Positions 1 through 64,000 of a stretch of DNA of 64,000 bases are shown here, one piece after another. Positions within the stretch are counted from its first letter, which is position 1; each line of letters starts with the position of its first letter. Source of the stretch: Lachnospiraceae bacterium (GTDB lineage: Bacteria > Bacillota > Clostridia > Lachnospirales > Lachnospiraceae); NCBI GenBank assembly GCA_016285135.1, contig JAEEQC010000002.1, positions 515 to 64,514 of the forward strand, in the 5' to 3' direction. Both the position numbers and the translations under genes were made by a program. The notes under the pieces were generated by a model. The model did no database searches and had not been told where the DNA came from. It saw nothing but the letters and a program-made list of their open reading frames with translations.

Positions 1-2375
1 ACTTCGATACCGTAGCTCCTGTTCGCTCCTCCTCTGACTATTTTACGAAGGAAAACGATATCCTCGCCATCCTCCTTTACCGCAACGCAGTAATTGATAA
101 CGCCTTCAAGACGTCCTTCAAGCTCGTTGAGCTCATGATAATGTGTTGCGAACATCGTCTTGGCACCGATGAGGTTCTTGTCGCAGATATGCTCAAGAAC
201 TGCCCAAGCGATAGCAAGACCGTCAAACGTACTTGTTCCCCTGCCTATCTCATCAAGGATGATAAGGCTCCTTGCGGTCGCATTTCGGACTATTACGGAG
301 ACTTCGTTCATTTCCACCATAAACGTACTCTGACCCGAAGAAAGGTCATCCGAGGCGCCTACACGGGTGAATATCCTGTCAACGATTCCGATGTGCGCCT
401 TTCGTGCGGGAACAAAGAAACCGCATTGCGCCATAAGCACTATCAGAGCTGTCTGACGCATGTATGTAGATTTACCGGCCATATTGGGTCCGGTGATAAG
501 AAGTACTCTGCTTCCTTTGTCGTTGAGAAGACAGTCGTTGTCGACAAACTTTTCTCTGCCGATGAACTGCTCTACAACCGGATGACGTCCTTCGATGATA
601 TCGAGGACTGTTCCGTCGTCAACTTCGGGGCGTACATAGCCGTTGCGTTCGGCTACAAGTGCGATACTGCACATTGCATCGATCCACGCGATCGAATGTG
701 CAGTCTGAAGGATCCTCGATATATTCTGCGAGATGGTTTCCCTGATCTCATTAAAGATGTCGTATTCAAGAGAGAAAAGCCTGTCCTGCGCATGAAGGAT
801 CTTGTCCTCGAGGTCCTTAAGCTCTTCGTTTGTGTATCGCTCGGCACCGGTTAGTGTCTGCTTTCGTGACCAGCTCTCGGGAACCATGTCTTTAAAAGAG
901 TTGGTTACTTCGTAGTAGTAGCCGAAAACCTTGTTGTACTTGATGCGCAGGTTCCTTATACCTGTCTCTTCACGTTTCCTTGTTTCGAGTTCGATAAGCC
1001 AGTTCTTGCCTTCTGTTTTGGCATTCCTGAGAGAATCAACCTCACTATTGTAACCGGGCTTGATGATACCGCCCTCTTTGATGGCAAGAGGAGGCTCGTC
1101 GCTTATGGCGTTGTCTATAAGCTCAAAAAGATCGTAAAGCGTGTCGAACGACTCATATATGTTTTTAAGGATAGTGCTTTTAAAGCCCTTTATAAGCTCT
1201 TTAACGGCCGGCAATGTGTAAAGGGATGATCCGAACGCTTTGAGGTCTCGCGGAGACGCGCTGCGGTAACTGATGCGTCCTGAGAGGCGTTCAAGGTCGT
1301 AGACGGTTCCGAGATACTCTCTGATCTCTTCTCTGTCTATCATGTTGTCTCTCAGTTCTTCTACACAGTCAAGCCTTTGATTTATCTCCTCGGGGTCGAG
1401 AAGGGGCTGCTCTATAAAGCTTTTTATGAGTCTTCCGCCCATAGCGGTACGTGATCTGTCGACAACCCATAAAAGAGAACCTTTCTTCTCTTTGTCACGC
1501 ATCGTTTCAAGAAGCTCGAGGTTACGACGGGTAGAGTTGTCGATGACCATATATCTGCTTCTGCAATATGTCGAGATCCTGGTCAGGTTGGAAAGATCGT
1601 TCTTCTGAGTGTCTTTGAGGTACTTAAATAGAACGGCAGCGGCATTAATACCGGCAGGATAATCTTTCTTAATGGCTTCGATCTGTTCGGTTGTGCCAAA
1701 GTGCTCCGCGAGTCCCGCAAGATCATCCGAGCTGCAGTCGTCAAGCACCATGGGACGCAGGTTACCGTACGGATCGATCGTTTCAAGTGAAAGATCACTG
1801 ATTGTGAGTTCCCTGTTGCAAAGAATCTCGCGCGGGTTGTATCTGAGAACTTCATCACGTGTCTCGGATGCTGTTTTGCACTCCGTTACATAAAACTCTC
1901 CTGTTGATATGTCAGAAGCCGCGATGCCAAAGGCATCACACGTATATATAACGCACAGAAGAAAAGAATTGCTCTTTTCTTCGAGAGCGTCTGCCGACAT
2001 GTTGGTACCCGGCGTAACAATGCGTATTACTTCTCTTCTGACAAGTCCTTTTGCAAGAGCAGGGTCCTCTACCTGCTCACAGATAGCGACCCTGTAGTTT
2101 TTTGCGACAAGTCGTGAAAGATATGTTTCGTATGAATGGAAAGGGATCCCGCACATAGCGGCGCGCTTGTCGAGTCCGCAGTTTTTGCCTGTAAGTGCGA
2201 GCTCAAGCTCGGCTGAAACATTGACGGCATCCTCAAAGAACATCTCGTAGAAATCACCGAGTCTGTAAAAAAGGACGCAGTCATGGTATTCGTCTTTGAC
2301 GGACTTATACTGCTCCATCAATGGAGACAGCTGCATGCCTTTGACATCTTCAAGGCTGGTGTAGAGCTCTTCCAT
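1..2375 (-). CDS. mutS: DNA mismatch repair protein MutS (first ~791 codons; C-terminus runs off the left edge of the window)
   Basis: Absent from the ORF track because no stop lies inside the window. My reverse-strand translation from the ATG at 2375 gives MEELYTSLEDVKGMQLSPLMEQYKSVKDEYHDCVLFYRLGDFYEMFFEDA. In the same frame (2375-500 is divisible by 3) it gives LITGPNMAGKSTYMRQTALIVLMAQCGFFVPA, GASDDLSSGQSTFMVEM, LIILDEIGRGTSTFDG and ATHYHEL. Confidence 0.93.
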   Translation of the reverse strand, partial: MEELYTSLEDVKGMQLSPLMEQYKSVKDEYHDCVLFYRLGDFYEMFFEDAVNVSAELELALTGKNCGLDKRAAMCGIPFHSYETYLSRLVAKNYRVAICEQVEDPALAKGLVRREVIRIVTPGTNMSADALEEKSNSFLLCVIYTCDAFGIAASDISTGEFYVTECKTASETRDEVLRYNPREILCNRELTISDLSLETIDPYGNLRPMVLDDCSSDDLAGLAEHFGTTEQIEAIKKDYPAGINAAAVLFKYLKDTQKNDLSNLTRISTYCRSRYMVIDNSTRRNLELLETMRDKEKKGSLLWVVDRSRTAMGGRLIKSFIEQPLLDPEEINQRLDCVEELRDNMIDREEIREYLGTVYDLERLSGRISYRSASPRDLKAFGSSLYTLPAVKELIKGFKSTILKNIYESFDTLYDLFELIDNAISDEPPLAIKEGGIIKPGYNSEVDSLRNAKTEGKNWLIELETRKREETGIRNLRIKYNKVFGYYYEVTNSFKDMVPESWSRKQTLTGAERYTNEELKDLEDKILHAQDRLFSLEYDIFNEIRETISQNISRILQTAHSIAWIDAMCSIALVAERNGYVRPEVDDGTVLDIIEGRHPVVEQFIGREKFVDNDCLLNDKGSRVLLITGPNMAGKSTYMRQTALIVLMAQCGFFVPARKAHIGIVDRIFTRVGASDDLSSGQSTFMVEMNEVSVIVRNATARSLIILDEIGRGTSTFDGLAIAWAVLEHICDKNLIGAKTMFATHYHELNELEGRLEGVINYCVAVKEDGEDIVFLRKIVRGGANRSYGIE

Positions 2376-2379
2376 GGTC

Positions 2380-4044
2380 TTAGTATACCTTCCATTCGTT
2401 GTTATTTAGATAGTTCTGTGCCATCTCTGTAGCGCTTTCGATGATCTCGTCGGGGTAACCGAGTATCGAAAGGAGCTTTATGGCATTTCGTGACACGGCG
2501 CGGCCTTCGCGAAGCGTATAATCGAAAATCACTTCGTTCTCGCTTACCTGCTCTTCGAAATGATAGTTTTTGTAGTAGTTTTCGAGAATATATGTAAGCT
2601 CTATATCATGTGTTGCCGCAAAACAAAGTGACTTTGAAGTTGCGAGCGATAAAAGAATCCTTGACGAAGCTGCGATCCTCTCAAGGGTGTTCGTTCCCTT
2701 AAGTACTTCGTCTATGAATACGAGCACGGGGACATCCTCGTTCATTCTTTCAATGATCCTTTTAAGTGAGCGGATCTCTACGATGTAATAGCTCTGTCCG
2801 CCGATGATATCGTCCTTGAGAGCCATCGAAGACATGATGTTAAAGAATGTCGTCTCATAACTCTTTGCAAGCGCCGTATAAACGGTCTGTGAAAGGATCT
2901 GATTGATTGCAACGGTCTTAAGGAATGTCGACTTACCGGATGCATTCGATCCGGTAAGAAGCACGCTTTTGTCTGTCGTAAACGATGTGGGGATCGGATC
3001 CTCGATAAGGGGATGGAACATTCCGTCTGCCGTGATCTTCTCTTCTGACGTAAAGGTCGGCTCACAGTTCCTGCCCATAAGGTCCCTGAAAGATGCGACT
3101 GCGATCATACTGTCAAGAAGTCCGATCGTTTCGAAGATCTCATTGAACGACTTCTCTTTGTTAAGAAACGTTCTGTACATGAGATTAAACTTGATAAGAT
3201 CAAGGTGAAAGAGCATCCTCATGTAATCAAGGAAGATCTGCCCGAGATCCGAGGAGTTCATACTGCTCGACGATACAAGCCATGCTCCGTGACGCATCCC
3301 GCTGAATTCCTTGATGCAGCTTTTAAGTCGGTCCATATAAGGCCTGATCTGTTCGTTTCCTGCAGATGTGATGGCTTTGGCAGAATCTAACGATCGAACA
3401 ATAAAACCGATTATGACAAAATAGTTCTCAACCTTTGTCTTGAACCTAAAGTAAGTGATGATGTTGGCAAAAAGCATCGCGACGGTACCGATGATACCGA
3501 CAGCGGGATATATGAAGATGTAAACGATCGACAAAACAAAGAGGAAATCGAGGAAGAAGTGAATCCCTGCGCCTTCAAGCACAGCGTTTTTAAGGCTGTT
3601 CATGTACTCGAAAACAGAGATCTTCTTCATGGTACCCATGTTCCCGAAATGAGCCGCAAGGTTATTCCTCAGTTCCTTGTCTTTCGAGAAAACGACAATA
3701 AGAAAACCGCGCTCTTTGAGTTTCTCGTCGGAGATCTCCGGAGTACGCAGAAGTGAGTAAAGATACTCCTCGCCGTATGCACTGTTGCATGAATTGATAA
3801 GATTATAGACATTGTCCATATTCAGATCATTCCATGTTATGTCATCGATGCTGTAAGGAGTCTGATGCTGTTTGAAGTAAAACTGTATGGCTTCCTTTTT
3901 TTCCGCCGTGAGTGTTTTCTGCGGAATCTTGCCGTATGCGTAGTCTACTTTTGCAAGCAGTTTTTTGATGTATTTCTTCCTGTCGTATATCCCCTTTATA
4001 AACAGAACAATAACAACTGCAAGCACAATAAGTGCTATCTCCAT
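2380..4044 (-). CDS. MutS-family ABC ATPase paralogue with transmembrane segments (no mismatch-binding domain)
   Basis: N-terminal hydrophobic helix MEIALIVLAVVIVLFIKGI and central TM block FFLDFLFVLSIVYIFIYPAVGIIGTVAMLFANIITYF. C-terminal MutS-type ATPase: LLTGSNASGKSTFLKTV (Walker A), GGQSYYIVE, VLVFIDEVLKGTN (Walker B), AATHDIEL. Confidence 0.8.
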   Translation of the reverse strand: MEIALIVLAVVIVLFIKGIYDRKKYIKKLLAKVDYAYGKIPQKTLTAEKKEAIQFYFKQHQTPYSIDDITWNDLNMDNVYNLINSCNSAYGEEYLYSLLRTPEISDEKLKERGFLIVVFSKDKELRNNLAAHFGNMGTMKKISVFEYMNSLKNAVLEGAGIHFFLDFLFVLSIVYIFIYPAVGIIGTVAMLFANIITYFRFKTKVENYFVIIGFIVRSLDSAKAITSAGNEQIRPYMDRLKSCIKEFSGMRHGAWLVSSSSMNSSDLGQIFLDYMRMLFHLDLIKFNLMYRTFLNKEKSFNEIFETIGLLDSMIAVASFRDLMGRNCEPTFTSEEKITADGMFHPLIEDPIPTSFTTDKSVLLTGSNASGKSTFLKTVAINQILSQTVYTALAKSYETTFFNIMSSMALKDDIIGGQSYYIVEIRSLKRIIERMNEDVPVLVFIDEVLKGTNTLERIAASSRILLSLATSKSLCFAATHDIELTYILENYYKNYHFEEQVSENEVIFDYTLREGRAVSRNAIKLLSILGYPDEIIESATEMAQNYLNNNEWKVY

Positions 4045-4111
4045 TACACGGTCCCCCTGAAATTTGTTATCAAAAATACATTGTAATGATATTAGTTTAG
4101 GATAAAAAAGT

Positions 4112-4153
4112 CAACAAAACCCGGGGCAGATATCTTCACGAATCTGTCCCGGG
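4112..4153 (-). terminator. Rho-independent terminator downstream of the NlpC/P60 gene
   Basis: 12-bp stem cccggggcagat / atctgtcccggg (one G-U pair) at 4120-4131 and 4142-4153. It is followed on the minus strand by TTTTGTT. Confidence 0.7.
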
Positions 4154-4176
4154 TAAAACATGTTTTTCTCAAACCA

Positions 4177-5292
4177 TCAGTCGAGGAAATTCTTGATCAT
4201 TGCAACTTTCATGCAATCAATATCTGAGATGATAACTCCGCCGGAGCTGCTGCTCTCATGGATGATCTTGCCGCCGCCCAAATAAATAGCGACATGACTG
4301 ATACGACCCTTTTTAAGTCTGTAGAATACAAGATCACCGGGCTTAGCCTCAGCATATGTAACCTTGTGGCCGGCAGATGAGGCTGCCTGTGTGCTCGAGG
4401 AACGGCCTGCGATATGTTCGAGATCAAAACCGCATTTCGAAAATACAGCACAACAGAAGCCCGAACAATCGGCACCCTTTGTTAAACTCATACCGCTCCA
4501 AACGTATTTAAGACCGATATGCTTCTTGGCCTCGAGAATGATGGATGCACGAAGAGCCGTTACGTTCTTGGAATCTGTCTCACCTAAAACGTCTTCTACG
4601 CTGCACGCATATGTGAAAGTCCTTCCGACGTCCACATACTTCTTCATGACATAACATGTTTCACCGTCGTACTCAACGGCTACCCATTCGTTTTTATCGG
4701 AATCGAGAACGATCTTGTTGCCCTTGACAACATTGACCGACTGACCGCTGAAAAGCTCCTCGACAAGATTATCTTTACTGTTCTTTTCGGGGGTGCTGCG
4801 GATGTTGAGAACCGGTGCATTGACAGTAGCACGGACAGGTGCTATCTCTTCTGCTTTTGCCTTGGCGCCGATACTTGTGTAGAGGTACTCCTTGGCAACG
4901 TAACCCTTAACGTCTCCGGAACTGATCTTAACAAAACCGTACTCGGGATCCGATTCAAGGAAGCAGATACCGTTTCTGGGAAGATAACCGACTATATCGG
5001 AATCCGTAGATGCTGCGGCACGAATATTGAGAAGTGAATCTACTTTTGCAAATGCAGCATTATCGGGAATCGAGTAATCATTTGAAAGAAGTGATGAAAC
5101 AAATGTGTCTTCGTCTTCGATGATGACATCGTCGGCGTTGTTGTAGAAATTATCGATAACGAAAGAAGCTCCGCAAAGAGATGTCTCGCCGGTGATCACA
5201 TCAGCGCGCACAGAAGTAAAGCCCATGAACAATACCATGGCACCTGTTGCTATAAAAAGATATGAAATCTTCTTACAAACTGACCTGAGCAT
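4177..5292 (-). CDS. Secreted cell-wall hydrolase: SH3b-like repeats plus C-terminal NlpC/P60 (C40) peptidase
   Basis: Signal-like N-terminus ISYLFIATGAMVLFMGF. Two SH3b-like segments (LNIRAAASTDSDIVGYL, LNIRSTPEKNS). C-terminal catalytic context GADCSGFCCAVFSKCG ... GDLVFY ... ISHVAIYLGGGKIIHES. Confidence 0.85.
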   Translation of the reverse strand: MLRSVCKKISYLFIATGAMVLFMGFTSVRADVITGETSLCGASFVIDNFYNNADDVIIEDEDTFVSSLLSNDYSIPDNAAFAKVDSLLNIRAAASTDSDIVGYLPRNGICFLESDPEYGFVKISSGDVKGYVAKEYLYTSIGAKAKAEEIAPVRATVNAPVLNIRSTPEKNSKDNLVEELFSGQSVNVVKGNKIVLDSDKNEWVAVEYDGETCYVMKKYVDVGRTFTYACSVEDVLGETDSKNVTALRASIILEAKKHIGLKYVWSGMSLTKGADCSGFCCAVFSKCGFDLEHIAGRSSSTQAASSAGHKVTYAEAKPGDLVFYRLKKGRISHVAIYLGGGKIIHESSSSGGVIISDIDCMKVAMIKNFLD

Positions 5293-5351
5293 CTCTAACC
5301 TCGCATTTCAAACAACACAATTGTTACGAAAATGTTACGATAGTAAGACAG

Positions 5352-5380
5352 ATTATATACCCTTATTCTACAGTTGTCAA
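5352..5380 (-). promoter_or_regulatory. Consensus sigma-70-type promoter for the NlpC/P60 gene
   Basis: The minus strand reads TTGACA, a 17-nt spacer, then TATAAT (perfect consensus). It lies immediately after the gpsA stop and ~55 nt upstream of the ATG at 5292. Confidence 0.7.
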
Positions 5381-5386
5381 CACTTA

Positions 5387-6400
5387 TCACCATTCAACGT
5401 TGTCGTGCTCTTTTGTTCTGTCTCTCATGAGCAGATCCGAAACTGCTTTAAGCGCAGGCTTGTGATCGAAAAGGATCTGGTTTACCTGCTCGATGATGGG
5501 CATCTCAACGTCGTATTTCTCGGCAAGTTTGAGTGCTGCTTTTGCACAGAATACGCCCTCTACGACCTGCTTGACCTCTTTCATCGCATCGTCTGCGGAC
5601 ATGCCTTTTCCGATAAGGAAGCCTGCGTTCCAGTTACGGCTGTGATGCGATGTGGCTGTTACGAAAAGATCACCTATACCCGAGAGTCCGCAAAGTGTCT
5701 CGAGCTTGCAGCCCATCTTGGTACCGAGTCTGCTGATCTCGGCAATACCTCTTGTCATAAGTGCGGCTTTTGTGTTGTCACCGAAACCGAGACCGTCCGA
5801 AATACCGGCTGCCAGTGCGATAACGTTCTTGATGGAACCTCCCAGACATACACCGATCATGTCACTGCTGGTGTAGACCCTGAATCGATCGGTCATGAAA
5901 GCGTCCTGTATAAACGTTGCCGTCTCACGTGATTTTGATGCGACTACAACTGTCGTAGGGATAAGTCTTGAAACTTCTTCGGCGTGGCTGGGGCCCGAAA
6001 GTACGCTGTTGTCTCCCTGAGGGATCTCGTCGTCGATAACCTCAAGCAGAGTCTTTAAAGTGGACTCCTCGATACCCTTTGCCACATTGACTGTCTTCAT
6101 ACCTGCTTTAATATACGGACTGGCCTCTCTGGATACACGGCGAACAAAAGGCGATGCAACGGCAAACACGATAAGAGAAGGATCGTTCCTTGTGATCGCT
6201 TCCTCAAGATCGTTGGTAAGTCTGACAGATTCCGGAAGCTTTGCGCCCGGAAGATTCTTTATCTCATTTCGATTTTTGGAAAGTTCCTGAATTTCAGTGG
6301 TCTGATCAGAAGACCAGAGACATACATCTGTTCCTTTACTGGCAAGAAGGATGGACAGAGCCACTCCCCATGTACCCGCACCTAAAACTGTAACTGTCAT
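5387..6400 (-). CDS. gpsA: NAD(P)H-dependent glycerol-3-phosphate dehydrogenase
   Basis: N-terminal Rossmann motif VTVLGAGTWGVALSILLA; typical length (337 aa); conserved plsY-gpsA neighbourhood. Confidence 0.9.
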   Translation of the reverse strand: MTVTVLGAGTWGVALSILLASKGTDVCLWSSDQTTEIQELSKNRNEIKNLPGAKLPESVRLTNDLEEAITRNDPSLIVFAVASPFVRRVSREASPYIKAGMKTVNVAKGIEESTLKTLLEVIDDEIPQGDNSVLSGPSHAEEVSRLIPTTVVVASKSRETATFIQDAFMTDRFRVYTSSDMIGVCLGGSIKNVIALAAGISDGLGFGDNTKAALMTRGIAEISRLGTKMGCKLETLCGLSGIGDLFVTATSHHSRNWNAGFLIGKGMSADDAMKEVKQVVEGVFCAKAALKLAEKYDVEMPIIEQVNQILFDHKPALKAVSDLLMRDRTKEHDNVEW

Positions 6401-6473
6401 TTTTTTTACTCTCCTCTTTAACGGCGTTATTTCGTCGTTGATTTCTCGCCAAACACTTCAACGAAGCATAAGG

Positions 6474-7118
6474 CTATTGTTCGTTTTTTTCGATCCTGAC
6501 TCTCTGACCGATCTTGTTTTCTTCACCTCTAATGAGACGTTTGATATTTTTCCTGTGCATGAAGAATGCCGAGATCGTGAAAAGACATGATACGGCGATC
6601 AGCCAGGGGTAATATGCGTCTTCGCTCATCCTCACGATCACCCAGAAGGGGATAACGAAGGATATGAGGAGCGAGCCGAGTGACACGTACTTTGTTATGA
6701 GCACCACTACTCCGAACAAAACTATTCCGAAGGGGATGATGAGAAAATCTAACCCCGAGCACACGCCGGCGGTAACTGCGATACCCTTGCCGCCCTTGAA
6801 TTTGAGCCATACGGGAAAATTGTGTCCGAGTACGCATGCAAATCCGAAGATAAGGATCACGAGATTCAGATACGGCTGGTCCTTGAAGAGCACGAATCTC
6901 ATGATCATGATAGGAATGAAAACCTTAAGAAAATCGCCGAGGAAAGTGATGATGCCACCGACTCTCCCGACAGTCCTGAAAGCGTTTGTCGTTCCCGAGT
7001 TACCGCTTCCGTAGTTTCTGATATCGATATGATTAAATTTGCCAACAATATAGCCGAAGGGAATTGACCCGATGAGATATCCTGCCACAACCAAGCAGAT
7101 AGCGAGCCAAATATTCAT
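6474..7118 (-). CDS. plsY: Glycerol-3-phosphate acyltransferase PlsY
   Basis: GYLIGSIPFGYIVGK ... GSGNSGTTNAFR ... KGGKGIA, polytopic, 214 aa. Confidence 0.9.
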   Translation of the reverse strand: MNIWLAICLVVAGYLIGSIPFGYIVGKFNHIDIRNYGSGNSGTTNAFRTVGRVGGIITFLGDFLKVFIPIMIMRFVLFKDQPYLNLVILIFGFACVLGHNFPVWLKFKGGKGIAVTAGVCSGLDFLIIPFGIVLFGVVVLITKYVSLGSLLISFVIPFWVIVRMSEDAYYPWLIAVSCLFTISAFFMHRKNIKRLIRGEENKIGQRVRIEKNEQ

Positions 7119-7166
7119 GCTGTGCCTCCTCGTCGGAAACCTTTATGGCTTCCGTTTCCTTACTGA

Positions 7167-8498
7167 TTAAGTCTGATCTTTTTCGCTTCTCTCACGGATG
7201 AGCAACCTGATCGATGTACCGTTGAAACCGAAGGTCTCACGGATCTTGTTCTCGATATAACGCTGATACGAGAAATGGAAAAGCTCTTTGTCGTTTACAA
7301 AGCAAACGAATGTGGGCGGCTTGACCGAAACCTGTGTAACATAAAAGATCTTGAGTCTCTTGCCCTTGTCCGAAGGCGGCTGCTGAAGAACCGTCGCCTC
7401 GGTGATGATCTCGTTTAAGACACCCGTTTTGATACGAAGGTTCTGACTCTGGATAACCTCTTCTATCGAATCGAATATCTTGCCGATCCTCTGTCCCGTG
7501 AGTGCCGAGATGAAGATGACCTCGGCATACGGTATGAATGAAAGGGTTCTGAAGATCTCGTCGCGATACTTGTATATCGTCTTGTCATCCTTTTCTATGG
7601 CGTCCCATTTGTTCACAGCGATTATGATACCGCGCCCGCGCTCGTGCGCAATGCCGGCTATCTTGGCATCCTGCTCGCTGACACCTTCCGAGGCGTCTAT
7701 CATAAGTATGACTATATCACTCTTTTCAACTGCGGCAACGGTTCTGATGACCATGAACCGTTCGAGCTCTTCTTTGACTTTGTTCTTCCTGCGAAGACCT
7801 GCTGTATCTACGAAGATGTACTCTTTGCCGTCGTACTTAACAAGTGTGTCGATAGCATCACGAGTGGTACCCGCGATATCTGATACGATACATCTGTTCT
7901 CGCCGAGAAGTTTATTTATAAGTGATGACTTGCCGACATTCGGCTTACCGACTATCGCTATACGGGGCTTCTCTTCCGCTTCCGCGTCTTCACCTGCATT
8001 GGGGAAATGCTCGATCACAGCGTCGAGCAGTTCTCCGAACCCGGTCTTGCCCGTCGATGATATCGGATAAGGCTCTCCCAGACCCAGATTATAAAATTCG
8101 TAGACATCAGCTTCGAGTTTCCTGAAATCATCAACTTTGTTCACACAGAGGATAAGCGGCTTTCCGCTTCGTCTGAGTATGTCTGCAACCTGACCGTCAC
8201 GGTCTGTGAGACCGTCTTTGATATCAACCATGAATATGATGACATCGGCAGTATCGATCGCTATCTGCGCCTGCTCGCGCATTGACCTGAGGATGATATC
8301 GCTGCTCTCGGGCTCTATTCCGCCCGTATCTATGATCGTGAAAGCTCTCCCGAGCCATTCGGCATCACCGTAGATACGATCGCGCGTAACGCCGGGATAA
8401 TCCTTGACTATCGAGATCTGCTCTCCGCACAAAGCATTAAAAAAACTTGACTTACCTACATTAGGCCTGCCGACTATCGCCACTATCGGCTTGCTCAT
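7167..8498 (-). CDS. der: Ribosome-biogenesis GTPase Der (EngA), tandem GTPase domains
   Basis: Two G-domains: IVGRPNVGKSSFFN ... DTGG ... NKVD, and IVGKPNVGKSSLIN ... DTAG ... NKWD, plus a KH-like C-terminus. Start chosen at MSKPIVAIVG (ATG 8498, GAGGTG upstream); the track ORF extends to 8534. Confidence 0.92.
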   Translation of the reverse strand: MSKPIVAIVGRPNVGKSSFFNALCGEQISIVKDYPGVTRDRIYGDAEWLGRAFTIIDTGGIEPESSDIILRSMREQAQIAIDTADVIIFMVDIKDGLTDRDGQVADILRRSGKPLILCVNKVDDFRKLEADVYEFYNLGLGEPYPISSTGKTGFGELLDAVIEHFPNAGEDAEAEEKPRIAIVGKPNVGKSSLINKLLGENRCIVSDIAGTTRDAIDTLVKYDGKEYIFVDTAGLRRKNKVKEELERFMVIRTVAAVEKSDIVILMIDASEGVSEQDAKIAGIAHERGRGIIIAVNKWDAIEKDDKTIYKYRDEIFRTLSFIPYAEVIFISALTGQRIGKIFDSIEEVIQSQNLRIKTGVLNEIITEATVLQQPPSDKGKRLKIFYVTQVSVKPPTFVCFVNDKELFHFSYQRYIENKIRETFGFNGTSIRLLIRERSEKDQT

Positions 8499-9885
8499 AA
8501 GGCACCTCTCTCTCATGTACCGGTACATAATCATTGCACAGTACGTTTATTAACGAAACTCCGTTAGATTTTACTATACGTATATTTTTTTGTAAAGCGG
8601 TTTCAATGTCGCTCACTTTAAGGTCATCGAGAAAAACGTCCTCGCCTGCTCTGAGCATGCATGTCGGGATAACAAGGAAATCTCCGTTCTCTCTTTCTTT
8701 TAGCTGCGCGATGATATCCTTGGCCGTAACAAGGCCGGCTACAGTTATCTTCTCACCGAAGAAATCGTTTCTGATACCGATCACTTCCGTCTCGCAGTAT
8801 GGGTATTTCTCACTGATACGACTGACAAGACTTCTCAGAATATTCTCAATCGCACGCCCGGTTATGAAAGTAAATTTTGCATGCATAAGCCTTTCGCCGG
8901 ACGAAGGATCGGCTGTAAAGCTGTTAAATGCCTCTTCAAAATCGTCAAGCAGCGAACGTGTCATACCGACACCGTTTTCTATCTGCGGAAAACCCTCGTA
9001 TTCGCTTGCGGGAGGTATCGGGGTACCCGAGTTAAGGTAGAACTCGTCGGACGCGTATATAAGCCTTGTACCGTACTTCTCAAGGTAATACTGCCTGTAC
9101 GGTTCGATCTGCCTGATCACGGCGCCGCACTCCTCACCCGTAAAAGTTTCGAGCGGAGCAAGTCCTTCCCTGAACCTGGTCACTCCGACAGGTACTATCG
9201 AAAGACTTTTAAGTCCCGGCATATACTGCTCGAGGTTTTTGAGTGTATAATCGAGTTCCGCTCCGTCGTTGTAGCCTTTACAGAGTACGATCTGTCCGTT
9301 TATCTCGATCCCGGCATCAACAAAAGTCTTGATATGACGCAGAGCTTCGCCCGCACGCTTATTCTGCAACATTTTAACGCGCAGGTCTTTGTTTAAGGTC
9401 TGGATTGAAATGTTTATGGGCGAAAGCTTGTAAAAACAGATCCTTTCGACATCCTTGTCGGACATGTTCGTGAGTGTAATGTAGTTGCCCTGCAGGAATG
9501 AAAGCCTTGCATCGTCATCTTTGAAATAAAGAGTCTTTCTCATCCCCGGAGGCATCTGGTCTATGAAGCAGAAAACGCACTTATTTGAGCAATGATGGTA
9601 CTCAGACATAAGACCGCCCTCAAACACAAGACCGAGCTCTTCACCGAACTCTTTCTCGATATCGTAGTCCCATTCCTCGTCGTTTTCATCTATTATAGTC
9701 AGGACAATGTCCTCGTCCTGCGAGAGATATCTGTAATCAAATACATCCTCGATCACTTTGTCATTGATCGCGAGAAGTCTTGAACCGGGTACTATCCCGA
9801 GTTCCTCGGCGATCGATCCCGGCTCTATCGATGTGATAAGATGACCTTCTTTTTTCATATGTACCTCAAAAATATCATAAATCAA
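8461..9885 (-). CDS. PDZ domain + DUF512-type radical-SAM-like protein
   Basis: N-terminal PDZ-like GSIAEELGIVPGSRLLAINDK, a Cys cluster HHCSNKCVFCFIDQMP, and the usual Clostridia position upstream of der. Overlaps the der start by 38 nt. Confidence 0.75.
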   Translation of the reverse strand: MIYDIFEVHMKKEGHLITSIEPGSIAEELGIVPGSRLLAINDKVIEDVFDYRYLSQDEDIVLTIIDENDEEWDYDIEKEFGEELGLVFEGGLMSEYHHCSNKCVFCFIDQMPPGMRKTLYFKDDDARLSFLQGNYITLTNMSDKDVERICFYKLSPINISIQTLNKDLRVKMLQNKRAGEALRHIKTFVDAGIEINGQIVLCKGYNDGAELDYTLKNLEQYMPGLKSLSIVPVGVTRFREGLAPLETFTGEECGAVIRQIEPYRQYYLEKYGTRLIYASDEFYLNSGTPIPPASEYEGFPQIENGVGMTRSLLDDFEEAFNSFTADPSSGERLMHAKFTFITGRAIENILRSLVSRISEKYPYCETEVIGIRNDFFGEKITVAGLVTAKDIIAQLKERENGDFLVIPTCMLRAGEDVFLDDLKVSDIETALQKNIRIVKSNGVSLINVLCNDYVPVHEREVPYEQADSGDSRQA

Positions 9886-9938
9886 TTGATCGACTCTTTT
9901 TTTCGCCCTATGTGATCAAATCCATGAATTTCGATCTG

Positions 9939-10289
9939 TCATTCATAATCAAAAGCATCCTTAAAAACAGAGATCTCGTCTCCAAGGATCGAAACGACAT
10001 CGAATCTGACGGGAGTATCTTCCGGATACCCGAATCTGTTCATGTAGAACAGAGCGCTTCTGCAGATCCTTTTTATCTTTGTATGATCGACGGCTTCCAA
10101 GGGATCGCCGTCCGAAGTGTCAGCCCTGTACTTGACCTCAACAAAACAAAGATATTCGCCGTCCGTAGCAACTATATCAAGCTCTCCGCCTCTGCAGTAA
10201 AAATTCTTTGTGAGGATATTATAACCGAGCCTTCTGAGCTCACCTGCTGCTTTGCCCTCGTATACGGCTCCTTTGGCTCTGTTGTTCAT
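9939..10289 (-). CDS. yraN: YraN-family (UPF0102) endonuclease-like protein
   Basis: GELDIVATDGEYLCFVEVKYR core, 116 aa, conserved position next to rnhB. Confidence 0.8.
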   Translation of the reverse strand: MNNRAKGAVYEGKAAGELRRLGYNILTKNFYCRGGELDIVATDGEYLCFVEVKYRADTSDGDPLEAVDHTKIKRICRSALFYMNRFGYPEDTPVRFDVVSILGDEISVFKDAFDYE

Positions 10290-10304
10290 GTGTTTCTCCT
10301 GTAA

Positions 10305-10580
10305 TTACTTAAGACGTTCCCTGACGGCATCAACCTTATCGACATACATAAGCACTTCGATGACAGCCTCATAAAGCTCGGGAGGGATATACTCATCAAA
10401 ATCAAGCTTTGAAAGCGTGTTCGCGAGTCTTGCATCGTAGTGGATCGGTACGTTGTGCTCCCGTGCCTGTTCAATGATCTTTTCGGCGACGTGACCTTTA
10501 CCTGTGGCAAGTATCTTGGGCGCCTCGTCACCTTTTTCAAATCCGAGTGCAACGGCGGTTTTTTGCTTCTTTTCGATCAT
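10305..10580 (-). CDS. FlhB C-terminal-domain-like protein (EscU/YscU/HrcU family, YlqH-like)
   Basis: 91 aa; AVALGFEKGDEAPKILATGKGHVAEKIIEQAREHNVPIHYDARLANTL matches the FlhB autocleavage-domain paralogue usually found here. Confidence 0.75.
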   Translation of the reverse strand: MIEKKQKTAVALGFEKGDEAPKILATGKGHVAEKIIEQAREHNVPIHYDARLANTLSKLDFDEYIPPELYEAVIEVLMYVDKVDAVRERLK

Positions 10581-10645
10581 TCAAATCCCTCTTTTGCATT
10601 GATCATATGCCGTGTCTGATCCGAACGAAAGCTTACATACATGAC

Positions 10646-11407
10646 TCAGACAAGATTTCCGACAAATGATAACCTGTGTATGGGCGTAAGACCGTACTTC
10701 TTTATGGCTTCGATATGCTGTGCGGTTCCGTAGCCTTTGTGCTTTGCAAATCCGTATTCGGGATACTGCGCATCATACTCGTCCATAATGCGGTCCCTGG
10801 TAACCTTGGCAAGGATACTTGCGGCCGCTATTGAAACACTTTTGGCATCTCCGCCCGTGATCCCTACCTGTTTTATATCAATATCGGGTATTATAACGAA
10901 ATCATTAAGTAAAATATCAGGCTTGACGGTGAGTCCGGCTATCGCTTTACGCATGGCCTCATAAGTGGCCTGAAGGATGTTGATCTCGTCGATCCGTTTG
11001 GAATCTGACATACCGACCGACCATGCAAGCGCTTTCTCTTTTATCTCATCAAAAAGCTCGTCTCTTTTCTTTGGTGAGAGTTTTTTTGAATCATTAAGGT
11101 AAAGGATCTCGCAGTCTTTTCTGAGTATTACGGCTCCTGCACACACGGGACCGGCGAGCGGTCCTCTGCCGGCTTCGTCGACACCGCATATAAATTCAAA
11201 TTCATTGTATTTGTGCTCGAAGAATCTCATCTCTTCGATCCTTGCTCGCTCAGCTTGAAGCTTGGCAATACGGTTCTCGGCCGATGCTATGATCTTTTGA
11301 ACGCCGTCCCTTTTATCGTCGGTATAAGCGGCGATCAGATCGCTCAGTTTCTCTGGCGGGCAAGCCGCAAATTCGGCTTTAACGGTTGAGATCTTTTTTT
11401 CTTCCAT
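10646..11407 (-). CDS. rnhB: Ribonuclease HII
   Basis: Catalytic motif CGVDEAGRGPLAGPV, later DSKKLS and ASILAKVTRD, 253 aa. Confidence 0.9.
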   Translation of the reverse strand: MEEKKISTVKAEFAACPPEKLSDLIAAYTDDKRDGVQKIIASAENRIAKLQAERARIEEMRFFEHKYNEFEFICGVDEAGRGPLAGPVCAGAVILRKDCEILYLNDSKKLSPKKRDELFDEIKEKALAWSVGMSDSKRIDEINILQATYEAMRKAIAGLTVKPDILLNDFVIIPDIDIKQVGITGGDAKSVSIAAASILAKVTRDRIMDEYDAQYPEYGFAKHKGYGTAQHIEAIKKYGLTPIHRLSFVGNLV

Positions 11408-11459
11408 GATCTGTCCTTTTATTATCTGTTAAATAAGTTTTTAAGCCTTTTGAGCTCTG

Positions 11460-12302
11460 TCATTCAAGAGTGATCCGTCCGAGTCTCGAAGATCGGAAAT
11501 CATCGATTATAAGCTTTGAGGCTTTAAGAATGTCGGGCTGACCTCCGGGAGCCAAAGCTCCGCGTGCTATTGCAATTGATTCGACAATCTTGTTTATATC
11601 CTCGGGGCAATCTTCGGAATCTTTAAAGTACCTGTTCTTAAGGCTCTCCGGGTATCGGTCTTTGAGCACTCCGATAAGATAATAGCAAAGCTCTTCGGGA
11701 TACAGGATATCGTCGTTTATGGAGCCGATGAAAGCAATCTTCATGCCGATCTGCTGGTCCTCGAACTTGGGCCAGAGAAGTCCGGGAGTATCTAACAGCT
11801 CGACTTGTCTGTTAAGTCTGATCCACTGTCTGCCCTTCGTAACACCCGGCTTGTTGCCTGTCTTTGCACACGCTTTTCCTGCAATCGAGTTGATAAAGGT
11901 CGATTTTCCGCAGTTAGGGATCCCGGCAACCATCGCTCTGATAGGACGACCGATGATACCGCGTGCTCTGTCACGTTTAATCTTTTCTTCGCAGGCTTTT
12001 GTAATGATATCGAGACTGCCTTTTACTCCGGCACTGCTTCTCGAATCGCAGGTGTTAACGAAGAAACCTTTGTCCTCGTAATACTTTTTGTAATATGCAG
12101 TCCTTTCGGGATCCGCAAGGTCACTTTTGTTAAGGATTATCACTCTGTACTTGTTCCTGGCGAGAGTGTCGATGTCGGGGTTTTTGCTCGAAAGTGGGAT
12201 CCTGGCATCAAGGATCTCAACAACGGCGTCGATTACCTTAAGATCCTCTTCCATCTGTCTTTTGGCCTTGCTCATATGGCCCGGATACCATTGATATACC
12301 AT
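11460..12302 (-). CDS. rbgA: Ribosome biogenesis GTPase A (YlqF/RbgA), circularly permuted GTPase
   Basis: WYPGHMSKAKRQ start, permuted order NKSDL ... GIPNCGKSTFIN ... DTPG. Confidence 0.9.
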   Translation of the reverse strand: MVYQWYPGHMSKAKRQMEEDLKVIDAVVEILDARIPLSSKNPDIDTLARNKYRVIILNKSDLADPERTAYYKKYYEDKGFFVNTCDSRSSAGVKGSLDIITKACEEKIKRDRARGIIGRPIRAMVAGIPNCGKSTFINSIAGKACAKTGNKPGVTKGRQWIRLNRQVELLDTPGLLWPKFEDQQIGMKIAFIGSINDDILYPEELCYYLIGVLKDRYPESLKNRYFKDSEDCPEDINKIVESIAIARGALAPGGQPDILKASKLIIDDFRSSRLGRITLE

Positions 12303-12306
12303 GAGA

Positions 12307-12948
12307 TTACTCCTCTTGTTCTGCTTTTTCTTTAAGATTGAGCTTGCTGATGATCGAGAAAGGCGAAAGCCTGATAACAGCTTCTCCGATGATCTCTTCG
12401 CGTGTCACATTACCGAAGTTGAAATAGCGGCTGTCTTCGCAGTCGTTTCGGTTGTCTCCGAGGACAAAGTACTCGTCGTCATCGAGGATTACCTCTTCTT
12501 CGTAGAGACCCGAGGTGATCATGGGCTCAACGTTTATGGGCTCTTCTATCATGGTTCCGTTTATAAACACGGCACCGTCCCTGACCTGTACAGTGTCACC
12601 GGGAAGCCCGTAAATACGCCTTGTGGCGTAGACCCTGTGTTCTTTGCCCGATTTGTTGAAAACGATGATATCGAATCGTTCCGGATCAGAAAAAAGGTAG
12701 GCCATTCTGTTGACTATCAGGATATCGTCATCTGAAAGAGTCGGTTCCATACCGCTTCCGACCATGTTGGTCTTTTCGAGTGCGACAACAGTAAACAGAT
12801 AACCGAGAACGATCGCACCGCAAACACACACCATCCAGATCGCGATCCTGATGATGAGCTTTATGATCTTGCTTTTTTTCTCTTGTTTATCAAAATCAAA
12901 ACTAAATTCGGTGTCCATTTCGTCGTCCCCCGAGAACCATTTTATCAA
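12307..12948 (-). CDS. lepB: Signal peptidase I (S26)
   Basis: TM anchor IAIWMVCVCGAIVLGYLFTVVAL, Ser motif GSGMEPTL, RIYGLPGD, GDNRNDCEDSRYF. Confidence 0.88.
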   Translation of the reverse strand: MIKWFSGDDEMDTEFSFDFDKQEKKSKIIKLIIRIAIWMVCVCGAIVLGYLFTVVALEKTNMVGSGMEPTLSDDDILIVNRMAYLFSDPERFDIIVFNKSGKEHRVYATRRIYGLPGDTVQVRDGAVFINGTMIEEPINVEPMITSGLYEEEVILDDDEYFVLGDNRNDCEDSRYFNFGNVTREEIIGEAVIRLSPFSIISKLNLKEKAEQEE

Positions 12949-13010
12949 GTAACAATGCTTATCGCAAGCGTATAAAAATGTTCGTCGCGTGAATTAATGC
13001 TTAAACAAAG

Positions 13011-13043
13011 CATAAAAAAGGAACGGCACTAACCGTTCCTTTT
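13011..13043 (-). terminator. Rho-independent terminator after rplS
   Basis: Minus strand reads aaaaggaacgg-ttagtg-ccgttcctttt followed by TTATG (11-bp stem, T-run). Confidence 0.75.
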
Positions 13044-13082
13044 AAAAGAAAGTCAATTCTTATTTGTCTTGCCGTAATATGA

Positions 13083-13430
13083 TCAGCGAATAACTTCCTT
13101 AACCTTTGCAGCCTTACCTGTTCTCTGACGAAGGTAGAACAGCTTGGCACGTCTGACCTTACCGTGTCTAACAACTTCGATCTTAGCAACAACGGGAGAA
13201 TGAAGGGGCCATGTCTTCTCAACACCAACGCCGTTTGAGATCTTTCTGACTGTGAAAGTCTCTCTTGCGCCGCCGTTCTGTCTCTTTGTAACAACGCCTT
13301 CAAATACCTGCTGTCTCTCACGGTTACCTTCCTTAACAAGGGAAGATACTCTGACTGTGTCACCTACGCTGAACTCGGTGATGTCGCTCTTTAACTGAGC
13401 TGCTTCGATGTTTTTGATAATGTCGTTCAT
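13083..13430 (-). CDS. rplS: 50S ribosomal protein L19
   Basis: [28 protein letters not shown] ... [13 protein letters not shown], 115 aa. Confidence 0.95.
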
Positions 13431-13515
13431 TACGAACCTCCTGTTTGATTGTCAGTGTTCATTCTACGTCACGAAGGACCGGTACAGCGGAACACCCTTT
13501 TTTACGTACTCGGGT

Positions 13516-13544
13516 ATTTTATCATGTCGCTTTAGATATTGCAA
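13516..13544 (-). promoter_or_regulatory. Putative promoter of rplS
   Basis: Minus strand reads TTGCAA, a 17-nt spacer, then TAAAAT, ~85 nt upstream of the rplS ATG. It sits right after the stop of the upstream methyltransferase gene. Confidence 0.5.
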
Positions 13545-13551
13545 TAGAAAA

Positions 13552-14217
13552 TTATTTGGAAATCAGCACATGATAATGATACGACGAATGCCCATGTCCG
13601 AACTGCTCATAGAAGTTCTCTACGTGATACACAGTTTCGACCGTAAAATCCTTCATGAGTTCGTAGATCCCGTCATAATCAGCGAAGTAATGAGGCACTC
13701 CGTACTCGGGTCCTTCGTTCATGCAGATCTTTGTGTTCGGGTCGATAAGCGGCCAGTCCGTGTTCTTAAAACCGTGAGTCGATTTGGAAGCGAGGGACAG
13801 GTAGCACTCTCCGCCTTTTCGTAAAACACGGTGGATTTCAGAGACGGCTTTTTTTACACCCTCTGTATCTGTATGCTGGATAACGTTACGACAGAATATC
13901 GAATCAAAGGATGAATCCTCAAAGGGAAGCGCGAGCATGTCTCCGGTTTTGCCGTGGATAGTCAGCCCTTCCTTTTTTGCCCATTCAAGTGTGTGATCTA
14001 CAGCGTCATCCATCAGATCGAAAGCATAAACATTAAAGCCGGCTTTCGCGAACTGGATACTGTGTCGTCCCATCCCGCATCCGAGATCGAGAAAGTCGTG
14101 ATAGCCCTTCTTTGTCCATCGGTCAAGCAGATAATAGCTTTCGATCGAGGGCTCGATCCAGATCTTCTTTTCGCTTTCGGGAACATTGTTCCAGTCCCAA
14201 CCCTTTGATTCTACCAT
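13552..14217 (-). CDS. Class I SAM-dependent methyltransferase
   Basis: Motif I DFLDLGCGMGRHSIQFAKAGFNVYAFDL, post-I and motif II-like FDSIFCRNVIQH. Start chosen at MVESKGWDW (ATG 14217, GGAGGT 5 nt upstream); the track ORF extends to 14253. Confidence 0.8.
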   Translation of the reverse strand: MVESKGWDWNNVPESEKKIWIEPSIESYYLLDRWTKKGYHDFLDLGCGMGRHSIQFAKAGFNVYAFDLMDDAVDHTLEWAKKEGLTIHGKTGDMLALPFEDSSFDSIFCRNVIQHTDTEGVKKAVSEIHRVLRKGGECYLSLASKSTHGFKNTDWPLIDPNTKICMNEGPEYGVPHYFADYDGIYELMKDFTVETVYHVENFYEQFGHGHSSYHYHVLISK

Positions 14218-14271
14218 ACATGACCTCCGGAAATAGTTTCTGTGAAATACCAAGGTATAAGCATTAAATAT

Positions 14272-14302
14272 TTGCGCACCCCCATTTTATGAGGATGCGC
14301 AA
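14272..14302 (-). terminator. Weak hairpin / possible terminator after hydF
   Basis: 7-bp stem ttgcgca / tgcgcaa with a 17-nt loop, followed on the minus strand by ATATTTA. The T-run is poor. Confidence 0.35.
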
Positions 14303-14344
14303 TAAACATTGCTATGAAATTATAACATATTTTTGATCGCCATG

Positions 14345-15598
14345 TCATCCGAATATCTTATCATGCAGCGTCGGGAAAATCCTGAGCGTCCTCTCGAGTG
14401 TACCCGAAGCCATCGCGAGCGTGATACCGTAGTTTGTAAACGGAATATTGTATTCCTGTGCTTTCCCGAGTCTGTAGGCAACCTCTTTGTCATTTACCAT
14501 GCAGGCTCCGCAATGAACGAGCATGCTGTACGCGGAAAGATCTTCAGGGAAGCCCTGACCGCTCGTATATTCGTAGTTAAAGTCCTTTCCTGTAAGCTTT
14601 TTGATCGCTTTCGGAAGTTTAACTGTTCCGATATCGTTGCACTGCCTGTGATGAGTACATCCTTCGCAGACAAGGATCTTTGCTCCGTCGTGAAGGTCTT
14701 TCGCGGCATTTATACCGAGAGCTGCTTCCTCAAGGAATCCTTTGTATCGTGCAAACAGTATCGAGAATGTGGTGAGCGGTACTTCGTCGGGGACGATATC
14801 CTTTATCTGCATAAGAGCCTGCGAATCGGTTATAACGATCGTGGGTGCGGCTTTAAGGCTGTCGAGAGTGTCTTTAAGACCGACATCCGTGGTTACAACT
14901 GCTGTAATGCCGTATTCGATCGTCTCTCTGATGGTGTGCGCCTGAGGAAGGATCATCCTGTCCTTGGGAGCCGACTCGTCTATCGGACAAACGAGCACGG
15001 CAACATCGCCCTTTTTAAGGATATCGACAACGACTTTGGCATCTTTCTTGACATCGGGGAGCAGTCCGGCGATCGCGATCTTAAGGTCCGTTATGCCTTT
15101 TGTACTTGTGGCGCTCACAAAAACACGGGGGATCGATTTGATCTCCATGAGCGAAGCTATCTCATCGAGCTTTTTGCCGAGAGCCACCCTGTCGTCACCG
15201 TTGCAAAGATCTTCTTTGTTGAAAACAACGATAAAAGGTGTCTTGCTTCCGATGAGGATACGAATGAGCTCTTCGTCGGAAATGGTTATACCGCTTGAAG
15301 CATCGATAACAATAACGCCTATATCGGTGTTCGTCATTGTCCTCTTTGTCCTGGCAACTCGCTTCTCTCCAAGTTCGCTGTCGTCGTCGAAACCGGGAGT
15401 ATCGTAGAGTACAACAGGTCCGAGAGGAAGGATCTCCATCGATTTGCCGACGGGATCGGTAGTCGTGCCCTTAATCTCTGAGACAAGCGCTACTTCCTGA
15501 CCGGTTATAGCGTTTACAAGGCTTGATTTACCGGCATTTGTATTGCCGAGAAATGATATTTTGGTCCTTGCTGCCGAAGAAGTGTCGTTTAAACTCAT
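14345..15598 (-). CDS. hydF: [FeFe]-hydrogenase H-cluster maturation GTPase HydF
   Basis: N-terminal GTPase LGNTNAGKSSLVNAITGQ ... DTPGFDD ... NKEDL. C-terminal cluster-binding signature CEGCTHHRQC ... (about 50 aa) ... HCGACM, i.e. the CxH...HCxxC pattern of HydF. Strong RBS AAGGAG. Confidence 0.85.
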   Translation of the reverse strand: MSLNDTSSAARTKISFLGNTNAGKSSLVNAITGQEVALVSEIKGTTTDPVGKSMEILPLGPVVLYDTPGFDDDSELGEKRVARTKRTMTNTDIGVIVIDASSGITISDEELIRILIGSKTPFIVVFNKEDLCNGDDRVALGKKLDEIASLMEIKSIPRVFVSATSTKGITDLKIAIAGLLPDVKKDAKVVVDILKKGDVAVLVCPIDESAPKDRMILPQAHTIRETIEYGITAVVTTDVGLKDTLDSLKAAPTIVITDSQALMQIKDIVPDEVPLTTFSILFARYKGFLEEAALGINAAKDLHDGAKILVCEGCTHHRQCNDIGTVKLPKAIKKLTGKDFNYEYTSGQGFPEDLSAYSMLVHCGACMVNDKEVAYRLGKAQEYNIPFTNYGITLAMASGTLERTLRIFPTLHDKIFG

Positions 15599-15688
15599 AA
15601 ATACTCCTTTCCGACGTGTAGCGTCTTAATCTGTGTCGATTAAAGTAATCCGTCCGTTTCATGCAGAACTATTTAACAACGATTATGT

Positions 15689-16810
15689 TTAAATGTTCAC
15701 ATTACCTGCAGCTTTGCTGGGTTCAAATATTGAACGGGCTTCGTCCTCGGTTATTGTTACACCGAATATCTCTTTATAGTATGATACAGTTTCGGCTATG
15801 ATGTCAATGTCTTCGAAGAGCGAAGGATAAATAGTTTTCGCCATCCATTTCAAAGTTACGGGTGTATCGATTCCGGGAGTGTAAGAACGATACATACCGA
15901 GTGGCATCTTGAACACTCTCTTGTTCTTTACTGCATCGATCTGCGACCAGTCATAGTTACCGACAGTGTTGTTGTAAAGATCGTCGGGATAGGACTTGTT
16001 AAAGTTTGTGATAAGGATAGTGTCGGGATTCCACTTGTAGATCTGCTCGAGTGTTACGGGAACAGAATTGTCCTTTTCAAGTTCTTCGGCAACATTTTTC
16101 GCACCGGCTACGGTTGCCCACCACTGTCCGAAGAAGTTCTTTCCCGAAGAAACGATCGATGAATCACTGTACTGGAAGAGAACAAACACACGTGCTTTTT
16201 CTTCGTCGGTGAGTTTTCCTACTCTGCTGTTAATGAGATCAAGAGATTCTTTGCTGTATTTGTCAACAAGCTCTCTTCTGTTTGTTGCTTCGTCGGGGAA
16301 GATCGCTTCCAGTACTTCAAGCCAGTGATCAAGCGTCTCAATACAGTCGTAATTCCACTTGTTTACTGACAGAGCTACAGCCGTAAGACCTGCGTTTCTG
16401 AGCTTTTCACCGAGTGCGGGCGTCGATGCGCTGTAGATGACAAGGTCGGGTTGTTGCTTTAAGAGCTCTTCTATATTGACATCATCTCCGTCAACAGCCG
16501 ATGTATCAACCTTTAAGAGCTCGGGATAAAGCTTTCCGAGAAGTGAATTCTGTGCTGCCGTCATGCTTGCGGGTGCCATCTCCACGATCTTTTCGGCGGA
16601 ATTAAAGAACACGCAAAGTACCGAAGGAATGGGGAATATGTTTGTAACAGCGATACGTTTTATTTCTTTGGGAACTTTTACCTCGATATCGAGGTGATCC
16701 TTAACGATCCTGTAATCGGACGAATCCGACTCCTTTGATGTGCCGGTGCAAGCACACAGACATGATACCGTAAGTGCAAGGACTAACAGTAAAGCTACGA
16801 TTTTTTTCAT
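15689..16810 (-). CDS. ABC transporter substrate-binding lipoprotein (siderophore/cobalamin/heme-type, periplasmic binding protein class 2)
   Basis: Lipoprotein signal MKKIVALLLVLALTVSCLCAC with AAGGAG RBS at the ATG at 16810. Overall layout (RIAVTNIFP ... DLVIYSAS ... ILITNF) resembles FecB/BtuF-type binding proteins. The track N-terminal extension (to 16909) is rejected. Confidence 0.8.
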   Translation of the reverse strand: MKKIVALLLVLALTVSCLCACTGTSKESDSSDYRIVKDHLDIEVKVPKEIKRIAVTNIFPIPSVLCVFFNSAEKIVEMAPASMTAAQNSLLGKLYPELLKVDTSAVDGDDVNIEELLKQQPDLVIYSASTPALGEKLRNAGLTAVALSVNKWNYDCIETLDHWLEVLEAIFPDEATNRRELVDKYSKESLDLINSRVGKLTDEEKARVFVLFQYSDSSIVSSGKNFFGQWWATVAGAKNVAEELEKDNSVPVTLEQIYKWNPDTILITNFNKSYPDDLYNNTVGNYDWSQIDAVKNKRVFKMPLGMYRSYTPGIDTPVTLKWMAKTIYPSLFEDIDIIAETVSYYKEIFGVTITEDEARSIFEPSKAAGNVNI

Positions 16811-16911
16811 TGTTTCTGACTCCTTAAAAATATATTTCAACTTCTTGATAAACATGTTGATACAGACCCTTGATGGCCATGGTCCGGGGGGACGGGGGTA
16901 ATGGACCATAT

Positions 16912-18042
16912 TTACATGATACGTCCCGAGTAAGCCCTGTGATGCACTTTAATAAGCTCGGCATCTTCAGGGCAGACGAATCTGTAAAGACCGTCCGCGT
17001 AAACAGTTTTGCATTTCGACAGTTCGTCTTCTATCTCGGTTTCGCTTGTCGTCATAATGTCTCCGTCGCTTAAAAGCGCTTCGATATTCGGACTGTCGAC
17101 TATGGGTGATATTACTCTTACATTGCCTTTAACGCTTATGTTACCTGTGTCGTCATTTGACAAAACCGCATTCTTCTCCATCGCAAGGCTTCTTGCGGCT
17201 ACGGGTTCGCCGATAACAACGGTGACGGCGTCTCTGTCCGAAACAAATCCGTCAAAAACGCTTATGCATTTCTTTTCTTTGACCGCATTCTTTAGTGCCG
17301 ATGCGACAGCGCTGTCTGTCACGGGTCCGCAAGGAAGTCCGATGACATAAGGGATTCCGAACTGTTCAAAAAGATACTTCGCAGTGTCGATACCTGTTAC
17401 CGAAACCACAAGAGAAACTTCCGCACTCGAAGCTTTGGCAAGATCTTCAAATCGTCCTTTCATCGACCAGGAAGAAATAACATTAAGACCGCATCCCTCT
17501 ATAACGGCCTTAACATGCTCGTATTGCTCGTCTTCGAGGTCGAGGGGTGTTGCACCCAGGATGTTTACTCCTCCCTTTACAGACGGATTGGGAGCGTTGC
17601 AGAAGCGTTTTGCAAGTGCAAGCAAAGCCATGCTCGCACCGATCTCGTATGACTTCATTCCGCTCACATCGAAACCGAACGAAGGTATTCCTGTTTTTTC
17701 TTCGATTTCTGCAGCTGTCAGATCGATATCGCTTCCTGTCATCCACGGTATGGGAGTTGAAGCTATAGCTGTGAAATTCGGCTTAAAATGTTCTGCGGCT
17801 TCAATCATGTCGGCTGCCAGCCTGTCACCTGCCGTGCCCATAACCGCTTCTTCCTCGGTAACAGCAGAAACGAACACAAGTCCGTCGTCTCCGTACCAGC
17901 GGGGTTCGTCATGCGTAGTGAATGTCGAGTTACATCCCGATGCATCATGCATGACAAGCAGTCCGCCGAGTCCGTAAAGCGCACTGATCACACCGAATGT
18001 ATCCGATGAATATGTGGAAAGTACTTTTCTTGCCTGATTCAT
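16912..18042 (-). CDS. Nitrogenase component-1-like oxidoreductase subunit (NifK/NifN/BchB-like)
   Basis: MHDASGCNSTFTTHDEPRW and VFVSAVTEEEAVMGT resemble the Cys/loop regions of the oxidoreductase/nitrogenase component 1 family. The ATG at 18042 overlaps the upstream TGA as ATGA; an alternative start lies at 18063. Confidence 0.7.
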   Translation of the reverse strand: MNQARKVLSTYSSDTFGVISALYGLGGLLVMHDASGCNSTFTTHDEPRWYGDDGLVFVSAVTEEEAVMGTAGDRLAADMIEAAEHFKPNFTAIASTPIPWMTGSDIDLTAAEIEEKTGIPSFGFDVSGMKSYEIGASMALLALAKRFCNAPNPSVKGGVNILGATPLDLEDEQYEHVKAVIEGCGLNVISSWSMKGRFEDLAKASSAEVSLVVSVTGIDTAKYLFEQFGIPYVIGLPCGPVTDSAVASALKNAVKEKKCISVFDGFVSDRDAVTVVIGEPVAARSLAMEKNAVLSNDDTGNISVKGNVRVISPIVDSPNIEALLSDGDIMTTSETEIEDELSKCKTVYADGLYRFVCPEDAELIKVHHRAYSGRIM

Positions 18043-19292
18043 ATGCAGCTCTCGCACCCCCATCCTTTGATATCAAGTGTCTTTTTGAGGTCTTTAACGT
18101 TAAGAAACGCGTCCGTCATCATCCTCGATAGTTCTACGATCCCGTCAAATCCGTAAAGAGGACCGTTCTCGACCATATCGACGAAATACCCGGTCTGAGT
18201 AAAGTACGCGGCCTTTTGTCCGAGCGCAAGAATTTTGACCGTATCATCCGGTGTAAATGTCCTCATCTCGGGACTGACACACTTTTCAAACCTGATTCCT
18301 TTTACATGTTTTTCAAGCCATTCGTAATCGGCCTCTTCTCCACCGACCGAATCGGAAAAAACTGTAACCACATTGAATCCGTGCTCCGCAAGGAGTCTTG
18401 CAAGTGAATAAGGACGTGTTGTGATCATACCGTCCACCGCAATTTCACAGTTTCCTATCACATCGTGTGCTTTACGAAGAGCCTCATCCGCACGGGCCTT
18501 ATCAGCCTCGAAAGTGTCGTAGGTTGTTCCGATCTCTTTGGCAAGTTTTTCAAGATTATCTCTGATCTCTTCGTATCCGAAGGAAAAAGGAATCTGAAGA
18601 CTCTTTATACCGAGCTTTTCCGCCAGCTCATCAGCTGCGTCTTTTGCTACGGAAAGGTTTGATATTATAAGTCCGGCGGACCCAAGCTTTTTGTAGTCGC
18701 TGTAATTATCGATGGCGGGCAGTTCGAGAAGCCTCTTTCCGGCTTTTTTTATAAGCGTTTTGATCTCGCTTGTTTCTGATACAGCAAAGCAATTACCGCA
18801 AAGCAGTACATCTCTGTCGTCTGTTTTAAGCGGCTTTATGGCAGCATAAAGTCGCTTTCGCATCATCTTGTCCGGATTTAAGGTGCTCTTGCGCATCGTG
18901 GGCGTCATATAGCAGTCTACAAAGTCAACATCCGGAAAACGCTCGTTCAAGATCCTGAAGCAGTCATCAAGATCGGTACCCATGAAATGATGTATACAGC
19001 TCGTGTATATGAGCACGCAGGGCGGTCTCTTCTTTAACCTGTTCAGGATATCCGTAACGCCCTCAACAAGAAGCTCTTCCATATCTCCGTCGGTTACATT
19101 GTGCTCTTCTATCGCAACTGTCGAAAACCTGTCTGTCAGGTTCATCTCGGCTGCGGAAAGAACTACGCCCCGCAGACACCCTGCAGCACAGACAAATATC
19201 TCATGAGCTTCGGGCACAAGCATTCCGACATGTACTATCGTCCAGCCGCCTCGCGCGGGAACACTGTATTCAAGTCCTGTTTGTTTCAGCAT
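18039..19292 (-). CDS. Nitrogenase component-1-like oxidoreductase subunit (NifD/NifE/BchN-like)
   Basis: FVCAAGCLRGVVLSAAE, LIYTSCIHHFMGTD and DCYMTPT have a component 1 family look. 417 aa, ending in GWGCESCI. Confidence 0.7.
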   Translation of the reverse strand: MLKQTGLEYSVPARGGWTIVHVGMLVPEAHEIFVCAAGCLRGVVLSAAEMNLTDRFSTVAIEEHNVTDGDMEELLVEGVTDILNRLKKRPPCVLIYTSCIHHFMGTDLDDCFRILNERFPDVDFVDCYMTPTMRKSTLNPDKMMRKRLYAAIKPLKTDDRDVLLCGNCFAVSETSEIKTLIKKAGKRLLELPAIDNYSDYKKLGSAGLIISNLSVAKDAADELAEKLGIKSLQIPFSFGYEEIRDNLEKLAKEIGTTYDTFEADKARADEALRKAHDVIGNCEIAVDGMITTRPYSLARLLAEHGFNVVTVFSDSVGGEEADYEWLEKHVKGIRFEKCVSPEMRTFTPDDTVKILALGQKAAYFTQTGYFVDMVENGPLYGFDGIVELSRMMTDAFLNVKDLKKTLDIKGWGCESCI

Positions 19293-19355
19293 TTTTCAAC
19301 CTCTGTAAGTTCTTTGATCAGTTTATCTTTTACGTTGATTATCCGTGCTTTTTAC

Positions 19356-19384
19356 ATTATATGTTTATTGCAATATTATGTTAA
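19356..19384 (-). promoter_or_regulatory. Putative internal promoter ahead of the NifD-like gene
   Basis: Minus strand reads TTAACA, a 17-nt spacer, then TATAAT, inside the 119-nt AT-rich gap between the NifH-like and NifD-like genes. Confidence 0.45.
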
Positions 19385-19411
19385 TTTCATACGGATACGC
19401 ATTTAAGGATC

Positions 19412-20161
19412 TTATGCTTCTTCAAGTATTTTCAGTGCCAGATCCTTATATGCAAGAGCTTCGGGGCTGTCCGGAAAAGCTTCGGCGACTGTTTTCCCCT
19501 TCTCTGCGGCTTTTGCGATAAGAGGACTGTGTTCTATGATCCCTGTGATCCTTGTATTGAAATCTTCGGCAAGCTCCTCAACCTTTTCAAGCTCCCTCTC
19601 TACATCACGTTTGTTGAGGATTATTCCGCCGAGCTTTGCGTATCCGCGACCGTGGAAACTGTCAACAGCCATGGCGATATTGGCTGCTGCATGAATGGCC
19701 ATGTTTTCACCTGAGGTTATCACATATACCGAATCGGCATAACCGCCTCTCATCGGCATCGTAAATCCTCCGCAGACAACGTCTCCGAGAACATCATAGA
19801 AAACAACATCAGGCTTATAGACGTCATAAGCACCTTTCTCGGCAAGCTTGTCGAAAGCGATAATTATCCCGCGTCCTGCACATCCTGTTCCGGGCTTGGG
19901 GCCCCCTGCTTCGACACACAGAGTCCCCGCAAAGCCTTCGGTCACCATTTCGCTCAGAGCGATGTTGTTCCCTTTTTCGCGTGAAAGGTCGAGGATAGTG
20001 CCTTCTATAGCTCCTCCCCGAAGGAGCGATGTTGAGTCCGCTTTGGGATCACAGCCGATCTGCATGACTTTCTTACCGCACAAAGCGAGTGCGGCAGCCA
20101 TGTTGGCAACTGTAGTCGATTTTCCGATTCCGCCTTTACCGTAGATAGCAATTTTCTTCAT
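19412..20161 (-). CDS. NifH/BchL/CfbC-family ATP-dependent reductase (nitrogenase iron-protein-like)
   Basis: P-loop IYGKGGIGKSTT, switch I CDPKADST, first cluster Cys CVEAGGPKPGTGCAGRGI, second cluster Cys YDVLGDVVCGGFTMPMR. 249 aa, shorter than NifH. Confidence 0.88.
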   Translation of the reverse strand: MKKIAIYGKGGIGKSTTVANMAAALALCGKKVMQIGCDPKADSTSLLRGGAIEGTILDLSREKGNNIALSEMVTEGFAGTLCVEAGGPKPGTGCAGRGIIIAFDKLAEKGAYDVYKPDVVFYDVLGDVVCGGFTMPMRGGYADSVYVITSGENMAIHAAANIAMAVDSFHGRGYAKLGGIILNKRDVERELEKVEELAEDFNTRITGIIEHSPLIAKAAEKGKTVAEAFPDSPEALAYKDLALKILEEA

Positions 20162-20188
20162 TCCGGTCCCTTCCTTATTCGTTTTAAC

Positions 20189-20983
20189 CTATTGTTCGCT
20201 TCGTTTTACGGGGATTATGTCCGTATATACACCGGCCGGTCCGTTTATGGTACCGATGACCGCATCTACCCCGTAAAATCTTCTCATATTTTCTTCTGTA
20301 ATGACGTTTTTGATGTCGTCATAGACATATGATCCGTCCATCGCGATCATAAGCGCCTTATCGGCCCAGCGTACCGCATTGCCCGGGAAATGAGTGTTAA
20401 AAATGCATGTTATCCCGTCTTTTGACAGCCTGTCTATTGTTTCAAGAACAAGAAGCTGGTTCTGATAATCGAGGTTTGCTTCGGGCTCATCAAGGATCAT
20501 GACCTTGGGATCGTTTACAATAGCCCGGGCAATGAGCACCATCTGGTACTGACCGCCGCTAAGGGCCATGCAGCTTTTGTTTGCGATACCCGTGAGTCCC
20601 ATTTTCTCAATGACTTTTTCCGCAGCTTCTTTATCGGTCTTTCCGGGAAGCGAAAAGATTGAGATATTGCCGGCTCTTCCCATAAGTATCATGTCGTAGA
20701 CGCTGATATCGGGCGGCAGGACTCTCTTCTGCGGTACATACGATAGCACTTTAAATAGCTTCTCGCTGCTTTGGGAACTGATGTCCGTGCCGTCTATCGT
20801 CGCAGTTCCTTTATCCCACTTAAGGAACCCGCACAGACAGCGAAGGAGTGTCGTCTTCCCTGCCCCGTTCTGACCCATGATCGCAAGCTTTTCTCCCGAT
20901 TGCAGATCGAAGGAAATATCCGAAAGCAGGGGTTCGCCTTTTTTATCGTATGAAAAATAGCCGTGTTCTACAGTGAGTCTCAT
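20189..20983 (-). CDS. ABC transporter ATP-binding protein (FecE/BtuD-like)
   Basis: Walker A GQNGAGKTTLL, signature LSGGQYQ, Walker B VMILDEPEANLD. The start overlaps the permease stop by 4 nt. Confidence 0.9.
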   Translation of the reverse strand: MRLTVEHGYFSYDKKGEPLLSDISFDLQSGEKLAIMGQNGAGKTTLLRCLCGFLKWDKGTATIDGTDISSQSSEKLFKVLSYVPQKRVLPPDISVYDMILMGRAGNISIFSLPGKTDKEAAEKVIEKMGLTGIANKSCMALSGGQYQMVLIARAIVNDPKVMILDEPEANLDYQNQLLVLETIDRLSKDGITCIFNTHFPGNAVRWADKALMIAMDGSYVYDDIKNVITEENMRRFYGVDAVIGTINGPAGVYTDIIPVKRSEQ

Positions 20984-22008
20984 ATGTTCTTGCCCCCTTT
21001 CCTTCTGAGCATCAGAATAAAGAAAGGTGCTCCGATGATCGCTGTGAGCACTGATATCGGGATCTCTTTTGGTGATATGGTCCTCGCAATTGTATCAACG
21101 ATCATCATAAAGCCGGCTCCGACGCTTATCGATGAGGGGATGAGCTTTACATTATTACTTCCGAAAAGCATCCTGCAAAAATGAGGAACGATAAGGCCGA
21201 CCCATCCCACCTGACCGCACATCGAAACACATGAGGCTGTGATCATTGTAGCTCCGACGATGCAGACCACGCGAAGGCGTTTGATGTTTACGCCCATGCT
21301 ACGTGCTTCGTCCTCATCGAGAGGCAAAAGATTGGTTCTGTATCTGATGAGGAAAAAGAACAAGAGACAAATGATTATCGGCGGTGCTCCAAGTGCCAAT
21401 GTACCGTATCCGGCAGAATCCATGCCTCCGAGGAGCCAGTAGGTGATCGCGGGAAGCTGCGATTCCGTATCGGCAGTGAATTTGACGAGTGAGATCAGTG
21501 CCGAGAACAGCGAACCGACCATGATACCTGCAAGTACCATGTTGATCCTGCCTTCGGGAGCAGCTTTTCCGAAAAGTGCCGTGATAACGACTGCGAGTAT
21601 TCCGAAAGCCACGGCGAGAAGCTGGATCCCGGTCATGTTAAATCCGAGAAGCATTGCGAGAACCGCTCCGAAACCGGACCCCGAAGCAACTCCGAGTGTG
21701 TCGGGTGTAGCAAGGGGATTCGAAAAGAGACCCTGAAAGATCGCGCCGCTCACTGCCAGACCCGCGCCGGCCAGAGCCGCCAAAAGGAGTCTCGGAAGTC
21801 GCATAGATCGAACGACCACATCGTTCATTCCTGCCGCTTCCTGTCCGGAAAACAGTCTGCCGATCGCACCGAATACATCATCAAGACCGATACCGATACG
21901 TCCGACAGCCAGTCCGATGATAAGCACAACAAAAGGGAACAATATAAGCAAGACCTTCGATACGATACCGGGTCTGTCCTTTACATAAGCTTTAATCTTT
22001 TCAGCCAT
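20980..22008 (-). CDS. FecCD/BtuC-family ABC permease
   Basis: RLPRLLLAALAGAGLAVSGAIFQGLFSNPLATPDTLGVASGSGFGAV is the hallmark FecCD region. Polytopic, 342 aa. Confidence 0.9.
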   Translation of the reverse strand: MAEKIKAYVKDRPGIVSKVLLILFPFVVLIIGLAVGRIGIGLDDVFGAIGRLFSGQEAAGMNDVVVRSMRLPRLLLAALAGAGLAVSGAIFQGLFSNPLATPDTLGVASGSGFGAVLAMLLGFNMTGIQLLAVAFGILAVVITALFGKAAPEGRINMVLAGIMVGSLFSALISLVKFTADTESQLPAITYWLLGGMDSAGYGTLALGAPPIIICLLFFFLIRYRTNLLPLDEDEARSMGVNIKRLRVVCIVGATMITASCVSMCGQVGWVGLIVPHFCRMLFGSNNVKLIPSSISVGAGFMMIVDTIARTISPKEIPISVLTAIIGAPFFILMLRRKGGKNI

Positions 22009-22204
22009 AAAAAAACCACCTTTATCCCTTGCTTGAAACTTCTCAAGGATACGGTGATCAAAAAAAGGAGACAGAAATAAAACCTTTCTGCTGACCTTTA
22101 ATCCGTATCTTTCGCCTTAAGTGACGTTTCGGCGTCAGGGGGATGTGAATGTATGTATTTTGTATTGCCGACTTCCCCGGCTCATAAGACTACGGAGTTG
22201 TTAC
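22009..22204 (-). promoter_or_regulatory. 196-nt structured leader / possible attenuator between the small regulator gene and the permease gene
   Basis: Minus-strand hairpin tgacg-ccgaaa-cgtca (22122-22137). A second hairpin cagaaa-ggtttta-tttctg (22072-22090) is followed after 5 nt by a T7 run (22060-22066), then RBS AAAGGTGG. No known riboswitch core recognised. Confidence 0.3.
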
Positions 22205-22450
22205 TCATGCCTTTTGATATGTGGCTTTGCAGGTAACGCCTTTAAGTCTTCCTATCGCGCCTGTCAGGGCATTGATCCTGTCCGAAGGTGCTACAACAGC
22301 AATCGCGATAATGTTGATACTTTTCTGAGGATACGGGATCCCCATTCTTCCGATCACATATTTGGCATACTCATGGAGAAGGCTGTTGAGCTCTTCCACG
22401 CTGTCAGGCTCCTCAACGATTATGCTGATCACGGCAACTCTGTCTTCCAT
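22205..22450 (-). CDS. Small ACT/NikR-C-like protein of the TM1266 family (putative iron-only hydrogenase system regulator)
   Basis: 81 aa; VAVISIIVEEPDSVEELNSLLHEYAKYVIGRMGIPY ... INALTGAIGRLKGV matches my memory of the TM1266/TIGR03959 pattern. Needs HMM confirmation. Confidence 0.6.
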   Translation of the reverse strand: MEDRVAVISIIVEEPDSVEELNSLLHEYAKYVIGRMGIPYPQKSINIIAIAVVAPSDRINALTGAIGRLKGVTCKATYQKA

Positions 22451-22511
22451 ATGAATTCCTTTCTTGCTCTGTCTCTCTGGGGTTTAACACTTGCATTGAA
22501 ACAAAGGAAAC

Positions 22512-22537
22512 AGGAGCATCGGTTTCACGATGCTCCT
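22512..22537 (-). terminator. Hairpin terminator downstream of the GH43 gene
   Basis: Perfect 10-bp stem aggagcatcg / cgatgctcct with a 6-nt loop. It is followed on the minus strand by GTTTCCTTTGTTTC. Confidence 0.6.
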
Positions 22538-22618
22538 TTAATATACTATTGCTTTTCTGTTTTGTAAAGCGTTCTGTGATCTTATTCTTTGCTTGCGAAG
22601 ATTGTTTTTTTTATTTGT

Positions 22619-24040
22619 TTATTTGCAGAATACAAACTTATCGATCTTGCAGAGCTCTCTGTTATCGAACGCATATGCCATCCAGTTCTTGCGTCCCGTC
22701 TCAACTCTGAAGTAAAGATCGTGTTTGCCGGATGTCGGAGGTATGATCACTTCGAGAACCGTGCTCACAGGTGAGATCTCGGCCTTTGCAACAGGCTCTG
22801 AGTCGGGGCTGTCAAAGTAGATGTTTATGATACCCTTCTGACCTACACCGATCTGATTGATCATGAGCTTCAAGTGATTACCGCACTCGTTTTCACCGAA
22901 ATCAAATGTTTTGAACCCGATAACACTGCCGCCGCAAATATTGGAGATCGGTCTTGTAAACACATCGAGTTCTGTGATGAACGCACCGCCCGTGAGTACA
23001 CATGCGGACTCTGCATATGTAACCTCAAAAGGTCTTAAGGAATCTGCAAATCCTCCGTGCGAAGTCATCTGTGCTTCAATGAAGGAACCGTCGGGATTCC
23101 TGAAGATCTTCTCCACACAGCCTTTTCTCGACATGATCGTGCCGTTCGTCATCTTGTGGTAGAAAATGTACCATTGATCCTTGATCTTGCAAAGAGAACC
23201 GTGGTCGTTTCCGCCCGGGAAATCCTTACCGCTGTCGATCAGCACACCCTTGTACTCAAAAGGTCCCATGGGGCTATTGGATGTTGCATAAACAAGCTGA
23301 GGACAGTTGCGGCTTGAATATATGAGATAATAAACTCCGTCGATCTTACGGGGTGAGCATGCCTCGAAGAACCTGAAAGGAGTAGCTACGGGGATGATGT
23401 CTTTCTTATAGGTGCCGGGGATGACAGTCCTCATGTCACTTGCGTCAAGCTCAACAACAAAGGAATGGAGGTATCCGCAGTAGCAATATACTCTTCCGTC
23501 ATCGTCAACAAGTACACCGGGGTCGATGAAGATCCTTTCTGTCATATCTTTTATAGCGATCTCCCACTCAGTGCCCTGCTCCTCGTCTTTCTCAACATTG
23601 GGACGTACGGGATGGGGGATGTCGAACTCTTCTCTGTGCTCTTCCATATACTTGAGCTGTGCGCTTGTATCGTACTGTCCGAGAGTCTTAAAAGGTCCTT
23701 CGGGTCTGTCGCTTACCGCAACGCATCCATAAGCGCCTTCTATATAGCAGAAAAGGTAATACTTGCCGTCCTTGCAGACAACATCCGGAGCAAAGATATG
23801 ATTGTTTGTCCAGGGTGTCTCGCTTTTGTGATCGCTGTCGTCACATGTATGGAACATATCACCGTGACATACCCAGTGCTCAAGATCGTCAACAGATGCC
23901 GACCATACTTTCATCTTGGTATCACAGAAATATTCTTCATGGGGTTTGTCGTGTGAGCCGTAGATGTAGACTCTGTCTCCGAAAACATGGGGTTCTCCGT
24001 CGGGGATATACTCCCAGCCCGGAAGGTAAGGATTAGGCAT
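22619..24040 (-). CDS. Glycoside hydrolase family 43-like (beta-xylosidase/arabinofuranosidase type) with C-terminal beta-sandwich domain
   Basis: N-terminus MPNPYLPGWEYIPDGEPHVFGDRVYIYGSHD, later FAPDVVCKDGKYYLF, DPGVLVDDDGRVY and EACSPRKIDGVYYLIYS (five-bladed propeller catalytic contexts). No signal peptide. Confidence 0.75.
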   Translation of the reverse strand: MPNPYLPGWEYIPDGEPHVFGDRVYIYGSHDKPHEEYFCDTKMKVWSASVDDLEHWVCHGDMFHTCDDSDHKSETPWTNNHIFAPDVVCKDGKYYLFCYIEGAYGCVAVSDRPEGPFKTLGQYDTSAQLKYMEEHREEFDIPHPVRPNVEKDEEQGTEWEIAIKDMTERIFIDPGVLVDDDGRVYCYCGYLHSFVVELDASDMRTVIPGTYKKDIIPVATPFRFFEACSPRKIDGVYYLIYSSRNCPQLVYATSNSPMGPFEYKGVLIDSGKDFPGGNDHGSLCKIKDQWYIFYHKMTNGTIMSRKGCVEKIFRNPDGSFIEAQMTSHGGFADSLRPFEVTYAESACVLTGGAFITELDVFTRPISNICGGSVIGFKTFDFGENECGNHLKLMINQIGVGQKGIINIYFDSPDSEPVAKAEISPVSTVLEVIIPPTSGKHDLYFRVETGRKNWMAYAFDNRELCKIDKFVFCK

Positions 24041-24129
24041 AAATAACCTCCTGCGATTAAATTAATTGCTATGTTTCAGGTGTCCTCAAGCAAAAGAAGG
24101 ATCACGCTGATTAGAATTCTCACTCACTA

Positions 24130-24168
24130 TAATAACAAAACGGTCGGAATAATCCAACCGTTTTGTTG
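24130..24168 (-). terminator. Rho-independent terminator after the GH5 gene
   Basis: 11-bp stem aacaaaacggt / accgttttgtt (24135-24145 and 24158-24168). The T-rich 3' arm and tail lie on the minus strand. Confidence 0.65.
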
Positions 24169-24193
24169 CTTATCTAATGCTTATATTTTGACA

Positions 24194-25237
24194 TCAAAGA
24201 TACTTTATCAGTTCGTCTCTTACTCCGTCGAGTCTCTCGTCTATGATACCGAAATGCATTTGTTTGTACGACCATGCCGCTCTCCCTACATTGATCTCTT
24301 CAAACGCATCGTGGATCGCCTTGAACCAGAAGAGCTCGTCCTCGGGATCAGTATACATGATGCAGCCGTACTCACCACAGTAAAGCGGTACATTAAGCTT
24401 CTCGGCGAGTGCTACAGCCGAAGAAAAGCTGGCTGTGAAGTAATCCTTTCCGAATACCGGACTGTCCGATCCGCCGGGTACAAGGATACGGTTTGCTGCG
24501 ACCCAATCCGGGAAATCATTTGCGAATTCCTTATTGATCTGCTCGTATGTCTTGTTCTTAATCGAGTACCTGTAATCCCTGGGCATCTCGCTGATCCAGT
24601 TGGCTCCCTGATGAGTGAAGATAAGCGGATCGTAGCAGTGGAATGTGTAAATGATATGATCGTCAAGCTGTATATCTAGATCGTTCAGTGACATATAGCT
24701 GTTGTTCCAGTAGCTTCCCACAACAATATCAGTCTCGGTCGTGATCTTTCTGATACGTCCGATGCAGATACGTGCGATCCTGTTCCATCTGTCGCTGTAT
24801 GACTGCTCCGTGATCTCATTAAGAAGTTCAAATGCAACTCTTCCGGACAGATGCCCAAAACGTTTAGCAATCTCCTCCCACAGCCTGTAGAAACGATCCT
24901 GAAGATCGGCTTCATCAAAGAAGCCATACTCTCCGTAGCCCAAGTCAAAAGAAAAGCCGTATACTCTGTGAAGGTCAAGGATCACATTAAGACCATACTT
25001 AAAGCAAAGAGAAATAGCATCCTCTAGGCGCTTAAAGCCGCTCTCACGATAATTACCCTTCTGGTCTTCAAGAAGATGGTAATCAAAAGGAATCCTCACA
25101 TGGTCAATACCCCATTTGGAGAAGATCTTAAAATCATCCTCCGTTATAAAGGTATCATACGTCTTTTCGGTATGGTCGTTTTGAGCGAACCAGCCTCCCA
25201 GATCGATACCCTTCTTGTAACCCTTCCAATCTCTCAT
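24194..25237 (-). CDS. Glycoside hydrolase family 5 (cellulase/mannanase-type)
   Basis: HVRIPFDY, acid/base context VAFELLNEI, nucleophile context LYCGEYGC. 347 aa, no signal peptide. Confidence 0.8.
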   Translation of the reverse strand: MRDWKGYKKGIDLGGWFAQNDHTEKTYDTFITEDDFKIFSKWGIDHVRIPFDYHLLEDQKGNYRESGFKRLEDAISLCFKYGLNVILDLHRVYGFSFDLGYGEYGFFDEADLQDRFYRLWEEIAKRFGHLSGRVAFELLNEITEQSYSDRWNRIARICIGRIRKITTETDIVVGSYWNNSYMSLNDLDIQLDDHIIYTFHCYDPLIFTHQGANWISEMPRDYRYSIKNKTYEQINKEFANDFPDWVAANRILVPGGSDSPVFGKDYFTASFSSAVALAEKLNVPLYCGEYGCIMYTDPEDELFWFKAIHDAFEEINVGRAAWSYKQMHFGIIDERLDGVRDELIKYL

Positions 25238-25300
25238 AAGTATTATTCTCCTATTCTCGCCAAAAACCTAAACGAAGTATTAGGGGCTTCTCCGACTTAT

Positions 25301-26056
25301 TTATTGTCTGTCGGAGTTATTATCATTACTGTTTATTTTCAGCAAAAAATTATGATCATTTTTTGTCAGTTCAGCTTTTTCCAAAAGATCGGGTCTGAGC
25401 CTTGCTGTTCTTTCAAGGGACTGTTCCCTGCGCCATTTTGCTATATTGGCGTGATGACCCGAAAGAAGTACTTCGGGAACGCTCATGCCCATAAAAACCT
25501 CGGGCCTTGTGTACTGCGGATATTCCAAAAGATTGCCTTCAAAGCTTTCTTCGCTTGCCGACTGATCGTTGGTGAGCACTCCGGGAACCATCCTTGAAAC
25601 AGCATCCATGATGACGACTGCGGGAAGCTCCCCACCTGTCAGTACAAAATCACCTAGCGATATCGCGTCATCGGCTTCGAGTACGATCACTCTCTCATCG
25701 ATACCTTCGTAGTGTCCGCACAAAAAGATCAGATCGTCATATTCAGCAAGTTCTTTTGCAATACTCTGGTCAAACTTCCTGCCCGAAGGAGTCATATATA
25801 TGATCCTTCCTTTTTTGTCACTGCAAAGGCTTCTTGCGTGTTCACATGCACGGTAAACGGGATCTGCCATCATAACCATTCCTGCACCGCCGCCATACGG
25901 ATAATCATCGACATGCAGATGTTTGTCTTGCGAAAAATCTCTGATATCGATAACATTTAGGTTTATAATTCCTCCCGATATTGCACGACCCGTAATGCTT
26001 GTGTTCATACATTCGCGAATCATGTCGGGAAATAGTGACAAAACTACAAAGTTCAT
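25301..26056 (-). CDS. trmD: tRNA (guanine37-N1)-methyltransferase
   Basis: VLSLFPDM ... HVDDYPYGGGAGMVM ... LICGHYEGIDERV ... SLGDFVLTGGELPA. Confidence 0.95.
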   Translation of the reverse strand: MNFVVLSLFPDMIRECMNTSITGRAISGGIINLNVIDIRDFSQDKHLHVDDYPYGGGAGMVMMADPVYRACEHARSLCSDKKGRIIYMTPSGRKFDQSIAKELAEYDDLIFLCGHYEGIDERVIVLEADDAISLGDFVLTGGELPAVVIMDAVSRMVPGVLTNDQSASEESFEGNLLEYPQYTRPEVFMGMSVPEVLLSGHHANIAKWRREQSLERTARLRPDLLEKAELTKNDHNFLLKINSNDNNSDRQ

Positions 26057-26080
26057 AAACCCTTCTCCTAATGTGAACTA

Positions 26081-26587
26081 TTATATCATACCTTTCAACA
26101 AATGAACAACAATGTTTTTTGAATTCAAATCAATTGATAAAACGCATTCTTTTGTTGATGGAATAAGGAGCTCTTTGCCGTTGTCTCTCTTAACGACATA
26201 GACATCATTAGCACATGATGTAAGTACATCCTCGAGTGTTCCCAAAACCGTTCCGTCATCATTTGTAACGGTAAATCCTAAAATGTCACATATATAATAC
26301 TCGTCCTCGCCTAGCGGCAGGGCGTCTTCTCTCTCTATCAAAATATCGGCCGATCTGTACTTTTCGGCCTGTGTTCTGTCTTCAATCCCACTGAGCGTCG
26401 CGATAACCATGTTCTTAAAGAACTTGATCCCGCCGATCTCCATCTCTTTCTGCTCTTTGTGCGTATCTATGATGACCTTTTTGAGCTTTTTGAAACGTTC
26501 GGGGTCATCTGTAGTGGGAAATATTTTAACTTCCCCTCGAATTCCGTGTGGCGATGTTATAACACCGACTCTTAATCTGTCTTCCAT
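26081..26587 (-). CDS. rimM: 16S rRNA processing protein RimM
   Basis: VGVITSPHGIRGEVKIFPTTDDPERF, PRC-barrel C-terminus, conserved position upstream of trmD. Confidence 0.9.
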   Translation of the reverse strand: MEDRLRVGVITSPHGIRGEVKIFPTTDDPERFKKLKKVIIDTHKEQKEMEIGGIKFFKNMVIATLSGIEDRTQAEKYRSADILIEREDALPLGEDEYYICDILGFTVTNDDGTVLGTLEDVLTSCANDVYVVKRDNGKELLIPSTKECVLSIDLNSKNIVVHLLKGMI

Positions 26588-26692
26588 GCAGTTCCTTTTC
26601 CCGGATCGATCATTATACTGTCGAAGAATATTTTACTTCGAAATATACTGATTAATAAAACTAATTAGACATTAAATTAACAATAACTCCAA

Positions 26693-26726
26693 AACCGTCA
26701 GACAAGAAAAATCCTGCCTGACGGTT
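26693..26726 (-). terminator. Hairpin / partial terminator between the KH gene and rimM
   Basis: 9-bp stem aaccgtcag / ctgacggtt followed on the minus strand by TTTGGAGTT. Confidence 0.45.
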
Positions 26727-26734
26727 CAGATAGA

Positions 26735-26962
26735 TCAAACGATATCTACTACAACTTTCTTATCATCCTTAGCAGCTGCAGCTTTGGCAACGGTACGTAT
26801 GGACTTTGCGATACGGCCCTGTTTTCCTATGACCTTTCCCATATCCTCCGGCGCAACCTTAAGCTCGATCACGATCGATTTATCGGTCTCTGTCTCGCTG
26901 ACAACAACCTGCTCCGGGTGATCAACAAGCGATGTAGCAATGATCTTGATTAATTCCTTCAC
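26735..26962 (-). CDS. KH-domain RNA-binding protein (YlqC family)
   Basis: 75 aa, GKVIGKQGRIAKSIRTV (GxxG KH motif), conserved between rpsP and rimM. Confidence 0.88.
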   Translation of the reverse strand: MKELIKIIATSLVDHPEQVVVSETETDKSIVIELKVAPEDMGKVIGKQGRIAKSIRTVAKAAAAKDDKKVVVDIV

Positions 26963-26980
26963 TGGCTATCACCTTCCTTG

Positions 26981-27226
26981 TTATTTTACGATGCCGGCCT
27001 TCTTGAAAAGCTTACCTACGATCTCTGTAGGCTGTGCACCGTTGTTAAGCCACTTCTTAGCTGCTTCTTCGTCGATCTTATAGTCCGAAGGTTCCTTATT
27101 GGGATCGTATGTACCGATCTCTTCGATGAATCTTCCGTCTCTGGGTGATCTCTCGTCTGCAACGATGATCCTGTAGAAAGGACTCTTCTTAGCACCCATT
27201 CTTCTAAGTCTGATCTTTACTGCCAT
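26981..27226 (-). CDS. rpsP: 30S ribosomal protein S16
   Basis: [35 protein letters not shown]. The ATG at 27226 is preceded by AGGAGG at 8 nt; the track start at 27235 lies inside the RBS. Confidence 0.95.
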
Positions 27227-27312
27227 TTCTTTCACCTCCTGAATCTGATTTATTCTTTTGAAACGCTTGAACGCCTCAAATTGCCTGCCATTTTTGCCTT
27301 AAGCAGTAGGCT

Positions 27313-27340
27313 TTTATAAATTGCCATAGGCTATTTACAA
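27313..27340 (-). promoter_or_regulatory. Possible promoter for rpsP
   Basis: Minus strand reads TTGTAA, a 16-nt spacer, then TATAAA, in the 147-nt ffh-rpsP gap. Confidence 0.35.
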
Positions 27341-27382
27341 ACTCATTTAATGCATATGTGACATCTCTCTCTTAGTCACACG

Positions 27383-28750
27383 TCAGAACCCAAACTTCTT
27401 TCCGAAAGGAAGCCTGAATCCTTTCTTTCCCTTACCTCCCATCATGCCGGTGAACTGTTTCATCATCTTGCGGGTTTCAAGGAACTGTTTTACCATCCTG
27501 TTGACATCAGCTATATCAACGCCGCTTCCTCTTGAGATCCTGTTCTTTCTGGAGGGATTGAGCAGATCGGGGTTAGCGCGCTCTGCCTTGGTCATCGAAT
27601 TAATGATGGTCTCTACGGTTTTAAGGTTGTCCTCGGCTGCGTCGGTATCGACACCCTTAAGGTTCATGTTGCCCATTCCCATGCCGGGGAGCATCTCCAT
27701 GATCTTGCCGAGACCACCCATCTTCTTCATGTTTTTTATCTGATCAAGGTAGTCGTTGAAATCAAATTCCTGCTTGCGGATCTTTTTCTCAAGCTCTTTT
27801 GCCTTCTCTTCATCGAACTGCTCCTGTGCTTTGTCGATAAGAGTAAGGATATCGCCCATTCCGAGGATACGGCTTGCCATACGGTCAGGATAAAACTCTT
27901 CGATGTCCGTGAGCTTCTCTCCGGTGCCGACGTAGAGGATCGGTCTGCCTGTAACCGCTTTGATTGAAAGCGCCGCACCGCCTCTTGTATCGCCGTCAAG
28001 CTTAGTGAGGATAACGCCTGTGACCGTGAGCTTGTTGTTAAATGCTTCGGCAACATTGACCGCGTCCTGACCTGTCATGGAATCGACAGTTAGTATCGTA
28101 TGGTCTATGGAAAGCTTTTCCTTGACAGTTACGAGCTCATTCATCATCTCTTCGTCGATGTGAAGACGACCGGCTGTATCTATGATCACTACATTCTGAC
28201 CGTTCTGCGATGCATGAGAAAGAGCTGCCTTAACGATATCTACAGGCGGATGATTTGTCCCCATGGAGAAGCAGTCAACTCCGACCTTGCCTGCATTGAT
28301 CTGCAGCTGCTCGATGGCTGCGGGACGGTAGATATCACATGCTACAAGCAGGGGCTTACGTCCCTGTGATTTAAACTTACCGGCCAGCTTGGCTGCCATC
28401 GTGGTCTTACCTGCACCCTGAAGACCGCACATCATGATGGTCGTGATCTCGTTCGCGGGTTTGAGCTCGATCCTTGTGATCTCGTCACCCATGAGCTTCT
28501 TCATCTCGTCGTTGACGATCTTGATGACCATCTGTCCGGGAGTCAGCGAATTAAGTACATCCGTACCGACTGCTCTCTCAGTAGTCGAAGCTATGAAACT
28601 CTTAACAACCTTGAAGCTTACATCAGCTTCAAGAAGTGCCATCTTTACTTCTCTCATGGCTTCCTTGACATCGGACTCGGAAAGACGTCCTTTGCCGCGC
28701 AGCTTATCAAACACTTTTTGCAGTTTTTCGCTTAAGCTGTCAAATGCCAT
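27383..28750 (-). CDS. ffh: Signal recognition particle protein Ffh
   Basis: NG domain GLQGAGKTTMAAKLA ... DTAGR ... TKLDGD, and the Met-rich M domain MLPGMGMGNM. Confidence 0.95.
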   Translation of the reverse strand: MAFDSLSEKLQKVFDKLRGKGRLSESDVKEAMREVKMALLEADVSFKVVKSFIASTTERAVGTDVLNSLTPGQMVIKIVNDEMKKLMGDEITRIELKPANEITTIMMCGLQGAGKTTMAAKLAGKFKSQGRKPLLVACDIYRPAAIEQLQINAGKVGVDCFSMGTNHPPVDIVKAALSHASQNGQNVVIIDTAGRLHIDEEMMNELVTVKEKLSIDHTILTVDSMTGQDAVNVAEAFNNKLTVTGVILTKLDGDTRGGAALSIKAVTGRPILYVGTGEKLTDIEEFYPDRMASRILGMGDILTLIDKAQEQFDEEKAKELEKKIRKQEFDFNDYLDQIKNMKKMGGLGKIMEMLPGMGMGNMNLKGVDTDAAEDNLKTVETIINSMTKAERANPDLLNPSRKNRISRGSGVDIADVNRMVKQFLETRKMMKQFTGMMGGKGKKGFRLPFGKKFGF

Positions 28751-28781
28751 CTGTTAACTCCTTTTGCCGGGTATCGTACTG

Positions 28782-29168
28782 TCAGGATATTATCTTCCTG
28801 ATCTCTTCGATACCTGCTTTTATCTCTTTTAAACGCATATCTGACAGGTCTTTATCTGCTTTGCTCCCTTCGGAACCGAAAAGCTCTTTTTCTATCTTGT
28901 CGAGCTCATTGTTGATAATGTCATAACCCTCGACAAGCCTGAGTACTTCATCGATCTTTTTGAGCTTTTCATGCGACCTGATAAGAACATCCCTGACACC
29001 CTGACGGCTGAGCCCCGTTTCGGCTGCCGTTTCACCGAGTGACATATCGTAGACGACGTATGATTCGACAATCTTCTTGGACTTTTCACTGAGAAGTCCG
29101 CCGTAACGGTCATAAAGCCTTGATAATTCTATGAATTCGAGTATTCTTTCGTCGCCGTCGTTCTTCAT
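28782..29168 (-). CDS. ylxM: YlxM/UPF0122 putative helix-turn-helix protein
   Basis: LYDRYGGLLSEKSKKIVESYVVYDMSLGETAAETGLSRQGVRDVL (sigma-70 region 4-like HTH), conserved immediately upstream of ffh. Confidence 0.85.
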   Translation of the reverse strand: MKNDGDERILEFIELSRLYDRYGGLLSEKSKKIVESYVVYDMSLGETAAETGLSRQGVRDVLIRSHEKLKKIDEVLRLVEGYDIINNELDKIEKELFGSEGSKADKDLSDMRLKEIKAGIEEIRKIIS

Positions 29169-29253
29169 GTCTTATCTTTCACGGATACGCGTCCGATTAA
29201 TTGCTTCAAAATACAGCCTGATACCTGTAAAGTATTTTTCTTTACAGGTGAAT

Positions 29254-29282
29254 AATTTACAGCAAGAGAAGCCATATGTCAA
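29254..29282 (-). promoter_or_regulatory. Putative promoter of the ylxM-ffh operon
   Basis: Minus strand reads TTGACA, a 17-nt spacer, then TAAATT. A perfect 10-bp hairpin (29223-29249) follows directly. Confidence 0.5.
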
Positions 29283-29386
29283 GCATATTTTATGTATTTT
29301 TATATCTTTTCTATATTTGTTTATTTTCTGATACTCACTTTAAAAATAGATATAAAAATGTCTTTAGCGCGATTGTTTATAAAGTC

Positions 29387-29414
29387 AAAGCCGGATAAAA
29401 ATCTATCCGGCTTT
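29387..29414 (-). terminator. Hairpin, probable terminator of the acyl-CoA synthetase gene
   Basis: 11-bp stem aaagccggata / tatccggcttt with a 6-nt loop. The T-run is weak (TTTGACTTTAT on the minus strand). Confidence 0.45.
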
Positions 29415-29492
29415 GTAATATGATGCATTCTTTGTCGTCTTTATTGTTCCTGTGACAATGAAATATGTTTCTGCATATACAACTGTGCTTGA

Positions 29493-31130
29493 TTATGCCT
29501 TGTTCTGCGCATCGACAAGTCTCTCACCGCCGTACATCTTACGAAGCTTCGGCTTCTCGATCTTCCCGGTAGGATTACGGGGGATCGTTGTAAAGATGAC
29601 TTCATGAGGTCTCTTGTAACGGGGAAGCTTGAGGCAGTACTCATCTACTTCTTCTTTTGTGAGCGTAAAGCCTTCCTTTACTTCAATGATAGCAGCTGTT
29701 GTCTCACCGAGACGCTTGTCGGGAACACCGATGACAGCAACGTCCTTAACGGCATTATGCGTACGAATAAAGTCTTCGATCTGCACAGGGTAGATGTTCT
29801 CACCGCCTGAGATAACGACATCCTTCTTTCTGTCAACAAGGAAGATGAATCCGTCCTCGTCTTCCATCGCCATATCCCCTGTGTAAAGCCAGCCTTCCTT
29901 GTCAAGGACTTCATCGGTTGACTTGGGATCGTTATAGTAGCAGATCATGACGCCGGGACCCTTAACCGCGAGTTCTCCGACTTCGCCTCTCTTGACGGGG
30001 TTGCGCTTCTCATCGACGATCTTCGTCTCCCAGCCGTAGCCTGCTTTTCCGATAGCGCCGACCTTGTCGAAGTTACCGAGCCCGAGGTGAACGCAGCCGG
30101 GCCCGATAGACTCGGAAAGACCGTAGTTTGTATCATAGTCATGATTCGGGAAGATCGTTCTCCAACGCTTGATAAGACTCGGAGGAACGGGCTGTGCACC
30201 GATGTGCATAAGTCTCCATCCCGAAAGATCGTAATCTTTGAGGTTGATGTCTCCCCTGTCGATGGCATCAAGGATATCCTGCGCCCACGGAACAAGGAGC
30301 CAGACGATGGTACAATGCTCGTCCGAAGCGGCTTTAATAATGACATCGGGCTTGGTACCCTTGAGAAGAACAGCCTTTCCTCCAACAAGGAAGCTTCCGA
30401 ACCAGTGCATCTTCGCGCCTGTATGATAAAGAGGCGGGATGCACAGGAAGATGTCGTCATGAGTCTGCTTATGATGATTCTGCTCGCAACGGCAGCTGTG
30501 CATGAGCGCTCTGTGCTTATGAAGGATAGCCTTGGGGAAACCTGTGGTTCCGGACGAGAAATAGATGGCTGCAAAATCGTCCTCTGTAATATCTCTTTTT
30601 TCAAAATGACTTGAGCAGTTAGCCGTAAGTGAAACATAATCCTCGGCAAATGAAGGGCAGTTACTTCCGACATAATAAAGAAGTCTCTTCTTTGAGATCT
30701 CGTCTGCGATCTCCTCGACACGGCCGATAAATTCAGGTCCGAAAACAAGAACATCAACCTCGGCAAGATCAAGGCAATACTTGATCTCGTCCGATGCGTA
30801 ACGGAAGTTGAGAGGAACGGCGAGTGCACCTGTCTTTAAGATACCGAAGTAGATGGGAAGCCATTCAAGGCAGTTCATAAGAAGGATCGCAACCTTGTCA
30901 CCCTTCTTAACTCCTCTTGAAACAAGAAGATTTGCAAATCTGTTTGCCTTCTCCTCAAAAACCTTCCAAGTGATCTCACGTCTGAAATGTACAAGCGGAT
31001 CGGATTCGATCAGTTCATACTCTTTCCATGTGACTCTCTTCTTCTCTTTAACTTCGGGATTGATCTCTATAAGAGCTGTTTCTTCTCCGAATTTTTGGAC
31101 ATTCTCTTCCAATACATCAACAATAGTCAT
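29493..31130 (-). CDS. AMP-forming acyl-CoA synthetase / fatty-acid-CoA ligase family
   Basis: AMP-binding motif IYFSSGTTGFPKAILHKH, NYGLSES, YTGDMAMEDEDGFIFLVDRKKDVVISGGENIYP, C-terminal PRNPTGKIEK. Confidence 0.88.
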   Translation of the reverse strand: MTIVDVLEENVQKFGEETALIEINPEVKEKKRVTWKEYELIESDPLVHFRREITWKVFEEKANRFANLLVSRGVKKGDKVAILLMNCLEWLPIYFGILKTGALAVPLNFRYASDEIKYCLDLAEVDVLVFGPEFIGRVEEIADEISKKRLLYYVGSNCPSFAEDYVSLTANCSSHFEKRDITEDDFAAIYFSSGTTGFPKAILHKHRALMHSCRCEQNHHKQTHDDIFLCIPPLYHTGAKMHWFGSFLVGGKAVLLKGTKPDVIIKAASDEHCTIVWLLVPWAQDILDAIDRGDINLKDYDLSGWRLMHIGAQPVPPSLIKRWRTIFPNHDYDTNYGLSESIGPGCVHLGLGNFDKVGAIGKAGYGWETKIVDEKRNPVKRGEVGELAVKGPGVMICYYNDPKSTDEVLDKEGWLYTGDMAMEDEDGFIFLVDRKKDVVISGGENIYPVQIEDFIRTHNAVKDVAVIGVPDKRLGETTAAIIEVKEGFTLTKEEVDEYCLKLPRYKRPHEVIFTTIPRNPTGKIEKPKLRKMYGGERLVDAQNKA

Positions 31131-31205
31131 AAGAATTATCTCCTAAAACGTAATAAGGAAGCTGTAATCACAGCTTCCTTACTATATCACTTTAACGCGT
31201 CAAAA

Positions 31206-32717
31206 TCAAGTGTATGCATAATTTACAAATTTTCTAAACGAAAACTTTATATCGGGAATTTGAACATCATCATAATACAAACTTTCTGACGGTTTTAAGT
31301 AATCTATCTTATCCATATATTTTATCAAGGGTTCTATATATCCTCTTGGTATATCGTATTCTCTAATATAATAATTCAGACTATTATCATAATATACAAA
31401 TTGGATTTTTGCATTTAAACTGTATCCCAGCCCTTTTTGGGTAATGATTTTTTCGTGAAGATCATAAAATGCTGCTTTTTTAACAATATCTTCCGGATCA
31501 TTATTCATTCTCACTATATAGTTCTTGATCAATAAAGGATCGTCTTTATCTTGTATTTCAGCTCTGACTGTCATATATTGCGTATCATTGTAATCAGGAA
31601 TATAGTCTTTAATTCCAAACACATCCGATACTGTTATAGTACACAACGCTAACGCAACAAGAAAAACAGGTATCACTTGAAATCTTATCTGTTTGAATAC
31701 ATTAAATCTCTTGTATATGATCATCTCAGCAATTATGTATAACATTAGTGCAAAGAAGATGAACATAGAACAGATAACTGTATTTTTAACTGAAGTATCA
31801 TTAATATAATATGTCGAAGTGATACCTAACAAAGTTGTCAGGAAAGCAGATAAACTGATTGAAAAACCCCATTTAAAAATATATCTGCATGACTTAAAGG
31901 CAACTATTTCACCGGAAACTTCACTTTTCCTTTTCCTGTAAAGAATATAAGCCAAAATGATCATTAATGATCCACATATCAGCTCAATAGGCAATACTTT
32001 TTCTATTCCTATAAAACCATAGCTTTCTGTTACATAATTGAAACTAAAATTATATGAGATGCATACACGAACCGGAGATAAAATCATCAACCATCCCTTT
32101 GGTGCACTTATAACGCCAGTAACATTCAAAAGATTACAAATAATTGTATTAGCAATAAAGAACATTAATTCCGCATAACAGAACAAAATGGCTGTCATGG
32201 ATAACACAGAAACAATATTGCTGAACAACATTATCATAAGGATGGTAAAAGCATATATATAAAAGCTTTCACAACAGAGCATCCCAAACAATTTCATTAT
32301 CGTGGCTCCATGTGGAGCTCCTTGCATACTACTGATGATTATTGTTGAAAGTGTAACAATAAACAACGAACCGATTATCAGAACAAAACCTGTAATGCCC
32401 ATTACGGAAAAAAGTTTTGTTCTAGTGTACGGCAGATGATGAAAAAATGCAGTTGCTTTTTCTTTTGTTAAATAATCAAATGTTCTTATAGCTATAATTA
32501 TACAAAAAGGAATGATCAAATATCTTAATTCATCAATCGATGTCAAATAATGCATATTCCCGGACAATGAGTTATTTATCAAAGCAGTTAAAGGAATAAT
32601 CCAAAGCATTACGAATGTAAAAATACTCCATATAATGCTTGTATGCTTTACTGTGTACCCAACGAGCGACATTATACTGCATCCATTATTCTTCTTAGCT
32701 CTCAGTTTCCCTTCCAA
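31206..32717 (-). CDS. Large polytopic membrane protein, putative ABC-2-type permease (paralogue B) with soluble C-terminal tail
   Basis: About 10 or more hydrophobic segments. Shares FHHLPYTRTKLF and SGEIVAFKSCRYIFKWGF with the 33103-34632 protein. TTG start with AGGGGG RBS; overlaps the GntR stop by 23 nt. Confidence 0.65.
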   Translation of the reverse strand: MEGKLRAKKNNGCSIMSLVGYTVKHTSIIWSIFTFVMLWIIPLTALINNSLSGNMHYLTSIDELRYLIIPFCIIIAIRTFDYLTKEKATAFFHHLPYTRTKLFSVMGITGFVLIIGSLFIVTLSTIIISSMQGAPHGATIMKLFGMLCCESFYIYAFTILMIMLFSNIVSVLSMTAILFCYAELMFFIANTIICNLLNVTGVISAPKGWLMILSPVRVCISYNFSFNYVTESYGFIGIEKVLPIELICGSLMIILAYILYRKRKSEVSGEIVAFKSCRYIFKWGFSISLSAFLTTLLGITSTYYINDTSVKNTVICSMFIFFALMLYIIAEMIIYKRFNVFKQIRFQVIPVFLVALALCTITVSDVFGIKDYIPDYNDTQYMTVRAEIQDKDDPLLIKNYIVRMNNDPEDIVKKAAFYDLHEKIITQKGLGYSLNAKIQFVYYDNSLNYYIREYDIPRGYIEPLIKYMDKIDYLKPSESLYYDDVQIPDIKFSFRKFVNYAYT

Positions 32718-33084
32718 TTGTATTTCCCCCTTTGCTATCCCTTATAAATGTTATGAGTTTTTCTTTGTCGAAATTCAAATAAACAAGCTCGTTAGTTACT
32801 TCCTTGAATTTTTCAAACAGCATGTTTGTGTGAGTTTCGGCCATTTCGGCAGCATTCGAAGCAAACGACCCTTTCCCCGCAACAGAATATAGATAACCCT
32901 CCGATTCGAGTTCTCTGTATGCTCTTGCTATCGTGTTGGGGTTGATCGCAGTTTTTACTGCCAGCTCACGCACCGATTCAAGCTTTTGATCCGGTTTAAT
33001 GATCCCAGCCATCATCAACCGTTTGATCTCATCCTTAATTTGTCGGTAGATAGGCCGTGAATCTCTGTAATTAATGTTAATCAA
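32695..33084 (-). CDS. GntR-family (YtrA-like, short effector domain) transcriptional regulator
   Basis: PIYRQIKDEIKRLMMAGIIKPDQKLESVRELAVKTAINPNTIARAYRELESEGYLYSVAGKGSF winged-HTH. 129 aa. TTG start after AAGGAGG. Confidence 0.88.
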   Translation of the reverse strand: MININYRDSRPIYRQIKDEIKRLMMAGIIKPDQKLESVRELAVKTAINPNTIARAYRELESEGYLYSVAGKGSFASNAAEMAETHTNMLFEKFKEVTNELVYLNFDKEKLITFIRDSKGGNTIGRETES

Positions 33085-33102
33085 GCGCTACCTCCTTTGT
33101 GA

Positions 33103-34632
33103 TTATTCATAATATCCGGTACTTTTAGGTAAATCATTGTATGTTTCCATTTGATCCAGATATTTCTCTACGTATTCGATAGGAACATAATACTGTCGGG
33201 TTATATTTGACCCGTCTTTAAGGCTATACCAGATATGCACCATGTTTTCGTAGTCTTCCGTAGCTTTGTCCGAAATAAAATACTTGTTGTAACCTGTCCT
33301 TTTATATGTAAATGTGTCAGGATCATCTGCTATGATGTTTTTGTGCATTTCGAGGAATGCATCTATCTTCTCATATTCCGATAACTTACCACTATTGAGA
33401 TTGATAAAGAAATATGATCCAAATTTGCTTGTATATGTTTCGTTAATCCCAAGATTTACATTTACGTTTACGCTTTCTATATCATCCTTGTCGGGAACAT
33501 AACGTGATATACCAAATACGTCAAACAACAGCATAAGCGCTATCAAAATACTTACAGCTACAGGTATCAGTATTTCAAATCTCAGTTTATAGAACACGTT
33601 AAACTTCTTACAAATTATCATTTCTGCTATAACGTATGACAAAACAACAAAGAAGATATAAAGCAAGGTTTGAACGATATAGAGAGTTGACTGCATTTCG
33701 ATACTTCCTGTAACGGCATCACCGAGGAAGAATGTAAGAAATGCACCAAAACTGAAGGCAAAACCCCATTTGAATACAAGTCTGAAAGAATTGAAGGCTA
33801 TAATCTCGCCGGATCTTTCACTCTTTCTGTACTTGTAAAGTAAGAAAGCAGCAACTATCATCAGAGCTCCTACCACTAGATCCTCAGTTATGGTTAAAGC
33901 AAGGTTTGTAAAACTATAACCACTTTCATTGTTTATCCAATAATCAGTTGATATGTATATGCTTGTCGCCATTGATACCGGAGAGAGAAACTGGAAAAAT
34001 CCTCTGGGAAATATAAAGTTATTTATAACCGACGTATGCAGGTTAGAAAACAGTGAACTGTAAATGCTTGTAATCACTTCCGCATAGAAAAACAATATAC
34101 CGGTCATAGCATATCCGGAAACTTTTGTACCGAAAATGATAGCTATCAGTATTGTAAAGCTGTATAAATATATGCATTCGCAGCAAAGAATCAAAAACCA
34201 TTCGATCATAAAAACAACAACGTTGTATCCTTTAGCTGCGGCAATGATAGCACTCGCTACTCCAACCAGAAACAACGGAATCATTATGAGCAGGAATCCC
34301 GAAACAGCATTTACAACAAAAAGCTTTGTCCTTGTATAGGGCAGCGAATGAAAGAATGTAGTCGATTTCTCTTTCATGAGATAACCGAACAGTTTCATGG
34401 CCATAAGAACACACACAGGTATAACCAGAATTTTAGCAATTTCAAACGGTGCATCTAAGTTTAAATATTTACGACCATAGATCATATCAAAAGTAAGAGA
34501 TACAGGAATAAGCCAGCTCAGGAAGAAAAGCTCAGCTGCCCATATCGGCCATGTTTTTTTGACATTATTTATAATGAGCGCTTTGGCTCCGGGTGCTTTC
34601 CATGTATCAGATGATAATATCTTTGATTCCAT
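33103..34632 (-). CDS. Large polytopic membrane protein, putative ABC-2-type permease (paralogue A) with soluble C-terminal tail
   Basis: Carries FHSLPYTRTKLF and SGEIIAFNSFRLVFKWGF. Start chosen at MESKILSSD (ATG 34632, GGAGG 8 nt upstream); the track ORF extends to 34671. Overlaps the ATPase 3' end by 26 nt. Confidence 0.65.
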   Translation of the reverse strand: MESKILSSDTWKAPGAKALIINNVKKTWPIWAAELFFLSWLIPVSLTFDMIYGRKYLNLDAPFEIAKILVIPVCVLMAMKLFGYLMKEKSTTFFHSLPYTRTKLFVVNAVSGFLLIMIPLFLVGVASAIIAAAKGYNVVVFMIEWFLILCCECIYLYSFTILIAIIFGTKVSGYAMTGILFFYAEVITSIYSSLFSNLHTSVINNFIFPRGFFQFLSPVSMATSIYISTDYWINNESGYSFTNLALTITEDLVVGALMIVAAFLLYKYRKSERSGEIIAFNSFRLVFKWGFAFSFGAFLTFFLGDAVTGSIEMQSTLYIVQTLLYIFFVVLSYVIAEMIICKKFNVFYKLRFEILIPVAVSILIALMLLFDVFGISRYVPDKDDIESVNVNVNLGINETYTSKFGSYFFINLNSGKLSEYEKIDAFLEMHKNIIADDPDTFTYKRTGYNKYFISDKATEDYENMVHIWYSLKDGSNITRQYYVPIEYVEKYLDQMETYNDLPKSTGYYE

Positions 34633-35506
34633 AGTCTTCGCCTCCAAGTTCATAAATAAAGATCTCCTCAAGGGTTAAAGGAATAACGTCTAAGATCACC
34701 GGCTGGAATGATCTGAACACATCTTCTATCATTTTTGCTTCGCCGCGGATTATGTACGTATATACCGAAGCGTTGTTCTGTACATGAAGGATATCGAGCT
34801 TGTCCTTAAGCTCGGGTGCTTCACCGTTATAGACAACCTGATACTTGACAACACTGCCCTGAAGGGATGAAAGACTCTTCTCGAGCATCATTTTGCCCTT
34901 GTTCAGAATGCCGACCGTATCACACACATCCTCAAGCTCTCTGAGGTTGTGCGATGATACAAGCACTGTAGTGCTTCTCTCTGCAACATCCTGAAGGAGC
35001 AGGCTCCAAACCTGTCTTCTCATAACGGGATCAAGTCCGTCCACTGGCTCATCGAGGATGATGATCTCGGGATTACAGCAGATCGTAAGCCAGAAAGCTG
35101 CCTGCTTCTGCATACCCTTTGAAAGTTTACAGATGGGCTTATTAATGTTTATGGATGAAAAGACTTCCTTAAGCTTCTCAAAACGCTCCATATCAAAATC
35201 CTTGTATACATTCCTGTAGAACTTCATCATCTGTTTCACGCTTGCTCTGTTGATAAAGAACAATTCGTCGGGAATATATGAGATCTTCTCTTTGATCTTG
35301 GGATTCTCATAAACGGGTTCGTTATTGATACGAACCTCTCCCTTGTCTGCCTTGTATACACCTGTAAGGTGCTTAATGATCGTTGACTTTCCCGCTCCGT
35401 TCGGACCGACAAGTCCGTAAACACTGCCTTTCTCTACAGTCAGGCTAATACCGTCAAGCGCTTTTAAACCGTCAAAAGACTTTTCTACATTTTCTACTCT
35501 GATCAA
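34607..35506 (-). CDS. ABC transporter ATP-binding protein (ABC-2/bacitracin-type)
   Basis: Walker A GPNGAGKSTII, signature LSKGMQKQ, Walker B IIILDEPVDGLD, H-loop SSHNL. Start chosen at TTG 35506, 7 nt after AGGAGG; the track ORF extends to 35569. Confidence 0.88.
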   Translation of the reverse strand: MIRVENVEKSFDGLKALDGISLTVEKGSVYGLVGPNGAGKSTIIKHLTGVYKADKGEVRINNEPVYENPKIKEKISYIPDELFFINRASVKQMMKFYRNVYKDFDMERFEKLKEVFSSININKPICKLSKGMQKQAAFWLTICCNPEIIILDEPVDGLDPVMRRQVWSLLLQDVAERSTTVLVSSHNLRELEDVCDTVGILNKGKMMLEKSLSSLQGSVVKYQVVYNGEAPELKDKLDILHVQNNASVYTYIIRGEAKMIEDVFRSFQPVILDVIPLTLEEIFIYELGGEDYGIKDIII

Positions 35507-35571
35507 TGTGGTACCTCCTTTTTTTGCTCCCTTAATATTTTCGTAATGAATGAGAAATTGAATCGTCATAG

Positions 35572-35620
35572 TGTACTATCACTACTAGTACAGTTATAAC
35601 ACATCTGTTGTTTTTGTCAA
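35572..35620 (-). promoter_or_regulatory. Promoter plus palindromic operator upstream of the ABC/GntR cluster
   Basis: Minus strand reads TTGACA (35615-35620), a 16-nt spacer, then TATAAC (35593-35598). Immediately after comes the inverted repeat TGTACTA-N7-TAGTACA (35572-35592), a plausible autoregulatory GntR/YtrA site. Confidence 0.5.
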
Positions 35621-35663
35621 GTGGAAAATTGTAATTTCGGAGGGGGACTTATGTACTCTAAAC

Positions 35664-35702
35664 ACATAAAAAGAAGACTTGAAAACAAGCCTCAAGTCTT
35701 CC
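35664..35702 (-). terminator. Rho-independent terminator after the HD-GYP fusion gene
   Basis: Perfect 10-bp stem gaagacttga / tcaagtcttc followed on the minus strand by TTTTTATGTG. Confidence 0.75.
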
Positions 35703-35726
35703 ATGAAAAAACTATAGATCAGATTG

Positions 35727-38024
35727 TTACTTTGTTGCAGCTTCTGTAACAGCTTCCGGCGCAGGCTCAGGCGGTGTGCAGAAGCACTCTTTAGCCAGAC
35801 GTACAAGGTCTTCATCGAGCTTGCCCTCTCTCACCATCGCCTCAAGGATTGAGAAGATCTTCTCATTGCTGAGAGACTCCTTGCGGTAAGGTCTGTCGCT
35901 TGACGAAAGCGAGTCGAAAACATCCATGATCGTAAGGATCCGAACTTCGACAGGAAGATCATCAGCCGTAAGATGCTTGGGATAACCTGAGCCGTCAAGG
36001 TATTCATGGTGAGCCGCAGCAATGAATTTAACACGCTTATACTTGTCACCGAAAGTGATCTGCGACAGGATCTTATCCGTATATTCAACGTGCTGCTCGA
36101 TGATGTGACGTTCTTCTGCCGAAAGCGTACCTTTACGGATACGAAGCATATTAAGCTCGTCCTCGGTCACAAGATCCACCTTGTCATCGCCCCGGCCGTA
36201 GGAAAGACCTTCAAGGGAATTGACCTTTTCAAGCATATCATCCGGCAGGAATCCTGCTGTATTGACTTTCTTGATAAACTCCATATTCTCATGGAGGCTT
36301 GCAACCTGCTCATCAAAAGCTGCTTTATCGATCTGTCCGCCGGCAGCTTCTGTCTTAAGGATCTGTTCTATGAGCTTAAAGCGCATCTCCATGATCGGAA
36401 GCCTGTCGGAAAGACGGTCGGCCTTGTTCATTACATGAAGAGGAGTGATCATCTTGCCGACATCGTGAAGCTTCGCAGCCATGACAAGCTCTTCGCGGTC
36501 ATCATTCGAAATATCGTAAGGAACCTTATTCTCAAGGAAAAGATTCTGGAGGTATCTGCAGAATCTGTCGCAGTAATCCGCAACATGCATCGTATGGTTG
36601 GCATTATAGGGAGTGCGTGAGTCTATTGCGGTAACCATCGCACCCACGAAGGAATTCAACAGATCCTTGAGTTCTCGGATCATAAGCATGTTCGAGAGCG
36701 AAATGGCTGCCTGGGAAGCAAGTGACGATGTGATGAACTCGTTATTCTCACTGAAGTTGCAGACATCACCGTTTATATCGAGCGCATTTATGAGCTGCAG
36801 GACACCGATCACCTTGCCGTCGTGATTCTCGAGCGGAATGACAAGCATCGAACGTGTTCTGTATCCGGTCATCTTGTCATATTCACGCGGACCCTTCCAG
36901 TTGAATCGTTCATTGGTATATACATCATCGACGTTTATGGTCTCTTTATGCAACGCACAATAAGCGCAGACATACTGTTCTTCAAGCTTGACAGGAGGCA
37001 TATTGATCGGCTCACCGTTACCGCCCATATAAACGTTCATGGTATTGTTACGCATGATCATGAAGTGCAGCTTGCCCTCATTGAAGATGTAAAGCGTACC
37101 GGCATCGCAGTTCGCGATCTCCATGGCCTCACCGATGATGTTCTCAAGGAGCTTGGCGTAATCCTTCTGTATGGTAAGCTCACGACCGATCTCGAGGATC
37201 CTCTCCATGTCGTCCGTAACTTCCATATTGATACGGTTGCGCATGTGGAAAGGATAAAGACAGTTCTTAATGAGGTAGTTATACGACTTCATCAGTCTTT
37301 CATCATCACCGACCTCAATGAGCACCGAAGGCTTGTTCTTTATGAGCTGTCTGTAGTTAAGGATCGACCAGTCGATACTGCCGGTTCCGATCGCCATGTG
37401 CGAATCCTGATCCTTGTGATTGTCATTGGCATGGATATGCTTGATATAAGGAGCAAGCTCGTCAACCCATTCCTTAACCGAAAGATCCCAAAGATATGCA
37501 TGTGCTATATCAAAACAGATACCGAATCTAGGCTCGTCCCTTAAGTTCTCGGCTAACCTTCTGATAAGCTCCGGCGTATCGTCGTACATGTTCTCGACAT
37601 ATATTTCGAGCGCGGGGAAATCATCAAGAAGCTGCTTGTAAAAAGCAGTCATATCCTTGACCCATTTATCTCTGTACGGAAGGCTCTTAAATCCGACTAT
37701 ATAATTCGTATGGAAAATAACGGCACGACACTCAAGTCTGACCGCAGTTTCGCAGCTAAGATAAACTCTCTTGATGCTTGCTTCCCTGATCGCCGGATCC
37801 GGAGAATTGAGCACGATATCATAGAAGACGCCATGAAAGGTATCCTTTGTTCTGTCTCTGTCGAGTGCCAGATACTTTTGTATCGTGGCCTCGTATTCTT
37901 CCTTATCCTCGATAAGTGACGGATCAAAGAAATCATTGTATTCAAATACCGCATTAAGCTCTTTGGCAATACGTGCCCACTTCTCAACATCATTTCTGTT
38001 GGGAATGATATGAAGCTGGTTCAT
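35727..38024 (-). CDS. Three-domain fusion: xylose-isomerase-like TIM barrel (sugar phosphate isomerase/epimerase family) + GAF + HD-GYP phosphohydrolase
   Basis: N-terminal part: AVIFHTNY, YVENMYDD, FGICFDIAHAY, HIHANDNHKDQDSHMAIGTGSIDW. Middle GAF-like part: CDAGTLYIF ... RSMLVIPLENHDGKVIGVLQLINA. C-terminal part: KLHDVGKMITP and AAAHHEYLDGSGYP (HD...HHExxDGxGYP). Confidence 0.8.
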   Translation of the reverse strand: MNQLHIIPNRNDVEKWARIAKELNAVFEYNDFFDPSLIEDKEEYEATIQKYLALDRDRTKDTFHGVFYDIVLNSPDPAIREASIKRVYLSCETAVRLECRAVIFHTNYIVGFKSLPYRDKWVKDMTAFYKQLLDDFPALEIYVENMYDDTPELIRRLAENLRDEPRFGICFDIAHAYLWDLSVKEWVDELAPYIKHIHANDNHKDQDSHMAIGTGSIDWSILNYRQLIKNKPSVLIEVGDDERLMKSYNYLIKNCLYPFHMRNRINMEVTDDMERILEIGRELTIQKDYAKLLENIIGEAMEIANCDAGTLYIFNEGKLHFMIMRNNTMNVYMGGNGEPINMPPVKLEEQYVCAYCALHKETINVDDVYTNERFNWKGPREYDKMTGYRTRSMLVIPLENHDGKVIGVLQLINALDINGDVCNFSENNEFITSSLASQAAISLSNMLMIRELKDLLNSFVGAMVTAIDSRTPYNANHTMHVADYCDRFCRYLQNLFLENKVPYDISNDDREELVMAAKLHDVGKMITPLHVMNKADRLSDRLPIMEMRFKLIEQILKTEAAGGQIDKAAFDEQVASLHENMEFIKKVNTAGFLPDDMLEKVNSLEGLSYGRGDDKVDLVTEDELNMLRIRKGTLSAEERHIIEQHVEYTDKILSQITFGDKYKRVKFIAAAHHEYLDGSGYPKHLTADDLPVEVRILTIMDVFDSLSSSDRPYRKESLSNEKIFSILEAMVREGKLDEDLVRLAKECFCTPPEPAPEAVTEAATK

Positions 38025-38043
38025 TTACTCCTCCTCTTTACTA

Positions 38044-39882
38044 TCATTCTACCGAAACTTCTTCAGGCTCAACAATACCGACGACGTTATAAACCATGAT
38101 ACTCTTAGACTTACCCTTAAGAGGGATAGCACCGATCTCTTCTACCGTAAGTCTTCCGTCGAGACGTCTTAATACCTCTTCACTGATAAGGAGCTGTCCT
38201 GCCTTGGCATTCGACTCAAGACGCGACGAAGTGTTGACCGTATCACCGATAGCCGTGTAGTCCATTCGGAATTCACAACCGATATTACCGATGACTGCCT
38301 CACCGCAGTTTACACCGATACCGAAGTTGATGGTACGTCCGTATTTCTCCATCAGAGTTTCCTGAAGCTTCTGTCCGCTCTGAAGGATGTCCCAACCTGT
38401 ATGTACAGCGCGGTATACATAGTCATCGAGATCGAAAGGCGAGTTAAATACCGCCATACATGCATCACCGATGAACTTGTCGATCGTACCCTTGTTCTTG
38501 AAGACGGCATCCGTAACTACCGCAAAGTACTCGTTAAGGATATTAACGACTTCTTCAGGACTTAAGTTCTCCGACATTGTTGTAAAACCACGAATATCAA
38601 TGAATAAAACAGCGATGTCTTTGTTGCGTCCACCAAGGTTGAGCACGAAATCACCCTGACCTGCTACCTCATCAACAATCTGAGGTGCAACATACATCTT
38701 AAAGGCATTTTGAATGCTCCTCTTAGCAGATCTTGCTTTTACGTAATGGTGAATTACCATACCTATATACGAAAGTATGATAGAAAGCATAAACGAAAAC
38801 TGACTTATTACAGTTCCGTCATCATATAATGTTTTACCAAGTAACAGATTTGCACCGATAAAGAACACAGCGATTATAGCGTCAATCTGTAACGGGCAGA
38901 AGCACATTACGAAGAATATAAGTGCTGCTACCAATCCATAGATAATACCTAAAAGGATATAACTTGCATCGGTCTGGAATGCATGATCGTTCATCGCCTC
39001 GATAATATTTGCATGCACTTCGACACCATACATTGTAGCTGTATGATCTGAAGGGACAAAGAAATCGTCCTGTAATCCGTTAGCATATCCACCGATTAAA
39101 ACAATTTGATTTTTAAAGTATCTTGAATCCACATCACCGTTGTAGACATCTATAAGGGATACACGAGACACTTCTCCTCGTCCGCCTGAGTAAGAAAATC
39201 TGAATTGCCTGTGCTCATATTTAGTAAAATCTATCGATTCCAATCCGTTTTTTTCGTTATACAGTTTGTACGCAGCATAAGCAAAACTGTCCCCAGTAAA
39301 TTCTTTCCTTGTAAAACAGGGGATGAATGTTCTGATATATTTGTCGTATACAGGGGAATTATTCGTAAAGCCTTTTATAGGATTAATTGCTTCAAGTTCT
39401 GGATAAAGATCTCCTACTTTTACAATTTTGGCTGAGTCAAGCTCTTTTTTACCTGTACTGTCAGTAATAATTTCATCATCAAACTCAATCCTTGTTCCGA
39501 AAACAATATTACCGCATTTTTTTGCAAACTCAGCAAAAGATTTGTCGGATTCCACATCGCGATTTCCGGTAAAAACAATATCAAATGCAACTACAGCAGG
39601 TTGAGCATCATCACTGTAGATATTTCTGAGAACTTTTTCATAGATATCCCTGGTATAAAAATTCGGATGCCCAAGTTGATTCATGGTCTCCTCGTCGATC
39701 GCAATAATAGTCATGGGAATATCGAAAGGCCTATCATTCATATATGCGAGGTCAAAAATATAATTATCAATTACCTGGAAAATACCGAAATACTCAACGG
39801 TGAATATAGTAACCAGAATACCCAAAGAAATAAGAATTCGTCTAAGTAACGATTCCTTTTTTACCTTAAAATCAAACTTCAT
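38044..39882 (-). CDS. CHASE2-type membrane sensor fused to class III adenylate/guanylate cyclase
   Basis: N-terminal TM, an extracytoplasmic ~300 aa and 3-4 TMs (CHASE2 layout). Catalytic part: VLFIDIRGFTTMSE, IDKFIGDACMAVF, GVNCGEAVIGNIG, DYTAIGDTVNTSSRLES. Start chosen at MKFDFKVKK (ATG 39882) because the predicted promoter lies at 39945-39973. Confidence 0.82.
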   Translation of the reverse strand: MKFDFKVKKESLLRRILISLGILVTIFTVEYFGIFQVIDNYIFDLAYMNDRPFDIPMTIIAIDEETMNQLGHPNFYTRDIYEKVLRNIYSDDAQPAVVAFDIVFTGNRDVESDKSFAEFAKKCGNIVFGTRIEFDDEIITDSTGKKELDSAKIVKVGDLYPELEAINPIKGFTNNSPVYDKYIRTFIPCFTRKEFTGDSFAYAAYKLYNEKNGLESIDFTKYEHRQFRFSYSGGRGEVSRVSLIDVYNGDVDSRYFKNQIVLIGGYANGLQDDFFVPSDHTATMYGVEVHANIIEAMNDHAFQTDASYILLGIIYGLVAALIFFVMCFCPLQIDAIIAVFFIGANLLLGKTLYDDGTVISQFSFMLSIILSYIGMVIHHYVKARSAKRSIQNAFKMYVAPQIVDEVAGQGDFVLNLGGRNKDIAVLFIDIRGFTTMSENLSPEEVVNILNEYFAVVTDAVFKNKGTIDKFIGDACMAVFNSPFDLDDYVYRAVHTGWDILQSGQKLQETLMEKYGRTINFGIGVNCGEAVIGNIGCEFRMDYTAIGDTVNTSSRLESNAKAGQLLISEEVLRRLDGRLTVEEIGAIPLKGKSKSIMVYNVVGIVEPEEVSVE

Positions 39883-39944
39883 ACTTTTCCCCTTCTCCCG
39901 AACAATTATACGTATTTGCCATTTTTCAATTACAGCCAAACTTT

Positions 39945-39973
39945 ATTATATATCAAATACTATCCTTTCGCAA
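39945..39973 (-). promoter_or_regulatory. Putative promoter of the cyclase / HD-GYP operon
   Basis: Minus strand reads TTGCGA, a 17-nt spacer, then TATAAT. Confidence 0.55.
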
Positions 39974-40062
39974 ATATGATTTTTTGCATATAGTTCACTC
40001 TATTACTAGTAAAAAATCTCTATTTATAACTCCTAATGTTTTTTTTGTCATGTACAGATTAT

Positions 40063-40215
40063 AAACGGGCGCACGTAAAACACTTCCGGGCCCGTGTCGG
40101 GTCTCGCTACTTAACGAACGCAAGACTTTGTCGCAGCGTGAGTTTAGTAGCGTAAGGGGTACCCGACCCGGAGCGAAAGCGTGCGCCGGAAGTGTTTTAC
40201 GTGACAGCCCGTTAT
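40063..40215. repeat. ~150-nt GC-rich long imperfect palindrome (structured RNA or MITE/REP-like element), copy A
   Basis: Outer pairing aacgggc / gcccgtt. Perfect 17-bp pairing acgtaaaacacttccgg (40073-40089) / ccggaagtgttttacgt (40186-40202). Inner pairings gtcgggt / acccgac and cgctact / agtagcg. Contains a gcGAAAgc tetraloop hairpin. Confidence 0.6.
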
Positions 40216-40243
40216 TTTGCTTTTTACATCTATAATTTTACTA

Positions 40244-40277
40244 TATAAAAAGTGCCTCGCCATATAGACGAGGCACT
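40244..40277 (-). terminator. Rho-independent terminator after the GGGtGRT gene
   Basis: 9-bp stem agtgcctcg / cgaggcact followed on the minus strand by TTTTTATATAG. Confidence 0.75.
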
Positions 40278-40310
40278 CTATTAACACATAATGTTATTTG
40301 TTTTTTTTGA

Positions 40311-41321
40311 TCAGCACTTTCCGTTATCGAAAGCTTCCTGAACAGCAACTGCTACAGCTACCGTAGCTCCAACCATGGGGTTGTTACCCATTCCGATGAG
40401 ACCCATCATCTCAACGTGAGCGGGAACTGACGAAGAACCTGCGAACTGAGCATCACTGTGCATACGTCCCATTGTATCTGTCATACCGTAGGAAGCAGGA
40501 CCTGCTGCCATGTTATCGGGATGAAGTGTACGACCTGTGCCGCCGCCCGATGCTACCGAGAAGTACTTCTTGCCCTTCTCGTTGCACTCTTTCTTGTATG
40601 TACCAGCAACGGGATGCTGGAAACGTGTGGGATTGGTTGAGTTACCGGTGATGGAAACGTCAACGCCTTCCTTCCACATGATTGCAACGCCTTCTGTAAC
40701 GTCGTCTGCGCCGTAGCAGTTAACCTTGGCACGAGGGCCGTTAGAGTATGCTGTACGCTTGATCTCTTTAACTTCGCCCGAGAAGTAGTCCATCTCTGTC
40801 TCTACGAATGTGAATCCGTTGATACGGGAAATGATCTGAGCTGCGTCTTTTCCGAGACCGTTAAGGATAACCCTGAGGGGCTTCTTACGTACGCGGTTAG
40901 CCTTCTCAGCGATACCGATAGCGCCCTCTGCAGCTGCGAATGACTCGTGACCTGCAAGGAAGCAGAAGCAATCTGTCTCCTCTTCAAGGAGCATCTTGCC
41001 GAGGTTACCGTGTCCGAGACCTACCTTACGGTGATCAGCAACCGAACCGGGGATACAGAAAGCCTGAAGGCCTTCGCCGATAGCTGCGGATGCGTCTGCT
41101 GCTCTCTTGCAACCCTTCTTGATCGCGATAGCAGCACCTACTGTATATGCCCAGCATGCATTCTCAAAGCAGATGGGCTGGATCTTCTTAACAAGCGCAT
41201 AAACGTCGATACCGGCGTTCTTGCAGATGGTTTCGCATTCCTCGATAGAGGAGATGCCATACTGTGAAATGACCTTGTTGATCTGGTCAATTCTTCTCTC
41301 ATATGATTCAAATAAAGCCAT
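40311..41321 (-). CDS. GGGtGRT-family protein (conserved, function unknown)
   Basis: Eponymous motif VASGGGTGRTLHPDNMAAGPASYGMTDTMGR; 336 aa, as typical for the family; Gly/Ala-rich C-terminus GMGNNPMVGATVAVAVAV. Confidence 0.8.
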   Translation of the reverse strand: MALFESYERRIDQINKVISQYGISSIEECETICKNAGIDVYALVKKIQPICFENACWAYTVGAAIAIKKGCKRAADASAAIGEGLQAFCIPGSVADHRKVGLGHGNLGKMLLEEETDCFCFLAGHESFAAAEGAIGIAEKANRVRKKPLRVILNGLGKDAAQIISRINGFTFVETEMDYFSGEVKEIKRTAYSNGPRAKVNCYGADDVTEGVAIMWKEGVDVSITGNSTNPTRFQHPVAGTYKKECNEKGKKYFSVASGGGTGRTLHPDNMAAGPASYGMTDTMGRMHSDAQFAGSSSVPAHVEMMGLIGMGNNPMVGATVAVAVAVQEAFDNGKC

Positions 41322-41339
41322 GGTATAATCTCCTTCCTA

Positions 41340-42032
41340 TCATTCTTTTCTGGGATCGATGATCTTAACTGCATCATCAACACGACCATACTGTCCCTTA
41401 GCCTTTTCCCAAGCTGTAGTGGGATCGTCGCCCTTCTTGATGAAGTCTGTCATCTTTCCGAGGCTGACAAACTGGTAACCGATGATCTCGTCATTTGCAT
41501 CAAGAGCGATGCCTGTAACATAGCCCTCTGCCATCTCGAGATATCTGGGACCCTTCTTAAGTGTTCCGTACATTGTACCAACCTGGCTTCTGAGACCCTT
41601 TCCAAGGTCCTCAAGGCCTGCACCTACGGGAAGACCGTCATCAGAGAATGCGGACTGTGTACGACCGTAGATGATCTGGAGAGCGAGCTCTCTCATAGCT
41701 GTATTGATAGCGTCACAAACAAGATCAGAGTTCATAGCTTCGAGAACTGTCTTGCCGGGAAGGATCTCTGCTGCCATAGCAGCGGAGTGTGTCATACCCG
41801 AGCAGCCGATCGTCTCAACGAGCGCCTCCTGGATAACTCCGTCCTTTACATTGAGGGAAAGCTTGCATGCGCCCTGCTGAGGTGCACACCAGCCGATACC
41901 GTGTGTAAAGCCGTTGATCTCTTCAACCTTCTTGACCTTGGTCCACTTTCCTTCCTGAGGAATAGGAGCAGGATCATGCTTTGCGCCTTTGGCAACGGGG
42001 CACATCATTTCAACTTCGTGAGTATAGATCAT
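41340..42032 (-). CDS. IscU/NifU-N-like iron-sulfur cluster scaffold-domain protein with C-terminal extension
   Basis: GWCAPQQGACKLSLNVKDGVIQEALVETIGCSGMTHSAAMAAEILPGKTVLEA resembles the NifU N-terminal fold with conserved Cys. Start chosen at MIYTHEVEMM (ATG 42032, AAAGGAG RBS); the track ORF extends to 42122. Confidence 0.7.
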   Translation of the reverse strand: MIYTHEVEMMCPVAKGAKHDPAPIPQEGKWTKVKKVEEINGFTHGIGWCAPQQGACKLSLNVKDGVIQEALVETIGCSGMTHSAAMAAEILPGKTVLEAMNSDLVCDAINTAMRELALQIIYGRTQSAFSDDGLPVGAGLEDLGKGLRSQVGTMYGTLKKGPRYLEMAEGYVTGIALDANDEIIGYQFVSLGKMTDFIKKGDDPTTAWEKAKGQYGRVDDAVKIIDPRKE

Positions 42033-42112
42033 GTTGAAACTCCTTTCGTTTCTTTTGTTTTTATCTTGAACCAGACCTGCAAAAAACAGCCGGGTCTCGT
42101 TAACCGGGTGAT

Positions 42113-42141
42113 ATTTTCTCACATTTCTTTACAAATGTAAA
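42113..42141 (-). promoter_or_regulatory. Perfect 14-bp palindrome overlapping a putative -35, upstream of the IscU-like/GGGtGRT pair
   Basis: TTTACAAATGTAAA at 42128-42141. The minus strand gives TTTACA, a 17-nt spacer, then GAAAAT. Confidence 0.35.
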
Positions 42142-42241
42142 GAGCGCCAAACATTCTAGTTCGGTCAATTTCGTCTGTATTTGTCATCTAACCTTCGGAC
42201 AAAAAGCTATTGTTGACAGGCTTATGTATTTACAAAAAACA

Positions 42242-44767
42242 TCAGCTCTTGGTGTATTTGAGCAATGTACGTATCAGCTCACTGTTGTTGATGGGCTTTG
42301 TGAGATGATCGTTCATACCACAGGCTATCGCGCGCTGTTTATCTTCCTCGAAAGCGTTCGCCGTCATCGCGATTATAGGGATGTTCTTAAGCTTCTTGTT
42401 TGAGAGATGTCTGATCTCGGAAGTCGCTTTATAACCATCCATGTAAGGCATCTGGATATCCATAAGGATAACGTCGTAGGGATTCTTTTTATTCTCGATG
42501 ACTTTTGAAACCGCAACAGATCCGTCTTCCGCCTCGTGTACGATGATCCCTTCGCTATCGAGTATGTCTTTCGCGATCTCACGGTTAAGCTCATTATCCT
42601 CAACAAGCAGAACCTTAAGTCCTTTGAGTGAATTCTTGTCGATCTCCTCTTCTTTAACGAGCTTTTCGGGGATCGCTTCGCTGTTTCTGAATGAGAAACG
42701 CATCGTAACGGTGGTACCGACATTCAGTTCGCTGTCTATGGTGATAGTTCCGTTCATCATCTTGACGAGCTCCTGCGTGATCGCCATACCCAGCCCTGTG
42801 CCCTGGATGCCGGAAACTGTAGTCGATTTCTCACGGCTGAAAGACTCAAAAACATGTTCAATAAAGTCCTTGCTCATGCCGATACCGTTATCCGAAACCT
42901 TCATCACAAAAGAAGTGTATCCCGGCTTCATCGATAACACTTTGTTTATGGAAAAGACTATCGTACCGCCGGGTTTTGTGTATTTTATCGAGTTGCCGAT
43001 AACGTTTATAAGAACCTGGGAAATCCTCAGCCCGTCCGCATATACATTAGTGTTTTTAAGACCTCTGAACTTTTTGATGAGTTTAAGGCCGTTGTTCTCG
43101 GCATTTTCCCTGACTATCGAAAGAATTGAATCGGCAAGCTTCTCCATGCTCACGCTGTTCTCTTCGATGGTGACCTTTCCGCTCTCGATCCTGGCCATAT
43201 CAAGCACATCGTTAATGAGCGCAACAAGATGTTTGCCCGAGATGTTGATCTTATCGAGACATTCCTTTGTCTTTTCCTTGTCGTCGATATATTTGAGCGC
43301 CATGCTCGCGAATCCCATGATCGCGTTCATGGGCGTTCTTATATCGTGCGACATGTTGAAAAGGAACGAGCTCTTGGCATTGTTGGCAGCTTCGGCACGC
43401 GCTTTGGCTTCCTCGAGCTGAAGCTGACGTTCGTTTTCACGCCTGATCTCGAGGTCCTTGTTTGCAAAAGCAAGGGCAACAGCCTTGGGGACACGGTCAT
43501 TTCCGACCTTAACGAACTTCATCTCGCAGTACTGGGGATTGCCGTAGTTTGAGGATCTGAAATTGACTGTAAATGACTTCTGGTCCGTGAGTTTAGAGAT
43601 GATGTTTGATATGGAGCCCGAAGCCCTCATCATCTCCTTGTCATCCTCATAGATGTACTTGGTTATATAGAGCTCATAAGCATCCGAATAACGTATGCCA
43701 CGTCTGAAGATACCTCCGAGATCGCGCTCGAAGTCATCGTTCATCGAGTAGGTTGTAAGCTTGTCAGTGGTAAGATCCACAAAATAAACGGACGAGTACT
43801 CACTTGCGAGTATCTCGATGATCTGATGGTTGCGGCGAAGCTCTTCTTCTCTGCGAACACGTTCGTGATCCTTCTCGTCCATTTCGAGCTGATCGATCCT
43901 GGCCTTGCGGAGCATGCCTTCGATAGTATTGCGCTGTTCGAGCTCGTGACGCATCTCTTCATCGATGTTTCGTACACCGCATGTGACTATATGATCGTTT
44001 GTTTCAGAATAATTACGGATGATCTTGACCTGATAATACTTTACCGAACCTTCGATCGAAGCACGGAACGTAAATACGTAGATAGGTCCGAGCGACAGCT
44101 CGGAAATGATGGTTTCCTTGCCAAGCCTGAAAATGAACTTCTCTCTGTCTCCGGCAAACACGCACATCTCGGCGAATATCCTGACACGCTCTGTAAAGCT
44201 GACCCTTTCGGTGCGGATCCTGTAATCATGAAAAATATCGTTGGCCCGGACGGTCATGGATTCTTCCGTATCAAGGTTGACATAAGAAACAAGTCCGAAA
44301 TCAACGGAAAGCGAGCTGATGATGATATCCTTGAAGTCATTGGCCTTTTCGGTGATAACGGTGCTTGTCTCATCTTTAAGGGCGACTATGGCGCAGACGT
44401 TGCCCTGCTCTTCATACATGCAGAATGTAACTTCGAAGTACTGGTCATTACAATCGATATCAATGGCGTGAATATGCTTGACGGTTTTGTGTCTTCCTTC
44501 CGAGAATTCTTTCCTGAGTCTTTCGGGTGCGGCAAAAGCAGCCACACTTTCCGAATCGGAAACTTTGTGACGTTCGAGATATGAATCTATGTATCCGGTA
44601 TATGATGTTCCGCTGACATCGCGGGTGATGATCGTGAAACCGTCCGGACCCTTCGCGTAGAGGCCTTCGACCATCAGATCTTTGGTCAGATCGCACACGA
44701 AATAACCGATACAGTCTGAAAAGACCGTATCGATGAGTCCGGGACTACGTTCACTAATCTTTGTCAT
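42242..44767 (-). CDS. Cytoplasmic hybrid sensor histidine kinase / response regulator
   Basis: H-box FLFNMSHDIRTPMNAIMG, N/G boxes NVIGNSIKYT, DNGIGM, GTGLGMAI, and receiver LLVEDNELNREIAKDIL ... DVILMDIQMPYMDGY ... PIIAMTANA. No obvious TM segments. Confidence 0.88.
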   Translation of the reverse strand: MTKISERSPGLIDTVFSDCIGYFVCDLTKDLMVEGLYAKGPDGFTIITRDVSGTSYTGYIDSYLERHKVSDSESVAAFAAPERLRKEFSEGRHKTVKHIHAIDIDCNDQYFEVTFCMYEEQGNVCAIVALKDETSTVITEKANDFKDIIISSLSVDFGLVSYVNLDTEESMTVRANDIFHDYRIRTERVSFTERVRIFAEMCVFAGDREKFIFRLGKETIISELSLGPIYVFTFRASIEGSVKYYQVKIIRNYSETNDHIVTCGVRNIDEEMRHELEQRNTIEGMLRKARIDQLEMDEKDHERVRREEELRRNHQIIEILASEYSSVYFVDLTTDKLTTYSMNDDFERDLGGIFRRGIRYSDAYELYITKYIYEDDKEMMRASGSISNIISKLTDQKSFTVNFRSSNYGNPQYCEMKFVKVGNDRVPKAVALAFANKDLEIRRENERQLQLEEAKARAEAANNAKSSFLFNMSHDIRTPMNAIMGFASMALKYIDDKEKTKECLDKINISGKHLVALINDVLDMARIESGKVTIEENSVSMEKLADSILSIVRENAENNGLKLIKKFRGLKNTNVYADGLRISQVLINVIGNSIKYTKPGGTIVFSINKVLSMKPGYTSFVMKVSDNGIGMSKDFIEHVFESFSREKSTTVSGIQGTGLGMAITQELVKMMNGTITIDSELNVGTTVTMRFSFRNSEAIPEKLVKEEEIDKNSLKGLKVLLVEDNELNREIAKDILDSEGIIVHEAEDGSVAVSKVIENKKNPYDVILMDIQMPYMDGYKATSEIRHLSNKKLKNIPIIAMTANAFEEDKQRAIACGMNDHLTKPINNSELIRTLLKYTKS

Positions 44768-44771
44768 GATC

Positions 44772-45437
44772 TTATTCCTTTGAAACTATAACTCCGCCGG
44801 TTTTATAGATGGAGTTTGCCGGTACAAATCCCCTTACCATGGAGAGAGGATAAACATTACTGCCCTTTCCGACAACAGTGCCGGGATTAAGAACGCTGTT
44901 GCATCCGACTTCGACATTATCACCGAGGATCGCTCCGAACTTTTTAAGACCCGTCTCGATCCTTTTGCCTTCATAAAGGACGGTGACAAGCGTCTTGTCC
45001 TGCTTTACGTTCGAGGTAACGGCTCCGGCACCCGTGTGTGCCTTGAAGCCGAGTACCGAGTCTCCGATGTAGTTAAAGTGTGGTACCTGAACCTTGTTGA
45101 AGAGGATGGCGTTCTTGATCTCACATGAGTTACCGAGTACCGCTCCTTCTCCGATGATCGCTTTGCCTCTTACAAATGCGCACTGACGAAGCTCAGCATC
45201 CTTACAGATGATGCAGGGACCCGTGATCGACGCTGTGGGTGCAATTTTGGCTGTCTTGTGAATATAGACGCCTTCCGAAGGATTGTCGTACTCATCTGCC
45301 GGAAGTGTCTGTGAAAGCTTGATTATAAAGTCACCTATGAAAGGAAGTACCTCCCAGGGATATGTCTTTCCTTCGAAAAGCTCCGAAGCGATCGTGTTCG
45401 AAGTGTCAAAAAGCTCTTTTATAGTTAATTTGTCCAT
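44772..45437 (-). CDS. Left-handed beta-helix (hexapeptide-repeat) protein, GlmU C-terminal-like
   Basis: Hexapeptide runs IGEGAVLGNSCEIKNAILFNKVQV, IGDSVLGFKAHTGAGAV, LGDNVEVGCNSVLNPGTVVGKGSNV. 221 aa. Confidence 0.65.
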   Translation of the reverse strand: MDKLTIKELFDTSNTIASELFEGKTYPWEVLPFIGDFIIKLSQTLPADEYDNPSEGVYIHKTAKIAPTASITGPCIICKDAELRQCAFVRGKAIIGEGAVLGNSCEIKNAILFNKVQVPHFNYIGDSVLGFKAHTGAGAVTSNVKQDKTLVTVLYEGKRIETGLKKFGAILGDNVEVGCNSVLNPGTVVGKGSNVYPLSMVRGFVPANSIYKTGGVIVSKE

Positions 45438-45476
45438 ATATTTATTCCTTTGATTTGTCTGAGATTGTGCCCCTCT

Positions 45477-47204
45477 TTACTCTCCAAGCTTTCTGATCTC
45501 TTTGTCAAACAGCTCGTAAAGTGCCTTCGCATCTTCCATGCTCTTGCCTCTGATACCGAAGTAGAACTTGATCTTGGGCTCGGTTCCGGAAGGTCTCACG
45601 CAGCACCACTGATCATTTTCGAGTACATAGTAAAGGACGTTGGACTTGGGAAGTCCGGTAGGCTTCTTTGCTCCTGTGGCGCTGTCAACGCATATGTCTG
45701 CAAGATAATCTCTGCTTTCGAGGACCTTGGCTCCGGCGAGGCTTTCGATAGGATTCTTGCGAAGATTATCAAGGATGGCCTTGATGCGTTCCGCACCGTC
45801 AACACCCTTAAGTGTAACCGATACGGCACCTTCCATGTAGTAGCCGTACTTCTCGTACATTGCGAGCATCTGATCGTAAAGAGTGAGACCCTTCTGTCTG
45901 TAGTAGGATGCTGCTTCACAAAGTCCCATAACGGCAACGATGGCGTCTTTATCTCTGGCATGTGTGCCGATCAGGCATCCGTACGATTCCTCATATCCGA
46001 AGAGGTACGTATTGTTCTTCTTTCCCTGCTCGAACCACTTGATCTGCTCACCGATGAACTTAAAGCCCGTGAGCACTTCGATAAGATCGCAGTTATATGC
46101 GGCAACAACCCTGTCACACATATTCGAAGAAACAATAGTCTTAACAACAGCTCCGTTATCGGGAAGTAAACCAAGTTCTTTTCTGGTGGAGAGCTCATAC
46201 TCACAGAGAAGAGTTCCGCTCATGTTGCCGGTGAAGGGGATGTACTCTCCCGTCTTTGAATCCCTCGCATAAACACCGAGTCTGTCCGCATCCGGATCGG
46301 TCGCAAGTATGAGGTCTGCATCAACTTTTTTTGCAAGAGCAATAGCAAGCTTAAAGACATTGGGATCCTCGGGGTTGGGATATCCGACTGTGGGGAAATC
46401 ACCGTCGGGCTTCTCCTGCTCGGGGACAACATAAACATTCTTAAATCCGAGTCTGTCAAGGATACGCTTAACGGGCATGAGTCCCGTACCGTGAAGAGGC
46501 GTGTAAACGATCTTCATGTCGCTTGCCGCCTTGATGCACTCGGGACGGAGGACAAGCTTCTCGAGTGTATCGATATACTTGTCATCGATCTCTTTGCCGA
46601 TGGTGTTATAGAGGCCCTTTGCTTCCGCGTCTTCAAGACTCATGGTCTTTAAAGTCGAGAAATCAGTGATCGAATTGACTCTTCCTATGATCTCGTCATC
46701 AAGAGGAGCTGTGATCTGAGCGCCGTCCTCCCAGTAAACTTTGTAGCCGTTGTACTCAGGTGGATTGTGGCTTGCTGTAACAACGATACCCGCGATACAC
46801 CCGAGTGTCCTCAAGGCAAACGAAAGCTCGGGCGTGGGACGCAGTGACTCGAAACGGTAGGTCTTAATGCCGTTGGCATTTAATGTGAGAGCTGCTTCGC
46901 GGCTGAATTCTATCGACATGTGGCGAGAATCATATGCAATAGCAACGCCTTTGTCGGCACCGCCCTTCATGTTGATGATGTCAGCAAGGCCCTGGGAAGC
47001 TTTCCTGACTGTATAGATGTTCATACGGTTGGTTCCGGCACCGATAACGCCGCGGAGTCCGCCCGTACCGAATTCAAGATTCTTAAAGAACCTGTCTTTG
47101 ATCTCGTTCTCGTCTCCTTTGATACCCAAAAGCTCTTTGCGGGTCTGTTCGTCAAAGGTTTCGCAGGTGCACCAATACTCGTATTCTTTCATGAAATCGT
47201 TCAT
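45477..47204 (-). CDS. Phosphoglucomutase/phosphomannomutase family (alpha-D-phosphohexomutase)
   Basis: Active-site loop VVTASHNPPEYNGYK, metal loop ATDPDADR, GYEESYG, sugar/phosphate loops. Start chosen at MNDFMKEYEYW (ATG 47204, GAGGTG RBS); the track ORF extends to 47306. Confidence 0.9.
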   Translation of the reverse strand: MNDFMKEYEYWCTCETFDEQTRKELLGIKGDENEIKDRFFKNLEFGTGGLRGVIGAGTNRMNIYTVRKASQGLADIINMKGGADKGVAIAYDSRHMSIEFSREAALTLNANGIKTYRFESLRPTPELSFALRTLGCIAGIVVTASHNPPEYNGYKVYWEDGAQITAPLDDEIIGRVNSITDFSTLKTMSLEDAEAKGLYNTIGKEIDDKYIDTLEKLVLRPECIKAASDMKIVYTPLHGTGLMPVKRILDRLGFKNVYVVPEQEKPDGDFPTVGYPNPEDPNVFKLAIALAKKVDADLILATDPDADRLGVYARDSKTGEYIPFTGNMSGTLLCEYELSTRKELGLLPDNGAVVKTIVSSNMCDRVVAAYNCDLIEVLTGFKFIGEQIKWFEQGKKNNTYLFGYEESYGCLIGTHARDKDAIVAVMGLCEAASYYRQKGLTLYDQMLAMYEKYGYYMEGAVSVTLKGVDGAERIKAILDNLRKNPIESLAGAKVLESRDYLADICVDSATGAKKPTGLPKSNVLYYVLENDQWCCVRPSGTEPKIKFYFGIRGKSMEDAKALYELFDKEIRKLGE

Positions 47205-47339
47205 AGAAATCACCTCTGTTTTAGTCTTTGGGAAAAACATAATAATTCTACCACAACGCACATTACGCTTCAAGTATTCGGGTGTATCAAACCGCATGAT
47301 TTTCAAAGCTTTACAATGTTTTAAATATGATTGTTGTTA

Positions 47340-47368
47340 TTGAAAATCTGTTGATTCTTTAGTATAAT
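47340..47368 (+). promoter_or_regulatory. Putative promoter of fapA
   Basis: TTGAAA, a 17-nt spacer, then TATAAT on the plus strand. Confidence 0.55.
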
Positions 47369-47461
47369 AAAGTAAGGGATTACCGCACAGATACAATTCT
47401 TGTAAAAGCAGTATGTTTATCATAGATTTGCGCCGAAGATATACGAGAGGAGGATGTGGAT

Positions 47462-48871
47462 ATGGATATCGATCTTTCCAAGTTTATCAATGTCACAATT
47501 ACTGATGACCAAATGACCGCCTATATCTACATTTCATCCCGGACGGCCGACAGCGGGGCTATTCCCGCAGATTCTCTCACCCCCGAAGTGCTCCGTGATT
47601 TTCTGTCCTCACGGGGTGTAAAGGCAGGTATCGACAAAAACCTCCTTCAACAGATCATTATCAATAAGCTTTTTGACAGGCAGCACGTTATAGCACAGGG
47701 TCAGCCCCCGGTTAACGGCGTTGACGGCAGCTTTAAGCTTTTATTCAAAACCGAAATAGACAACCATCCCAAAGTACTTGAGGACGGTTCTGTCGATTAC
47801 CGTAATATTGATATCTACGAGCCTGTTCACGCCGGCATGAAGATCGCCGAATACATTCCCGCTACTCCCGGTCATTTCGGTTACAACGTTTCAGGTGCCG
47901 TTCTTACCTGCAGTAACGGACGTGAGCTCTCCCCTCTCAAAGGATCCGGTTTCGTTATCTCCGATGATAAAAAGACCTACACTTCCACTCTCGACGGCAA
48001 GATCGAATTCAAGAACGACACGATCACCGTCACGAACGTGCTTGATATTCCCGGAGATGTTGATCTCACTACAGGTGATATAGTATTTAACGGTGACATC
48101 ATCATACACGGTAATGTTCATATGGGGTCCGTAATACGTTCCAAGAACAACATCACCGTCATGGGCAACGTCGAAGGTGCAATGCTCTACGCAGGCGGTG
48201 AGATCCAGCTCAAAGCCGGTATGCAGGGCGGAGGCAAGGGCTACGTTGAAGCTGACGGCGACATCTGGGGCAAGTTCTTCGAGCAGACCAAGGTCCGTTG
48301 TAACGGCAACTTAAATGTCAACTCCATGATGAACTGCGACGTTTTCTGTTGCGGTGATATCACGATCTCCGGTCGTCACGGCATCATCGTAGGCGGAACC
48401 ACCATGACTCAGGGTAATATTAACGCCACAGTCATAGGCAACATGGCCGAAGTAAAGACTGTTGTTGCGGCCGGTGTTAATGAGAAGCTCGTTGCCGAAA
48501 TCAACGCTCTTGAGAACGAGATCAAGACTATTAAAGAAGCGCACCAAAAACACGAAAGGATCCTTGATATGCTCAAGTCCATCAAGAACCCTTCCGAACG
48601 AGACAAGGTCACCAAGATGCTCGAACAGGTCATTCAGTCCATGCAGGAGCTGGATCATAAGCTCTCGGGCCTCAACAGCGAGCTTGAAGCAAAGCTTTTC
48701 CAGACTCAGAATTACTCGAAATCAAAGATAACCGTACAAAAGTACCTGTACCCCAACGTGCACGTCACACTTAACGGACTGCACTACATTACGAAAGACA
48801 CATTTACGAATGTCTACCTTACCGAATCGGGAGGACAGGTCGCGGTTATCAATGATATTCATAATAAATAA
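47462..48871 (+). CDS. fapA: FapA-family (DUF342) flagellar-assembly-associated protein
   Basis: Beta-helix-like repeats GDVDLTTGDIVFNGDIIIHGNVHMGSVIRSKNNITVMGNVEGA ... and a C-terminal coiled coil. The ATG at 47462 lies 8 nt after AGGAGG; the track GTG at 47456 is too close to the RBS. Confidence 0.8.
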   Translation: MDIDLSKFINVTITDDQMTAYIYISSRTADSGAIPADSLTPEVLRDFLSSRGVKAGIDKNLLQQIIINKLFDRQHVIAQGQPPVNGVDGSFKLLFKTEIDNHPKVLEDGSVDYRNIDIYEPVHAGMKIAEYIPATPGHFGYNVSGAVLTCSNGRELSPLKGSGFVISDDKKTYTSTLDGKIEFKNDTITVTNVLDIPGDVDLTTGDIVFNGDIIIHGNVHMGSVIRSKNNITVMGNVEGAMLYAGGEIQLKAGMQGGGKGYVEADGDIWGKFFEQTKVRCNGNLNVNSMMNCDVFCCGDITISGRHGIIVGGTTMTQGNINATVIGNMAEVKTVVAAGVNEKLVAEINALENEIKTIKEAHQKHERILDMLKSIKNPSERDKVTKMLEQVIQSMQELDHKLSGLNSELEAKLFQTQNYSKSKITVQKYLYPNVHVTLNGLHYITKDTFTNVYLTESGGQVAVINDIHNK

Positions 48872-48900
48872 GAGCAGTCACGGCGACTGCTCTTTGTTTT
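48872..48900 (+). terminator. Rho-independent terminator after fapA
   Basis: Stem gagcagtc / gactgctc followed by TTTGTTTT. Confidence 0.75.
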
Positions 48901-48961
48901 ACTCTTCTTTCGATGATCTTATTCTTTGTTTTATTCTTCTTACGAAGATCGTATTTTTGTC

Positions 48962-49444
48962 TTATTTTGTATCCTCTTTTACGGCGATGTAGATCTTAAT
49001 GTACTCCTCATCATTGATAACAACAGGTATCGCGATCGTGGGAATGTCGGACTGGAGCTTAAGCTTCTTGCCGTGCATACAGAGCGGAGGTGTGATATCA
49101 AAGATGATGTTCATGGTCGAGAACAGGGTCGCGGTATTGCCGAGGATCATGTTTCCGAGCTCACCCAGAGCCGAACATGCCATCGGATCGAGTGATTCAA
49201 CGGGCATGCCCATCATCATCACGCTCGCGATGTTCATCGCCTTCTTGTCGGTCATCTTAAAGAAAACCTGTCCCTTCATGGCACCTGTTACACCGACCTG
49301 GATGAGGAAAGTATCCTCAGGGAAATCAAGATCCGCAAGTGACGGTTTTCCAACCTTGCCTCCGGCCATACCGAGTGTTTCAAGGATTGTAAGAGTTGCC
49401 TGAAGGAAAGGGTTGATATACTTTATATCAAGTGCTTGTGCCAT
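48962..49444 (-). CDS. cheX: CheX-family chemotaxis protein (CheY-P phosphatase-like)
   Basis: 160 aa, INPFLQATLTILETLG ... GELGNMILGNTATL has the typical CheX/CheC-like signature. Confidence 0.75.
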   Translation of the reverse strand: MAQALDIKYINPFLQATLTILETLGMAGGKVGKPSLADLDFPEDTFLIQVGVTGAMKGQVFFKMTDKKAMNIASVMMMGMPVESLDPMACSALGELGNMILGNTATLFSTMNIIFDITPPLCMHGKKLKLQSDIPTIAIPVVINDEEYIKIYIAVKEDTK

Positions 49445-49508
49445 AAAAAGTCTCCTTTATATATCGCAAACCGCAAATCAATTTCACGTTTTGTAATATA
49501 TTACCACA

Positions 49509-51416
49509 TCATTGCAAAAATAGCAAGTAGAAAAGGAATAAAATTGTCAAACACAAACCGGCACAGATAAATAACAAATTTGCGGAGATTGATGATGCGA
49601 TAACTTCGTCTTTTTCCTGAACTTTACGTATACCGTTACGGACTTTTTCGAGTCCGGGATGTTCTTTATCGGTCAGATCTTTAAATGCCAGGTCTTTTGT
49701 GAACATAACTATCCTGTCGAAGAGCGCTCCGAAGAACTTTGCGATACCCTTTGAAACAACAAGTACGACCTTAGCAACAAAAGTCGGTATCGTAGAAGCA
49801 ACAAATCTGCAGATCGCACCGAGTAACGAAGGAAGGATCTTTATAAGAAGAGGTCTGTAGATAACTTCTTCGATATCAAGCCATACAGGCCATTTTGAGA
49901 GGTATACTCTTCCCTTCTGTTCGTCTTTTACGGTCAGGAAACGTCTGATCACAAAGATGTAGATCAGCGCACCGAAAGTGAGCGATATCGCCGAACCCTT
50001 AAGGTTCTCAAGTGAGAAAATGCTTATAGCCCCAAGTATTTCTTCGCCTTCTCCCGCAAGAGTAAAGTTATTGAATCCGCTCATGAACACACCAAGTCCA
50101 TTCATGAAGAGTCCCGGAAGTACGCCGAAGAATACTATCACGCATGCGGGCAAAAGGGCACTCAGATAACTGATAAAGTGTATCTTTACTTTCTCTGTTC
50201 CATTATTCTCTGCAACCGGCTTCTCTACAAAGATAGCAATAAAGAGCTTTGTCATATATGCAGCTGTCATTCCTCCGCAAAGAAGGAAAAGCCATTCGCT
50301 GACTGTCAGGATGACCTCTCCCGATGAAGCCAGGTGTATGTACTCGACAAGTCCTTCGTGGATGAGCGTCTTGCTGATATAGCCGCTAAAAAGCGGAACA
50401 CCACTGATACCGAGAGCACCAACAAGGAAAATGATCTTAAGGAATGTCTTGTCCCTGCCGAAACCACGGAGCTTGTTAAGGTCAAGACTGTGCTTTTTCA
50501 TGTATATGATTCCGGCACTCAAAAACAGGCAGAGCTTGAACATCGAATGGTTGACCATATAAAGGAGTGTACCTGTTGCTGCAAGCGTACACTCTTCTCC
50601 GAGTAAAAGCGTAAGAGATGCACCCACGATGATAAATCCGATCTGGGAAACAGACGAGCATGCAAGCGTCTTCTTCAGATCGGTCGAGAAAAGAGCGGTA
50701 AGCGCACCTGCGAACATCGTGATAAAACCGAAGATATAAAGAGCGATACCGAAGCCCTCACAGCCCGCCATGATCTCCATAACGATGATCAGGATACCGA
50801 AGATACCGCACTTTGTCAGAACACCCGAAAGCAGCGCACTTGCAGATGCGGGAGCGACGGGATGGGCCTTGGGAAGCCATACATGAAGCGGGAACATACC
50901 GGCTTTTGCGGCAAATCCGAAAAGTATCAGTACTGCCGATATGGTAAGTTTACTTATTTCCGTCTCGGAGCCATTGTTTAATATCGCACCGCACAGGTCT
51001 TTAAGATCAACGATGCGCAAGGTTCCCACGAGATCATAAAGCATAAAGAGGCCCATGAGCATAACAAGACCGCCGATAACCGCAACCGCAAGGTATGTGG
51101 AACCCGCTCTCACCGCATCGGGTTTCTTTGTGTGGACAACAAGGACATAAGAAGTAAACGACATTATCTCAAAGAAGATGAAAGTCGTAAACAGATCGGC
51201 CGAGAGAAATACTCCGAGCGTAGCAAACATCGTAAGGAAGCTGAATACGTGATAACGAACCTTACCTTTACCGGCGCCGAAATACTCGGGAGTGAGCATC
51301 GTACTGCAAAGCCACATAAATATGGTGACCGCGGCGTAAACGATCCTGAATCCGTCGACACGGAGTGCCATTCCGAGTCCGACCATACCGCTCAAGTTAA
51401 TCTCAAATGGTTGCAT
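49509..51416 (-). CDS. Antiporter-like subunit 4 (NuoL/MrpA/MrpD family proton-conducting membrane transporter) with long C-terminal extension
   Basis: GMFPLHVWLPKAHPVAPASASALLSGVLTKCGIFG core. An extra ~200 aa has amphipathic and terminal TM segments reminiscent of the NuoL/MrpA lateral helix. Confidence 0.8.
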   Translation of the reverse strand: MQPFEINLSGMVGLGMALRVDGFRIVYAAVTIFMWLCSTMLTPEYFGAGKGKVRYHVFSFLTMFATLGVFLSADLFTTFIFFEIMSFTSYVLVVHTKKPDAVRAGSTYLAVAVIGGLVMLMGLFMLYDLVGTLRIVDLKDLCGAILNNGSETEISKLTISAVLILFGFAAKAGMFPLHVWLPKAHPVAPASASALLSGVLTKCGIFGILIIVMEIMAGCEGFGIALYIFGFITMFAGALTALFSTDLKKTLACSSVSQIGFIIVGASLTLLLGEECTLAATGTLLYMVNHSMFKLCLFLSAGIIYMKKHSLDLNKLRGFGRDKTFLKIIFLVGALGISGVPLFSGYISKTLIHEGLVEYIHLASSGEVILTVSEWLFLLCGGMTAAYMTKLFIAIFVEKPVAENNGTEKVKIHFISYLSALLPACVIVFFGVLPGLFMNGLGVFMSGFNNFTLAGEGEEILGAISIFSLENLKGSAISLTFGALIYIFVIRRFLTVKDEQKGRVYLSKWPVWLDIEEVIYRPLLIKILPSLLGAICRFVASTIPTFVAKVVLVVSKGIAKFFGALFDRIVMFTKDLAFKDLTDKEHPGLEKVRNGIRKVQEKDEVIASSISANLLFICAGLCLTILFLFYLLFLQ

Positions 51417-51508
51417 AGACCATACCTCTTATCATCTGTAAACTTATCCGAATACAAGTTACCAAATCTTATCCTGTACACAGCAGTGTCAGGATTATCG
51501 AACTTTTC

Positions 51509-52969
51509 TCATATCAGCGTCAAAAAGCTTTCGATATAACCCCATCCGAGTCCGACAACAAAGATCACTGCCGAAAAAAGTACGATCGGAGTCTTCATCC
51601 TGATCCCGGGATCATGAGCAAGCTCGAGTCCCTCGCTCGGTATACCGTCCTCGGGGAAGAAGGCCTTTACAACAACGGTCATAAGATAGATCGCTGTAAG
51701 TATAGCCGAAATGATGATAGCGCCTCCGCCGATATAAGAAGCAACACTTCCCTCTTCTATTGCGGCTTCGATGATGTTGAACTTACTGATAAATCCCGAG
51801 AACGGAGGGATTCCGATAAGGCAGATTGAGCATACTGTGAAGCACGTGAATATTACCTTCATCTTTCGCCCGTAACCACCGATCTGTGATATAAGCGTTT
51901 TACCCGTAACATGCATTACGGCGCCGATACAGAAGAACAGGGCTATCTTTGTAAGTGCGTGTACAAGAAAATGTGACAGTGATCCGTACAGGCCGGCGGG
52001 AGTCATGATACATGCAGCAAACACGACATACGAAAGATTGCTTATGGTTGAATACGCAAGTCTCTTTTTGATGTGGGGCATTCTGACTGCCATGTAGGAG
52101 CCGTACAGGATCGTGAGTATACAGAAGCCCATGGCTGCGTACTGCGCATATGTGCCTCTTAAGGCCTCGGTTCCGAACGAGAAGTAAATGAGCCTTATGA
52201 CAGCAAATGCACCGGCTTTAACGACCGCTACGGCGTGCAGAAGTGCCGTTACTGGTGTGGGTGCGACTGCGGCGTGTATGAGCCACTTTCCGAATGGCAT
52301 GATGGCAGCCTTCACTCCGAATCCAAGGAACATCACAAGGAAGATAAACGGTATGAGTGATCCGTATTGCGTGGCAGCGCTGCCGAGGAATCCTCCTTCG
52401 GTGAAGGTAACAGTTCCGGAGATGTTGAGGATGACAATAAGTCCCATAAGCGCAAAGCCCGCACCGCCGAGCATGTATACGAGGTACTTTCTGCCTGCCG
52501 AAACGGCTTCTTTTGTTCTCTCATGCATTACGAGAGGGAAGGTAAAGAGTGTTATGAGCTCGTAGAATATGTACATCGTGAAAAGGTCGCCCGCAAAAGA
52601 CACGCCGATCACCGAGCCGAGCGTCATCATAAAGAAGGCAAAGAACGAGTTCTTGTTCTCCTCTCCCTCCATGTACTCATAAGCGTATAAAAGACTGAAA
52701 GGCCAAAGTACCGAAACGATCAGTGAAAAGAACCTCGACATCCCGTCGAGCCCGAATGTGATCTTGAGGGCAAAGCCCGTATCGTAAAACACAAAGCTCT
52801 CGCCCGAACCCGAAACGAGCGCACCGATAACAAGCCCGAGATTAATGATCGACACAACAAATGTGGCGATGTTTCGGGCTTTATCGTTCCTGATCTTAAG
52901 GAACAGTAAGGCAGCGCCGCTCACGATCGGAAGTAAGACCGCAGCGAGAAGAAATACTTTGTATATCAT
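51509..52969 (-). CDS. Antiporter-like subunit 3 (MrpD/NuoN/NuoM family)
   Basis: AAIMPFGKWLIHAAVAPTPVTALLHAVAVVKAGAF core, 486 aa polytopic. Confidence 0.82.
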   Translation of the reverse strand: MIYKVFLLAAVLLPIVSGAALLFLKIRNDKARNIATFVVSIINLGLVIGALVSGSGESFVFYDTGFALKITFGLDGMSRFFSLIVSVLWPFSLLYAYEYMEGEENKNSFFAFFMMTLGSVIGVSFAGDLFTMYIFYELITLFTFPLVMHERTKEAVSAGRKYLVYMLGGAGFALMGLIVILNISGTVTFTEGGFLGSAATQYGSLIPFIFLVMFLGFGVKAAIMPFGKWLIHAAVAPTPVTALLHAVAVVKAGAFAVIRLIYFSFGTEALRGTYAQYAAMGFCILTILYGSYMAVRMPHIKKRLAYSTISNLSYVVFAACIMTPAGLYGSLSHFLVHALTKIALFFCIGAVMHVTGKTLISQIGGYGRKMKVIFTCFTVCSICLIGIPPFSGFISKFNIIEAAIEEGSVASYIGGGAIIISAILTAIYLMTVVVKAFFPEDGIPSEGLELAHDPGIRMKTPIVLFSAVIFVVGLGWGYIESFLTLI

Positions 52970-52990
52970 GGGTAACTCCTCTTAAAAGTC

Positions 52991-54478
52991 TTAAGGTATC
53001 ATCGAACCTGCAATCCCCTCAAGGAAGCCTGTAAGGATTCCGGGGAATATTCCGAGTAAAAGTGCAAGTGCCGAAAGGATGATGATCGGAACAAGCGACA
53101 AAGGCTTTGCCTCATGCGAGAAGGGCTTCTCCTCCTCTTCGCTCTTGCCTTTGAAGAATCCGTCGATCATAACGGGCAGCAGGTAGCCTGCCGTAAGGAG
53201 CGCACTCACAAGGAGTACTGCGGGACCTATCACCGAGAAAGCTCCCGTGTCAGATGTAAGAGCACCTTCCGCAAGGAACCATTTGCTGATAAATCCGCTT
53301 GCCGGAGGGATACCGATGAGAGCAACCGATGCGATAGTGAAGCCGATGATCGATGCGGGCATCTTTCTGCCGACACCGTCAAGCTCATCGCATCTTGTTG
53401 CACCGGTATTGTGGATGATGACACCGGAAACAAGGAAGAGATCGTCCTTGATAACCGAATGGAATATAACATGTAAGAGTGCACCGAGGATCGCCACGGG
53501 GTTCATGATCGACAAACCGAACAGCACATATGAAACCTGACTGACGGTAGAGAACGCAAGCCTCTTTTTGAGGCCCTTCTCGCAGTAAGCGAGCATCGAG
53601 CCCATAAATACGGTCACAAGAGCAAGGATCATCCACGTGTACTGAACCCAGGTGCCCATTATCCTGTCGGCGCCCACGCTGTAGAATACAACTCTTATGA
53701 TAGCCAAGACACCCGACTTGGTTATGATACCCGAAAGCAGCGCACTTGCGGGAGCGGGAGCAATGGGATGAGCAACGGGGAGCCAGTCGTGCATCGGGAA
53801 CAAACCGGCCTTACATCCGAAACCGATTATCGCGAGGAAAACAAATGCAAGCAGCAGTCCCTCCCTGCCGTTTATAAGAGCGGGATCAAGGAATCCGCCT
53901 GCGGCAAATTCATGCTCGGAACTCATTGAGTAGATAACGAATATGGCCATGAGCGAAAGCAGCGCACCACCGATCGAATAGAAAAGGTACTTGAATCCGG
54001 CGCTGATCGCCTCTTTCGTAAGGCTGTGAAGTACGAGCGGAAGCGAGAAAAGCGTCATCATCTCATAGAACAGGTAAAGCGAGATCAGATCTGCCGAGTA
54101 ATACATGCCGGGAAGGATTCCCATGAGGCACATGTAAAAGAGATAAAAGCGCTTGGTGTTTTCTTCGTGCTTCATGTAATCGAACGAGTAGAATCCGACC
54201 GTCACGAACATGAAAGACATGAGCAGCGCAAACACGAGTGAAAGGTTGTCCGCCTTAAATGTGAGCGACACGGTGTCCGTGATCTTTACAAGCACGAATC
54301 GCAGCTCTTCGCTCGCAGAAACGATCGCAACGGCGACGTTTAAGAGAGCGCTCACGCACATAACAACGCCCGTATAAAGGCACACTCCGAAATGCGTCCC
54401 GATTCTTTTCCTCACAAAGAGAAAGACAAAGGCACAAACAAGCGGAAAGAAAACAGTCAAAGGAAGTAAAATGCTCAT
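52991..54478 (-). CDS. Antiporter-like subunit 2 (MrpD/NuoN/NuoM family)
   Basis: AGLFPMHDWLPVAHPIAPAPASALLSGIITKSGV core, 495 aa polytopic. Confidence 0.82.
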   Translation of the reverse strand: MSILLPLTVFFPLVCAFVFLFVRKRIGTHFGVCLYTGVVMCVSALLNVAVAIVSASEELRFVLVKITDTVSLTFKADNLSLVFALLMSFMFVTVGFYSFDYMKHEENTKRFYLFYMCLMGILPGMYYSADLISLYLFYEMMTLFSLPLVLHSLTKEAISAGFKYLFYSIGGALLSLMAIFVIYSMSSEHEFAAGGFLDPALINGREGLLLAFVFLAIIGFGCKAGLFPMHDWLPVAHPIAPAPASALLSGIITKSGVLAIIRVVFYSVGADRIMGTWVQYTWMILALVTVFMGSMLAYCEKGLKKRLAFSTVSQVSYVLFGLSIMNPVAILGALLHVIFHSVIKDDLFLVSGVIIHNTGATRCDELDGVGRKMPASIIGFTIASVALIGIPPASGFISKWFLAEGALTSDTGAFSVIGPAVLLVSALLTAGYLLPVMIDGFFKGKSEEEEKPFSHEAKPLSLVPIIILSALALLLGIFPGILTGFLEGIAGSMIP

Positions 54479-54493
54479 CTATAGATACCTCGC

Positions 54494-56047
54494 TTAATCA
54501 AAAACATTAAGTCCTTTCGTTATTATGTCGCTGAGCAGCCCCGGTGCCAGTCCAATATAAAGATTGATGATCGCAAGAACAGTAGCACAGATCCCGTGCA
54601 GTGTCTTCTCGCATTTCGTGGGTGCCTCGCTGACGCTTATGCCGCAATCTCCCGCTGCCGCTTTTGTTGCCTCCTCGCCTTCAGACTTTTTCTCTTCTTC
54701 GAATCCGCCGAATGCATAAAGATTGATGATGCACTTGAAGAAGTAGACAACATTCAGTATCGTGCTGACCGCTATCGCTCCTATCGCAGCGTACATCCTC
54801 CATCCGCAGTCAAACGAAGCGTTGGCAAGAAGCATCTTGGCGATAAATCCGGCAAAAAGCGGGAATCCGATGATCGACAGCGCCGCAGCCGTGAAAGTCG
54901 CGGCTGATACGGGATACTTGTGGCCGAGACCCTTTAGGTCACTTACCTTTATGTCTTCTTTGTTACCCGTAAAAGATGATGACGCGATAAAAAGAAGTGA
55001 TTTTGTAAGTCCGTGCGTGATTATGTGGAATATGGCCGCAACTGCTCCCAAAGAGTTCGCTATGCCTATGCCCATAAAGATGTACCCTATCTGGGAAACC
55101 GAGGAATATGCCGTCATTCTCCGCAGGAACCCCGTCCTGATCGCTGCGACGGAACCCATGATCATCGCAACGATCCCGGCGATAAAGATCAGGTCGAAAA
55201 CGCCGGTTGATTTATAAACATCAAAGCCGATGACTCTGTATATGAGCTTGATCAGCAGGAAAATATAGCCCTTCGATACCATACCCGAAAGCATCGCGGA
55301 CGAAGGCATCACTGATATCGCATAAGCATCGGGTATCCACAGATGGAACGGGAAAAGTCCCGACTTAATGGCCAGACCGACAGTCATGAGCGCCGTTATG
55401 ATCGTTAGTGTAACGCTGTAGCTGCCGTCAGCAGCGAGTACCGCAACGGATTCGTTAATGTTCTGCATCAGCAGGTGTCCCGTGATCGAGTAAAGCAGCG
55501 TTGTTCCGATAAGGAACAGTCCCGAGCCCACAAGGCTCACTACCATGTATCTGATCGCTGCGGCGATCGAACGCCCCGAGTTCTTTATCATGATCAGACC
55601 ACAGCCCGCGATCGTATTGATCTCGATAAAGACATAGCCCGTGAAGATATCGTTCGTGTATATGAGCGCCAGCAGAGACGCTTCCATGAGGCAAGTGATC
55701 AGGTAGTAAAGGTTCTGCTTTGTGTCATCGACCTGAGTCCTTATGGAGTGCTTGCCTGCGATAAGTGACAGAAGCGCGATCACGCATGTAAAGATCGCCA
55801 TGACGCCTTCAAGCTCTCCGGCCCTGATCTCATTGCCCCAGGGTGCCGGGAAGTGTCCCATCATATATACGAAGCTTTCACCGGTACCGTGTGTGTACAC
55901 GGTCAGAATAACCGACAGAACAAGTGTCAAAGCCAGTGCAATCTTGGCTACTGCAGCGGCAGCACGACGTCCCAGCATAAACGTTGAGAGAGCCGCAAGC
56001 ATGCAGATCATGATCGAAAAGAAAGGAAAGTTCATTACAAAGTCCAT
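54494..56047 (-). CDS. Antiporter-like subunit 1 (MrpD/NuoN family)
   Basis: SGLFPFHLWIPDAYAISVMPSSAMLSGMVSKGYIF core. Start chosen at MDFVMNFPFF (ATG 56047, AGGAGG 9 nt upstream, 1 nt after the MrpC-like stop); the track ORF extends to 56104. Confidence 0.82.
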   Translation of the reverse strand: MDFVMNFPFFSIMICMLAALSTFMLGRRAAAAVAKIALALTLVLSVILTVYTHGTGESFVYMMGHFPAPWGNEIRAGELEGVMAIFTCVIALLSLIAGKHSIRTQVDDTKQNLYYLITCLMEASLLALIYTNDIFTGYVFIEINTIAGCGLIMIKNSGRSIAAAIRYMVVSLVGSGLFLIGTTLLYSITGHLLMQNINESVAVLAADGSYSVTLTIITALMTVGLAIKSGLFPFHLWIPDAYAISVMPSSAMLSGMVSKGYIFLLIKLIYRVIGFDVYKSTGVFDLIFIAGIVAMIMGSVAAIRTGFLRRMTAYSSVSQIGYIFMGIGIANSLGAVAAIFHIITHGLTKSLLFIASSSFTGNKEDIKVSDLKGLGHKYPVSAATFTAAALSIIGFPLFAGFIAKMLLANASFDCGWRMYAAIGAIAVSTILNVVYFFKCIINLYAFGGFEEEKKSEGEEATKAAAGDCGISVSEAPTKCEKTLHGICATVLAIINLYIGLAPGLLSDIITKGLNVFD

Positions 56048-56048
56048 G

Positions 56049-56438
56049 TCAGCTTTCCTCCTTATTATCTTTTTCTTTCCTGACTTTGATAAGGATCTCG
56101 TCAAGATCGAGAGTCTTGTACTTGCGATACAGCCTGATGGTCATGGAAAGCATGAGCGCAGTTACACTCACCGAAACAACGATACCCGTGAGCACAAGCC
56201 CGCTCGGGATGGGGTTGATGTATGTTGCCGCGTTCTCGCTCCCGCCCGAAAGGATTGGAGCAAGTCTTCCGCTGATATACCCCTGTGAAGCAAGTAACAG
56301 GTAGATCGCAACGTCCATGATATTAAGGCCGATTATCTTCTTGATGAGGTTTTTCTGGAACAACAGGTTCGAGAAGCCGATCACGAAGAGAATGGCCGCC
56401 ACTATATCGTTAAAATGATTGTAGATCTGTTCCCACAT
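56049..56438 (-). CDS. MrpC/MnhC (NuoK-like) small membrane subunit
   Basis: 129 aa, three TM segments, GLNIMDVAIYLLLASQGY ... LVLTGIVVSVSVTALML. Confidence 0.8.
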   Translation of the reverse strand: MWEQIYNHFNDIVAAILFVIGFSNLLFQKNLIKKIIGLNIMDVAIYLLLASQGYISGRLAPILSGGSENAATYINPIPSGLVLTGIVVSVSVTALMLSMTIRLYRKYKTLDLDEILIKVRKEKDNKEES

Positions 56439-56486
56439 ACAAATTCCTCTGCGAATTGTTTATTTAACGCTTATACTGCAAAAGTT

Positions 56487-57527
56487 TCAGATCTTCCCCC
56501 GCCTCATAAGGCTGAAGAACGAGTACATTGTGCACGCAACAACGAGTCCGACACAGATATTAAGGATCAGTATGAGCCCGCTGCTCAGGATCGCACCGGG
56601 TGTGCCGAGAGGTATCCCTGACTCGAGGTGGTTCGCTCCGGTAAAGAACGAGTAGCTCTTTGCGAGGCAGTATACCAGGAGTGAAACAAATGTGATGATA
56701 CCTGCACTTTTCTTGTTGAGGAAGCGCTCCATCCTGTCAAATCCGAAAGCCACGGATGCGAGGATAAATCCACTTCCGACGATGGCGCCACCCGAGAAGC
56801 CTCCACCCGGAGAGAGATGACCGTTCAGGATAACATAGAGCCCGAACATGAGGATAAAGGGTACCGCAACCTTCGCAACCGTTTTGAGGATCACGTCGTT
56901 CTTTATGATCTTGGGTTCAATTTCTTTTTCGTCCTTAAGGTCCTCGTAATACTCTTTAGACTCGGGCAGGTCTTCCTTTTTGCCGCGGTTTTGCACAAGA
57001 AGCAGGACCATAACGCAGATCGTAGCCGCAAAAAGCACATTCGACTCACCGAACGTATCAAATGCTCTGTAGTCAAGGATCATGCCCGCCACAAAGTTGA
57101 CTGCACCGGTCTCTTCTATTCCGCTTTCGATATAACGCTCGGCCACCACGTTTTCTCCCGGGTGATCCGGTGAGAAAAGTCCCGGAAGATCAAACATGCA
57201 GAATATCAGCGCCGCCGCAAGCATCACTATCAGTAGCCCTGCGGTGATCCTGAATACTCTGTAAAGGACCTTCTTCTCTTTTTTATTTGCATCTTTGATA
57301 GACCCGATCTTTTTGAGAGTCGCATAAAACAAAAGCCCCGTCACACCGGCTCCAACGGCGGCCTCTGTGATCGCTAGGTCCGGAGACTCGAGGAGCATCC
57401 AGATGACCGCAACTACCAGGCTGAAGGATCCGAAGACAATGACGGAAGCTGTAAGGCTCTTTATAAAACTCACCACGACAGCACAGATAATGAGCACTGT
57501 CAGAAGTATCATCATAAGTATATTCAT
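56487..57527 (-). CDS. Fusion of MbhD/MrpA-C-terminal-like (DUF4040) and MnhB/MrpB domains
   Basis: N-terminal part LESPDLAITEAAVGAGVTGLLF. MnhB signature GAVNFVAGMILDYRAFDTFGESNVLF. Start chosen at MNILMMILL (ATG 57527, GGAGTG RBS); the track ORF extends to 57578. Confidence 0.75.
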   Translation of the reverse strand: MNILMMILLTVLIICAVVVSFIKSLTASVIVFGSFSLVVAVIWMLLESPDLAITEAAVGAGVTGLLFYATLKKIGSIKDANKKEKKVLYRVFRITAGLLIVMLAAALIFCMFDLPGLFSPDHPGENVVAERYIESGIEETGAVNFVAGMILDYRAFDTFGESNVLFAATICVMVLLLVQNRGKKEDLPESKEYYEDLKDEKEIEPKIIKNDVILKTVAKVAVPFILMFGLYVILNGHLSPGGGFSGGAIVGSGFILASVAFGFDRMERFLNKKSAGIITFVSLLVYCLAKSYSFFTGANHLESGIPLGTPGAILSSGLILILNICVGLVVACTMYSFFSLMRRGKI

Positions 57528-57650
57528 GTAATCACTCCGATTTTTTCTGTAACATCCTATCAATATGAACAAAAACATTTTACAGCATTTGATAAAAATG
57601 TAAAGCCCCGCTTAAAATTGTATCGATCGATAAAAACGTCATCGAAATCA

Positions 57651-57679
57651 TTGAAAGTAATCGATCAATTTATTATGAT
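57651..57679 (+). promoter_or_regulatory. Putative promoter of the aminopeptidase gene
   Basis: TTGAAA, a 17-nt spacer, then TATGAT on the plus strand, 30 nt upstream of the ATG at 57710. Confidence 0.5.
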
Positions 57680-57709
57680 TTACTTAATAACAAAGTATAG
57701 GAGCACACT

Positions 57710-59515
57710 ATGGATCATAACGAAATCCGCATGCGTATCGACGCGATTCGCCATATCATGGCGACCCGGAATGTACATATCTATCTCTGCACCGTCGGTG
57801 ATCATCACGGCAGTGAGTATGTTTGCGATCATTTTAAGGTACTTCGTTTTTTCAGCGGATTTTCCGGCTCCCGTGCAACACTTGTTGTTACTCATTCCGA
57901 GGCTTTCCTTTTTACGGACGGAAGGTACTTCCTTGAAGCAGAGGAAGTTCTCTGCGGCACCGGTATCACTCTCATGCGCGAAGGCGTCAAAGATGTCCCT
58001 ACAGTCAATGAACTTATTGCCGACAAGCTACAGGCCGGAAGCGTTCTCGCACTTGACTCGAGGTTTTTCAGTATTAAAACCGTAAAAGAGCTTATCGAAA
58101 CCTGTGCCGTTCATGAAGCCCGCCTTCTGAGCCGTTTTACCGCACCGGAGGACCTGTTTGTTCCGAGAGACACACTGCCCGAGAAGAAGCTCTACATACT
58201 TTCTGAAAAGTATTCAGGGCGTAGCGCTGCCGACAAACTCGAAAGCATCAGGGCCTCGATGAAAGAAAGCGGCTGCGACACACATATTATAAGCAGCCTG
58301 ACCGACATAGCATATATCCTCAACCTCAGAGGCTCGGATATCGAATTCAATCCTCTGTTCCTTTCATATCTAATCATTAACATGAACGATGCGGTTCTTT
58401 TTGTGTCCGCAAGAAGCATAACTCCTGAGGTTAAAGAGTACCTTTCCGAGCTCAATGTCACTACTAAAGCCTATGAATCCTTTTACGGATCTGCCGAGGA
58501 ACTGTCCTCGAGAAATATTTTACTTGATGAATCACGTGTTAATTATGCGCTTTTTGAAGCAATAGGATTAAAAAATGAGATCTTCTCAAAGACCAATCCT
58601 TCTACCCTGATGAAGTCCGTTAAAACCGAGACGGAACAAAACAACCTGCGTAAAGCGAATCTGATAGACGCTGTTGCCTTCATCAGGTTTATGTTTGAAT
58701 TCGAGAAAAAGCTTGAGAGCGGCGCACGTATCTGCGAAAACGACTGTGCAGAACTTCTTATCGAAAAAAGACGTATGTCGGAGCAATACATCTGCGAAAG
58801 CTTCGCTCCCATCGTGGCTTCCGGCAGCAACGCAGCTATAGTTCATTACGAGCACACGGGTAACGGAAGAACACTTGAACCGTCAGACGCATTTCTGCTT
58901 ATGGACACAGGCGGACATTATCTGCTCGGTACAACCGATGTCACGCGCACCGTCGTGATCGGACCCGTAAGTGATGAACATAAGCGTATGTACACTCGTG
59001 TCCTTAAAGCAAATATCGCGATATCGGAGGCTGTGTTCAAAAAAGGGACCACAGGTTCCGGACTTGATATCCTTGCTCGTCGTGAACTATGGAAAGACGG
59101 CCTCGATTACAGACATGGAACGGGGCACGGAATCGGCTACCTGCTCAGCGTGCATGAAGGTCCTTTCTCTTTAAGCTATAACACGCGTATTCCTTCAAAC
59201 CTTGTCCCTCTCGAGCCCGGAATGCTTCTCTCCGATGAACCGGGTTATTACGAGGACGGCGCCTACGGTATCAGAACAGAAAACGATCTCCTTGTTGTAC
59301 CTTTCAAGGAGACCGCTTACGGTGAATTTTATGCTTTTGAAGTATTAACGCTTATACCTTTCGATCCCAAAGCCATTTCTTTTGAGATGCTCGATCGGGA
59401 TGAACTCAGCTGCATACGTAAGTACCATAACAGGATACTTGACAGACTGTCGCCTTACATGTCGGACGAAGAATCCGCATGGTTTATAGCAAGGTTCATC
59501 TCTCCGTTGGCATAA
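57710..59515 (+). CDS. pepP: Xaa-Pro aminopeptidase (M24B, aminopeptidase P family) with creatinase-like N-domains
   Basis: Metal ligands and context LMDTGGHYLLGTTDVTRT, HGTGHGIGYLLSVHEGP, LSDEPGYY, GIRTEND. 601 aa. Confidence 0.88.
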   Translation: MDHNEIRMRIDAIRHIMATRNVHIYLCTVGDHHGSEYVCDHFKVLRFFSGFSGSRATLVVTHSEAFLFTDGRYFLEAEEVLCGTGITLMREGVKDVPTVNELIADKLQAGSVLALDSRFFSIKTVKELIETCAVHEARLLSRFTAPEDLFVPRDTLPEKKLYILSEKYSGRSAADKLESIRASMKESGCDTHIISSLTDIAYILNLRGSDIEFNPLFLSYLIINMNDAVLFVSARSITPEVKEYLSELNVTTKAYESFYGSAEELSSRNILLDESRVNYALFEAIGLKNEIFSKTNPSTLMKSVKTETEQNNLRKANLIDAVAFIRFMFEFEKKLESGARICENDCAELLIEKRRMSEQYICESFAPIVASGSNAAIVHYEHTGNGRTLEPSDAFLLMDTGGHYLLGTTDVTRTVVIGPVSDEHKRMYTRVLKANIAISEAVFKKGTTGSGLDILARRELWKDGLDYRHGTGHGIGYLLSVHEGPFSLSYNTRIPSNLVPLEPGMLLSDEPGYYEDGAYGIRTENDLLVVPFKETAYGEFYAFEVLTLIPFDPKAISFEMLDRDELSCIRKYHNRILDRLSPYMSDEESAWFIARFISPLA

Positions 59516-60927
59516 ACGGTACCTAGCTTACACTCGAGGAAACGCTCGAAAGCCACATCCGCATTATCGAGACAGATACTGCCGACGCCCACCTGTGCCA
59601 CGAGTCTTGCACATGACACATCCTTCATCTTGAATGAACCACATCCTATATCGGCATAAACGAGCTGCATGTATTCGCTTTCGGGAACGATCACGGTTAC
59701 GTCCCCTGCGAAAGGATTAAGGAGCTTTGATGCCGGTGATACATCGAACCCAAAGACGTCGAGACTGTCGCAGTAATCACCTTTGATCTTAAGGATCCCG
59801 TCTTCTATGGTAACTTCGGTGCCGGGCTTGTATGTGTCTGCGAGAAGGACACAGAACTCATCTCCCTTTTCTATGGAAACATTGAAATACGACGAAGTCA
59901 CATCAATCCCGATCACCTTGCCTTCTACAATGACCTTATGATTCTGCTGCAGATTCGAAGGGATATCATCACTGTAAAAAACAAAGTACGTTGTGATCAT
60001 CATTACCACACCGAGCAGTGTAAGAACACCTGCAAGTATCGAGAACGTCTTGATAAATCTCTTAGGTTTCTCAGCTTCTTCTGTCGGTTCGTCGTCTGCC
60101 ATAATCTCTACCATGCCGTTATCCGCATTTCCGGCAAATGCATGTGAATTCTGAGTTTTTTTCTTACAGAAGAACAGCTTTATAAACTTCACAGGCAGTA
60201 CATAACACTTGAAGAGCCCGAGAAGTAGGTACTTGAAGACTACTCTGGTCAGAAGTATCAAAAGGAATCCTAACCCACATGCAAGCACACCTGCTCCCAT
60301 AAGGAGGAAGGCTGCACCGAGCGTATTCTGGACGTTTGCGATACCGAGCAGTATAAGTGCAAGTCCACCGGCACAGAGTGCAGTACACCCCATGACCAGG
60401 ATACCGAACACAAGACACATGACTGCTACCGCGGCAGTGAGAAGCGCGAGCATAGCGATAAAGATCGGAATACCGAAAGGAACCCCGAGGAAGATGGCTT
60501 TGCAAACACGCCCTGCTTTGCCGGGTTCTTTTATTTCATTAACATTTTCATTAAGAATCGCATCTGTGTACCCGTAAGACGCACCTGAAGAAACCGTTAC
60601 ATCCCCTGCTGTACCGGGTATCGTAACGTCAGTATTGGTTGTTGCCGGAATCGTTGCATCTGTACTCGGCACAGGTTCCGTAACTTCCGGGGTCACCGAT
60701 TCAGGGATCGCCCTGTCGGTACCGGGCACAGGATCCGCAGCTTCCTGGGTCACCGGACAGGGAATCGTTTCTTCAGTTCTCACAGGTTCGGAAACGATCA
60801 CTTCTTCGTCACTTAATGGCAAAGGTATTTCTGTATCATATTTCCCGGGATCAGTGACAACAGGCTTAGATTCGCGTAAAGACGGGTTTTCTTCCAGCGC
60901 TTTGCTCTTCCAATAATCAAAATCCAT
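59455..60927 (-). CDS. Membrane protein: Pro/Thr-rich repeat N-terminus, ~5 TM segments, C-terminal beta-rich (DUF4097-like) domain
   Basis: Good RBS (GAGGAA). Tandem 19-aa repeat VTQEAADPVPGTDRAIPES / VTPEVTEPVPSTDATIPAT. Hydrophobic block FLGVPFGIPIFIAMLALLTAAVAVMCLVFGILVMG... The C-terminal family assignment is tentative. Confidence 0.6.
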   Translation of the reverse strand: MDFDYWKSKALEENPSLRESKPVVTDPGKYDTEIPLPLSDEEVIVSEPVRTEETIPCPVTQEAADPVPGTDRAIPESVTPEVTEPVPSTDATIPATTNTDVTIPGTAGDVTVSSGASYGYTDAILNENVNEIKEPGKAGRVCKAIFLGVPFGIPIFIAMLALLTAAVAVMCLVFGILVMGCTALCAGGLALILLGIANVQNTLGAAFLLMGAGVLACGLGFLLILLTRVVFKYLLLGLFKCYVLPVKFIKLFFCKKKTQNSHAFAGNADNGMVEIMADDEPTEEAEKPKRFIKTFSILAGVLTLLGVVMMITTYFVFYSDDIPSNLQQNHKVIVEGKVIGIDVTSSYFNVSIEKGDEFCVLLADTYKPGTEVTIEDGILKIKGDYCDSLDVFGFDVSPASKLLNPFAGDVTVIVPESEYMQLVYADIGCGSFKMKDVSCARLVAQVGVGSICLDNADVAFERFLECKLGTVYANGEMNLAINHADSSSDM

Positions 60928-61032
60928 TTTATTTCCTCGTTTTATTCAGGATGGAATTATTGTATTATATGGTATAAAATAAATCAAGCGATGCTAAACC
61001 GCATCCAAACAATGCAATGAAAGGAAATCAAA

Positions 61033-61560
61033 ATGAAACAGAACCCTATCGTTACGATCACCATGAATGACGGAGGCACTATCAAGGCAGAGCTTTACCC
61101 CGAGATCGCGCCCAACACAGTTAATAACTTCATCTCACTTATCAAAAAAGGCTTCTACGACGGAACAATCTTCCACAGGACCATCGAAGGCTTTATGATA
61201 CAGGGCGGTGATCCGACAGGCACAGGCATGGGCGGCCCCGGCTACTCCATTAAGGGTGAGTTCTCTGACAACGGATTTAAGAACGACCTTAAGCATTCAC
61301 GCGGAGTCCTTTCAATGGCTCGCTCCATGATGCCCGATTCAGCAGGATCCCAGTTCTTTATCATGCACGAGGACTCTCCTCACCTTGACGGACAGTACGC
61401 TTCTTTCGGAAAGGTACTTGAAGGAATGGATGTTGTTGACAGTATCGCTACCACTAGGACGGATTATAGCGACAGACCGATAAAAGAACAGATGATGAAG
61501 AGCGTGACTGTTGAACTTTTCGGAGAAGATTATCCTGAGCCCGAGTGCTCTAAGAGATGA
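61033..61560 (+). CDS. ppiB: Peptidyl-prolyl cis-trans isomerase, cyclophilin type
   Basis: FHRTIEGFMIQGGDPTGTGMGGPGY ... LSMARSMMPDSAGSQFFI ... LDGQYASFGKVLEGMDVV. Confidence 0.92.
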   Translation: MKQNPIVTITMNDGGTIKAELYPEIAPNTVNNFISLIKKGFYDGTIFHRTIEGFMIQGGDPTGTGMGGPGYSIKGEFSDNGFKNDLKHSRGVLSMARSMMPDSAGSQFFIMHEDSPHLDGQYASFGKVLEGMDVVDSIATTRTDYSDRPIKEQMMKSVTVELFGEDYPEPECSKR

Positions 61561-61654
61561 CCGGGTTACCAACTTTTTCTTATATCTTCTCCCGAAGACC
61601 GGAATGAGTATATGTCTGTCTTCGAATGAGTAAGAATAAACCCGTATAAAAATT

Positions 61655-61684
61655 GACCTGCTTTAATATCGTAAAGCAGGTCAT
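61655..61684. terminator. Bidirectional terminator between convergent ppiB and the FliD-like gene
   Basis: Perfect 12-bp stem tgacctgcttta / taaagcaggtca, flanked by an A-run upstream and a T-rich tail downstream. Confidence 0.7.
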
Positions 61685-61705
61685 TCTTTATGTATGCCGA
61701 TCCGA

Positions 61706-62422
61706 TCAGGTCAACTGGTTTATCATGGCTGAGGGATTTATGTCTCCGTAGCGCATGCCGTCACGAGAGTAAACCGAACCGGTGAGGTTCTTGTTAACAG
61801 CGGCCGCAGCTTCTCTTGAAACTGTGAGGGCACGGGTCATCACTCTGCCGAAGAATGAATCCTTGCCCTTAGTGAGTGTAGTAACATCCGAAAGAGATGC
61901 ATTATCAAACTTTGCCTCATCAAAGGAAAGCTTGTTGCCTTCTCCGATCGTAATGCCGATATCCGAAAGAACACCCGAGTTTCCTTCGGTACCCTTAGTC
62001 ATCCATAAAACATTACGAAGAACTGATGTGTTGTCAACCTCACTGCCTGAATCAATGAGCTTGTTGTAATCCTCAACAACTTTCTTTATGGAGGTTTTGA
62101 GTTCCTCCCTGTTCTCGTCTGAAACAGCAACACCCGAAAGATCGGCGATCGACGAAGCGAGTGCCTTGGAATCCGTGTTTGCCGCTACGAGATTGATCTT
62201 CTCTTTTTTGCCGGCATCAAGAGAATCAGAATTGTCGGAGAGCGTCTTGCTTCTGGTGGAATTGCCGTAATAGGAATTAAGAAGCTTTTTATAAGCTCCG
62301 CTTTTTATAAGGTTATAATCCGAAACATTAGGAAAAGCAGCTCCTGATGCGGAGCCGGTGCTCTGTGATGAAAAGATCCAATTCATCCCGCCGGATGAAT
62401 TACCGATTGAATTAAGTGCCAT
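61706..62422 (-). CDS. Hypothetical protein with weak FliD (flagellar cap) C-terminal-like features
   Basis: ATG at 62422, 8 nt after GGAGG. Segments VVEDYNKLIDS and LSDIGITIGEGNKLSFDEAKF recall FliD but the protein is only 238 aa. No confident family call. Confidence 0.45.
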   Translation of the reverse strand: MALNSIGNSSGGMNWIFSSQSTGSASGAAFPNVSDYNLIKSGAYKKLLNSYYGNSTRSKTLSDNSDSLDAGKKEKINLVAANTDSKALASSIADLSGVAVSDENREELKTSIKKVVEDYNKLIDSGSEVDNTSVLRNVLWMTKGTEGNSGVLSDIGITIGEGNKLSFDEAKFDNASLSDVTTLTKGKDSFFGRVMTRALTVSREAAAAVNKNLTGSVYSRDGMRYGDINPSAMINQLT

Positions 62423-62490
62423 AATACCGACCTCCTTGTCCATATTACACAAACGATTAACTTGCCTACCTGAAACTGAAATGTACGGGA

Positions 62491-63324
62491 TTACGATGTC
62501 ATAGCCAGATTGATCTGGTAAGCCATCTGATAGTTGTAGGCTGCCATTGCTTCCCTGATAACGGGATTGTTCTCGGGCTGTGTTGCTTCCTGAACCTGCT
62601 CACGTGTTTCTACTTCTTCGATCGTGGGCTCAAGAAGTCTGTCGGCACCGGGCTCAACAAGATCTTCGGGAGCAAGGTTAACGGGAGAAGTAACGGGCTG
62701 TTCTTCTACTTCGTTAACGAACTCGACATCAGAAAGATCTTCAACAATCTCCACTTCATCGGCTGCAGGCTCTGTCTCTTCAAAAAGAACCTCGTTCTCA
62801 ATGTCCGAAGCCTGATTGTCATAGATCGTCTGAAGAGAATCGTCTTCAGCGGGCTCATAGAGCTGCTCTTCAAAGCGGTCTTCGATCTCGTTCGCTACGT
62901 CGTACGTGTTCAGTCCTCTGTTGTCAGCAGTTTCGGTATCGATACCGTTCCTGTTCCCCATAACACCGTTGATTCCCTCATCAGCCGTCTCATCCGTGAT
63001 CCGGTCTTCCTGTGTCTGCTCGGTGTTCTCAGGAGCTGCTGTTCTGTCGTCAAGATAATCACTCTGCATCTGATCGTAGTAATTATCAAAACTCTTTGAT
63101 AATACAGCCATCGACTGAAGTGCAGCCTGACCCATGCTCGAGATGCTAACGGTATATGCGGGTGTATTCTCGGCAACGTAGGCCTGCTCAACTTCTCTGA
63201 CGACACTGTAATTATCCGAGACTTTGTCGGGAGCCTCTACTTTATGAACAGGTCCGCTGTGACTGATCGGATAATCGTGCCTGTCGTTACTGAACAGACC
63301 ACGTTCTGTAATGTACACGTTCAT
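62491..63324 (-). CDS. Hypothetical highly acidic protein
   Basis: ATG at 63324, 8 nt after AAGGAGG. The central and C-terminal two thirds are rich in D/E/Q (EDRITDETADEG, EEQLYEPAEDDS, EPAADEVEIVEDLSDVEFVNEVEEQ). No recognisable domain. Confidence 0.55.
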   Translation of the reverse strand: MNVYITERGLFSNDRHDYPISHSGPVHKVEAPDKVSDNYSVVREVEQAYVAENTPAYTVSISSMGQAALQSMAVLSKSFDNYYDQMQSDYLDDRTAAPENTEQTQEDRITDETADEGINGVMGNRNGIDTETADNRGLNTYDVANEIEDRFEEQLYEPAEDDSLQTIYDNQASDIENEVLFEETEPAADEVEIVEDLSDVEFVNEVEEQPVTSPVNLAPEDLVEPGADRLLEPTIEEVETREQVQEATQPENNPVIREAMAAYNYQMAYQINLAMTS

Positions 63325-63396
63325 GCGCAGAGCCTCCTTTCCAAAAAATCTCATAGTACTTCATCTTCTTATACTTAATCTCTCTATACACGAAAC

Positions 63397-63415
63397 TTGT
63401 GTCAAAATTGTGTCA
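63397..63415. promoter_or_regulatory. Direct repeat TTGTGTCA-N3-TTGTGTCA in a divergent intergenic region
   Basis: Two identical octamers at 63397-63404 and 63408-63415, 11 bp apart centre to centre (one helical turn). This is a candidate regulator binding site. Confidence 0.3.
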
Positions 63416-63560
63416 TATAGCACTTGTTTTTAAACTTTTTTTGTTGTATAACATATTTATATGAAAATTGTGGATTTGATAGCGTAAAACAAAGATAATC
63501 TCATGCTCTTTCGATTATCGCAATGAAATTATTATCAAGGATTAAGAAAGGAGGGTTCAC

Positions 63561-63764
63561 ATGTCATATACAGATGCCAGGTTTGCGCCCATCCTTCCTT
63601 TCGATCAGACCGGCTTTGATAATTTCATCATCTACAACCCCACCGGCTACACCAGAGATCTTTCGATCTCAGAGGACGACGAACCGCTCAAGATGCACAA
63701 CCCCAACATGATCAAGTATTTCAGGTGTGAAAACACAGAACCCATAAAAATCGGAGGCGACTAA
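63561..63764 (+). CDS. Small hypothetical protein (67 aa)
   Basis: Strong RBS AAGAAAGGAGGG 6 nt before the ATG, own hairpin terminator, non-repetitive composition. No family recognised. Confidence 0.6.
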   Translation: MSYTDARFAPILPFDQTGFDNFIIYNPTGYTRDLSISEDDEPLKMHNPNMIKYFRCENTEPIKIGGD

Positions 63765-63788
63765 AGAGTCACCTCCGATTTTTATGGG
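63741..63788 (+). terminator. Long hairpin terminator overlapping the end of the 67-aa ORF
   Basis: cccataaaaatcggagg (63741-63757) pairs perfectly with cctccgatttttatggg (63772-63788). The T-run lies inside the 3' arm, a bidirectional-type design. Confidence 0.65.
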
Positions 63789-63829
63789 TTTAATCCTTCA
63801 TTCGCGTCTGATAACGGTTCACATATGCA

Positions 63830-63994
63830 CTAGTATAACGGTCGTAAAATAACTGGACTAATGCGCCGAATGCTTGCCCGAGAGTACTTGCCTGAAAACG
63901 TAGGCGTAGCGGGCTACGTTGAGGCTTTCAGGCATGTGCTATCGGGATAAGCAGGCAAGCATTTGGTCCAGTTATTTAAGATCCGTTATACTAG
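63830..63994. repeat. ~165-nt long imperfect palindrome (structured RNA or MITE/REP-like element), copy B
   Basis: ctagtataacgg (63830-63841) / ccgttatactag (63983-63994); aaataactggac / gtccagttattt; ccgaatgcttgcc / ggcaagcatttgg (one G-U); cctgaaa / tttcagg; apical aacgtag-gcgtagcggg-ctacgtt. Confidence 0.6.
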
Positions 63995-64000
63995 ATCCTT

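Follow-up and report, generated by a model that had tools for sequence, protein, structure and literature searches.

The window, by which we mean the whole 64-kb stretch of DNA that was analysed, contains a cluster of eight intact open reading frames, all on the minus strand and where the initial annotation had placed them. Listed from 5' to 3' on that strand, with the supporting evidence in brackets, the features are:

22512..22537, minus strand: putative terminator hairpin of the upstream unit, 10 bp and G+C-rich, with a T-rich tail (terminator scan, sequence)
22205..22450, minus strand: TM1266-family protein, 81 aa (TIGR03959, PF21699, 2nzc)
22099..22146, minus strand: conserved leader RNA hairpin, 48 nt (covariance model, covariation)
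22060..22096, minus strand: leader hairpin 1, terminator-like, then U7 (sequence, MFE fold, alignment)
22009..22055, minus strand: leader hairpin 2 and U7 (sequence, conserved blocks in alignment A2, consensus fold)
20980..22008, minus strand: FecCD/BtuC-type (type II) ABC importer permease, 342 aa (PF01032)
20189..20983, minus strand: ABC importer ATPase, 264 aa (PF00005)
19412..20161, minus strand: NifH-like ATP-dependent reductase, 249 aa (PF00142)
18039..19292, minus strand: NifD/NifE-like (D-like) subunit, 417 aa (PF00148)
16912..18063, minus strand: NifK/NifN-like (K-like) subunit, 383 aa (PF00148)
15689..16810, minus strand: substrate-binding lipoprotein, Peripla_BP_2, class III (PF01497)
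14345..15598, minus strand: HydF, H-cluster maturation GTPase/scaffold, 417 aa (TIGR03918, 5lad/3qq5 alignment)
14272..14302, minus strand: 14-bp hairpin, 43 nt 3' of the hydF stop codon (terminator scan)

Neighbouring genes of the block overlap or are separated by small gaps; the permease stop and ATPase start overlap by 4 nt, and the start of the K-like gene overlaps the D-like gene by 25 nt. A terminator scan of the block found strong hairpins only at 22537-22512, which separates an upstream GH43 gene from TM1266 and probably ends the upstream unit to form the 5' boundary of the block, and at 14302-14272, the probable operon terminator. The 90-nt gap between the binding-protein gene (sbp) and hydF, in which no terminator had been seen initially, indeed lacks any terminator-like site in the scan and has a folding energy similar to that of shuffles (z = 0.24). 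The block is probably co-transcribed, and a strong sigma-70-like match (11/12) in the nifH-nifD gap could give rise to an internal transcript.

The 196-nt gap between TM1266 and the permease gene is occupied by a structured, conserved leader RNA that includes two terminator-like hairpins, both with a U7 tract behind them. The conserved hairpin (CUGAC-GCC-GAAA-loop-UUAAG-GCG-AAAG-AUACGG) has purine-rich internal loops and two covarying base pairs, which were AU17/GC17/GU1 and CG20/UA15 in a first set of sequences; a second, independent set gave GC39/AU26/GU1 and CG49/UA17. The window hairpin matched the covariance model with 54 bits (E 5e-11). Leader hairpin 1 (GGUCAGCAGAAAGG...UUUCUGUCUCC, then U7) varies among relatives when aligned with loci L002-L004. 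Leader hairpin 2 (CACCGUAUCC...GGGAUAAAGGUGG, then U7) reaches the permease ATG and includes the permease ribosome-binding site. Its 5' half, CCGUAUC, could pair alternatively with the GAUACGG of the conserved hairpin, and its GGGAU with an AUCCC located 5' of that hairpin. As judged from these pairings and from a consensus fold of eight homologous leaders, the leader appears to be a terminator/antiterminator platform that probably works by attenuation.

HutP-hut, TRAP-trp and terminator-type riboswitches likewise present a conserved hairpin and, behind it, a terminator part of whose sequence can also take part in an alternative pairing. In HutP-hut attenuation the hutP gene precedes a terminator-containing leader, and the window also has a small regulator gene in this position. 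The predicted NikR-C/ACT-like fold of TM1266 differs from the HutP and TRAP folds, and the window leader has no match in Rfam 15 and no sequence relation to any known leader there. The leader RNA appears, on this search, to be a new and uncatalogued element.

The 81-aa protein was recognised by the hyd_TM1266 model TIGR03959 (108.2 bits, cut-off 60.8) and by PF21699 (99.8 bits), and matched the sequence of the T. maritima TM1266 crystal structure 2nzc (E 1e-9), bearing out its original assignment to this family. An AlphaFold (AF2) model of the TM1266-family protein (pLDDT 93.5) gave Foldseek TM-scores of 0.93 to 2nzc and about 0.86 to the NikR C-domain. On this model the protein would be a lone NikR-C/ACT-like ferredoxin-fold sensor domain without a DNA-binding domain. 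Homologues share 63-80% identity with the window protein, the one from a canonical hydEGF operon being 69% identical.

The permease scored 276.7 bits against PF01032 but was too weak a match for any named NCBIfam equivalog to pass its cut-off; the best NCBIfam matches of the ATPase were corrinoid, heme and Fe-dicitrate ATPases, all under cut-off. The binding protein, which gene callers start at MKKIVALL, carries a 100% conserved lipobox cysteine (C54 of the longest ORF). Its nearest PDB relatives are 4ovk (1.6e-43), HI_1472 3psa (6e-18) and the Ni-binding protein 4ino (1e-10), and it belongs with the metal-chelate/oxyanion binding proteins rather than with the sulfonate class.

The NifH-like protein matched PF00142 (Fer4_NifH) with 292.6 bits. 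It retains the P-loop, and its two [4Fe-4S] cysteines, C94 and C130, are conserved in 59 homologues. It remained below the cut-offs of TIGR01287 (311 against 394 bits) and CfbC (298 against 402), and the window Nif-like proteins are under the NCBIfam cut-offs for CfbC/CfbD, BchL/N/B and BchX/Y. The D-like subunit, whose N-terminus is about 22 aa shorter than in most homologues, has conserved C35, C39, C99, C127, C413 and C416 together with H21, H30, H101 and H102. The K-like subunit has a single conserved cysteine, C44, and conserved H39 and H51 among 60 homologues. When a 17-sequence profile of the D-like subunit was compared with the PDB, NifE was the best solved relative, albeit a very remote one (E 4e-6). 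The two share the Oxidored_nitro fold and a dedicated NifH-like partner, and C99 aligns with a NifE [4Fe-4S] cluster cysteine. The window subunits differ from NifEN and NifDK, however, in that the profile alignment to NifE places no cysteine at the FeMo-co/L-cluster position, and profile alignment and homologue conservation reveal no conserved cysteine at the alpha-C88 position; C35, C127 and the C-terminal CxxC are additional conserved features, and the K-like subunit has only its one conserved cysteine.

HydF was identified by TIGR03918 (GTP_HydF, 484 bits, cut-off 325.6), with MMR_HSR1, HydF_dimer and HydF_tetramer domains, and its alignment with structures 5lad and 3qq5 (E about 1e-87) runs over the full length and keeps the CxH and HCxxC cluster motifs in register, as expected of the clear HydF with GTPase motifs that had been called. 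The gene has its own ribosome-binding site, GGAAAGGAG. As initially reported, hydE, hydG and hydA are absent from the window: tblastn with references found no further HydE/HydG/AspA-like match, and six-frame motif scans no other H-cluster motif, in the 64 kb. The designation 'orphan HydF' holds for the window in this sense, but not for its relatives, most of which have hydE within the same cluster.

Close NifD-like relatives are encoded in 577 species-level genomes, and the neighbourhoods of the best 80 loci, from different Clostridia, were surveyed, with only loci having enough flank entering each denominator. The gene order in these loci was TM1266-perm-atp-(TM1266b)-(hydE)-nifH-nifD-nifK-sbp-hydF. 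Among them, hydF lies 3' of the binding-protein gene in 34/53 loci and a true hydE (TIGR03956, 509 bits, cut-off 254.6) lies 5' of the NifH-like gene in 34/51, with one or more TM1266 genes in 46/51 and ABC genes in 43/51. The gene identities and the recurrence of the arrangement in other Clostridia are thereby established at the level of profile matches and gene order. Both flanks are complete in 40 loci, of which 32 carry hydE, hydF or both, and 22 have hydE between the importer genes and the NifH-like gene as well as hydF after the binding-protein gene. The link to hyd genes is frequent and not obligatory, because neither hydE nor hydF adjoins the Nif-like/ABC genes in the other 8/40, which include Intestinibacter bartlettii and Clostridium ljungdahlii. 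From the cluster of the window lineage, hydE appears to have been lost. Locus L090 carries hypF-hypC-hypD-hypE directly upstream of TM1266-nifHDK-like-hydF-hydE. A [NiFe]-maturation-protease-like gene, assigned by eye, lies just upstream in locus L101.

The leader RNA was detected by covariance-model search in 41/59 Nif-like (NFL) loci whose leader region could be searched, in every case in sense orientation at the 5' head, and went undetected in the other 18; no other match at E < 0.1 occurred in 1.4 Mb of DNA on both strands. Both canonical hyd operons examined also carry it. An unbiased metagenome pattern scan found it in 119 contigs, 107 of which have TM1266 adjacent; these counts are inflated by abundant species, the 89 contigs with a called TM1266 ORF representing 56 TM1266 groups at 90% identity. 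Downstream lay hyd genes only in 45 contigs, SsuA-type ABC genes in 27, NFL-containing sets in 12 and FecCD ABC genes only in 11, and in one contig the RNA stands immediately 5' of a lone hydG. The existence of the RNA, its covariation and its genomic specificity are thus well documented by comparison of sequences.

These distributions bear on whether an ordinary HydF merely came to lie beside an unrelated Nif-like/ABC cluster by chance. Clostridia often have their hyd maturation genes dispersed over the genome, and solitary hydF genes were found at loci L086, L087 and L089. Nevertheless, the order is kept in dozens of species whose NifD-like proteins share only 45-57% identity, among them Lachnospiraceae, Oscillospiraceae, Ruminococcus and Acutalibacter, and sbp-hydF gaps in relatives can be as small as 15 nt. 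Accidental adjacency, one of the two options raised initially, was rejected as very improbable because of this recurrence, the terminators found only at the block ends, and the leader and TM1266 cassette common to canonical hydE-hydG-hydF operons; this comparative evidence therefore supports the other option, a single regulon. A single, recently transferred island was also considered as the source of the recurrence; the 45-57% identities argue against it.

The initial annotation had further suggested that a HydF-type scaffold might have taken on a new role. On such a reading HydE and HydF would make or carry, for the Nif-like enzyme, a cofactor of organometallic or Fe-S type, instead of or besides the H-cluster of HydA. 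The tight operonic interleaving is in keeping with it, hydG and hydA were not found within 10 kb of any of the best 80 loci, and the hyp genes of L090 and the protease-like gene of L101 could be read in the same way. The linked maturases, however, form no separate clade. HydFs at 51-57% identity reside in TM1266-hydF-hydE-hydG (Aristaeella lactis) or TM1266-hydE-hydG-hydF operons or are solitary, and in a neighbour-joining tree without support values, where only five clostridial sequences and a Thermotoga outgroup are non-linked, these clostridial HydFs nest among the cluster-linked ones. Canonical and linked HydEs share 52-65% identity (linked-linked median 61%), and linked HydF and HydE score as high on the equivalog models as canonical ones. 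The linked proteins resemble canonical-operon maturases as closely as they resemble one another. Because they mix with canonical-operon maturases, to which they are orthologous by these measures, the linked proteins are best regarded as ordinary maturases and not as a specialised paralogue. The window cluster moreover lacks hydE, eight loci lack both genes, and both full hydE-hydG-hydF operons and the stand-alone hydG lie behind the same regulator, which fits a split canonical pathway. We consider the new role quite improbable.

A further alternative is that only a signal is shared, the Nif-like enzyme and importer serving nutrient acquisition that is switched together with hydEGF and feeds general metabolism, for example by freeing sulfur or iron anaerobically from a compound that is taken up, as Mar and Isr do for sulfur. 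The cassette does head SsuA/NMT1-family ABC genes (the 27 contigs) and FecCD genes alone (the 11) with no nearby hyd gene, eight of the 40 complete NFL loci have no adjacent hydE or hydF, and characterised Group IV NFL enzymes are described, in PMC11423573 and PMC13474568, as cleaving C-S bonds and being co-induced with ABC transporters. Yet the interleaving in 22 of the 40 loci is tighter than co-regulation alone requires, the D/K-like subunits lack the P-cluster and L-cluster ligand sets of Mar, and the binding protein does not belong to the sulfonate class. On balance this alternative seems unlikely.

The gene association had been described before. Dos Santos et al. (2012, BMC Genomics 13:162, PMC3464626) gave a single sentence, with a supplementary figure, to the association of NifHEN-like genes with hydrogenase maturation genes in Firmicutes, and they noted that nitrogenase-like genes co-locate with ABC transporters; that report has no census, TM1266, regulatory element or statement on canonical maturases. 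The window exemplifies both associations together in a version without hydE, the likeness being one of gene association and not of compared sequences. With the canonical TM1266-hydE-hydG-hydF operon the arrangement shares TM1266, the leader RNA, an orthologous HydF and HydE; hydG, and in the window lineage hydE, are missing, and in their place stand the ABC importer and NifHDK-like genes, seven kilobases in all. CfbCD, DPOR/COR, Mar (IV-C) and Isr (IV-F) similarly combine an ATP-dependent NifH-like protein with a D/K-type component lacking FeMo-co, and Mar and Isr share their regulation with ABC importers (PMC13474568). The type II FecCD importer with its class III binding protein sets the window apart from all of these, none of which is linked to hydE, hydF or TM1266, and HydF goes without mention in that 2026 review.

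The reading we favour, and hold to be reasonably probable, is an attenuator-controlled operon with an ordinary HydF, whose Nif-like/ABC module belongs to the hydE/hydG/hydF regulon. The block 22450-14345 would be a single such operon, a trimmed, hydE-less form of a widespread clostridial arrangement in which TM1266, hydE and hydF are interleaved with a Nif-like reductase and a type II ABC importer. Transcription would probably start 5' of TM1266 and reach the structured leader before the permease gene, where the conserved 48-nt hairpin may compete with the terminator hairpins, the last of which would also mask the permease ribosome-binding site. Read-through would allow expression of the permease, ATPase, NifHDK-like proteins, binding protein and HydF, stopping at the hairpin 3' of hydF. 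The reductase would consist of a NifH-like protein and a D/K-like heterotetramer with a simple Fe-S cluster, not FeMo-co, and HydF would be the organism's ordinary H-cluster scaffold. That the importer or the Nif-like enzyme is directly tied to H-cluster synthesis biochemically is conjecture. In this rumen Clostridium, a Nif-like reductase and an importer of the metal-chelate type probably share one operon with TM1266 and hydF, and the imported compound, once reduced by the Nif-like enzyme, would supply iron, sulfur or another precursor when H-cluster assembly is on.

The block occupies window positions 22450-14345 and comprises eight genes on the minus strand. With two glycoside hydrolase genes and one methyltransferase gene, these lie between trmD and rplS (window 13552-26056).

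Genes of the block and its immediate neighbours (window coordinates)
24194-25237: GH5 gene
22619-24040: GH43 gene
22205-22450, minus strand: TM1266-family protein
20980-22008, minus strand: FecCD-type permease
20189-20983, minus strand: ABC ATPase
19412-20161, minus strand: NifH-like protein
18039-19292, minus strand: NifD/E-like protein (D-like subunit)
16912-18063, minus strand: NifK/N-like protein (K-like subunit)
15689-16810, minus strand: Peripla_BP_2 binding lipoprotein (sbp)
14345-15598, minus strand: HydF
13552-14253: SAM-methyltransferase gene

The last gene of the block scored 484.2 bits on the HydF equivalog TIGR03918 (curated cut-off 325.55), with residues 6-405 of 417 covered, and its product is composed of the Pfam domains MMR_HSR1 (GTPase), HydF_dimer and HydF_tetramer. 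Thermotoga HydF structures align with it over the full length, and its GCTHH and HCGAC sequences lie in register with the EGCTH and HCGGC of 5lad and 3qq5, the CxH...HCxxC cluster motifs. The small protein at the other end scored 108.2 bits on TIGR03959 (cut-off 60.8) and 99.8 bits on PF21699 (cut-off 27), and PDB 2nzc, the TM1266 protein of T. maritima, was found as a sequence match. Its predicted structure (pLDDT 93.5) superposed on 2nzc with a TM-score of 0.93 and an rmsd of 1.0 Å over 80 columns (Foldseek), the next nearest folds being the NikR C-terminal and ACT domains. TM1266 is also tied genomically to hyd genes, with hydF in the same block and homologues heading hydEGF operons. No hydE, hydG, aspA-like gene or H-cluster motif was found across the whole 64-kb window. 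Because the family thresholds, the structure matches and the absences from the window agree, the initial annotation is confirmed in its assignment of TM1266 and HydF and in its report that HydE, HydG and HydA are missing.

Since trmD and rplS are usually neighbours, adjoining in an rpsP-rimM-trmD-rplS operon, the block looks like an insertion. Within it, the permease gene overlaps the ATPase gene and the D-like gene overlaps the K-like gene, and the other gaps, apart from that between the TM1266 and permease genes, measure 27-122 nt. Strong terminator-like hairpins were present on the coding strand only at 22537-22512, just upstream of TM1266, and at 14302-14272, 43 nt after hydF. The 90-nt gap between sbp and hydF contains a good ribosome-binding site and no terminator, and folds no better than shuffled sequence (z = 0.24); the terminator scan and the folding comparison thus agree with the earlier observation that no terminator separates these genes. 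Because of a strong promoter-like match in the nifH-nifD gap, an additional internal transcription start may exist there. Elsewhere in the window, a Mrp/Mbh-type multi-subunit antiporter module (49509-57578) has four Proton_antipo_M paralogues and an MnhB/MbhD/MbhE fusion, with no hydrogenase catalytic subunit seen, and at 40311-42122 a GGGtGRT-family protein (PF14057, 645 bits) is encoded beside a 260-aa protein with no Pfam match.

A NifH-like protein (PF00142) encoded together with two Oxidored_nitro subunits (PF00148) places the enzyme in the nitrogenase-like (NFL) superfamily. The NifH-like protein retains the P-loop and its two invariant cluster cysteines, C94 and C130. Conserved in the D-like subunit are C35, C39, C99, C127, a C-terminal CxxC and four histidines, and in the K-like subunit a single Cys. 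C99 of the D-like subunit aligns with a [4Fe-4S] cysteine of NifE, its best solved relative at only E 4e-6; no Cys is found at the FeMo-co/L-cluster position (the aligned NifE/NifD cofactor cysteine) and nothing at the alpha-C88 position. Scores on the Nif/Vnf/Anf, Cfb and Bch models all lie far below the cut-offs. Nitrogenase proper (Nif/Vnf/Anf DK) was rejected on the FeMo-co ligands alpha-Cys275/alpha-His442 and the 3+3 P-cluster cysteines, a set not found here. As to the named NFL groups (IV-A to IV-F, V and VI), the proteins fell short of the CfbC/D, BchL/N/B and BchX/Y cut-offs and showed only remote similarity to NifE and BchN. Judged from the cysteine pattern, the remote NifE match and the sub-threshold model scores, the enzyme is classed as nitrogenase-like rather than as a nitrogenase, with a predicted simple inter-subunit cluster. 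The D-like subunit of the window has 417 aa; most homologues have ~439 aa, with ~22 more N-terminal residues after a shared MLK start, and a near-identical strain has 454 aa, an in-frame length polymorphism. The importer is of type II (FecCD/BtuCD-type), consisting of a PF01032 permease, a PF00005 ATPase and a PF01497 class III (Peripla_BP_2) binding protein. The closest structure to the binding protein is the uncharacterised 4ovk, followed at greater distance by HI_1472, which binds molybdate/tungstate, and by binders of Ni/Fe chelates. Assigning a substrate from family models was rejected, as every substrate-specific NCBIfam equivalog scored far below its cut-off and the PDB neighbours were mixed.

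Relatives of the NifD-like protein were found in at least 577 species-representative genomes by profile search. A census was taken by tblastn of the best 80 of these loci, with 10-kb flanks; such comparison loci, from other genomes or metagenome contigs, are given L-numbers where one must be named. With proteins of the window as tblastn queries, gene order proved to be retained where NifD-like identity was only 45-57%, running TM1266, permease, ATPase, frequently another TM1266-like gene, a 1.1-kb gene, nifH-, nifD- and nifK-like genes, sbp and hydF. The 1.1-kb gene, which the window lacks, encodes a bona fide HydE (TIGR03956, 509 bits; cut-off 254.6).

Genes accompanying the nifD-like gene, among loci with enough flank
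hydF after sbp: 34/53
hydE before the nifH-like gene: 34/51
at least one TM1266 gene: 46/51
ABC permease and ATPase: 43/51

Of the 40 loci with complete flanks on both sides, 22 carry hydE as well as hydF, six have hydF without hydE (including close relatives of the window, L002-L004), four have hydE without hydF and eight have neither, for example in Intestinibacter bartlettii and Clostridium ljungdahlii. Neither hydG nor hydA was found within 10 kb of the 80 loci (phmmer with HydE; H-cluster motifs). The arrangement therefore recurs in dozens of clostridial loci, which rules out a linkage of hydF to the nif-like genes unique to this genome.

Several variants were seen alongside this order. 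Between the ABC ATPase gene and hydE, 29/51 loci (L006 7860-8081, for example) carry the second TM1266-like gene, a more divergent copy that scores 58.7 bits on TIGR03959, just below the cut-off, and is ~39% identical to the first; the window has no such gene. In L022 (12977-14311), L028 and L066, the gene immediately downstream of hydF belongs to the aspartate ammonia-lyase family (NF008909, 546 bits). A more distant member of this NFL family (L090 1-12318; identity D 38.5%, K 33%, H 61%) has the order hypF-hypC-hypD-hypE-TM1266-nifH-nifD-nifK-like-hydF-hydE, with an extra 843-aa Oxidored_nitro gene upstream, so that [NiFe]- and [FeFe]-hydrogenase maturation genes flank one nif-like set on either side. 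C. ljungdahlii and C. muellerianum have a distinct additional nif-like set 6 kb upstream of the main one (NifH 49%, D-like 21%, K-like ~30% identity; L076 637-3509, L080 209-3084).

One reading of this linkage, put forward in the initial annotation, is that a HydF-type scaffold has acquired a new role serving the Nif-like enzyme, for which a diverged HydF or HydE paralogue was considered. Homologues 51-57% identical to the HydF of the window occur in canonical hyd operons, such as the TM1266-hydF-hydE-hydG of Aristaeella lactis (complete genome) and the TM1266-hydE-hydG-hydF of a Clostridiales MAG, and as solitary genes. The window's HydF is 51-57% identical to canonical HydFs and 45-56% identical to those encoded in NFL clusters, and in a neighbour-joining tree without support values the canonical-context and solitary HydFs nest among the linked ones. 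HydE behaves likewise, with 52-65% identity between canonical and linked and 53-70% among linked proteins, and the TM1266 of one canonical operon is 69% identical to that of the window. The tree nesting and overlapping identities rule out a diverged paralogue and therefore give no sign of a specialised HydE or HydF; on this evidence the cluster HydF is a predicted orthologue of the hydEGF-operon HydF, forming no separate clade. The reading of a new role for HydF is weakened by the absence of a specialised paralogue, as both maturases look canonical.

When aligned with the three closest loci, the 196-nt gap between the TM1266 and permease genes showed invariant blocks amid diverged sequence, with one compensatory change. 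The core of this leader is a 48-nt hairpin, CUGAC-RYY-RAAA-(loop)-UURAG-RYG-RAAG-AUACGG.

Leader RNA, hairpin with terminator/antiterminator
window 22004-22150, minus strand
L085 9871-9919
L088 7324-7371
~160 other loci

Two stem pairs show balanced covariation in 35 sequences (AU 17/GC 17/GU 1 and CG 20/UA 15). A covariance model built from these sequences was run against both strands of 1.4 Mb of locus DNA. Its 45 matches at E < 0.02 were all sense and all at the 5' heads of clusters, and only two further, marginal matches (E 0.16 and 0.59) appeared. The RNA is present in 41/59 loci with the leader region available, and both canonical hyd operons examined carry it. Its position is upstream of TM1266 in 22 cases, in the TM1266-permease gap in 12 and directly before hydE or the permease gene in eight. 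An intrinsic terminator follows the hairpin, and its halves can instead pair with the hairpin flanks (GAUACGG with CCGUAUC; AUCC(C) with (G)GGAU). The window's leader has U7 tracts at 22060-22066 and 22009-22015; its final hairpin, with the U7 tract after it, ends at the permease ATG and covers the permease ribosome-binding site. A known riboswitch or leader was rejected, as no Rfam 15 family matched it in window 14000-23000 at E <= 1 or in L014, L085 and L088 at E <= 10, and no description of an RNA motif before hydE or hydG was found in the literature searched. With its covariation, fixed sense position at operon heads and expression platform, the leader has the features of a structured cis-regulatory RNA, a putative attenuator or riboswitch.

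Public metagenome contigs were scanned with a degenerate hairpin pattern that did not demand complementarity. At least 119 contigs matched, and TM1266 adjoins the RNA in 107/119 of the matches listed. As abundant species inflate contig counts, it is noted that the contigs with a called TM1266 ORF form 56 groups at 90% identity.

Genes downstream of the leader RNA (of at least 119 metagenome contigs)
only hyd genes, usually as TM1266-hydE-hydG-hydF or hydF-hydE-hydG: 45
SsuA/NMT1-family ABC importer: 27
nitrogenase-like genes, hydE, hydF and FecCD importer present or absent: 12
FecCD importer alone: 11
TM1266 followed by an ABC ATPase, unclassified: 1
not assignable, contig too short: 23

The variable pairs covary again in the 66 distinct sequences of the first 100 contigs (GC 39/AU 26/GU 1 and CG 49/UA 17), among which no A-C or C-A mismatches were found though the scan pattern permitted them. 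Together, scan and covariation indicate that an RNA/TM1266 cassette joins the hyd maturases, the NFL family and two types of importer in what appears to be a single regulon. Of the option that the whole block is one regulon, co-regulation with the hyd maturases gains, this shared cassette being its strongest support, and the scaffold role joined to it does not.

Individual contigs illustrate the range of settings. In L120, L174 (RNA 180-227, importer genes to +3 kb) and ~25 other metagenome loci, the cassette precedes an SsuA/NMT1 binding protein, a BPD_transp_1 permease and an ATPase, a nitrate/sulfonate/taurine-type importer with no hyd or nif-like gene nearby. In L188 (2325-2373) a stand-alone hydG follows the RNA immediately, without an intervening TM1266, and a lone hydG of this kind could be the hydG site where hydE and hydF sit in the nif-like cluster. 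In metagenome contig L117 the RNA directly precedes a nif-like set of the second, distinct type, and the gene that immediately precedes the RNA in L101 resembles, by eye, a [NiFe] maturation protease.

The co-location of nitrogenase-like genes with ABC transporters, and their association with hydrogenase maturation genes, were already described by Dos Santos et al. 2012 (PMC3464626). Most NFL clades are uncharacterised and of function not known according to a 2026 Chem Rev review (PMC13474568), in which HydF is unmentioned. The literature searched gave no functional role for TM1266, and nothing relevant on HydF with nitrogenase-like enzymes beyond the 2012 study. From these sources the gene association is known in outline; what appears to be new is the census, the canonical nature of the maturases and the regulon of leader RNA and TM1266.

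The block is thus a hydE-less member of a widespread, uncharacterised clostridial operon type, real and not ordinary, in which an NFL reductase and its importer are coupled to the regulon of [FeFe]-hydrogenase maturation. The best-supported mechanism, and probably the correct one, is attenuator-controlled co-expression with a canonical HydF. H-cluster assembly in vitro has been described with HydE, HydF, HydG and general metabolism. Two readings of the Nif-like module arise, a direct feed of H-cluster assembly or merely a response to a common signal. A joint proposal, offered as a speculation more apt to fail than to hold, is that TM1266 would be an ACT/NikR-C-like ligand sensor, not a DNA-binding regulator, which binds the leader hairpin and controls termination as HutP does; that its regulon would comprise hydE/hydG/hydF, the NFL reductase and two importer types; and that the NFL enzyme and importer would form an unrecognised accessory branch of H-cluster biosynthesis, bringing iron, sulfur or another precursor to HydG, HydE and HydF.

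The NFL reductase and importer share a predicted operon and a leader RNA with the maturases, and the NifD-like family extends over at least 577 genomes at species level, among them many Clostridia of gut and rumen. Clostridia of this kind are major hydrogen producers in fermentation, and an extra control point on hydrogenase maturation would bear on gut and rumen hydrogen and methane output.

Follow-up and report, generated by a model that had tools for sequence, protein, structure and literature searches.

A NifH/NifEN-like gene set linked to a type II ABC importer and HydF in a rumen Lachnospiraceae bacterium, with a possible accessory role in hydrogenase cofactor assembly

The operon of this rumen Lachnospiraceae bacterium consists of genes for a TM1266-like putative sensor, a type II ABC importer, a NifH-like protein, NifE/NifN-like D and K proteins, and HydF (Table 1). 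It lies in a 64-kb window (the whole stretch of DNA that was analysed), and its minus-strand genes, tightly spaced or overlapping, run from 22450 to 14345, with a terminator-like hairpin 3' of hydF. The initial annotation had described six same-strand genes from permease to binding lipoprotein, and all six were recovered at the same positions with Pfam matches as named. The transcription unit is longer than that, because its first gene (TM1266-like, 196 nt upstream of the permease gene) and its last (hydF, 90 nt past the end of the binding-protein gene) had been missed, as had hydE in most relatives. Permease and ATPase genes overlap by 4 nt, 27 nt separate the ATPase and NifH-like genes, and D and K share an ATGA overlap, all as first described; 119 nt lie between the NifH-like gene and D. 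The ATGA overlap requires K to start at its eighth codon, which is where its homologues start; the length of 417 aa claimed for D stands, but the 383 aa claimed for K becomes 376 aa. For the binding lipoprotein, ATG 16810 is a more likely start than 16909, judging from an AAGGAG 9 nt upstream and a lipobox in the 373-aa product.

Table 1. Genes and candidate regulatory features of the operon, in the order of transcription (window coordinates).
Feature	Coordinates	Strand	Evidence or remark
Promoter-like site (TTTACA, 17 nt, TATATT) upstream of operon	22540..22568	-	Consensus scan, 10/12 positions; weak
Perfect 10-nt inverted repeat, 6-nt spacer, then T-rich run	22512..22537	-	
TM1266-like protein, 81 aa, first gene of unit	22205..22450	-	PF21699, 99.8 bits (cut-off 27)
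FecCD/BtuC-type (type II) ABC importer permease, 342 aa	20980..22008	-	PF01032 FecCD, 276.7 bits
ABC importer ATPase, 264 aa	20189..20983	-	ABC_tran, 126 bits
NifH-like ATP-dependent reductase (NflH), 249 aa	19412..20161	-	Fer4_NifH, 292.6 bits
Component-1 homologue D (NflD1), 417 aa	18039..19292	-	PF00148 Oxidored_nitro, 81.5 bits
Component-1 homologue K (NflK1), 376 aa from ATG 18042	16912..18042	-	PF00148 Oxidored_nitro, 95.2 bits
Class III (Peripla_BP_2) substrate-binding lipoprotein, 373 aa	15689..16810	-	PF01497, 62 bits
HydF, [FeFe]-hydrogenase H-cluster maturation GTPase/scaffold, 417 aa, last gene	14345..15598	-	TIGR03918, 484 bits (cut-off 326)
Terminator-like hairpin, 14 pairs (7 G-C), 42 nt past hydF stop	14272..14302	-	Probable end of transcription unit

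Upstream of the operon, the promoter-like site is only a candidate, since 21 such sites turned up in the region where 14.6 were expected. The inverted repeat could belong to the upstream GH43 gene as its terminator, or to the operon as an operator or leader hairpin, and its arms are conserved 5' of the TM1266-like gene in two other loci (L003 and L004). The repeat matched no Rfam family, no riboswitch was found, and a search near the operon found no Fur box.

NflH was compared residue by residue with Clostridium pasteurianum NifH (1cp2; 245 bits). It keeps the P-loop, both switch regions (I and II), and the two cluster cysteines; the alignment bears out the P-loop and 4Fe-4S contexts read earlier and shows a predicted NifH-type electron donor that is intact. 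Its scores are 311.5 bits for TIGR01287 (cut-off 394) and 298 for CfbC (cut-off 402). D and K reach no cut-off among the curated family models (35-52 bits against 486-654 bits), and NifDK, NifEN, BchNB, and MarDK are all at about the same distance from them, both in sequence and in predicted fold. NifE is the best sequence relative of K and among the best for D. The best PDB match of K is NifE/NifEN (E=1e-11 with the single sequence, 9e-22 with a profile), and its single invariant cysteine, in an HDASGC motif, aligns with HGAQGC of the NifN half in fused NifEN 9i0g. D is alpha/NifE/BchN-like by ligand pattern, and its conserved cysteines are C35, C39, C99 (aligned with the NifE cluster cysteine, "NTC" motif), C127, and a flexible C-terminal pair, C413 and C416. 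The AlphaFold model of D has a pLDDT of 91 (below 50 for the tail, residues 415-417), and Foldseek gave TM-scores of 0.6-0.7 to NifK, NifN, NifE, BchN, and MarDK at 10-18% identity. The 3+1 conserved cysteines of D and K fit one inter-subunit [4Fe-4S] cluster. The three Nif-like proteins lie outside all characterised clades and are assigned to an uncharacterised family, here named NFL-1. The only radical-SAM gene in the 64-kb window is of the DUF512 type, so nifB-, nifE-, and nifN-like genes are absent there, as had been claimed, and the window holds no second Nif-like D or K gene.

The best NCBIfam matches of the permease are BtuC, F420-0, FecC, and FecD permeases, every one under its cut-off. 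The binding protein matches PDB entries 4ovk (2e-43), MolA/HI_1472 (7e-18), the Ni-complex binders 4ino and 4ls3, and TM0189; the nearest named solved proteins are thus a molybdate/tungstate binder and Ni-complex binders, with no tetrapyrrole binder among them. The TM1266-like protein belongs to a family titled "putative iron-only hydrogenase system regulator" (PF21699). It matches PDB 2nzc, which is TM1266 itself (E=1e-9), has a weak NikR_C match and a fold resembling the NikR C-terminal domain, and is probably a ligand sensor. Most relatives carry this domain as a C-terminal fusion to their ABC ATPase (363-366 aa, with PF21699 at the end); the window ATPase lacks the fusion.

Gene neighbourhood was compared in the 80 species-level loci nearest the query, of at least 582, with each gene counted in loci having enough flank; because these are the nearest loci, the percentages do not describe the family as a whole. 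NifH-like genes occur in 73/74 assessable loci and K in 74/74. The importer link suggested by the initial annotation is conserved: 64/70 loci carry the binding protein, 55/61 the ATPase, and 51/58 the permease (about 90%). The TM1266-like domain is present in 59/64 (92%). HydE accompanies the set in 45 of 65 loci (69%), and HydF follows the binding-protein gene in 40 of 57 (70%); about 30% of loci have no adjacent hydE or hydF, and the Intestinibacter bartlettii locus lacks both. All eight counted genes stand together in 24 of the 48 full-length loci. The set is kept together in at least five different orders, among them hydE-tm-perm-atp/tm-H-D-K-sbp-hydF (tm, TM1266-like; perm, permease; atp, ATPase; sbp, binding protein) and, in locus L054, H-D-K-sbp-perm-atp-hydF. 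The arrangement thus recurs in most of the 80 loci, from different species, far beyond chance. One member of a sister family (about 30% identity) lies in an H-D-K-SBP-FecCD-ATPase cluster that has no maturase gene within 8 kb, so the older association would be that of nitrogenase-like genes with the importer. In C. drakei the cluster adjoins a FUR gene, and near the sister-family cluster there is a DtxR-type gene.

Hydrogenase maturation genes are the other recurrent partners of NFL-1. HydF in the window has HydF_dimer and HydF_tetramer domains and keeps the CxH...HCxxC cluster motif, and the HydE and HydF proteins encoded beside NFL-1 genes are clear equivalogs (515 and 540 bits). Some operons consist of overlapping hydE-H-D-K-hydF without transporter genes. 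In C. luticellarii, C. drakei, C. ragsdalei, an Anaerovoracaceae genome, and a metagenome contig, NFL-1 flanks hypF-hypC-hypD-hypE, again with no transporter; the D and K proteins there are 42-45% and 40% identical to those of the window, and in the D1 tree these loci are dispersed. Across Clostridia, NFL-1 is thus tied to the machineries that build hydrogenase Fe(CO)(CN) centres, usually HydE/HydF and elsewhere HypFCDE. The C-terminal cysteine pair of D is present in 72/76 NFL-1 D proteins and missing in all three sister-family members read, two of which come from contigs where no maturase gene was seen. The initial annotation knew of no description of such a function for this gene arrangement; Dos Santos et al. 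(2012; PMC3464626) had already noted the ABC-transporter link and the hydrogenase maturation link, in one sentence, and, working from Coprococcus catus and other Firmicutes, had independently proposed the idea favoured below. We found no functional study of NFL-1 in the literature.

The ties to HydE/HydF and HypFCDE, together with the transporterless operons, shift the likely role from reduction of a tetrapyrrole or chelate to metallocofactor assembly. We tentatively favour, at somewhat less than even confidence, the reading that NFL-1 is an ATP-driven NifH/NifEN-like accessory to Fe(CO)(CN) hydrogenase cofactor assembly, fed by a metal-complex importer. NflHDK would then act like NifH plus NifEN, as a reductive scaffold or processing system rather than a metabolic reductase. 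The importer would take up metal in complexed form, most likely as an iron chelate, and NflH, using ATP, would drive low-potential electrons into the [4Fe-4S] cluster of NflDK, where the bound iron species would be reductively processed or held. Iron or an iron fragment could pass via the D cysteine tail to HydE/HydF, or in other genomes to HypCD, and the TM1266-like protein (or the ATPase-fused domain of relatives) may sense a pathway ligand and throttle import or expression. Against this reading stand the lack of a Fur box near the operon, the roughly 30% of loci in which hydE or hydF is not adjacent, and the sister family, which keeps the importer link without a maturase close by. The neighbourhood may also reflect co-regulation and not a shared pathway.

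Import and ATP-driven reduction of a metal chelate or tetrapyrrole-like molecule, as in DPOR, COR, and CfbCD, was the initial proposal and would serve cofactor salvage or metal extraction, such as stripping iron from heme or a very stable chelate; the maturases would be adjacent only as heavy iron users or co-regulated genes. The importer link of the nearest loci, its persistence in the sister family with no maturases nearby, and a single [4Fe-4S] ligand pattern like that of enzymes directly reducing a bound tetrapyrrole all agree with this, as do the FUR and DtxR-type genes and a weak similarity of the binding protein to the heme binder IsdE (49 bits). We nevertheless consider it rather unlikely. 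The transporter is missing from the hydE-H-D-K-hydF operons and HypFCDE-linked clusters, hydE and hydF are interspersed among the set in several orders, and the TM1266-like domain, otherwise a marker of Hyd systems, is fused to the ABC ATPase itself. Tetrapyrrole genes were not found nearby and nothing else linked the system to tetrapyrroles, neither riboswitch nor Fur box was detected near the operon, and the nearest named solved binding proteins take molybdate/tungstate or Ni complexes.

Two further roles are improbable to a similar degree. NflHDK could make or tailor a hydrogenase-cofactor ligand by ATP-driven reduction of a small molecule, either CO2 to the CO ligand, which has no settled anaerobic source in [NiFe] enzymes, or cyanide or thiocyanate-derived carbon to the CH2-NH-CH2 bridge of the H-cluster. 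CO2 and HCN are reducible by nitrogenases and by NifH itself, and the family is linked both to cyanide-making HypE/HypF and to HydE/HydF. However, this role leaves the importer unexplained, and a nitrogenase-type small-molecule site is unlikely because complex-cluster ligands and a NifB-like partner are lacking. C. drakei also has HydG (PMC9431212, Table 3) in addition to NFL-1, so CO and CN for its [FeFe] enzymes are already supplied. NflDK could instead be the client, a novel enzyme whose organometallic iron cofactor comes from HydE/HydF or HypCDEF and in which NflH drives reduction of an imported substrate. NFL-1 is indeed the constant while the adjacent maturase set alternates between Hyd and Hyp, Hyp-linked clusters carry two NFL sets reminiscent of the nifDK/nifEN structural-plus-scaffold pairing, and D has the extra conserved C127 and C-terminal pair; but such an enzyme is without precedent, and the neighbouring HydE and HydF give normal equivalog scores. 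PMC9431212 (Tables 1 and 4) moreover lists no hypCDEF set other than the NFL-flanked one for C. drakei or C. ragsdalei, both of which have [NiFe] hydrogenases, so the maturases already have normal clients. A genuine minimal N2-fixing nitrogenase is extremely improbable, since NflH is about as NifH-like as many real Fe proteins but D and K are small, fall far below the model cut-offs, and have only 3+1 conserved cysteines, and nifB, nifE, and nifN are absent from the window.

If the accessory reading is right, NFL-1 would be a helper of hydrogenase metal-cofactor assembly, so far unstudied. To our knowledge, Escherichia coli has no such nitrogenase-like genes. PMC12501116 gives HydE, HydF, HydG, H-protein components, and NfuA as the requirements of defined in vitro [FeFe] maturation. 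Both hydrogenase cofactors can thus be assembled without a nitrogenase-like protein, so the role of NFL-1 could only be accessory or lineage-specific. In their cysteines, D and K differ from nitrogenase, whose P-cluster and FeMo-co ligand set they do not match (no FeMo-co ligand equivalents), and instead share the single inter-subunit [4Fe-4S] pattern of DPOR and NifEN.

The nitrogenase-like operon is longer than the six co-directional genes listed in the initial annotation. All six are assigned by Pfam and lie in a compact row on the minus strand at 14.3–22.5 kb of the window, with the junctions described for them (a 4-nt overlap, a 27-nt gap, and an ATGA overlap). The genes are real, but the unit as first drawn missed a TM1266-like gene ahead of the permease and hydF after the binding protein. 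With these two genes and the terminator-like hairpin behind hydF, the unit therefore comprises nine genes, from roughly 22.5 kb to 14.27 kb. The TM1266-like family bears the name “putative iron-only hydrogenase system regulator,” and the window protein matches the TM1266 crystal structure 2nzc (E = 1e-9). HydF has both its GTPase motifs and its CxH...HCxxC motif intact, and the motif residues are kept across 37 cluster-linked HydF proteins. The FecCD-family permease, ABC ATPase, and Peripla_BP_2 protein make up a type II ABC importer within one operon, and none of them reached the cut-off of a substrate-specific equivalog model. Because homologues span 98% of the longer reading frame of the K-like gene, its start is most likely the ATG at 18042 (376 aa). 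For the binding lipoprotein, the most likely start codon is the ATG at 16810, which is preceded by an AAGGAG site.

Features of the nitrogenase-like operon (window coordinates) and of related clusters in other genomes (locus:coordinates)
Feature	Coordinates	Strand	Evidence or remarks
TM1266-like gene, 81 aa	22205-22450	minus	196 nt upstream of permease; PF21699, 99.8 bits (cut-off 27)
Permease	20980-22008	minus	Pfam FecCD, 277 bits
ATPase	20189-20983	minus	Pfam ABC_tran, 126 bits
NifH-like	19412-20161	minus	Pfam Fer4_NifH, 293 bits
D-like	18039-19292	minus	Pfam Oxidored_nitro, 81.5 bits
K-like	16912-18063	minus	Pfam Oxidored_nitro, 95 bits
Binding protein	15689-16909	minus	Pfam Peripla_BP_2, 62 bits
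hydF		minus	Next gene, 90 nt downstream of binding protein; TIGR03918, 484 bits (cut-off 326)
Terminator-like hairpin, 14 pairs		minus	After hydF
Sister-family cluster	L090:7240-13441		
Sister-family cluster	L091:3459-9660		
Hyp/NFL cluster, 10-11 genes	L071:188-12375		C. luticellarii
Hyp/NFL cluster, 10-11 genes	L085:9243-20231		C. drakei
Hyp/NFL cluster, 10-11 genes	L087:9243-20264		C. ragsdalei
Hyp/NFL cluster, 10-11 genes	L086:5735-17003		Metagenome contig

By exact matches of its proteins, the window belongs to a rumen-type member of the Lachnospiraceae. The operon has the G+C content of its flanks. There is no sign of a recent genomic island because the flanks hold housekeeping-type genes (ORFs 10646-12948 and 25301-28750, judged from their translations) and glycoside hydrolases, together with a DUF512 radical-SAM gene. 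GH43 and GH5 (cellulase family) genes lie directly upstream of the operon (22619-25237, minus strand). GH43 genes adjoin the cluster also in the related loci L002-L004, L060, and L082-L084, which is probably lineage synteny and not a functional link. Between the GH43 and TM1266-like genes is a perfect 10-nt inverted repeat (22512-22537, minus strand: AGGAGCATCG, 6 nt, CGATGCTCCT), kept in L003 and L004, that may either terminate GH43 or serve the operon as an operator or leader element. Just beyond the hydF terminator is a SAM-dependent methyltransferase gene (13552-14253, minus strand) whose best NCBIfam match, far below cut-off, is the N-terminal part of the selenoprotein methyltransferase MduS; it is probably outside the operon unit because it is kept only in the three closest relatives (L002-L004). 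Farther away, the segment at 30000-40000 has a low G+C content (0.35-0.42, against about 0.46 elsewhere) and encodes a GntR regulator, an ABC ATPase, two large proteins that match no Pfam family (503 and 522 aa), a CHASE2-adenylate/guanylate cyclase, and an AP_endonuc_2-GAF-HD protein. At 40311-41321 (minus strand) is the gene for a full-length member of the GGGtGRT family (PF14057, 645 bits), which has no assigned function. In the segment 48000-56000, the sign of the AT skew changes at about 48-50 kb, negative before and positive after, and G+C climbs to about 0.50 at 52-56 kb, which suggests that the coding strand switches or that the segment differs in composition.

The full length of the NifH-like protein (NflH) is covered by its alignment with Clostridium pasteurianum NifH (1cp2), which bears out the reported P-loop and cluster cysteines and also shows switch I and switch II. 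Across 61 family members, conservation of these residues is 90% or higher. Its NCBIfam scores are 311.5 bits for NifH (cut-off 394), 298 for CfbC (402), 183 for BchL (345), and 167 for BchX (331). None of the NifH-like, D, or K proteins reached a curated equivalog cut-off, and the best NCBIfam scores of the component-1-like proteins D (NflD1) and K (NflK1) are 40 and 52 bits against cut-offs of 268-654. For the nitrogenase alpha and beta chain models, in which membership is set at 486-823 bits, D scores 35.4 (alt_nitrog_alph), 24.7 (N2-ase-Ialpha), and 18.8 bits (VNFD), and K scores 36.6 (NifD) and 35.8 bits (N2-ase-Ialpha). The NifE model gives 39 bits for D and 52 for K (cut-off 505). Among tetrapyrrole-related models, scores are 35-40 bits for BchN (cut-offs 324-420), 46 for BchB (490), 26 for BchY (425), and 19.9 for CfbD (TIGR03282; 268); BchN, BchB, and CfbD overall span 20-46 bits against 268-490.

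Searches of all PDB sequences gave NifE as the best match for D (E = 0.04 as a single sequence, 1.4e-5 as a family profile) and NifE/NifEN for K (1.2e-11 and 9e-22). The AlphaFold model of D (pLDDT 91) has the three-domain component-1 fold, about equidistant by Foldseek from NifK, NifN, NifE, BchN, MarD, and MarK (TM-scores 0.6-0.7, identity 10-18%). The profile match of D to MarD (9d9u/9fmg) has E = 0.0027, and Foldseek identity to Mar proteins is 14-16%. NCBIfam cut-offs, PDB sequence and profile searches, and Foldseek thus agree in placing the proteins outside the characterised clades, the outcome on which the initial annotation had made its proposal depend. Because both proteins are equidistant from alpha and beta chains by similarity, the labels D and K follow gene order and ligand pattern. 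Group VI nitrogenase-like proteins (Elusimicrobia) occur with radical-SAM, B12-binding, or HemN_C suites, and their NifH is sister to group V (Meheust et al., 2020). Membership in that group was rejected on differences in genomic context and NifH affinities, the latter being judged by the far higher NflH scores to the NifH and CfbC models than to BchL.

At 417 aa, D is shorter than its homologues (about 440 aa). A selenocysteine or frameshift was considered and rejected, as close homologues have the same N-terminus; D is shorter because the others carry an internal insertion or an N-terminal extension. The 119-nt gap between the NifH-like and D genes (19293-19411, minus strand) is AT-rich and contains a promoter-like match (11/12) at 19384-19356. 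This space is coding in most relatives because their D has a 22-aa N-terminal extension that overlaps or abuts the NifH-like gene, an extension that the clade of the window has lost.

Across 84 homologues, the conserved cysteines of D are C35, C39, C99, C127, and a pair within the last six residues, while the only cysteine conserved across 50 K homologues is that of an HDASGC motif. In the alignments, C99 of D falls on the NifE cluster cysteine, and the cysteine of K falls on the HGAQGC motif of NifN. Neither a conserved third-domain cysteine nor a conserved histidine near the C-terminus was present in the 84 D and 50 K homologues. This 3+1 pattern fits a single predicted inter-subunit [4Fe-4S] cluster, as in NifEN and DPOR, and not a P-cluster plus FeMo-co; the ligand comparison suggested at the outset likewise found no equivalent of the full P-cluster/FeMo-co set. 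As had been noticed from the sequence, nifB, nifE, and nifN are absent from the 64-kb window, which also has no further D/K paralogue. The only radical-SAM gene found in the window, that for the DUF512 protein, is not NifB-like, and no NifB-like gene occurs in the 80 related loci described below.

With one genome scanned per species, at least 582 relatives of D were found, and neighbourhoods were counted in the best 80 of these loci, almost all from gut and rumen Clostridia. Cultured examples among the 80 include Intestinibacter bartlettii, Clostridium luticellarii, and Loigolactobacillus rennini. In assessable loci of this set, D is accompanied by K (74/74), the NifH-like protein (73/74), the binding protein (64/70), the ATPase (55/61), and the permease (51/58), so the FecBCD-type linkage whose conservation the initial annotation had asked about is widely kept. 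A TM1266-like domain is present in 59 of 64 loci, HydE in 45 of 65, and HydF in 40 of 57; all eight neighbours occur together in 24 of 48 full-length loci, and about 30% of the best 80 loci lack an adjacent hydE or hydF. Equivalog scores in relatives are 515 bits for HydE (TIGR03956) and 540 bits for HydF (TIGR03918). In most relatives, the ABC ATPase carries the TM1266-like domain as a C-terminal fusion. Gene order is tm-perm-atp-H-D-K-sbp-hydF in the window (tm, TM1266-like; sbp, binding protein), perm-atp/tm-hydE-H-D-K-sbp-hydF or hydE-tm-perm-atp/tm-H-D-K-sbp-hydF in relatives, and H-D-K-sbp-perm-atp-hydF in L054; an overlapping hydE-H-D-K-hydF operon without any transporter also occurs.

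All-against-all clustering of the 80 loci revealed no conserved neighbours beyond these eight or nine genes. Several neighbour “families” from the clustering were discarded as spurious opposite-strand ORFs, and a conserved candidate of 440-500 aa considered as HydG proved to have the sequence of a multi-pass membrane protein. HydG and HydA were not found in the window or within 10 kb of related loci, and tblastn and motif scans found no HydE, HydG, HydA, or Hyp elsewhere in the window. A locus from the Lactobacillaceae (Loigolactobacillus rennini DSM 20253, L037:5380-10811) has the order H-D-K-SBP-hydF, followed by an uncharacterised 260-aa gene, a THEP1-type NTPase, a small HTH protein, and a second FecCD importer accompanied by a DUF364/DUF4213 “heavy-metal chelation” protein.

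The nitrogenase-like family of the window D and K (NFL-1) is also linked to [NiFe] maturation genes. In C. luticellarii, hypF-hypC-hypD-hypE stands between a second nitrogenase-like set (NFL-2), ahead of it, and NFL-1, which follows it directly; upstream of this cluster is a DUF362-ferredoxin gene. C. ragsdalei P11 and C. drakei (complete genome) share the layout NFL-2, hypFCDE, NFL-1, as does a metagenome contig in which a TM1266-like gene is also present; in an Anaerovoracaceae genome, the order is hypC-hypD-hypE-TM1266like-D-K. NFL-2 includes a separate NifH-like gene and is highly conserved, its D proteins being 66-87% identical across genera. The Hyp-linked NFL-1 proteins are 42-45% (D1) and 40% (K1) identical to those of the window, within the normal range of NFL-1, and they are dispersed across a rough neighbour-joining tree built for the family. 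Therefore, one orthologous family stands repeatedly beside either of two unrelated Fe(CO)(CN)-building machineries, Hyd or Hyp. C. drakei and C. ragsdalei have [NiFe] hydrogenases, and the NFL-flanked hypCDEF set is the only one listed for them (PMC9431212). C. drakei, which carries NFL-1, also has HydE, HydF, and HydG elsewhere (PMC9431212); the idea that NFL-1 bypasses HydG is weakened because this species has both.

A sister family about 30% identical to D forms H-D-K-SBP-FecCD-ATPase clusters that have no TM1266-like domain and no maturase within 8 kb. As this family has the importer without maturases nearby, the link between nitrogenase-like proteins and an importer is the more general association. 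What NFL-1 has in addition is a cysteine tail on D, a TM1266-like sensor, and maturases as neighbours; the C-terminal cysteine pair is present in 72 of 76 NFL-1 D proteins and absent from D in three sister-family members. In L090, a gene for a DtxR-type iron repressor lies 5 kb upstream of the sister cluster. The nearest solved relatives of the window binding protein are 4ovk, an unnamed structural-genomics protein (2e-43), and MolA (7e-18), a molybdate/tungstate binder, followed by Ni-complex binders and putative iron(III) binders. The imported species could be any small metal complex. The initial annotation had also considered a tetrapyrrole-like ligand, but nothing points to one. Neither a riboswitch nor another known leader RNA was found upstream of the operon at gathering or permissive threshold. 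No Fur box was found near the operon, and the eight Fur-box matches with up to three mismatches across the window are no more than chance.

Because it is the most economical for all of these contexts, we tentatively favour, at somewhat short of an even chance, the reading that NFL-1 may be a NifH+NifEN-like, ATP-driven reductive scaffold or processing step for hydrogenase iron cofactors. A dedicated metal-complex importer would feed it, the TM1266-like ligand-binding domain would control it, and the flexible, cysteine-bearing tail of D would serve as the arm for hand-off. We infer these steps, from import to hand-off; the analysis itself shows the operon anatomy, the ligand pattern, and the genomic associations. 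The evidence is against an essential role in maturation, because hydrogenase cofactors assemble without nitrogenase-like proteins and many loci lack neighbouring hydE/hydF. E. coli assembles its hydrogenase cofactors without such proteins. Defined in-vitro systems do so as well (PMC12501116).

The import-and-reduce model of the initial annotation, with no tie to maturation, would match the sister clusters and has to contend with the Hyd- and Hyp-linked NFL-1 loci; it is a possible but doubtful alternative. A stronger form of the maturation idea, which we regard as unlikely, is that NFL-1 might be a third, ATP-driven class of hydrogenase maturase common to the clostridial [FeFe] and [NiFe] lines, carrying out very-low-potential reduction of an iron-carbonyl/cyanide precursor. 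Candidate steps would be anaerobic synthesis of the CO ligand, reduction of Fe(II) to Fe(I), or conversion of cyanide-derived carbon to the azadithiolate bridge. The importer could then salvage exogenous iron complexes straight into HydF, possibly organometallic fragments shed by other hydrogen-producing gut microbes. Two further readings also start from the maturase neighbours, namely that NFL-1 supplies a ligand by reducing a small molecule, or that NflDK is itself a client of the maturases; each strikes us as improbable. Real nitrogen fixation has practically no chance, as the D and K scores, the missing P-cluster and FeMo-co ligands, and the lack of NifB, NifE, and NifN in the window led us to reject genuine nitrogenase membership.

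The initial annotation knew of no description of such an arrangement, but an association with ABC transporters and hydrogenase maturation had already been noted by Dos Santos et al. (2012; PMC3464626). A full-text literature search found no functional follow-up of that remark; therefore, the locus belongs to a family that has been seen before and never characterised. A 2026 Chemical Reviews survey of nitrogenase-like systems covers sulfur and tetrapyrrole contexts only and does not mention NFL-1. Literature on “Spice,” Heliophilum, methyltransferase clusters, C. thermocellum, and ammonia-lyases was set aside as having no bearing on NFL-1. New here are the nine-gene anatomy, the fusion of the TM1266-like domain to the ATPase, the cysteine tail, the dual Hyd and Hyp link within one orthologous family, and the transporter-free hydE-H-D-K-hydF operons.

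Hydrogen turnover by [FeFe] and [NiFe] enzymes drives gut and rumen fermentation and gas fermentation by industrial acetogens. For the Fe(CO)(CN) cofactors, the sources of iron, of low-potential electrons, and of the anaerobic [NiFe] CO ligand are not fully settled. With at least 582 matched stretches in species-representative genomes, NFL-1 is widespread, and its role is directly testable in existing model acetogens. If the maturation role is true, assembly of a non-nitrogenase cofactor would be a new function of the nitrogenase superfamily, and NFL-1 would be a new component of hydrogenase biogenesis that bears on the expression of hydrogenases in other hosts. If NFL-1 only imports and reduces, it would still add a new substrate class for nitrogenase-like enzymes.

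Compared with known systems, the importer has the FecCD permease, ATPase, and Peripla_BP_2 lipoprotein of other type II importers (BtuCDF, HmuTUV, FecBCDE, MolBC-A, and the Ni-complex CeuE/FecDE), but the ATPase of relatives differs from theirs in its C-terminal TM1266-like domain. In this it resembles MetN and ModC, which carry regulatory C-terminal domains of a different family. The HydE/HydF/HydG and TM1266 set of Thermotoga maritima is matched by HydF here and by HydE and the TM1266-like protein in the window or related loci, all with family-level scores. Neither an importer nor nitrogenase-like genes are known as functional components of any Hyd cluster described so far. MarBHDK and IsrBHDK are likewise nitrogenase-like systems outside nitrogen fixation, sometimes beside ABC transporters. 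In Mar, a P-cluster is present together with an L-like cluster that MarB or NifB makes, and Mar and Isr occur in sulfur-metabolism contexts (PMC13474568). Unlike them, NFL-1 is without a B-type radical-SAM partner, and its cysteines do not make up the full P-cluster set of six. Membership in these groups (IV-C and IV-F) was rejected on the absence of a NifB-like partner from the window and the 80 loci, on conserved neighbours limited to the importer, HydE, HydF, and the TM1266-like protein, and, for Mar, on the distant sequence relationship; Isr was judged by context.

DPOR (BchL/BchN/BchB) and CfbCD share with NFL-1 an ATP-driven NifH-like donor and a simple [4Fe-4S] cluster, predicted here, at the subunit interface, with no complex cluster. 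Unlike in those systems, no tetrapyrrole biosynthesis genes lie near NFL-1, and D and K are distinct subunit genes in contrast to the CfbD homodimer. The closest precedent by description is the “NifHEN-like” clade of Firmicutes and archaea (Coprococcus catus GD/7, Dorea longicatena, Dhaf_1539/1540, Mlab_1039/1040), in which the D/E-like subunit has two conserved cysteines and the K/N-like subunit has one (Dos Santos et al., 2012; PMC3464626). NFL-1 resembles it in cysteine pattern, in ABC-transporter and hydrogenase-maturation neighbours, and in having two linked copies in some genomes; HydE, HydF, the TM1266-like fusion, the binding protein, and the cysteine tail go beyond that one-sentence account. 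NifEN differs from NFL-1 in scores (39-52 bits against the NifE cut-off of 505) and in fold-match identity (10-18%), and NFL-1 has a C-terminal cysteine tail on NflD, no NifB, and HydE/HydF or HypFCDE plus an ABC importer as neighbours in place of nif genes. Like NifH with NifEN, however, NFL-1 combines a NifH-type ATPase with an alpha/beta pair and, as predicted from the 3+1 cysteines, one inter-subunit [4Fe-4S] cluster; NifE and NifEN are the best sequence matches for K and among the best for D, and in both systems the genes lie amid those for cofactor assembly.

Follow-up and report, generated by a model that had tools for sequence, protein, structure and literature searches.

The window, meaning the whole stretch of 64,000 nucleotides that was analysed, carries two co-oriented minus-strand genes at this locus according to ORF calling, a cyclase gene upstream followed by a gene for a fusion protein with TIM-barrel, GAF and HD-GYP domains (Table 1). 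The sequence-only reading had proposed a two-gene operon, and this was borne out. Between the cyclase stop codon TGA (38046-38044) and the ATG of the fusion gene (38024-38022) there is a spacer of just 19 nt, which has a strong ribosome-binding site at 38036-38028 and no predicted terminator, and the 13-bp-stem terminator downstream of both genes is the strongest predicted in the region. The cyclase reading frame is open further 5', to a TTG at 39939. The promoter named in the same reading fared less well. A candidate matching at 10 of 12 positions is present, but promoter-like sites show no excess in the region (10 found, 12.3 expected from shuffles), and the candidate is weak evidence alone because such sites are no commoner than in shuffles. 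The two genes are, as their layout indicates, a discrete bicistronic operon that would be co-transcribed. The neighbouring genes are housekeeping genes (SRP54, phosphoglucomutase, acyl-CoA synthetase) whose synteny is kept across species, and the operon is a chromosomal two-gene signalling unit in a member of the Lachnospiraceae from rumen or gut.

Table 1. Features of the operon, with positions in the window
Feature	Position	Strand	Basis or size
Intrinsic terminator at the operon end (13-bp stem, 5-nt loop, T-run)	35672..35702	-	terminator prediction
TIM-barrel + GAF + HD-GYP fusion protein gene	35727..38024	-	765 aa
HD-GYP domain, predicted phosphodiesterase, residues about 472-750	35775..36611	-	Pfam; alignments
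Mostly helical insertion of about 90-97 aa in HD-GYP, residues about 535-631	36132..36422	-	alignments; AlphaFold2
GAF domain, cNMP-binding type, residues about 271-425	36750..37214	-	Pfam; PDB matches; full-length AlphaFold2 model
Endonuclease IV-like TIM-barrel domain, residues 1-253	37266..38024	-	alignments; PDB profiles; AlphaFold2; Foldseek
Intergenic spacer, 19 nt, with GAGGAGGAG ribosome-binding site	38025..38043	-	sequence reading
CHASE2-sensor class III (IIIb-like) cyclase gene, predicted adenylate cyclase	38044..39882	-	612 aa from ATG
Class III cyclase catalytic domain (Guanylate_cyc), residues 420-596	38095..38625	-	Pfam E 1.5e-28
CHASE2 extracytoplasmic sensor domain, residues 23-309	38956..39816	-	Pfam E 8e-33
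GGGAGAAGGGG ribosome-binding site of the cyclase gene, 5' of the ATG at 39882	39889..39899	-	sequence reading
Sigma-70-like promoter candidate (TTGCGA, 17 nt spacer, TATAAT), 5' of the cyclase gene	39945..39973	-	10/12 positions match

A hydropathy scan placed one hydrophobic segment of the cyclase before the CHASE2 domain (about residues 11-34) and three after it (309-377). The key residues of the catalytic domain are D429, R431, K469, D473, T543, D547, N550 and R554, of which K469 lies in the motif DKFIGD and T543 in DYTAIGD. All metal, substrate and transition-state residues, the Lys/Thr pair included, were invariant in an alignment of the family (84 of 84 cyclases). The pair aligns with the Lys/Thr of CyaB from P. 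aeruginosa (3r5g, E 3.5e-30), whose catalytic domain is closely similar; at the K469 position the guanylate cyclase Cya2 has Glu in the wild type, and the version of its domain in PDB 6fht, an adenylate cyclase, has Lys. The adenylate-type specificity suggested earlier thus stood, and we infer from these residues that the product is cAMP. In contrast to CyaB and other class IIIb adenylate cyclases, the enzyme senses through CHASE2, with the arrangement of hydrophobic segments described above, and in its family a TIM-barrel gene comes after the cyclase. About half of the related loci also encode a FecR-domain protein alongside, and none was found in the 64,000-nt window.

All three modules of the fusion protein were matched by Pfam: AP_endonuc_2 at 62-219 (E 1e-22), GAF at 290-443 (E 3e-13) and HD_5/HD (E 2e-25). 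That the GAF domain binds cyclic nucleotides, as had been supposed, is upheld at the level of its type, since its closest solved relatives are the cNMP-binding GAFs of PDE5 (6e-22), CyaB2 (1e-14), PDE2A (GAF-B) and PDE10A. However, its NKFDE motif is only partial (N371, R373, F374, D383, K384), which counts against its being a cNMP reader. In the full-length AlphaFold2 model the GAF domain is preceded by a low-confidence linker (262-269) and joined to HD-GYP by a long helix (426-470). The catalytic motifs of HD-GYP are intact and not degenerate: H477, H520 and D521 (the HD pair), H645, the stretch HHEYLDGSGYP at 672-682 (H672, H673, E674 and GSGYP at 678-682), D701 and D710-RPY do not vary within the family and line up with those of V-cGAP3 and PmGH. 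The insertion, with AlphaFold2 helices at 541-603, sits between the HD..GK and KGTLSAEE motifs; it is common to the whole GAF-HD-GYP family and is passed over when the domain is aligned with V-cGAP3 and PmGH. With its length of about 90 aa it is unusual and is a point against the mechanism proposed below. The best full-length PDB match of the fusion protein is PmGH of Persephonella marina (PDB 4mcw, E 6e-23), which shares the GAF-helix-HD-GYP layout and the metal-binding motifs but lacks the TIM barrel and the insertion, and the ligand of its GAF domain is not established.

By its domain types, the GAF domain is likely to be a cAMP receptor, and by analogy the substrate of HD-GYP would be c-di-GMP, so that the protein probably reads cAMP and degrades c-di-GMP. 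The earlier alternative, in which HD-GYP itself acts as the phosphodiesterase for the cNMP, is the less likely one, since in equivalent TIM-barrel fusions GAF-GGDEF stands in for GAF-HD-GYP, an exchange that indicates c-di-GMP as the output. The passage of a cAMP signal through GAF to HD-GYP is plausible as a mechanism, given the type of GAF domain and the intact motifs, but it is not the new wiring that the sequence-only reading took it to be, because Tlr0485 has already been characterised as a GAF-HD-GYP c-di-GMP phosphodiesterase for which cAMP was proposed as an allosteric activator in 2020. Other precedents of cross-talk between the two messengers are Lcd1 (GAF-GGDEF) and Bd1971 (cNMP-EAL). 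Like the window protein, Tlr0485 has GAF followed by HD-GYP and links a cNMP to c-di-GMP signalling. The window protein differs in its N-terminal TIM barrel, in the HD-GYP insertion and in sharing an operon with the presumed source of cAMP.

The less familiar part of the protein is the TIM barrel. Nine residues are predicted to bind its metals (H64, H105, E144, D172, H175, H198, D207, H209 and E237), and the ligands of E. coli Nfo (H69, H109, E145, D179, H182, H216, D229, H231 and E261) all map onto them in order. Hundreds of diverged members of the family keep these residues strictly, and degenerate forms such as P0334 are rare. Because all nine Endo IV ligands are kept, the domain appears to be a phosphoesterase and not a sugar isomerase. 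PDB profiles ranked MJ1311 (3wqo) and TTHB071 (3ayt, 3ayv) first, then Endo IV proteins, with sugar isomerases behind, and Foldseek gave the same ranking for the AlphaFold2 model (pLDDT 95). With Nfo, MJ1311 and TTHB071 the domain shares the fold and the nine ligands of a trinuclear metal site, but the identity is only about 16-22%, four segments of Nfo are absent, the signature FEYNDF (residues 27-32) is specific to the family, and the context is signalling, not DNA repair. TTHB071 and MJ1311, which are the nearest solved structures, have no assigned function, which counts against inferring a phosphodiesterase. In NCBIfam the Endo IV model scored 25.8 bits against a cut-off of 244, and the best hit, CbiR, 33.7 bits (E 2.6e-8) against 105. 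CbiR, a cobamide-remodelling phosphodiesterase, demonstrates that members of the AP endonuclease 2 superfamily are able to act on phosphodiester bonds in small molecules; the window domain is related to it by superfamily but lies far below its cut-off, with no cobamide genes nearby.

The combination of three domains, which the sequence-only reading had not met before, turned out to correspond to a conserved pair of genes in fused form, an architecture found in at least 40 clusters of proteins (90% identity). The widespread unfused module in Lachnospiraceae is a cyclase followed by a TIM-barrel protein of 260 aa and then GAF-HD-GYP. A class III cyclase was present at 83 of 88 non-redundant TIM-barrel loci and stood directly upstream on the same strand at 79. 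In most loci the TIM barrel is translationally coupled to the cyclase, and among the relatives the cyclase stop overlaps the next start. The cNMP reader varies over the 88 loci: GAF-HD-GYP at 45 (fused to the TIM barrel at 13), a Fic protein at 18 and a cNMP_binding protein at 16. One locus (L010) has cNMP_binding-SpoIIE together with the TIM barrel fused to HATPase_c_2, an RsbW-like kinase, and the latter fusion recurs in L083. The barrel is also fused, with its ligands retained, to GAF-GGDEF and directly to cyclase catalytic domains, so that the constant partner is the cyclase and not HD-GYP. The key association is therefore that of cyclase and TIM barrel, for which our literature search found no paper.

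We tentatively suggest that the TIM barrel hydrolyses the product of the cyclase, a reading that we prefer and would still place somewhat short of probable. An extracytoplasmic cue would be sensed by the CHASE2 domain and the cyclase would then make cAMP, which would bind the GAF domain of the fusion protein; the long helix from GAF would switch HD-GYP, and HD-GYP would hydrolyse c-di-GMP in parallel to the cAMP-activated Tlr0485. The TIM barrel would form a catalytic unit of its own, tethered by a flexible linker, and would act as a metal-dependent phosphodiesterase that converts the 3',5'-cyclic nucleotide to the 5'-NMP, with cleavage of the 3'O-P bond as in Endo IV, and would end the signal, being for class III cyclases what EAL is for GGDEF. 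Possibly the logic is analogous to that of GGDEF-EAL pairs, in that a metal-dependent hydrolase with a barrel fold is the constant companion of a nucleotide cyclase, as a pair or by fusion. GGDEF and the class III catalytic domain have the same fold, but EAL and the TIM-barrel family are not detectably homologous and the analogy would be purely functional. To our knowledge, no cNMP phosphodiesterase has this fold, which counts against our preferred reading, as do three loci that have the TIM barrel with GAF-HD-GYP but no cyclase within 6-8 kb.

It is possible, if rather doubtful, that the TIM barrel is instead an input or regulatory module: as the binder of a metal or phosphorylated metabolite, or as an enzyme-sensor that turns one over, it would tune the cyclase and the output enzymes linked to GAF, either in cis or through contact between proteins. 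It is N-terminal in every fusion seen (to cyclase, GAF-HD-GYP, GAF-GGDEF and HATPase_c_2), and the N-terminus is the usual site of input or sensor domains, so that this placement suits regulation at least as well as catalysis. The translational coupling agrees with such a role, as does a helical linker after the barrel in the cyclase fusions, which resembles the cyclase transducer element. However, nine ligands so strictly conserved in hundreds of members would rather be expected of an active enzyme, and the low-confidence segment that joins the window barrel to GAF is probably flexible and not a signalling helix.

An action downstream of HD-GYP or on another nucleotide, such as hydrolysis of 2',3'-cNMP or of the linear dinucleotide that HD-GYP leaves behind (pGpG or pApG), appears unlikely. 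The chemistry would fit a phosphodiesterase of Endo IV type, GAF-HD-GYP is the fusion partner or the neighbour of the barrel in the 45 loci counted above, and in the three loci mentioned the two occur with no cyclase nearby. Against this, 43 of the 88 loci have no HD-GYP within flanks of up to 8 kb, nearly all of them with a cyclase, and the barrel also occurs in fusions with GGDEF, which is a synthase, and with cyclase domains themselves.

It is quite improbable that the barrel is an ordinary sugar-phosphate isomerase or epimerase and that cAMP regulates metabolism. This would follow the Pfam match to the 'xylose isomerase-like TIM barrel' family and the database names of its members (only 'TIM barrel protein' or 'sugar phosphate isomerase/epimerase'), and sugar epimerases are in the Foldseek list, lower down. 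Ketose 3-epimerases have a smaller metal site of Glu/Asp/His/Glu, and the nine-residue trinuclear set speaks for the Endo IV side of what had been described as either a sugar isomerase/epimerase or an AP-endonuclease-2 fold. The epimerase models of NCBIfam, with cut-offs of at least 300 bits, scored 17-19, Endo IV-like proteins came ahead of sugar enzymes in both sequence and structure, and no sugar-metabolism genes recur in the neighbourhoods.

A de-AMPylase that removes AMP or another nucleotide from proteins as the partner of Fic proteins is very improbable; the bond would be a phosphodiester and 18 loci have a Fic-domain gene immediately 5' of the cyclase, but in the other 70, including the window, the cyclase and the barrel persist with no Fic. 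Least credible is an anti-phage system of Pycsar type, with a cNMP made on infection and the barrel as nuclease effector: the cyclase matches PycC models of PADLOC (best E-value 2e-24), Endo IV is an endonuclease that acts on DNA and a TIR-domain gene adjoins one TIM-GAF-GGDEF locus, but the PycC matches reflect general class III homology, the fusion protein matches no PADLOC model, the cyclase senses through CHASE2 at the membrane and has the Lys/Thr pair of purine specificity, the neighbourhood is syntenic and housekeeping, and the barrel is without the four Nfo segments.

If the TIM barrel does hydrolyse the product of the cyclase, its family would be an off-switch of a new type for cyclase signals.

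A class III cyclase and an Endo IV-like TIM-barrel protein (TIM) form the constant unit of this system, and what varies is a cNMP reader with its output. When species-representative genomes were scanned with the TIM signature, at least 562 stretches were confirmed; the best 80 of these belonged almost all to Lachnospiraceae, with Roseburia, Agathobacter, Coprococcus, Acetatifactor and Lachnospiraceae bacterium 3-1 among them. Neighbouring gene families were assigned by Pfam, and the features near the TIM gene were counted in 88 non-redundant loci. A class III cyclase was near the TIM gene in 83 of these, and in 79 it was directly upstream on the same strand. GAF-HD-GYP proteins and FecR-domain proteins each occurred near the TIM gene at 45 of the 88 loci, Fic proteins at 18 and cNMP_binding proteins (small, or fused to SpoIIE in locus L010) at 16; GAF-HD-GYP was fused to TIM at 13. 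Two of the five cyclase-less loci were on truncated contigs. Three loci (L036, L038 and L058) have GAF-HD-GYP and TIM but lack a class III cyclase within 6-8 kb. Directly downstream in L038 was an IS element (DDE_3 transposase), and a LysM-metallophosphoesterase/5'-nucleotidase gene was upstream in L058.

The sequence-only reading took the joining of TIM, GAF and HD-GYP in one protein to be unseen, and this did not hold, as at least 40 clusters at 90% identity share the architecture, every one of them from Lachnospiraceae. Hundreds of two-domain GAF-HD-GYP proteins (~490 aa) are ~55% identical to the C-terminal two-thirds of the fusion protein, and on their contigs the gene order is cyclase, standalone 260-aa TIM gene and GAF-HD-GYP, although shuffled orders were also seen. 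Because the standalone TIM gene neighbours the two-domain genes, the window protein is a fusion of a conserved neighbour pair. Four loci (L021, L022, L024 and L025) carry a separate second GAF-HD-GYP gene upstream of the cyclase (~3900-5950) and the TIM-GAF-HD-GYP fusion downstream, and thus have two paralogous readers per locus.

Other arrangements were found in the rest of the family. Among the 417 TIM representatives at 50% identity recovered by an exhaustive profile search (E <= 1e-30), TIM was fused to cyclase catalytic domains, to GAF-GGDEF or to GAF with the metal ligands kept, and there was one degenerate variant; the contigs of two such fusions again held a cNMP_binding or cyclase gene alongside. 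L097 (1147-6408) encodes a TIM-GAF-GGDEF fusion, then a TIR-domain protein and an 825-aa cyclase, and in L096 (449-2827) a small cNMP_binding protein precedes a soluble TIM-cyclase fusion. The L010 variant (3003-8804), noted also for L083, consists of FecR, cNMP_binding-SpoIIE (a PP2C phosphatase), a CHASE2 cyclase, TIM-HATPase_c_2, a STAS protein and GGDEF. With an RsbW-like kinase as its HATPase_c_2 part, a module of this type would be a cAMP-controlled partner-switching cascade. At the 18 Fic loci (L013-L015 and 15 further ones), a Fic-domain gene of the AMPylase type (~300 aa) is located directly upstream of the cyclase and TIM, and the search for a GAF-HD-GYP gene in the flanks of these loci found none.

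The metal site of TIM is of the Endo IV type. Nine residues of the window protein (H64, H105, E144, D172, H175, H198, D207, H209 and E237) were invariant in the 65-sequence family alignment, and they correspond to the trinuclear-site ligands H69, H109, E145, D179, H182, H216, D229, H231 and E261 of Nfo, seven of them in an HMM alignment and the full set of nine with MAFFT, with the E. coli nfo gene as the comparison sequence. The barrel's metal ligands, which the sequence-only reading had left for checking, are therefore intact. Unlike Nfo, TIM lacks four segments (after E145, after H182, before the H216 strand and before D229), which may be the DNA-binding loops of Nfo. The score against the NCBIfam Endo IV equivalog was 25.8 bits, for a cut-off of 244. 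In the PDB profile search, MJ1311 ranked first, then TTHB071 and then several Endo IV proteins, all above sugar isomerases, and Foldseek gave the same order with the AlphaFold2 model of TIM (pLDDT 95). Published work lists MJ1311 as the Endo IV homologue of M. jannaschii, and the literature searched gave no function for either MJ1311 or TTHB071, the two nearest solved structures. The best NCBIfam match was CbiR, which belongs to the same superfamily and is a phosphodiesterase acting on small molecules, but its 33.7 bits fell short of the cut-off (105). With this sub-threshold score and no cobamide genes in the neighbourhoods examined, we rejected a cobamide-remodelling phosphodiesterase of the CbiR type. 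With the signatures FEYN[DE]F (FEYNDF) and DT[LMI]HG[AV]F[FLY]D, the family comprises at least 990 clusters (90% identity); its members are named in databases only as 'TIM barrel protein' or 'sugar phosphate isomerase/epimerase'. One member, P0334 (551 aa), has most of its metal ligands replaced (HG to QG, FH to FA) and carries a long Pro/Glu-rich tail, and may be an inactivated variant.

The cyclase scored 114.5 bits for CHASE2 and 100.1 bits for Guanylate_cyc (cut-off 21.9) in Pfam. A hydropathy scan placed hydrophobic segments at residues ~11-34, before CHASE2, and at 309-327, 335-353 and 359-377 after it. In class III cyclases, Lys plus Thr or Asp marks adenylate specificity, whereas Glu together with Cys, Ser or Gly is found in guanylate cyclases, and the transition-state residues are Asn and Arg. 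The nearest solved catalytic domains were those of Synechocystis Cya2 (2w01; Lys version 6fht) and P. aeruginosa CyaB (3r5g). K469 (DKFIGD) aligned with the Lys of CyaB and of the 6fht version, where the wild-type guanylate cyclase Cya2 has Glu, and T543 (DYTAIGD) aligned with the Thr of CyaB. Both residues, as well as the metal-binding D429 and D473, N550 and R554, were invariant in 84 of 84 family cyclases. These alignments bear out the adenylate-type Lys and Thr named in the sequence-only reading, and because of them and of the invariance across the family, the best reading is a class IIIb-like, adenylate-specific cyclase with cAMP as its predicted product.

The GAF domain of the fusion protein probably reads this messenger. 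Its nearest solved relatives in the PDB were PDE5 (5.6e-22), CyaB2 (1.3e-14), PDE2A GAF-B (1.7e-11) and PDE10A (5.6e-9), and the block TGYRTRSMLVIPL matched TGYKTQSILCMPI of PDE5. The fold is thus of the cNMP-binding type with cNMP-binding GAFs as its closest kin, and cNMP binding is predicted. The NKFDE motif (N371-E-R373-F374 and D383-K384) is only partly kept, with N, F and D retained, E changed to K, and K perhaps to R. The HD-GYP region aligned to V-cGAP3, PmGH and PA4781. Its motifs are not degenerate: H477, H520, D521, H645, H672, H673 and E674, together with G678, G680, Y681 and P682 of GxGYP, D701 and D710-RPY, were invariant in a 28-sequence family alignment. With the metal ligands and the HHExxDGxGYP motif complete, the domain is predicted to be a c-di-GMP or cGAMP phosphodiesterase. 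It is not contiguous, as an insertion of ~90 aa (residues ~535-631, predicted helical and common to the whole family) separates HDxGK from KGTL(S/T)AEE, and HMMER splits the domain there. In the full-length AlphaFold2 model (pLDDT 87.5, pTM only 0.51), a long continuous helix (426-470) joins GAF to HD-GYP, and a low-confidence linker (262-269) forms the TIM-GAF junction. A long helix of this type is the usual allosteric connector.

Signalling from cAMP through GAF to HD-GYP, as the sequence-only reading proposed, is plausible, but it is not new in kind because precedents are recorded. Three relevant cNMP/c-di-GMP cases are described in an HD-GYP census paper and a later review, among them Lcd1 (GAF-GGDEF), a cAMP-dependent diguanylate cyclase, and Bd1971, an EAL enzyme that senses cNMP; Tlr0485, like PDE2, PDE5, PDE10 and CyaB1/2, is grouped with the cNMP-binding GAF domains. 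The other option of that reading, HD-GYP as the cAMP phosphodiesterase, is less likely because GAF-GGDEF takes the place of GAF-HD-GYP in equivalent TIM fusions. The earlier interpretation is supported in part, and its observation of a two-gene unit was confirmed.

In the window, the reading frames and the sequence agreed on two minus-strand genes 19 nt apart, from the cyclase TGA (38046-38044) to the next ATG (38024). A ribosome-binding site, GAGGAGGAG, lies inside this gap, and the cyclase ATG is preceded by its own, GGGAGAAGGGG. Pfam confirmed CHASE2 and Guanylate_cyc in the cyclase and AP_endonuc_2, GAF and HD/HD_5 in the second protein, and NCBIfam had no curated family for either. The expected promoter-like site and strong terminator were both found, although the promoter match is weak evidence alone because such matches are equally frequent in shuffled sequence. 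No riboswitch or leader RNA was found by Rfam in 35000-41000 with a permissive threshold.

Features of the predicted two-gene operon and its upstream flank (window positions)
Feature	Position	Strand	Remark
TIM-GAF-HD-GYP gene	35727-38024	minus	ORF, 765 aa
Cyclase gene	38044-39882	minus	ORF, 612 aa counted from ATG
Terminator	35702-35672	minus	13-bp stem and T-run
Promoter-like TTGCGA-17-TATAAT	39973-39945	minus	upstream of cyclase; candidate match
GC-rich hairpin	40060-40215		18-nt perfect arms at 40072-40089 / 40186-40203
GGGtGRT-family gene and 260-aa gene	40311-42122	minus	adjoin the operon upstream

The operon is surrounded by housekeeping or unrelated genes, namely those of a GGGtGRT protein, a NifU-like protein, a hybrid histidine kinase and phosphoglucomutase upstream, and of an ABC ATPase, a permease, a GntR regulator, acyl-CoA synthetase and SRP54 downstream. 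The locus is syntenic with three related ones (L006 and L016-L017), and the synteny is conserved in that the GGGtGRT gene (PF14057, E 2e-194) and the 260-aa gene upstream of it precede the cyclase in these as well. The 260-aa gene had no Pfam match at E <= 1e-5 in the window, and its L016 counterpart was a weak NifU_N match. No FecR-like partner, second cyclase or additional copy of TIM or GAF-HD-GYP turned up when the window was searched for them; in lacking a FecR-domain gene, the window differs from about half of its relatives. Between the GGGtGRT terminator and the promoter-like site of the cyclase there is a near-perfect hairpin of ~150 nt (RNA fold -80.5 kcal/mol, z = -7.8), which had no Rfam match, occurred once in the window and was not present in 95 related loci. 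It could be a mobile-element remnant or a small RNA.

The constancy of the cyclase and TIM beside a varying reader argues that the task of TIM concerns the cyclase or its product, and not c-di-GMP. Endo IV cuts the 3'O-P bond and leaves a 3'-OH and a 5'-phosphate, the same polarity as in the conversion of cAMP to 5'-AMP. On the basis of this polarity, the intact Endo IV-type site and the flexible tether in the model, we propose, tentatively and as our best hypothesis, that TIM is the phosphodiesterase of the cyclase's messenger; held by its tether in the window protein, it would hydrolyse cAMP to 5'-AMP. A broader and more doubtful possibility is that the TIM family represents an unrecognised class of 3',5'-cNMP phosphodiesterases, which in Lachnospiraceae and their relatives would be the off-switch dedicated to class III cyclases and the cAMP counterpart of GGDEF/EAL. 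If this is true, the window protein would be a dual phosphodiesterase, in which one cAMP-sensing GAF domain is flanked by a hydrolase for cAMP and one for c-di-GMP.

The main rival, which we consider unlikely, is that TIM serves as an N-terminal input or regulatory module, a reading that fits its position, always N-terminal in fusions, and the helical linker that comes after it in TIM-cyclase fusions. Less likely are a pGpG-type nuclease working after HD-GYP and a de-AMPylase partnered with Fic. A sugar phosphate isomerase/epimerase, one of the two options that the sequence-only reading named for the TIM fold, is likewise less likely and was not borne out: the NCBIfam epimerase/isomerase models reached 17-19 bits where their cut-offs are 300 or more, Endo IV-like proteins came ahead of sugar isomerases in the sequence comparison and in the structural one, and the metal site is that of Endo IV. 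A defence effector of a Pycsar-type anti-phage system was rejected because in PADLOC the cyclase resembled PycC only generically and the fusion protein had no match, and the chromosomal setting is a housekeeping one.

No paper describing the cyclase-associated, Endo IV-like TIM family or the cyclase-TIM association was found in the literature searched, which covered cyclases with AP_endonuc_2 domains, TIM-barrel cAMP phosphodiesterases, and CHASE2, GAF/HD-GYP and FecR combinations. The family is abundant and misannotated, and its sole consistent property is the association with class III cyclases. Little seems known of cAMP signalling in gut and rumen Firmicutes; what emerges here is a modular cAMP system, conserved in Lachnospiraceae (Roseburia, Agathobacter and Coprococcus among them), that is linked to c-di-GMP turnover. 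Three structural classes of cNMP phosphodiesterase are known. The alternatives are sharply testable: as a cNMP phosphodiesterase, TIM would represent a new structural class beyond these three and would explain how these bacteria end cAMP signals; as a regulator, it would provide cyclases with an input domain of a new kind.
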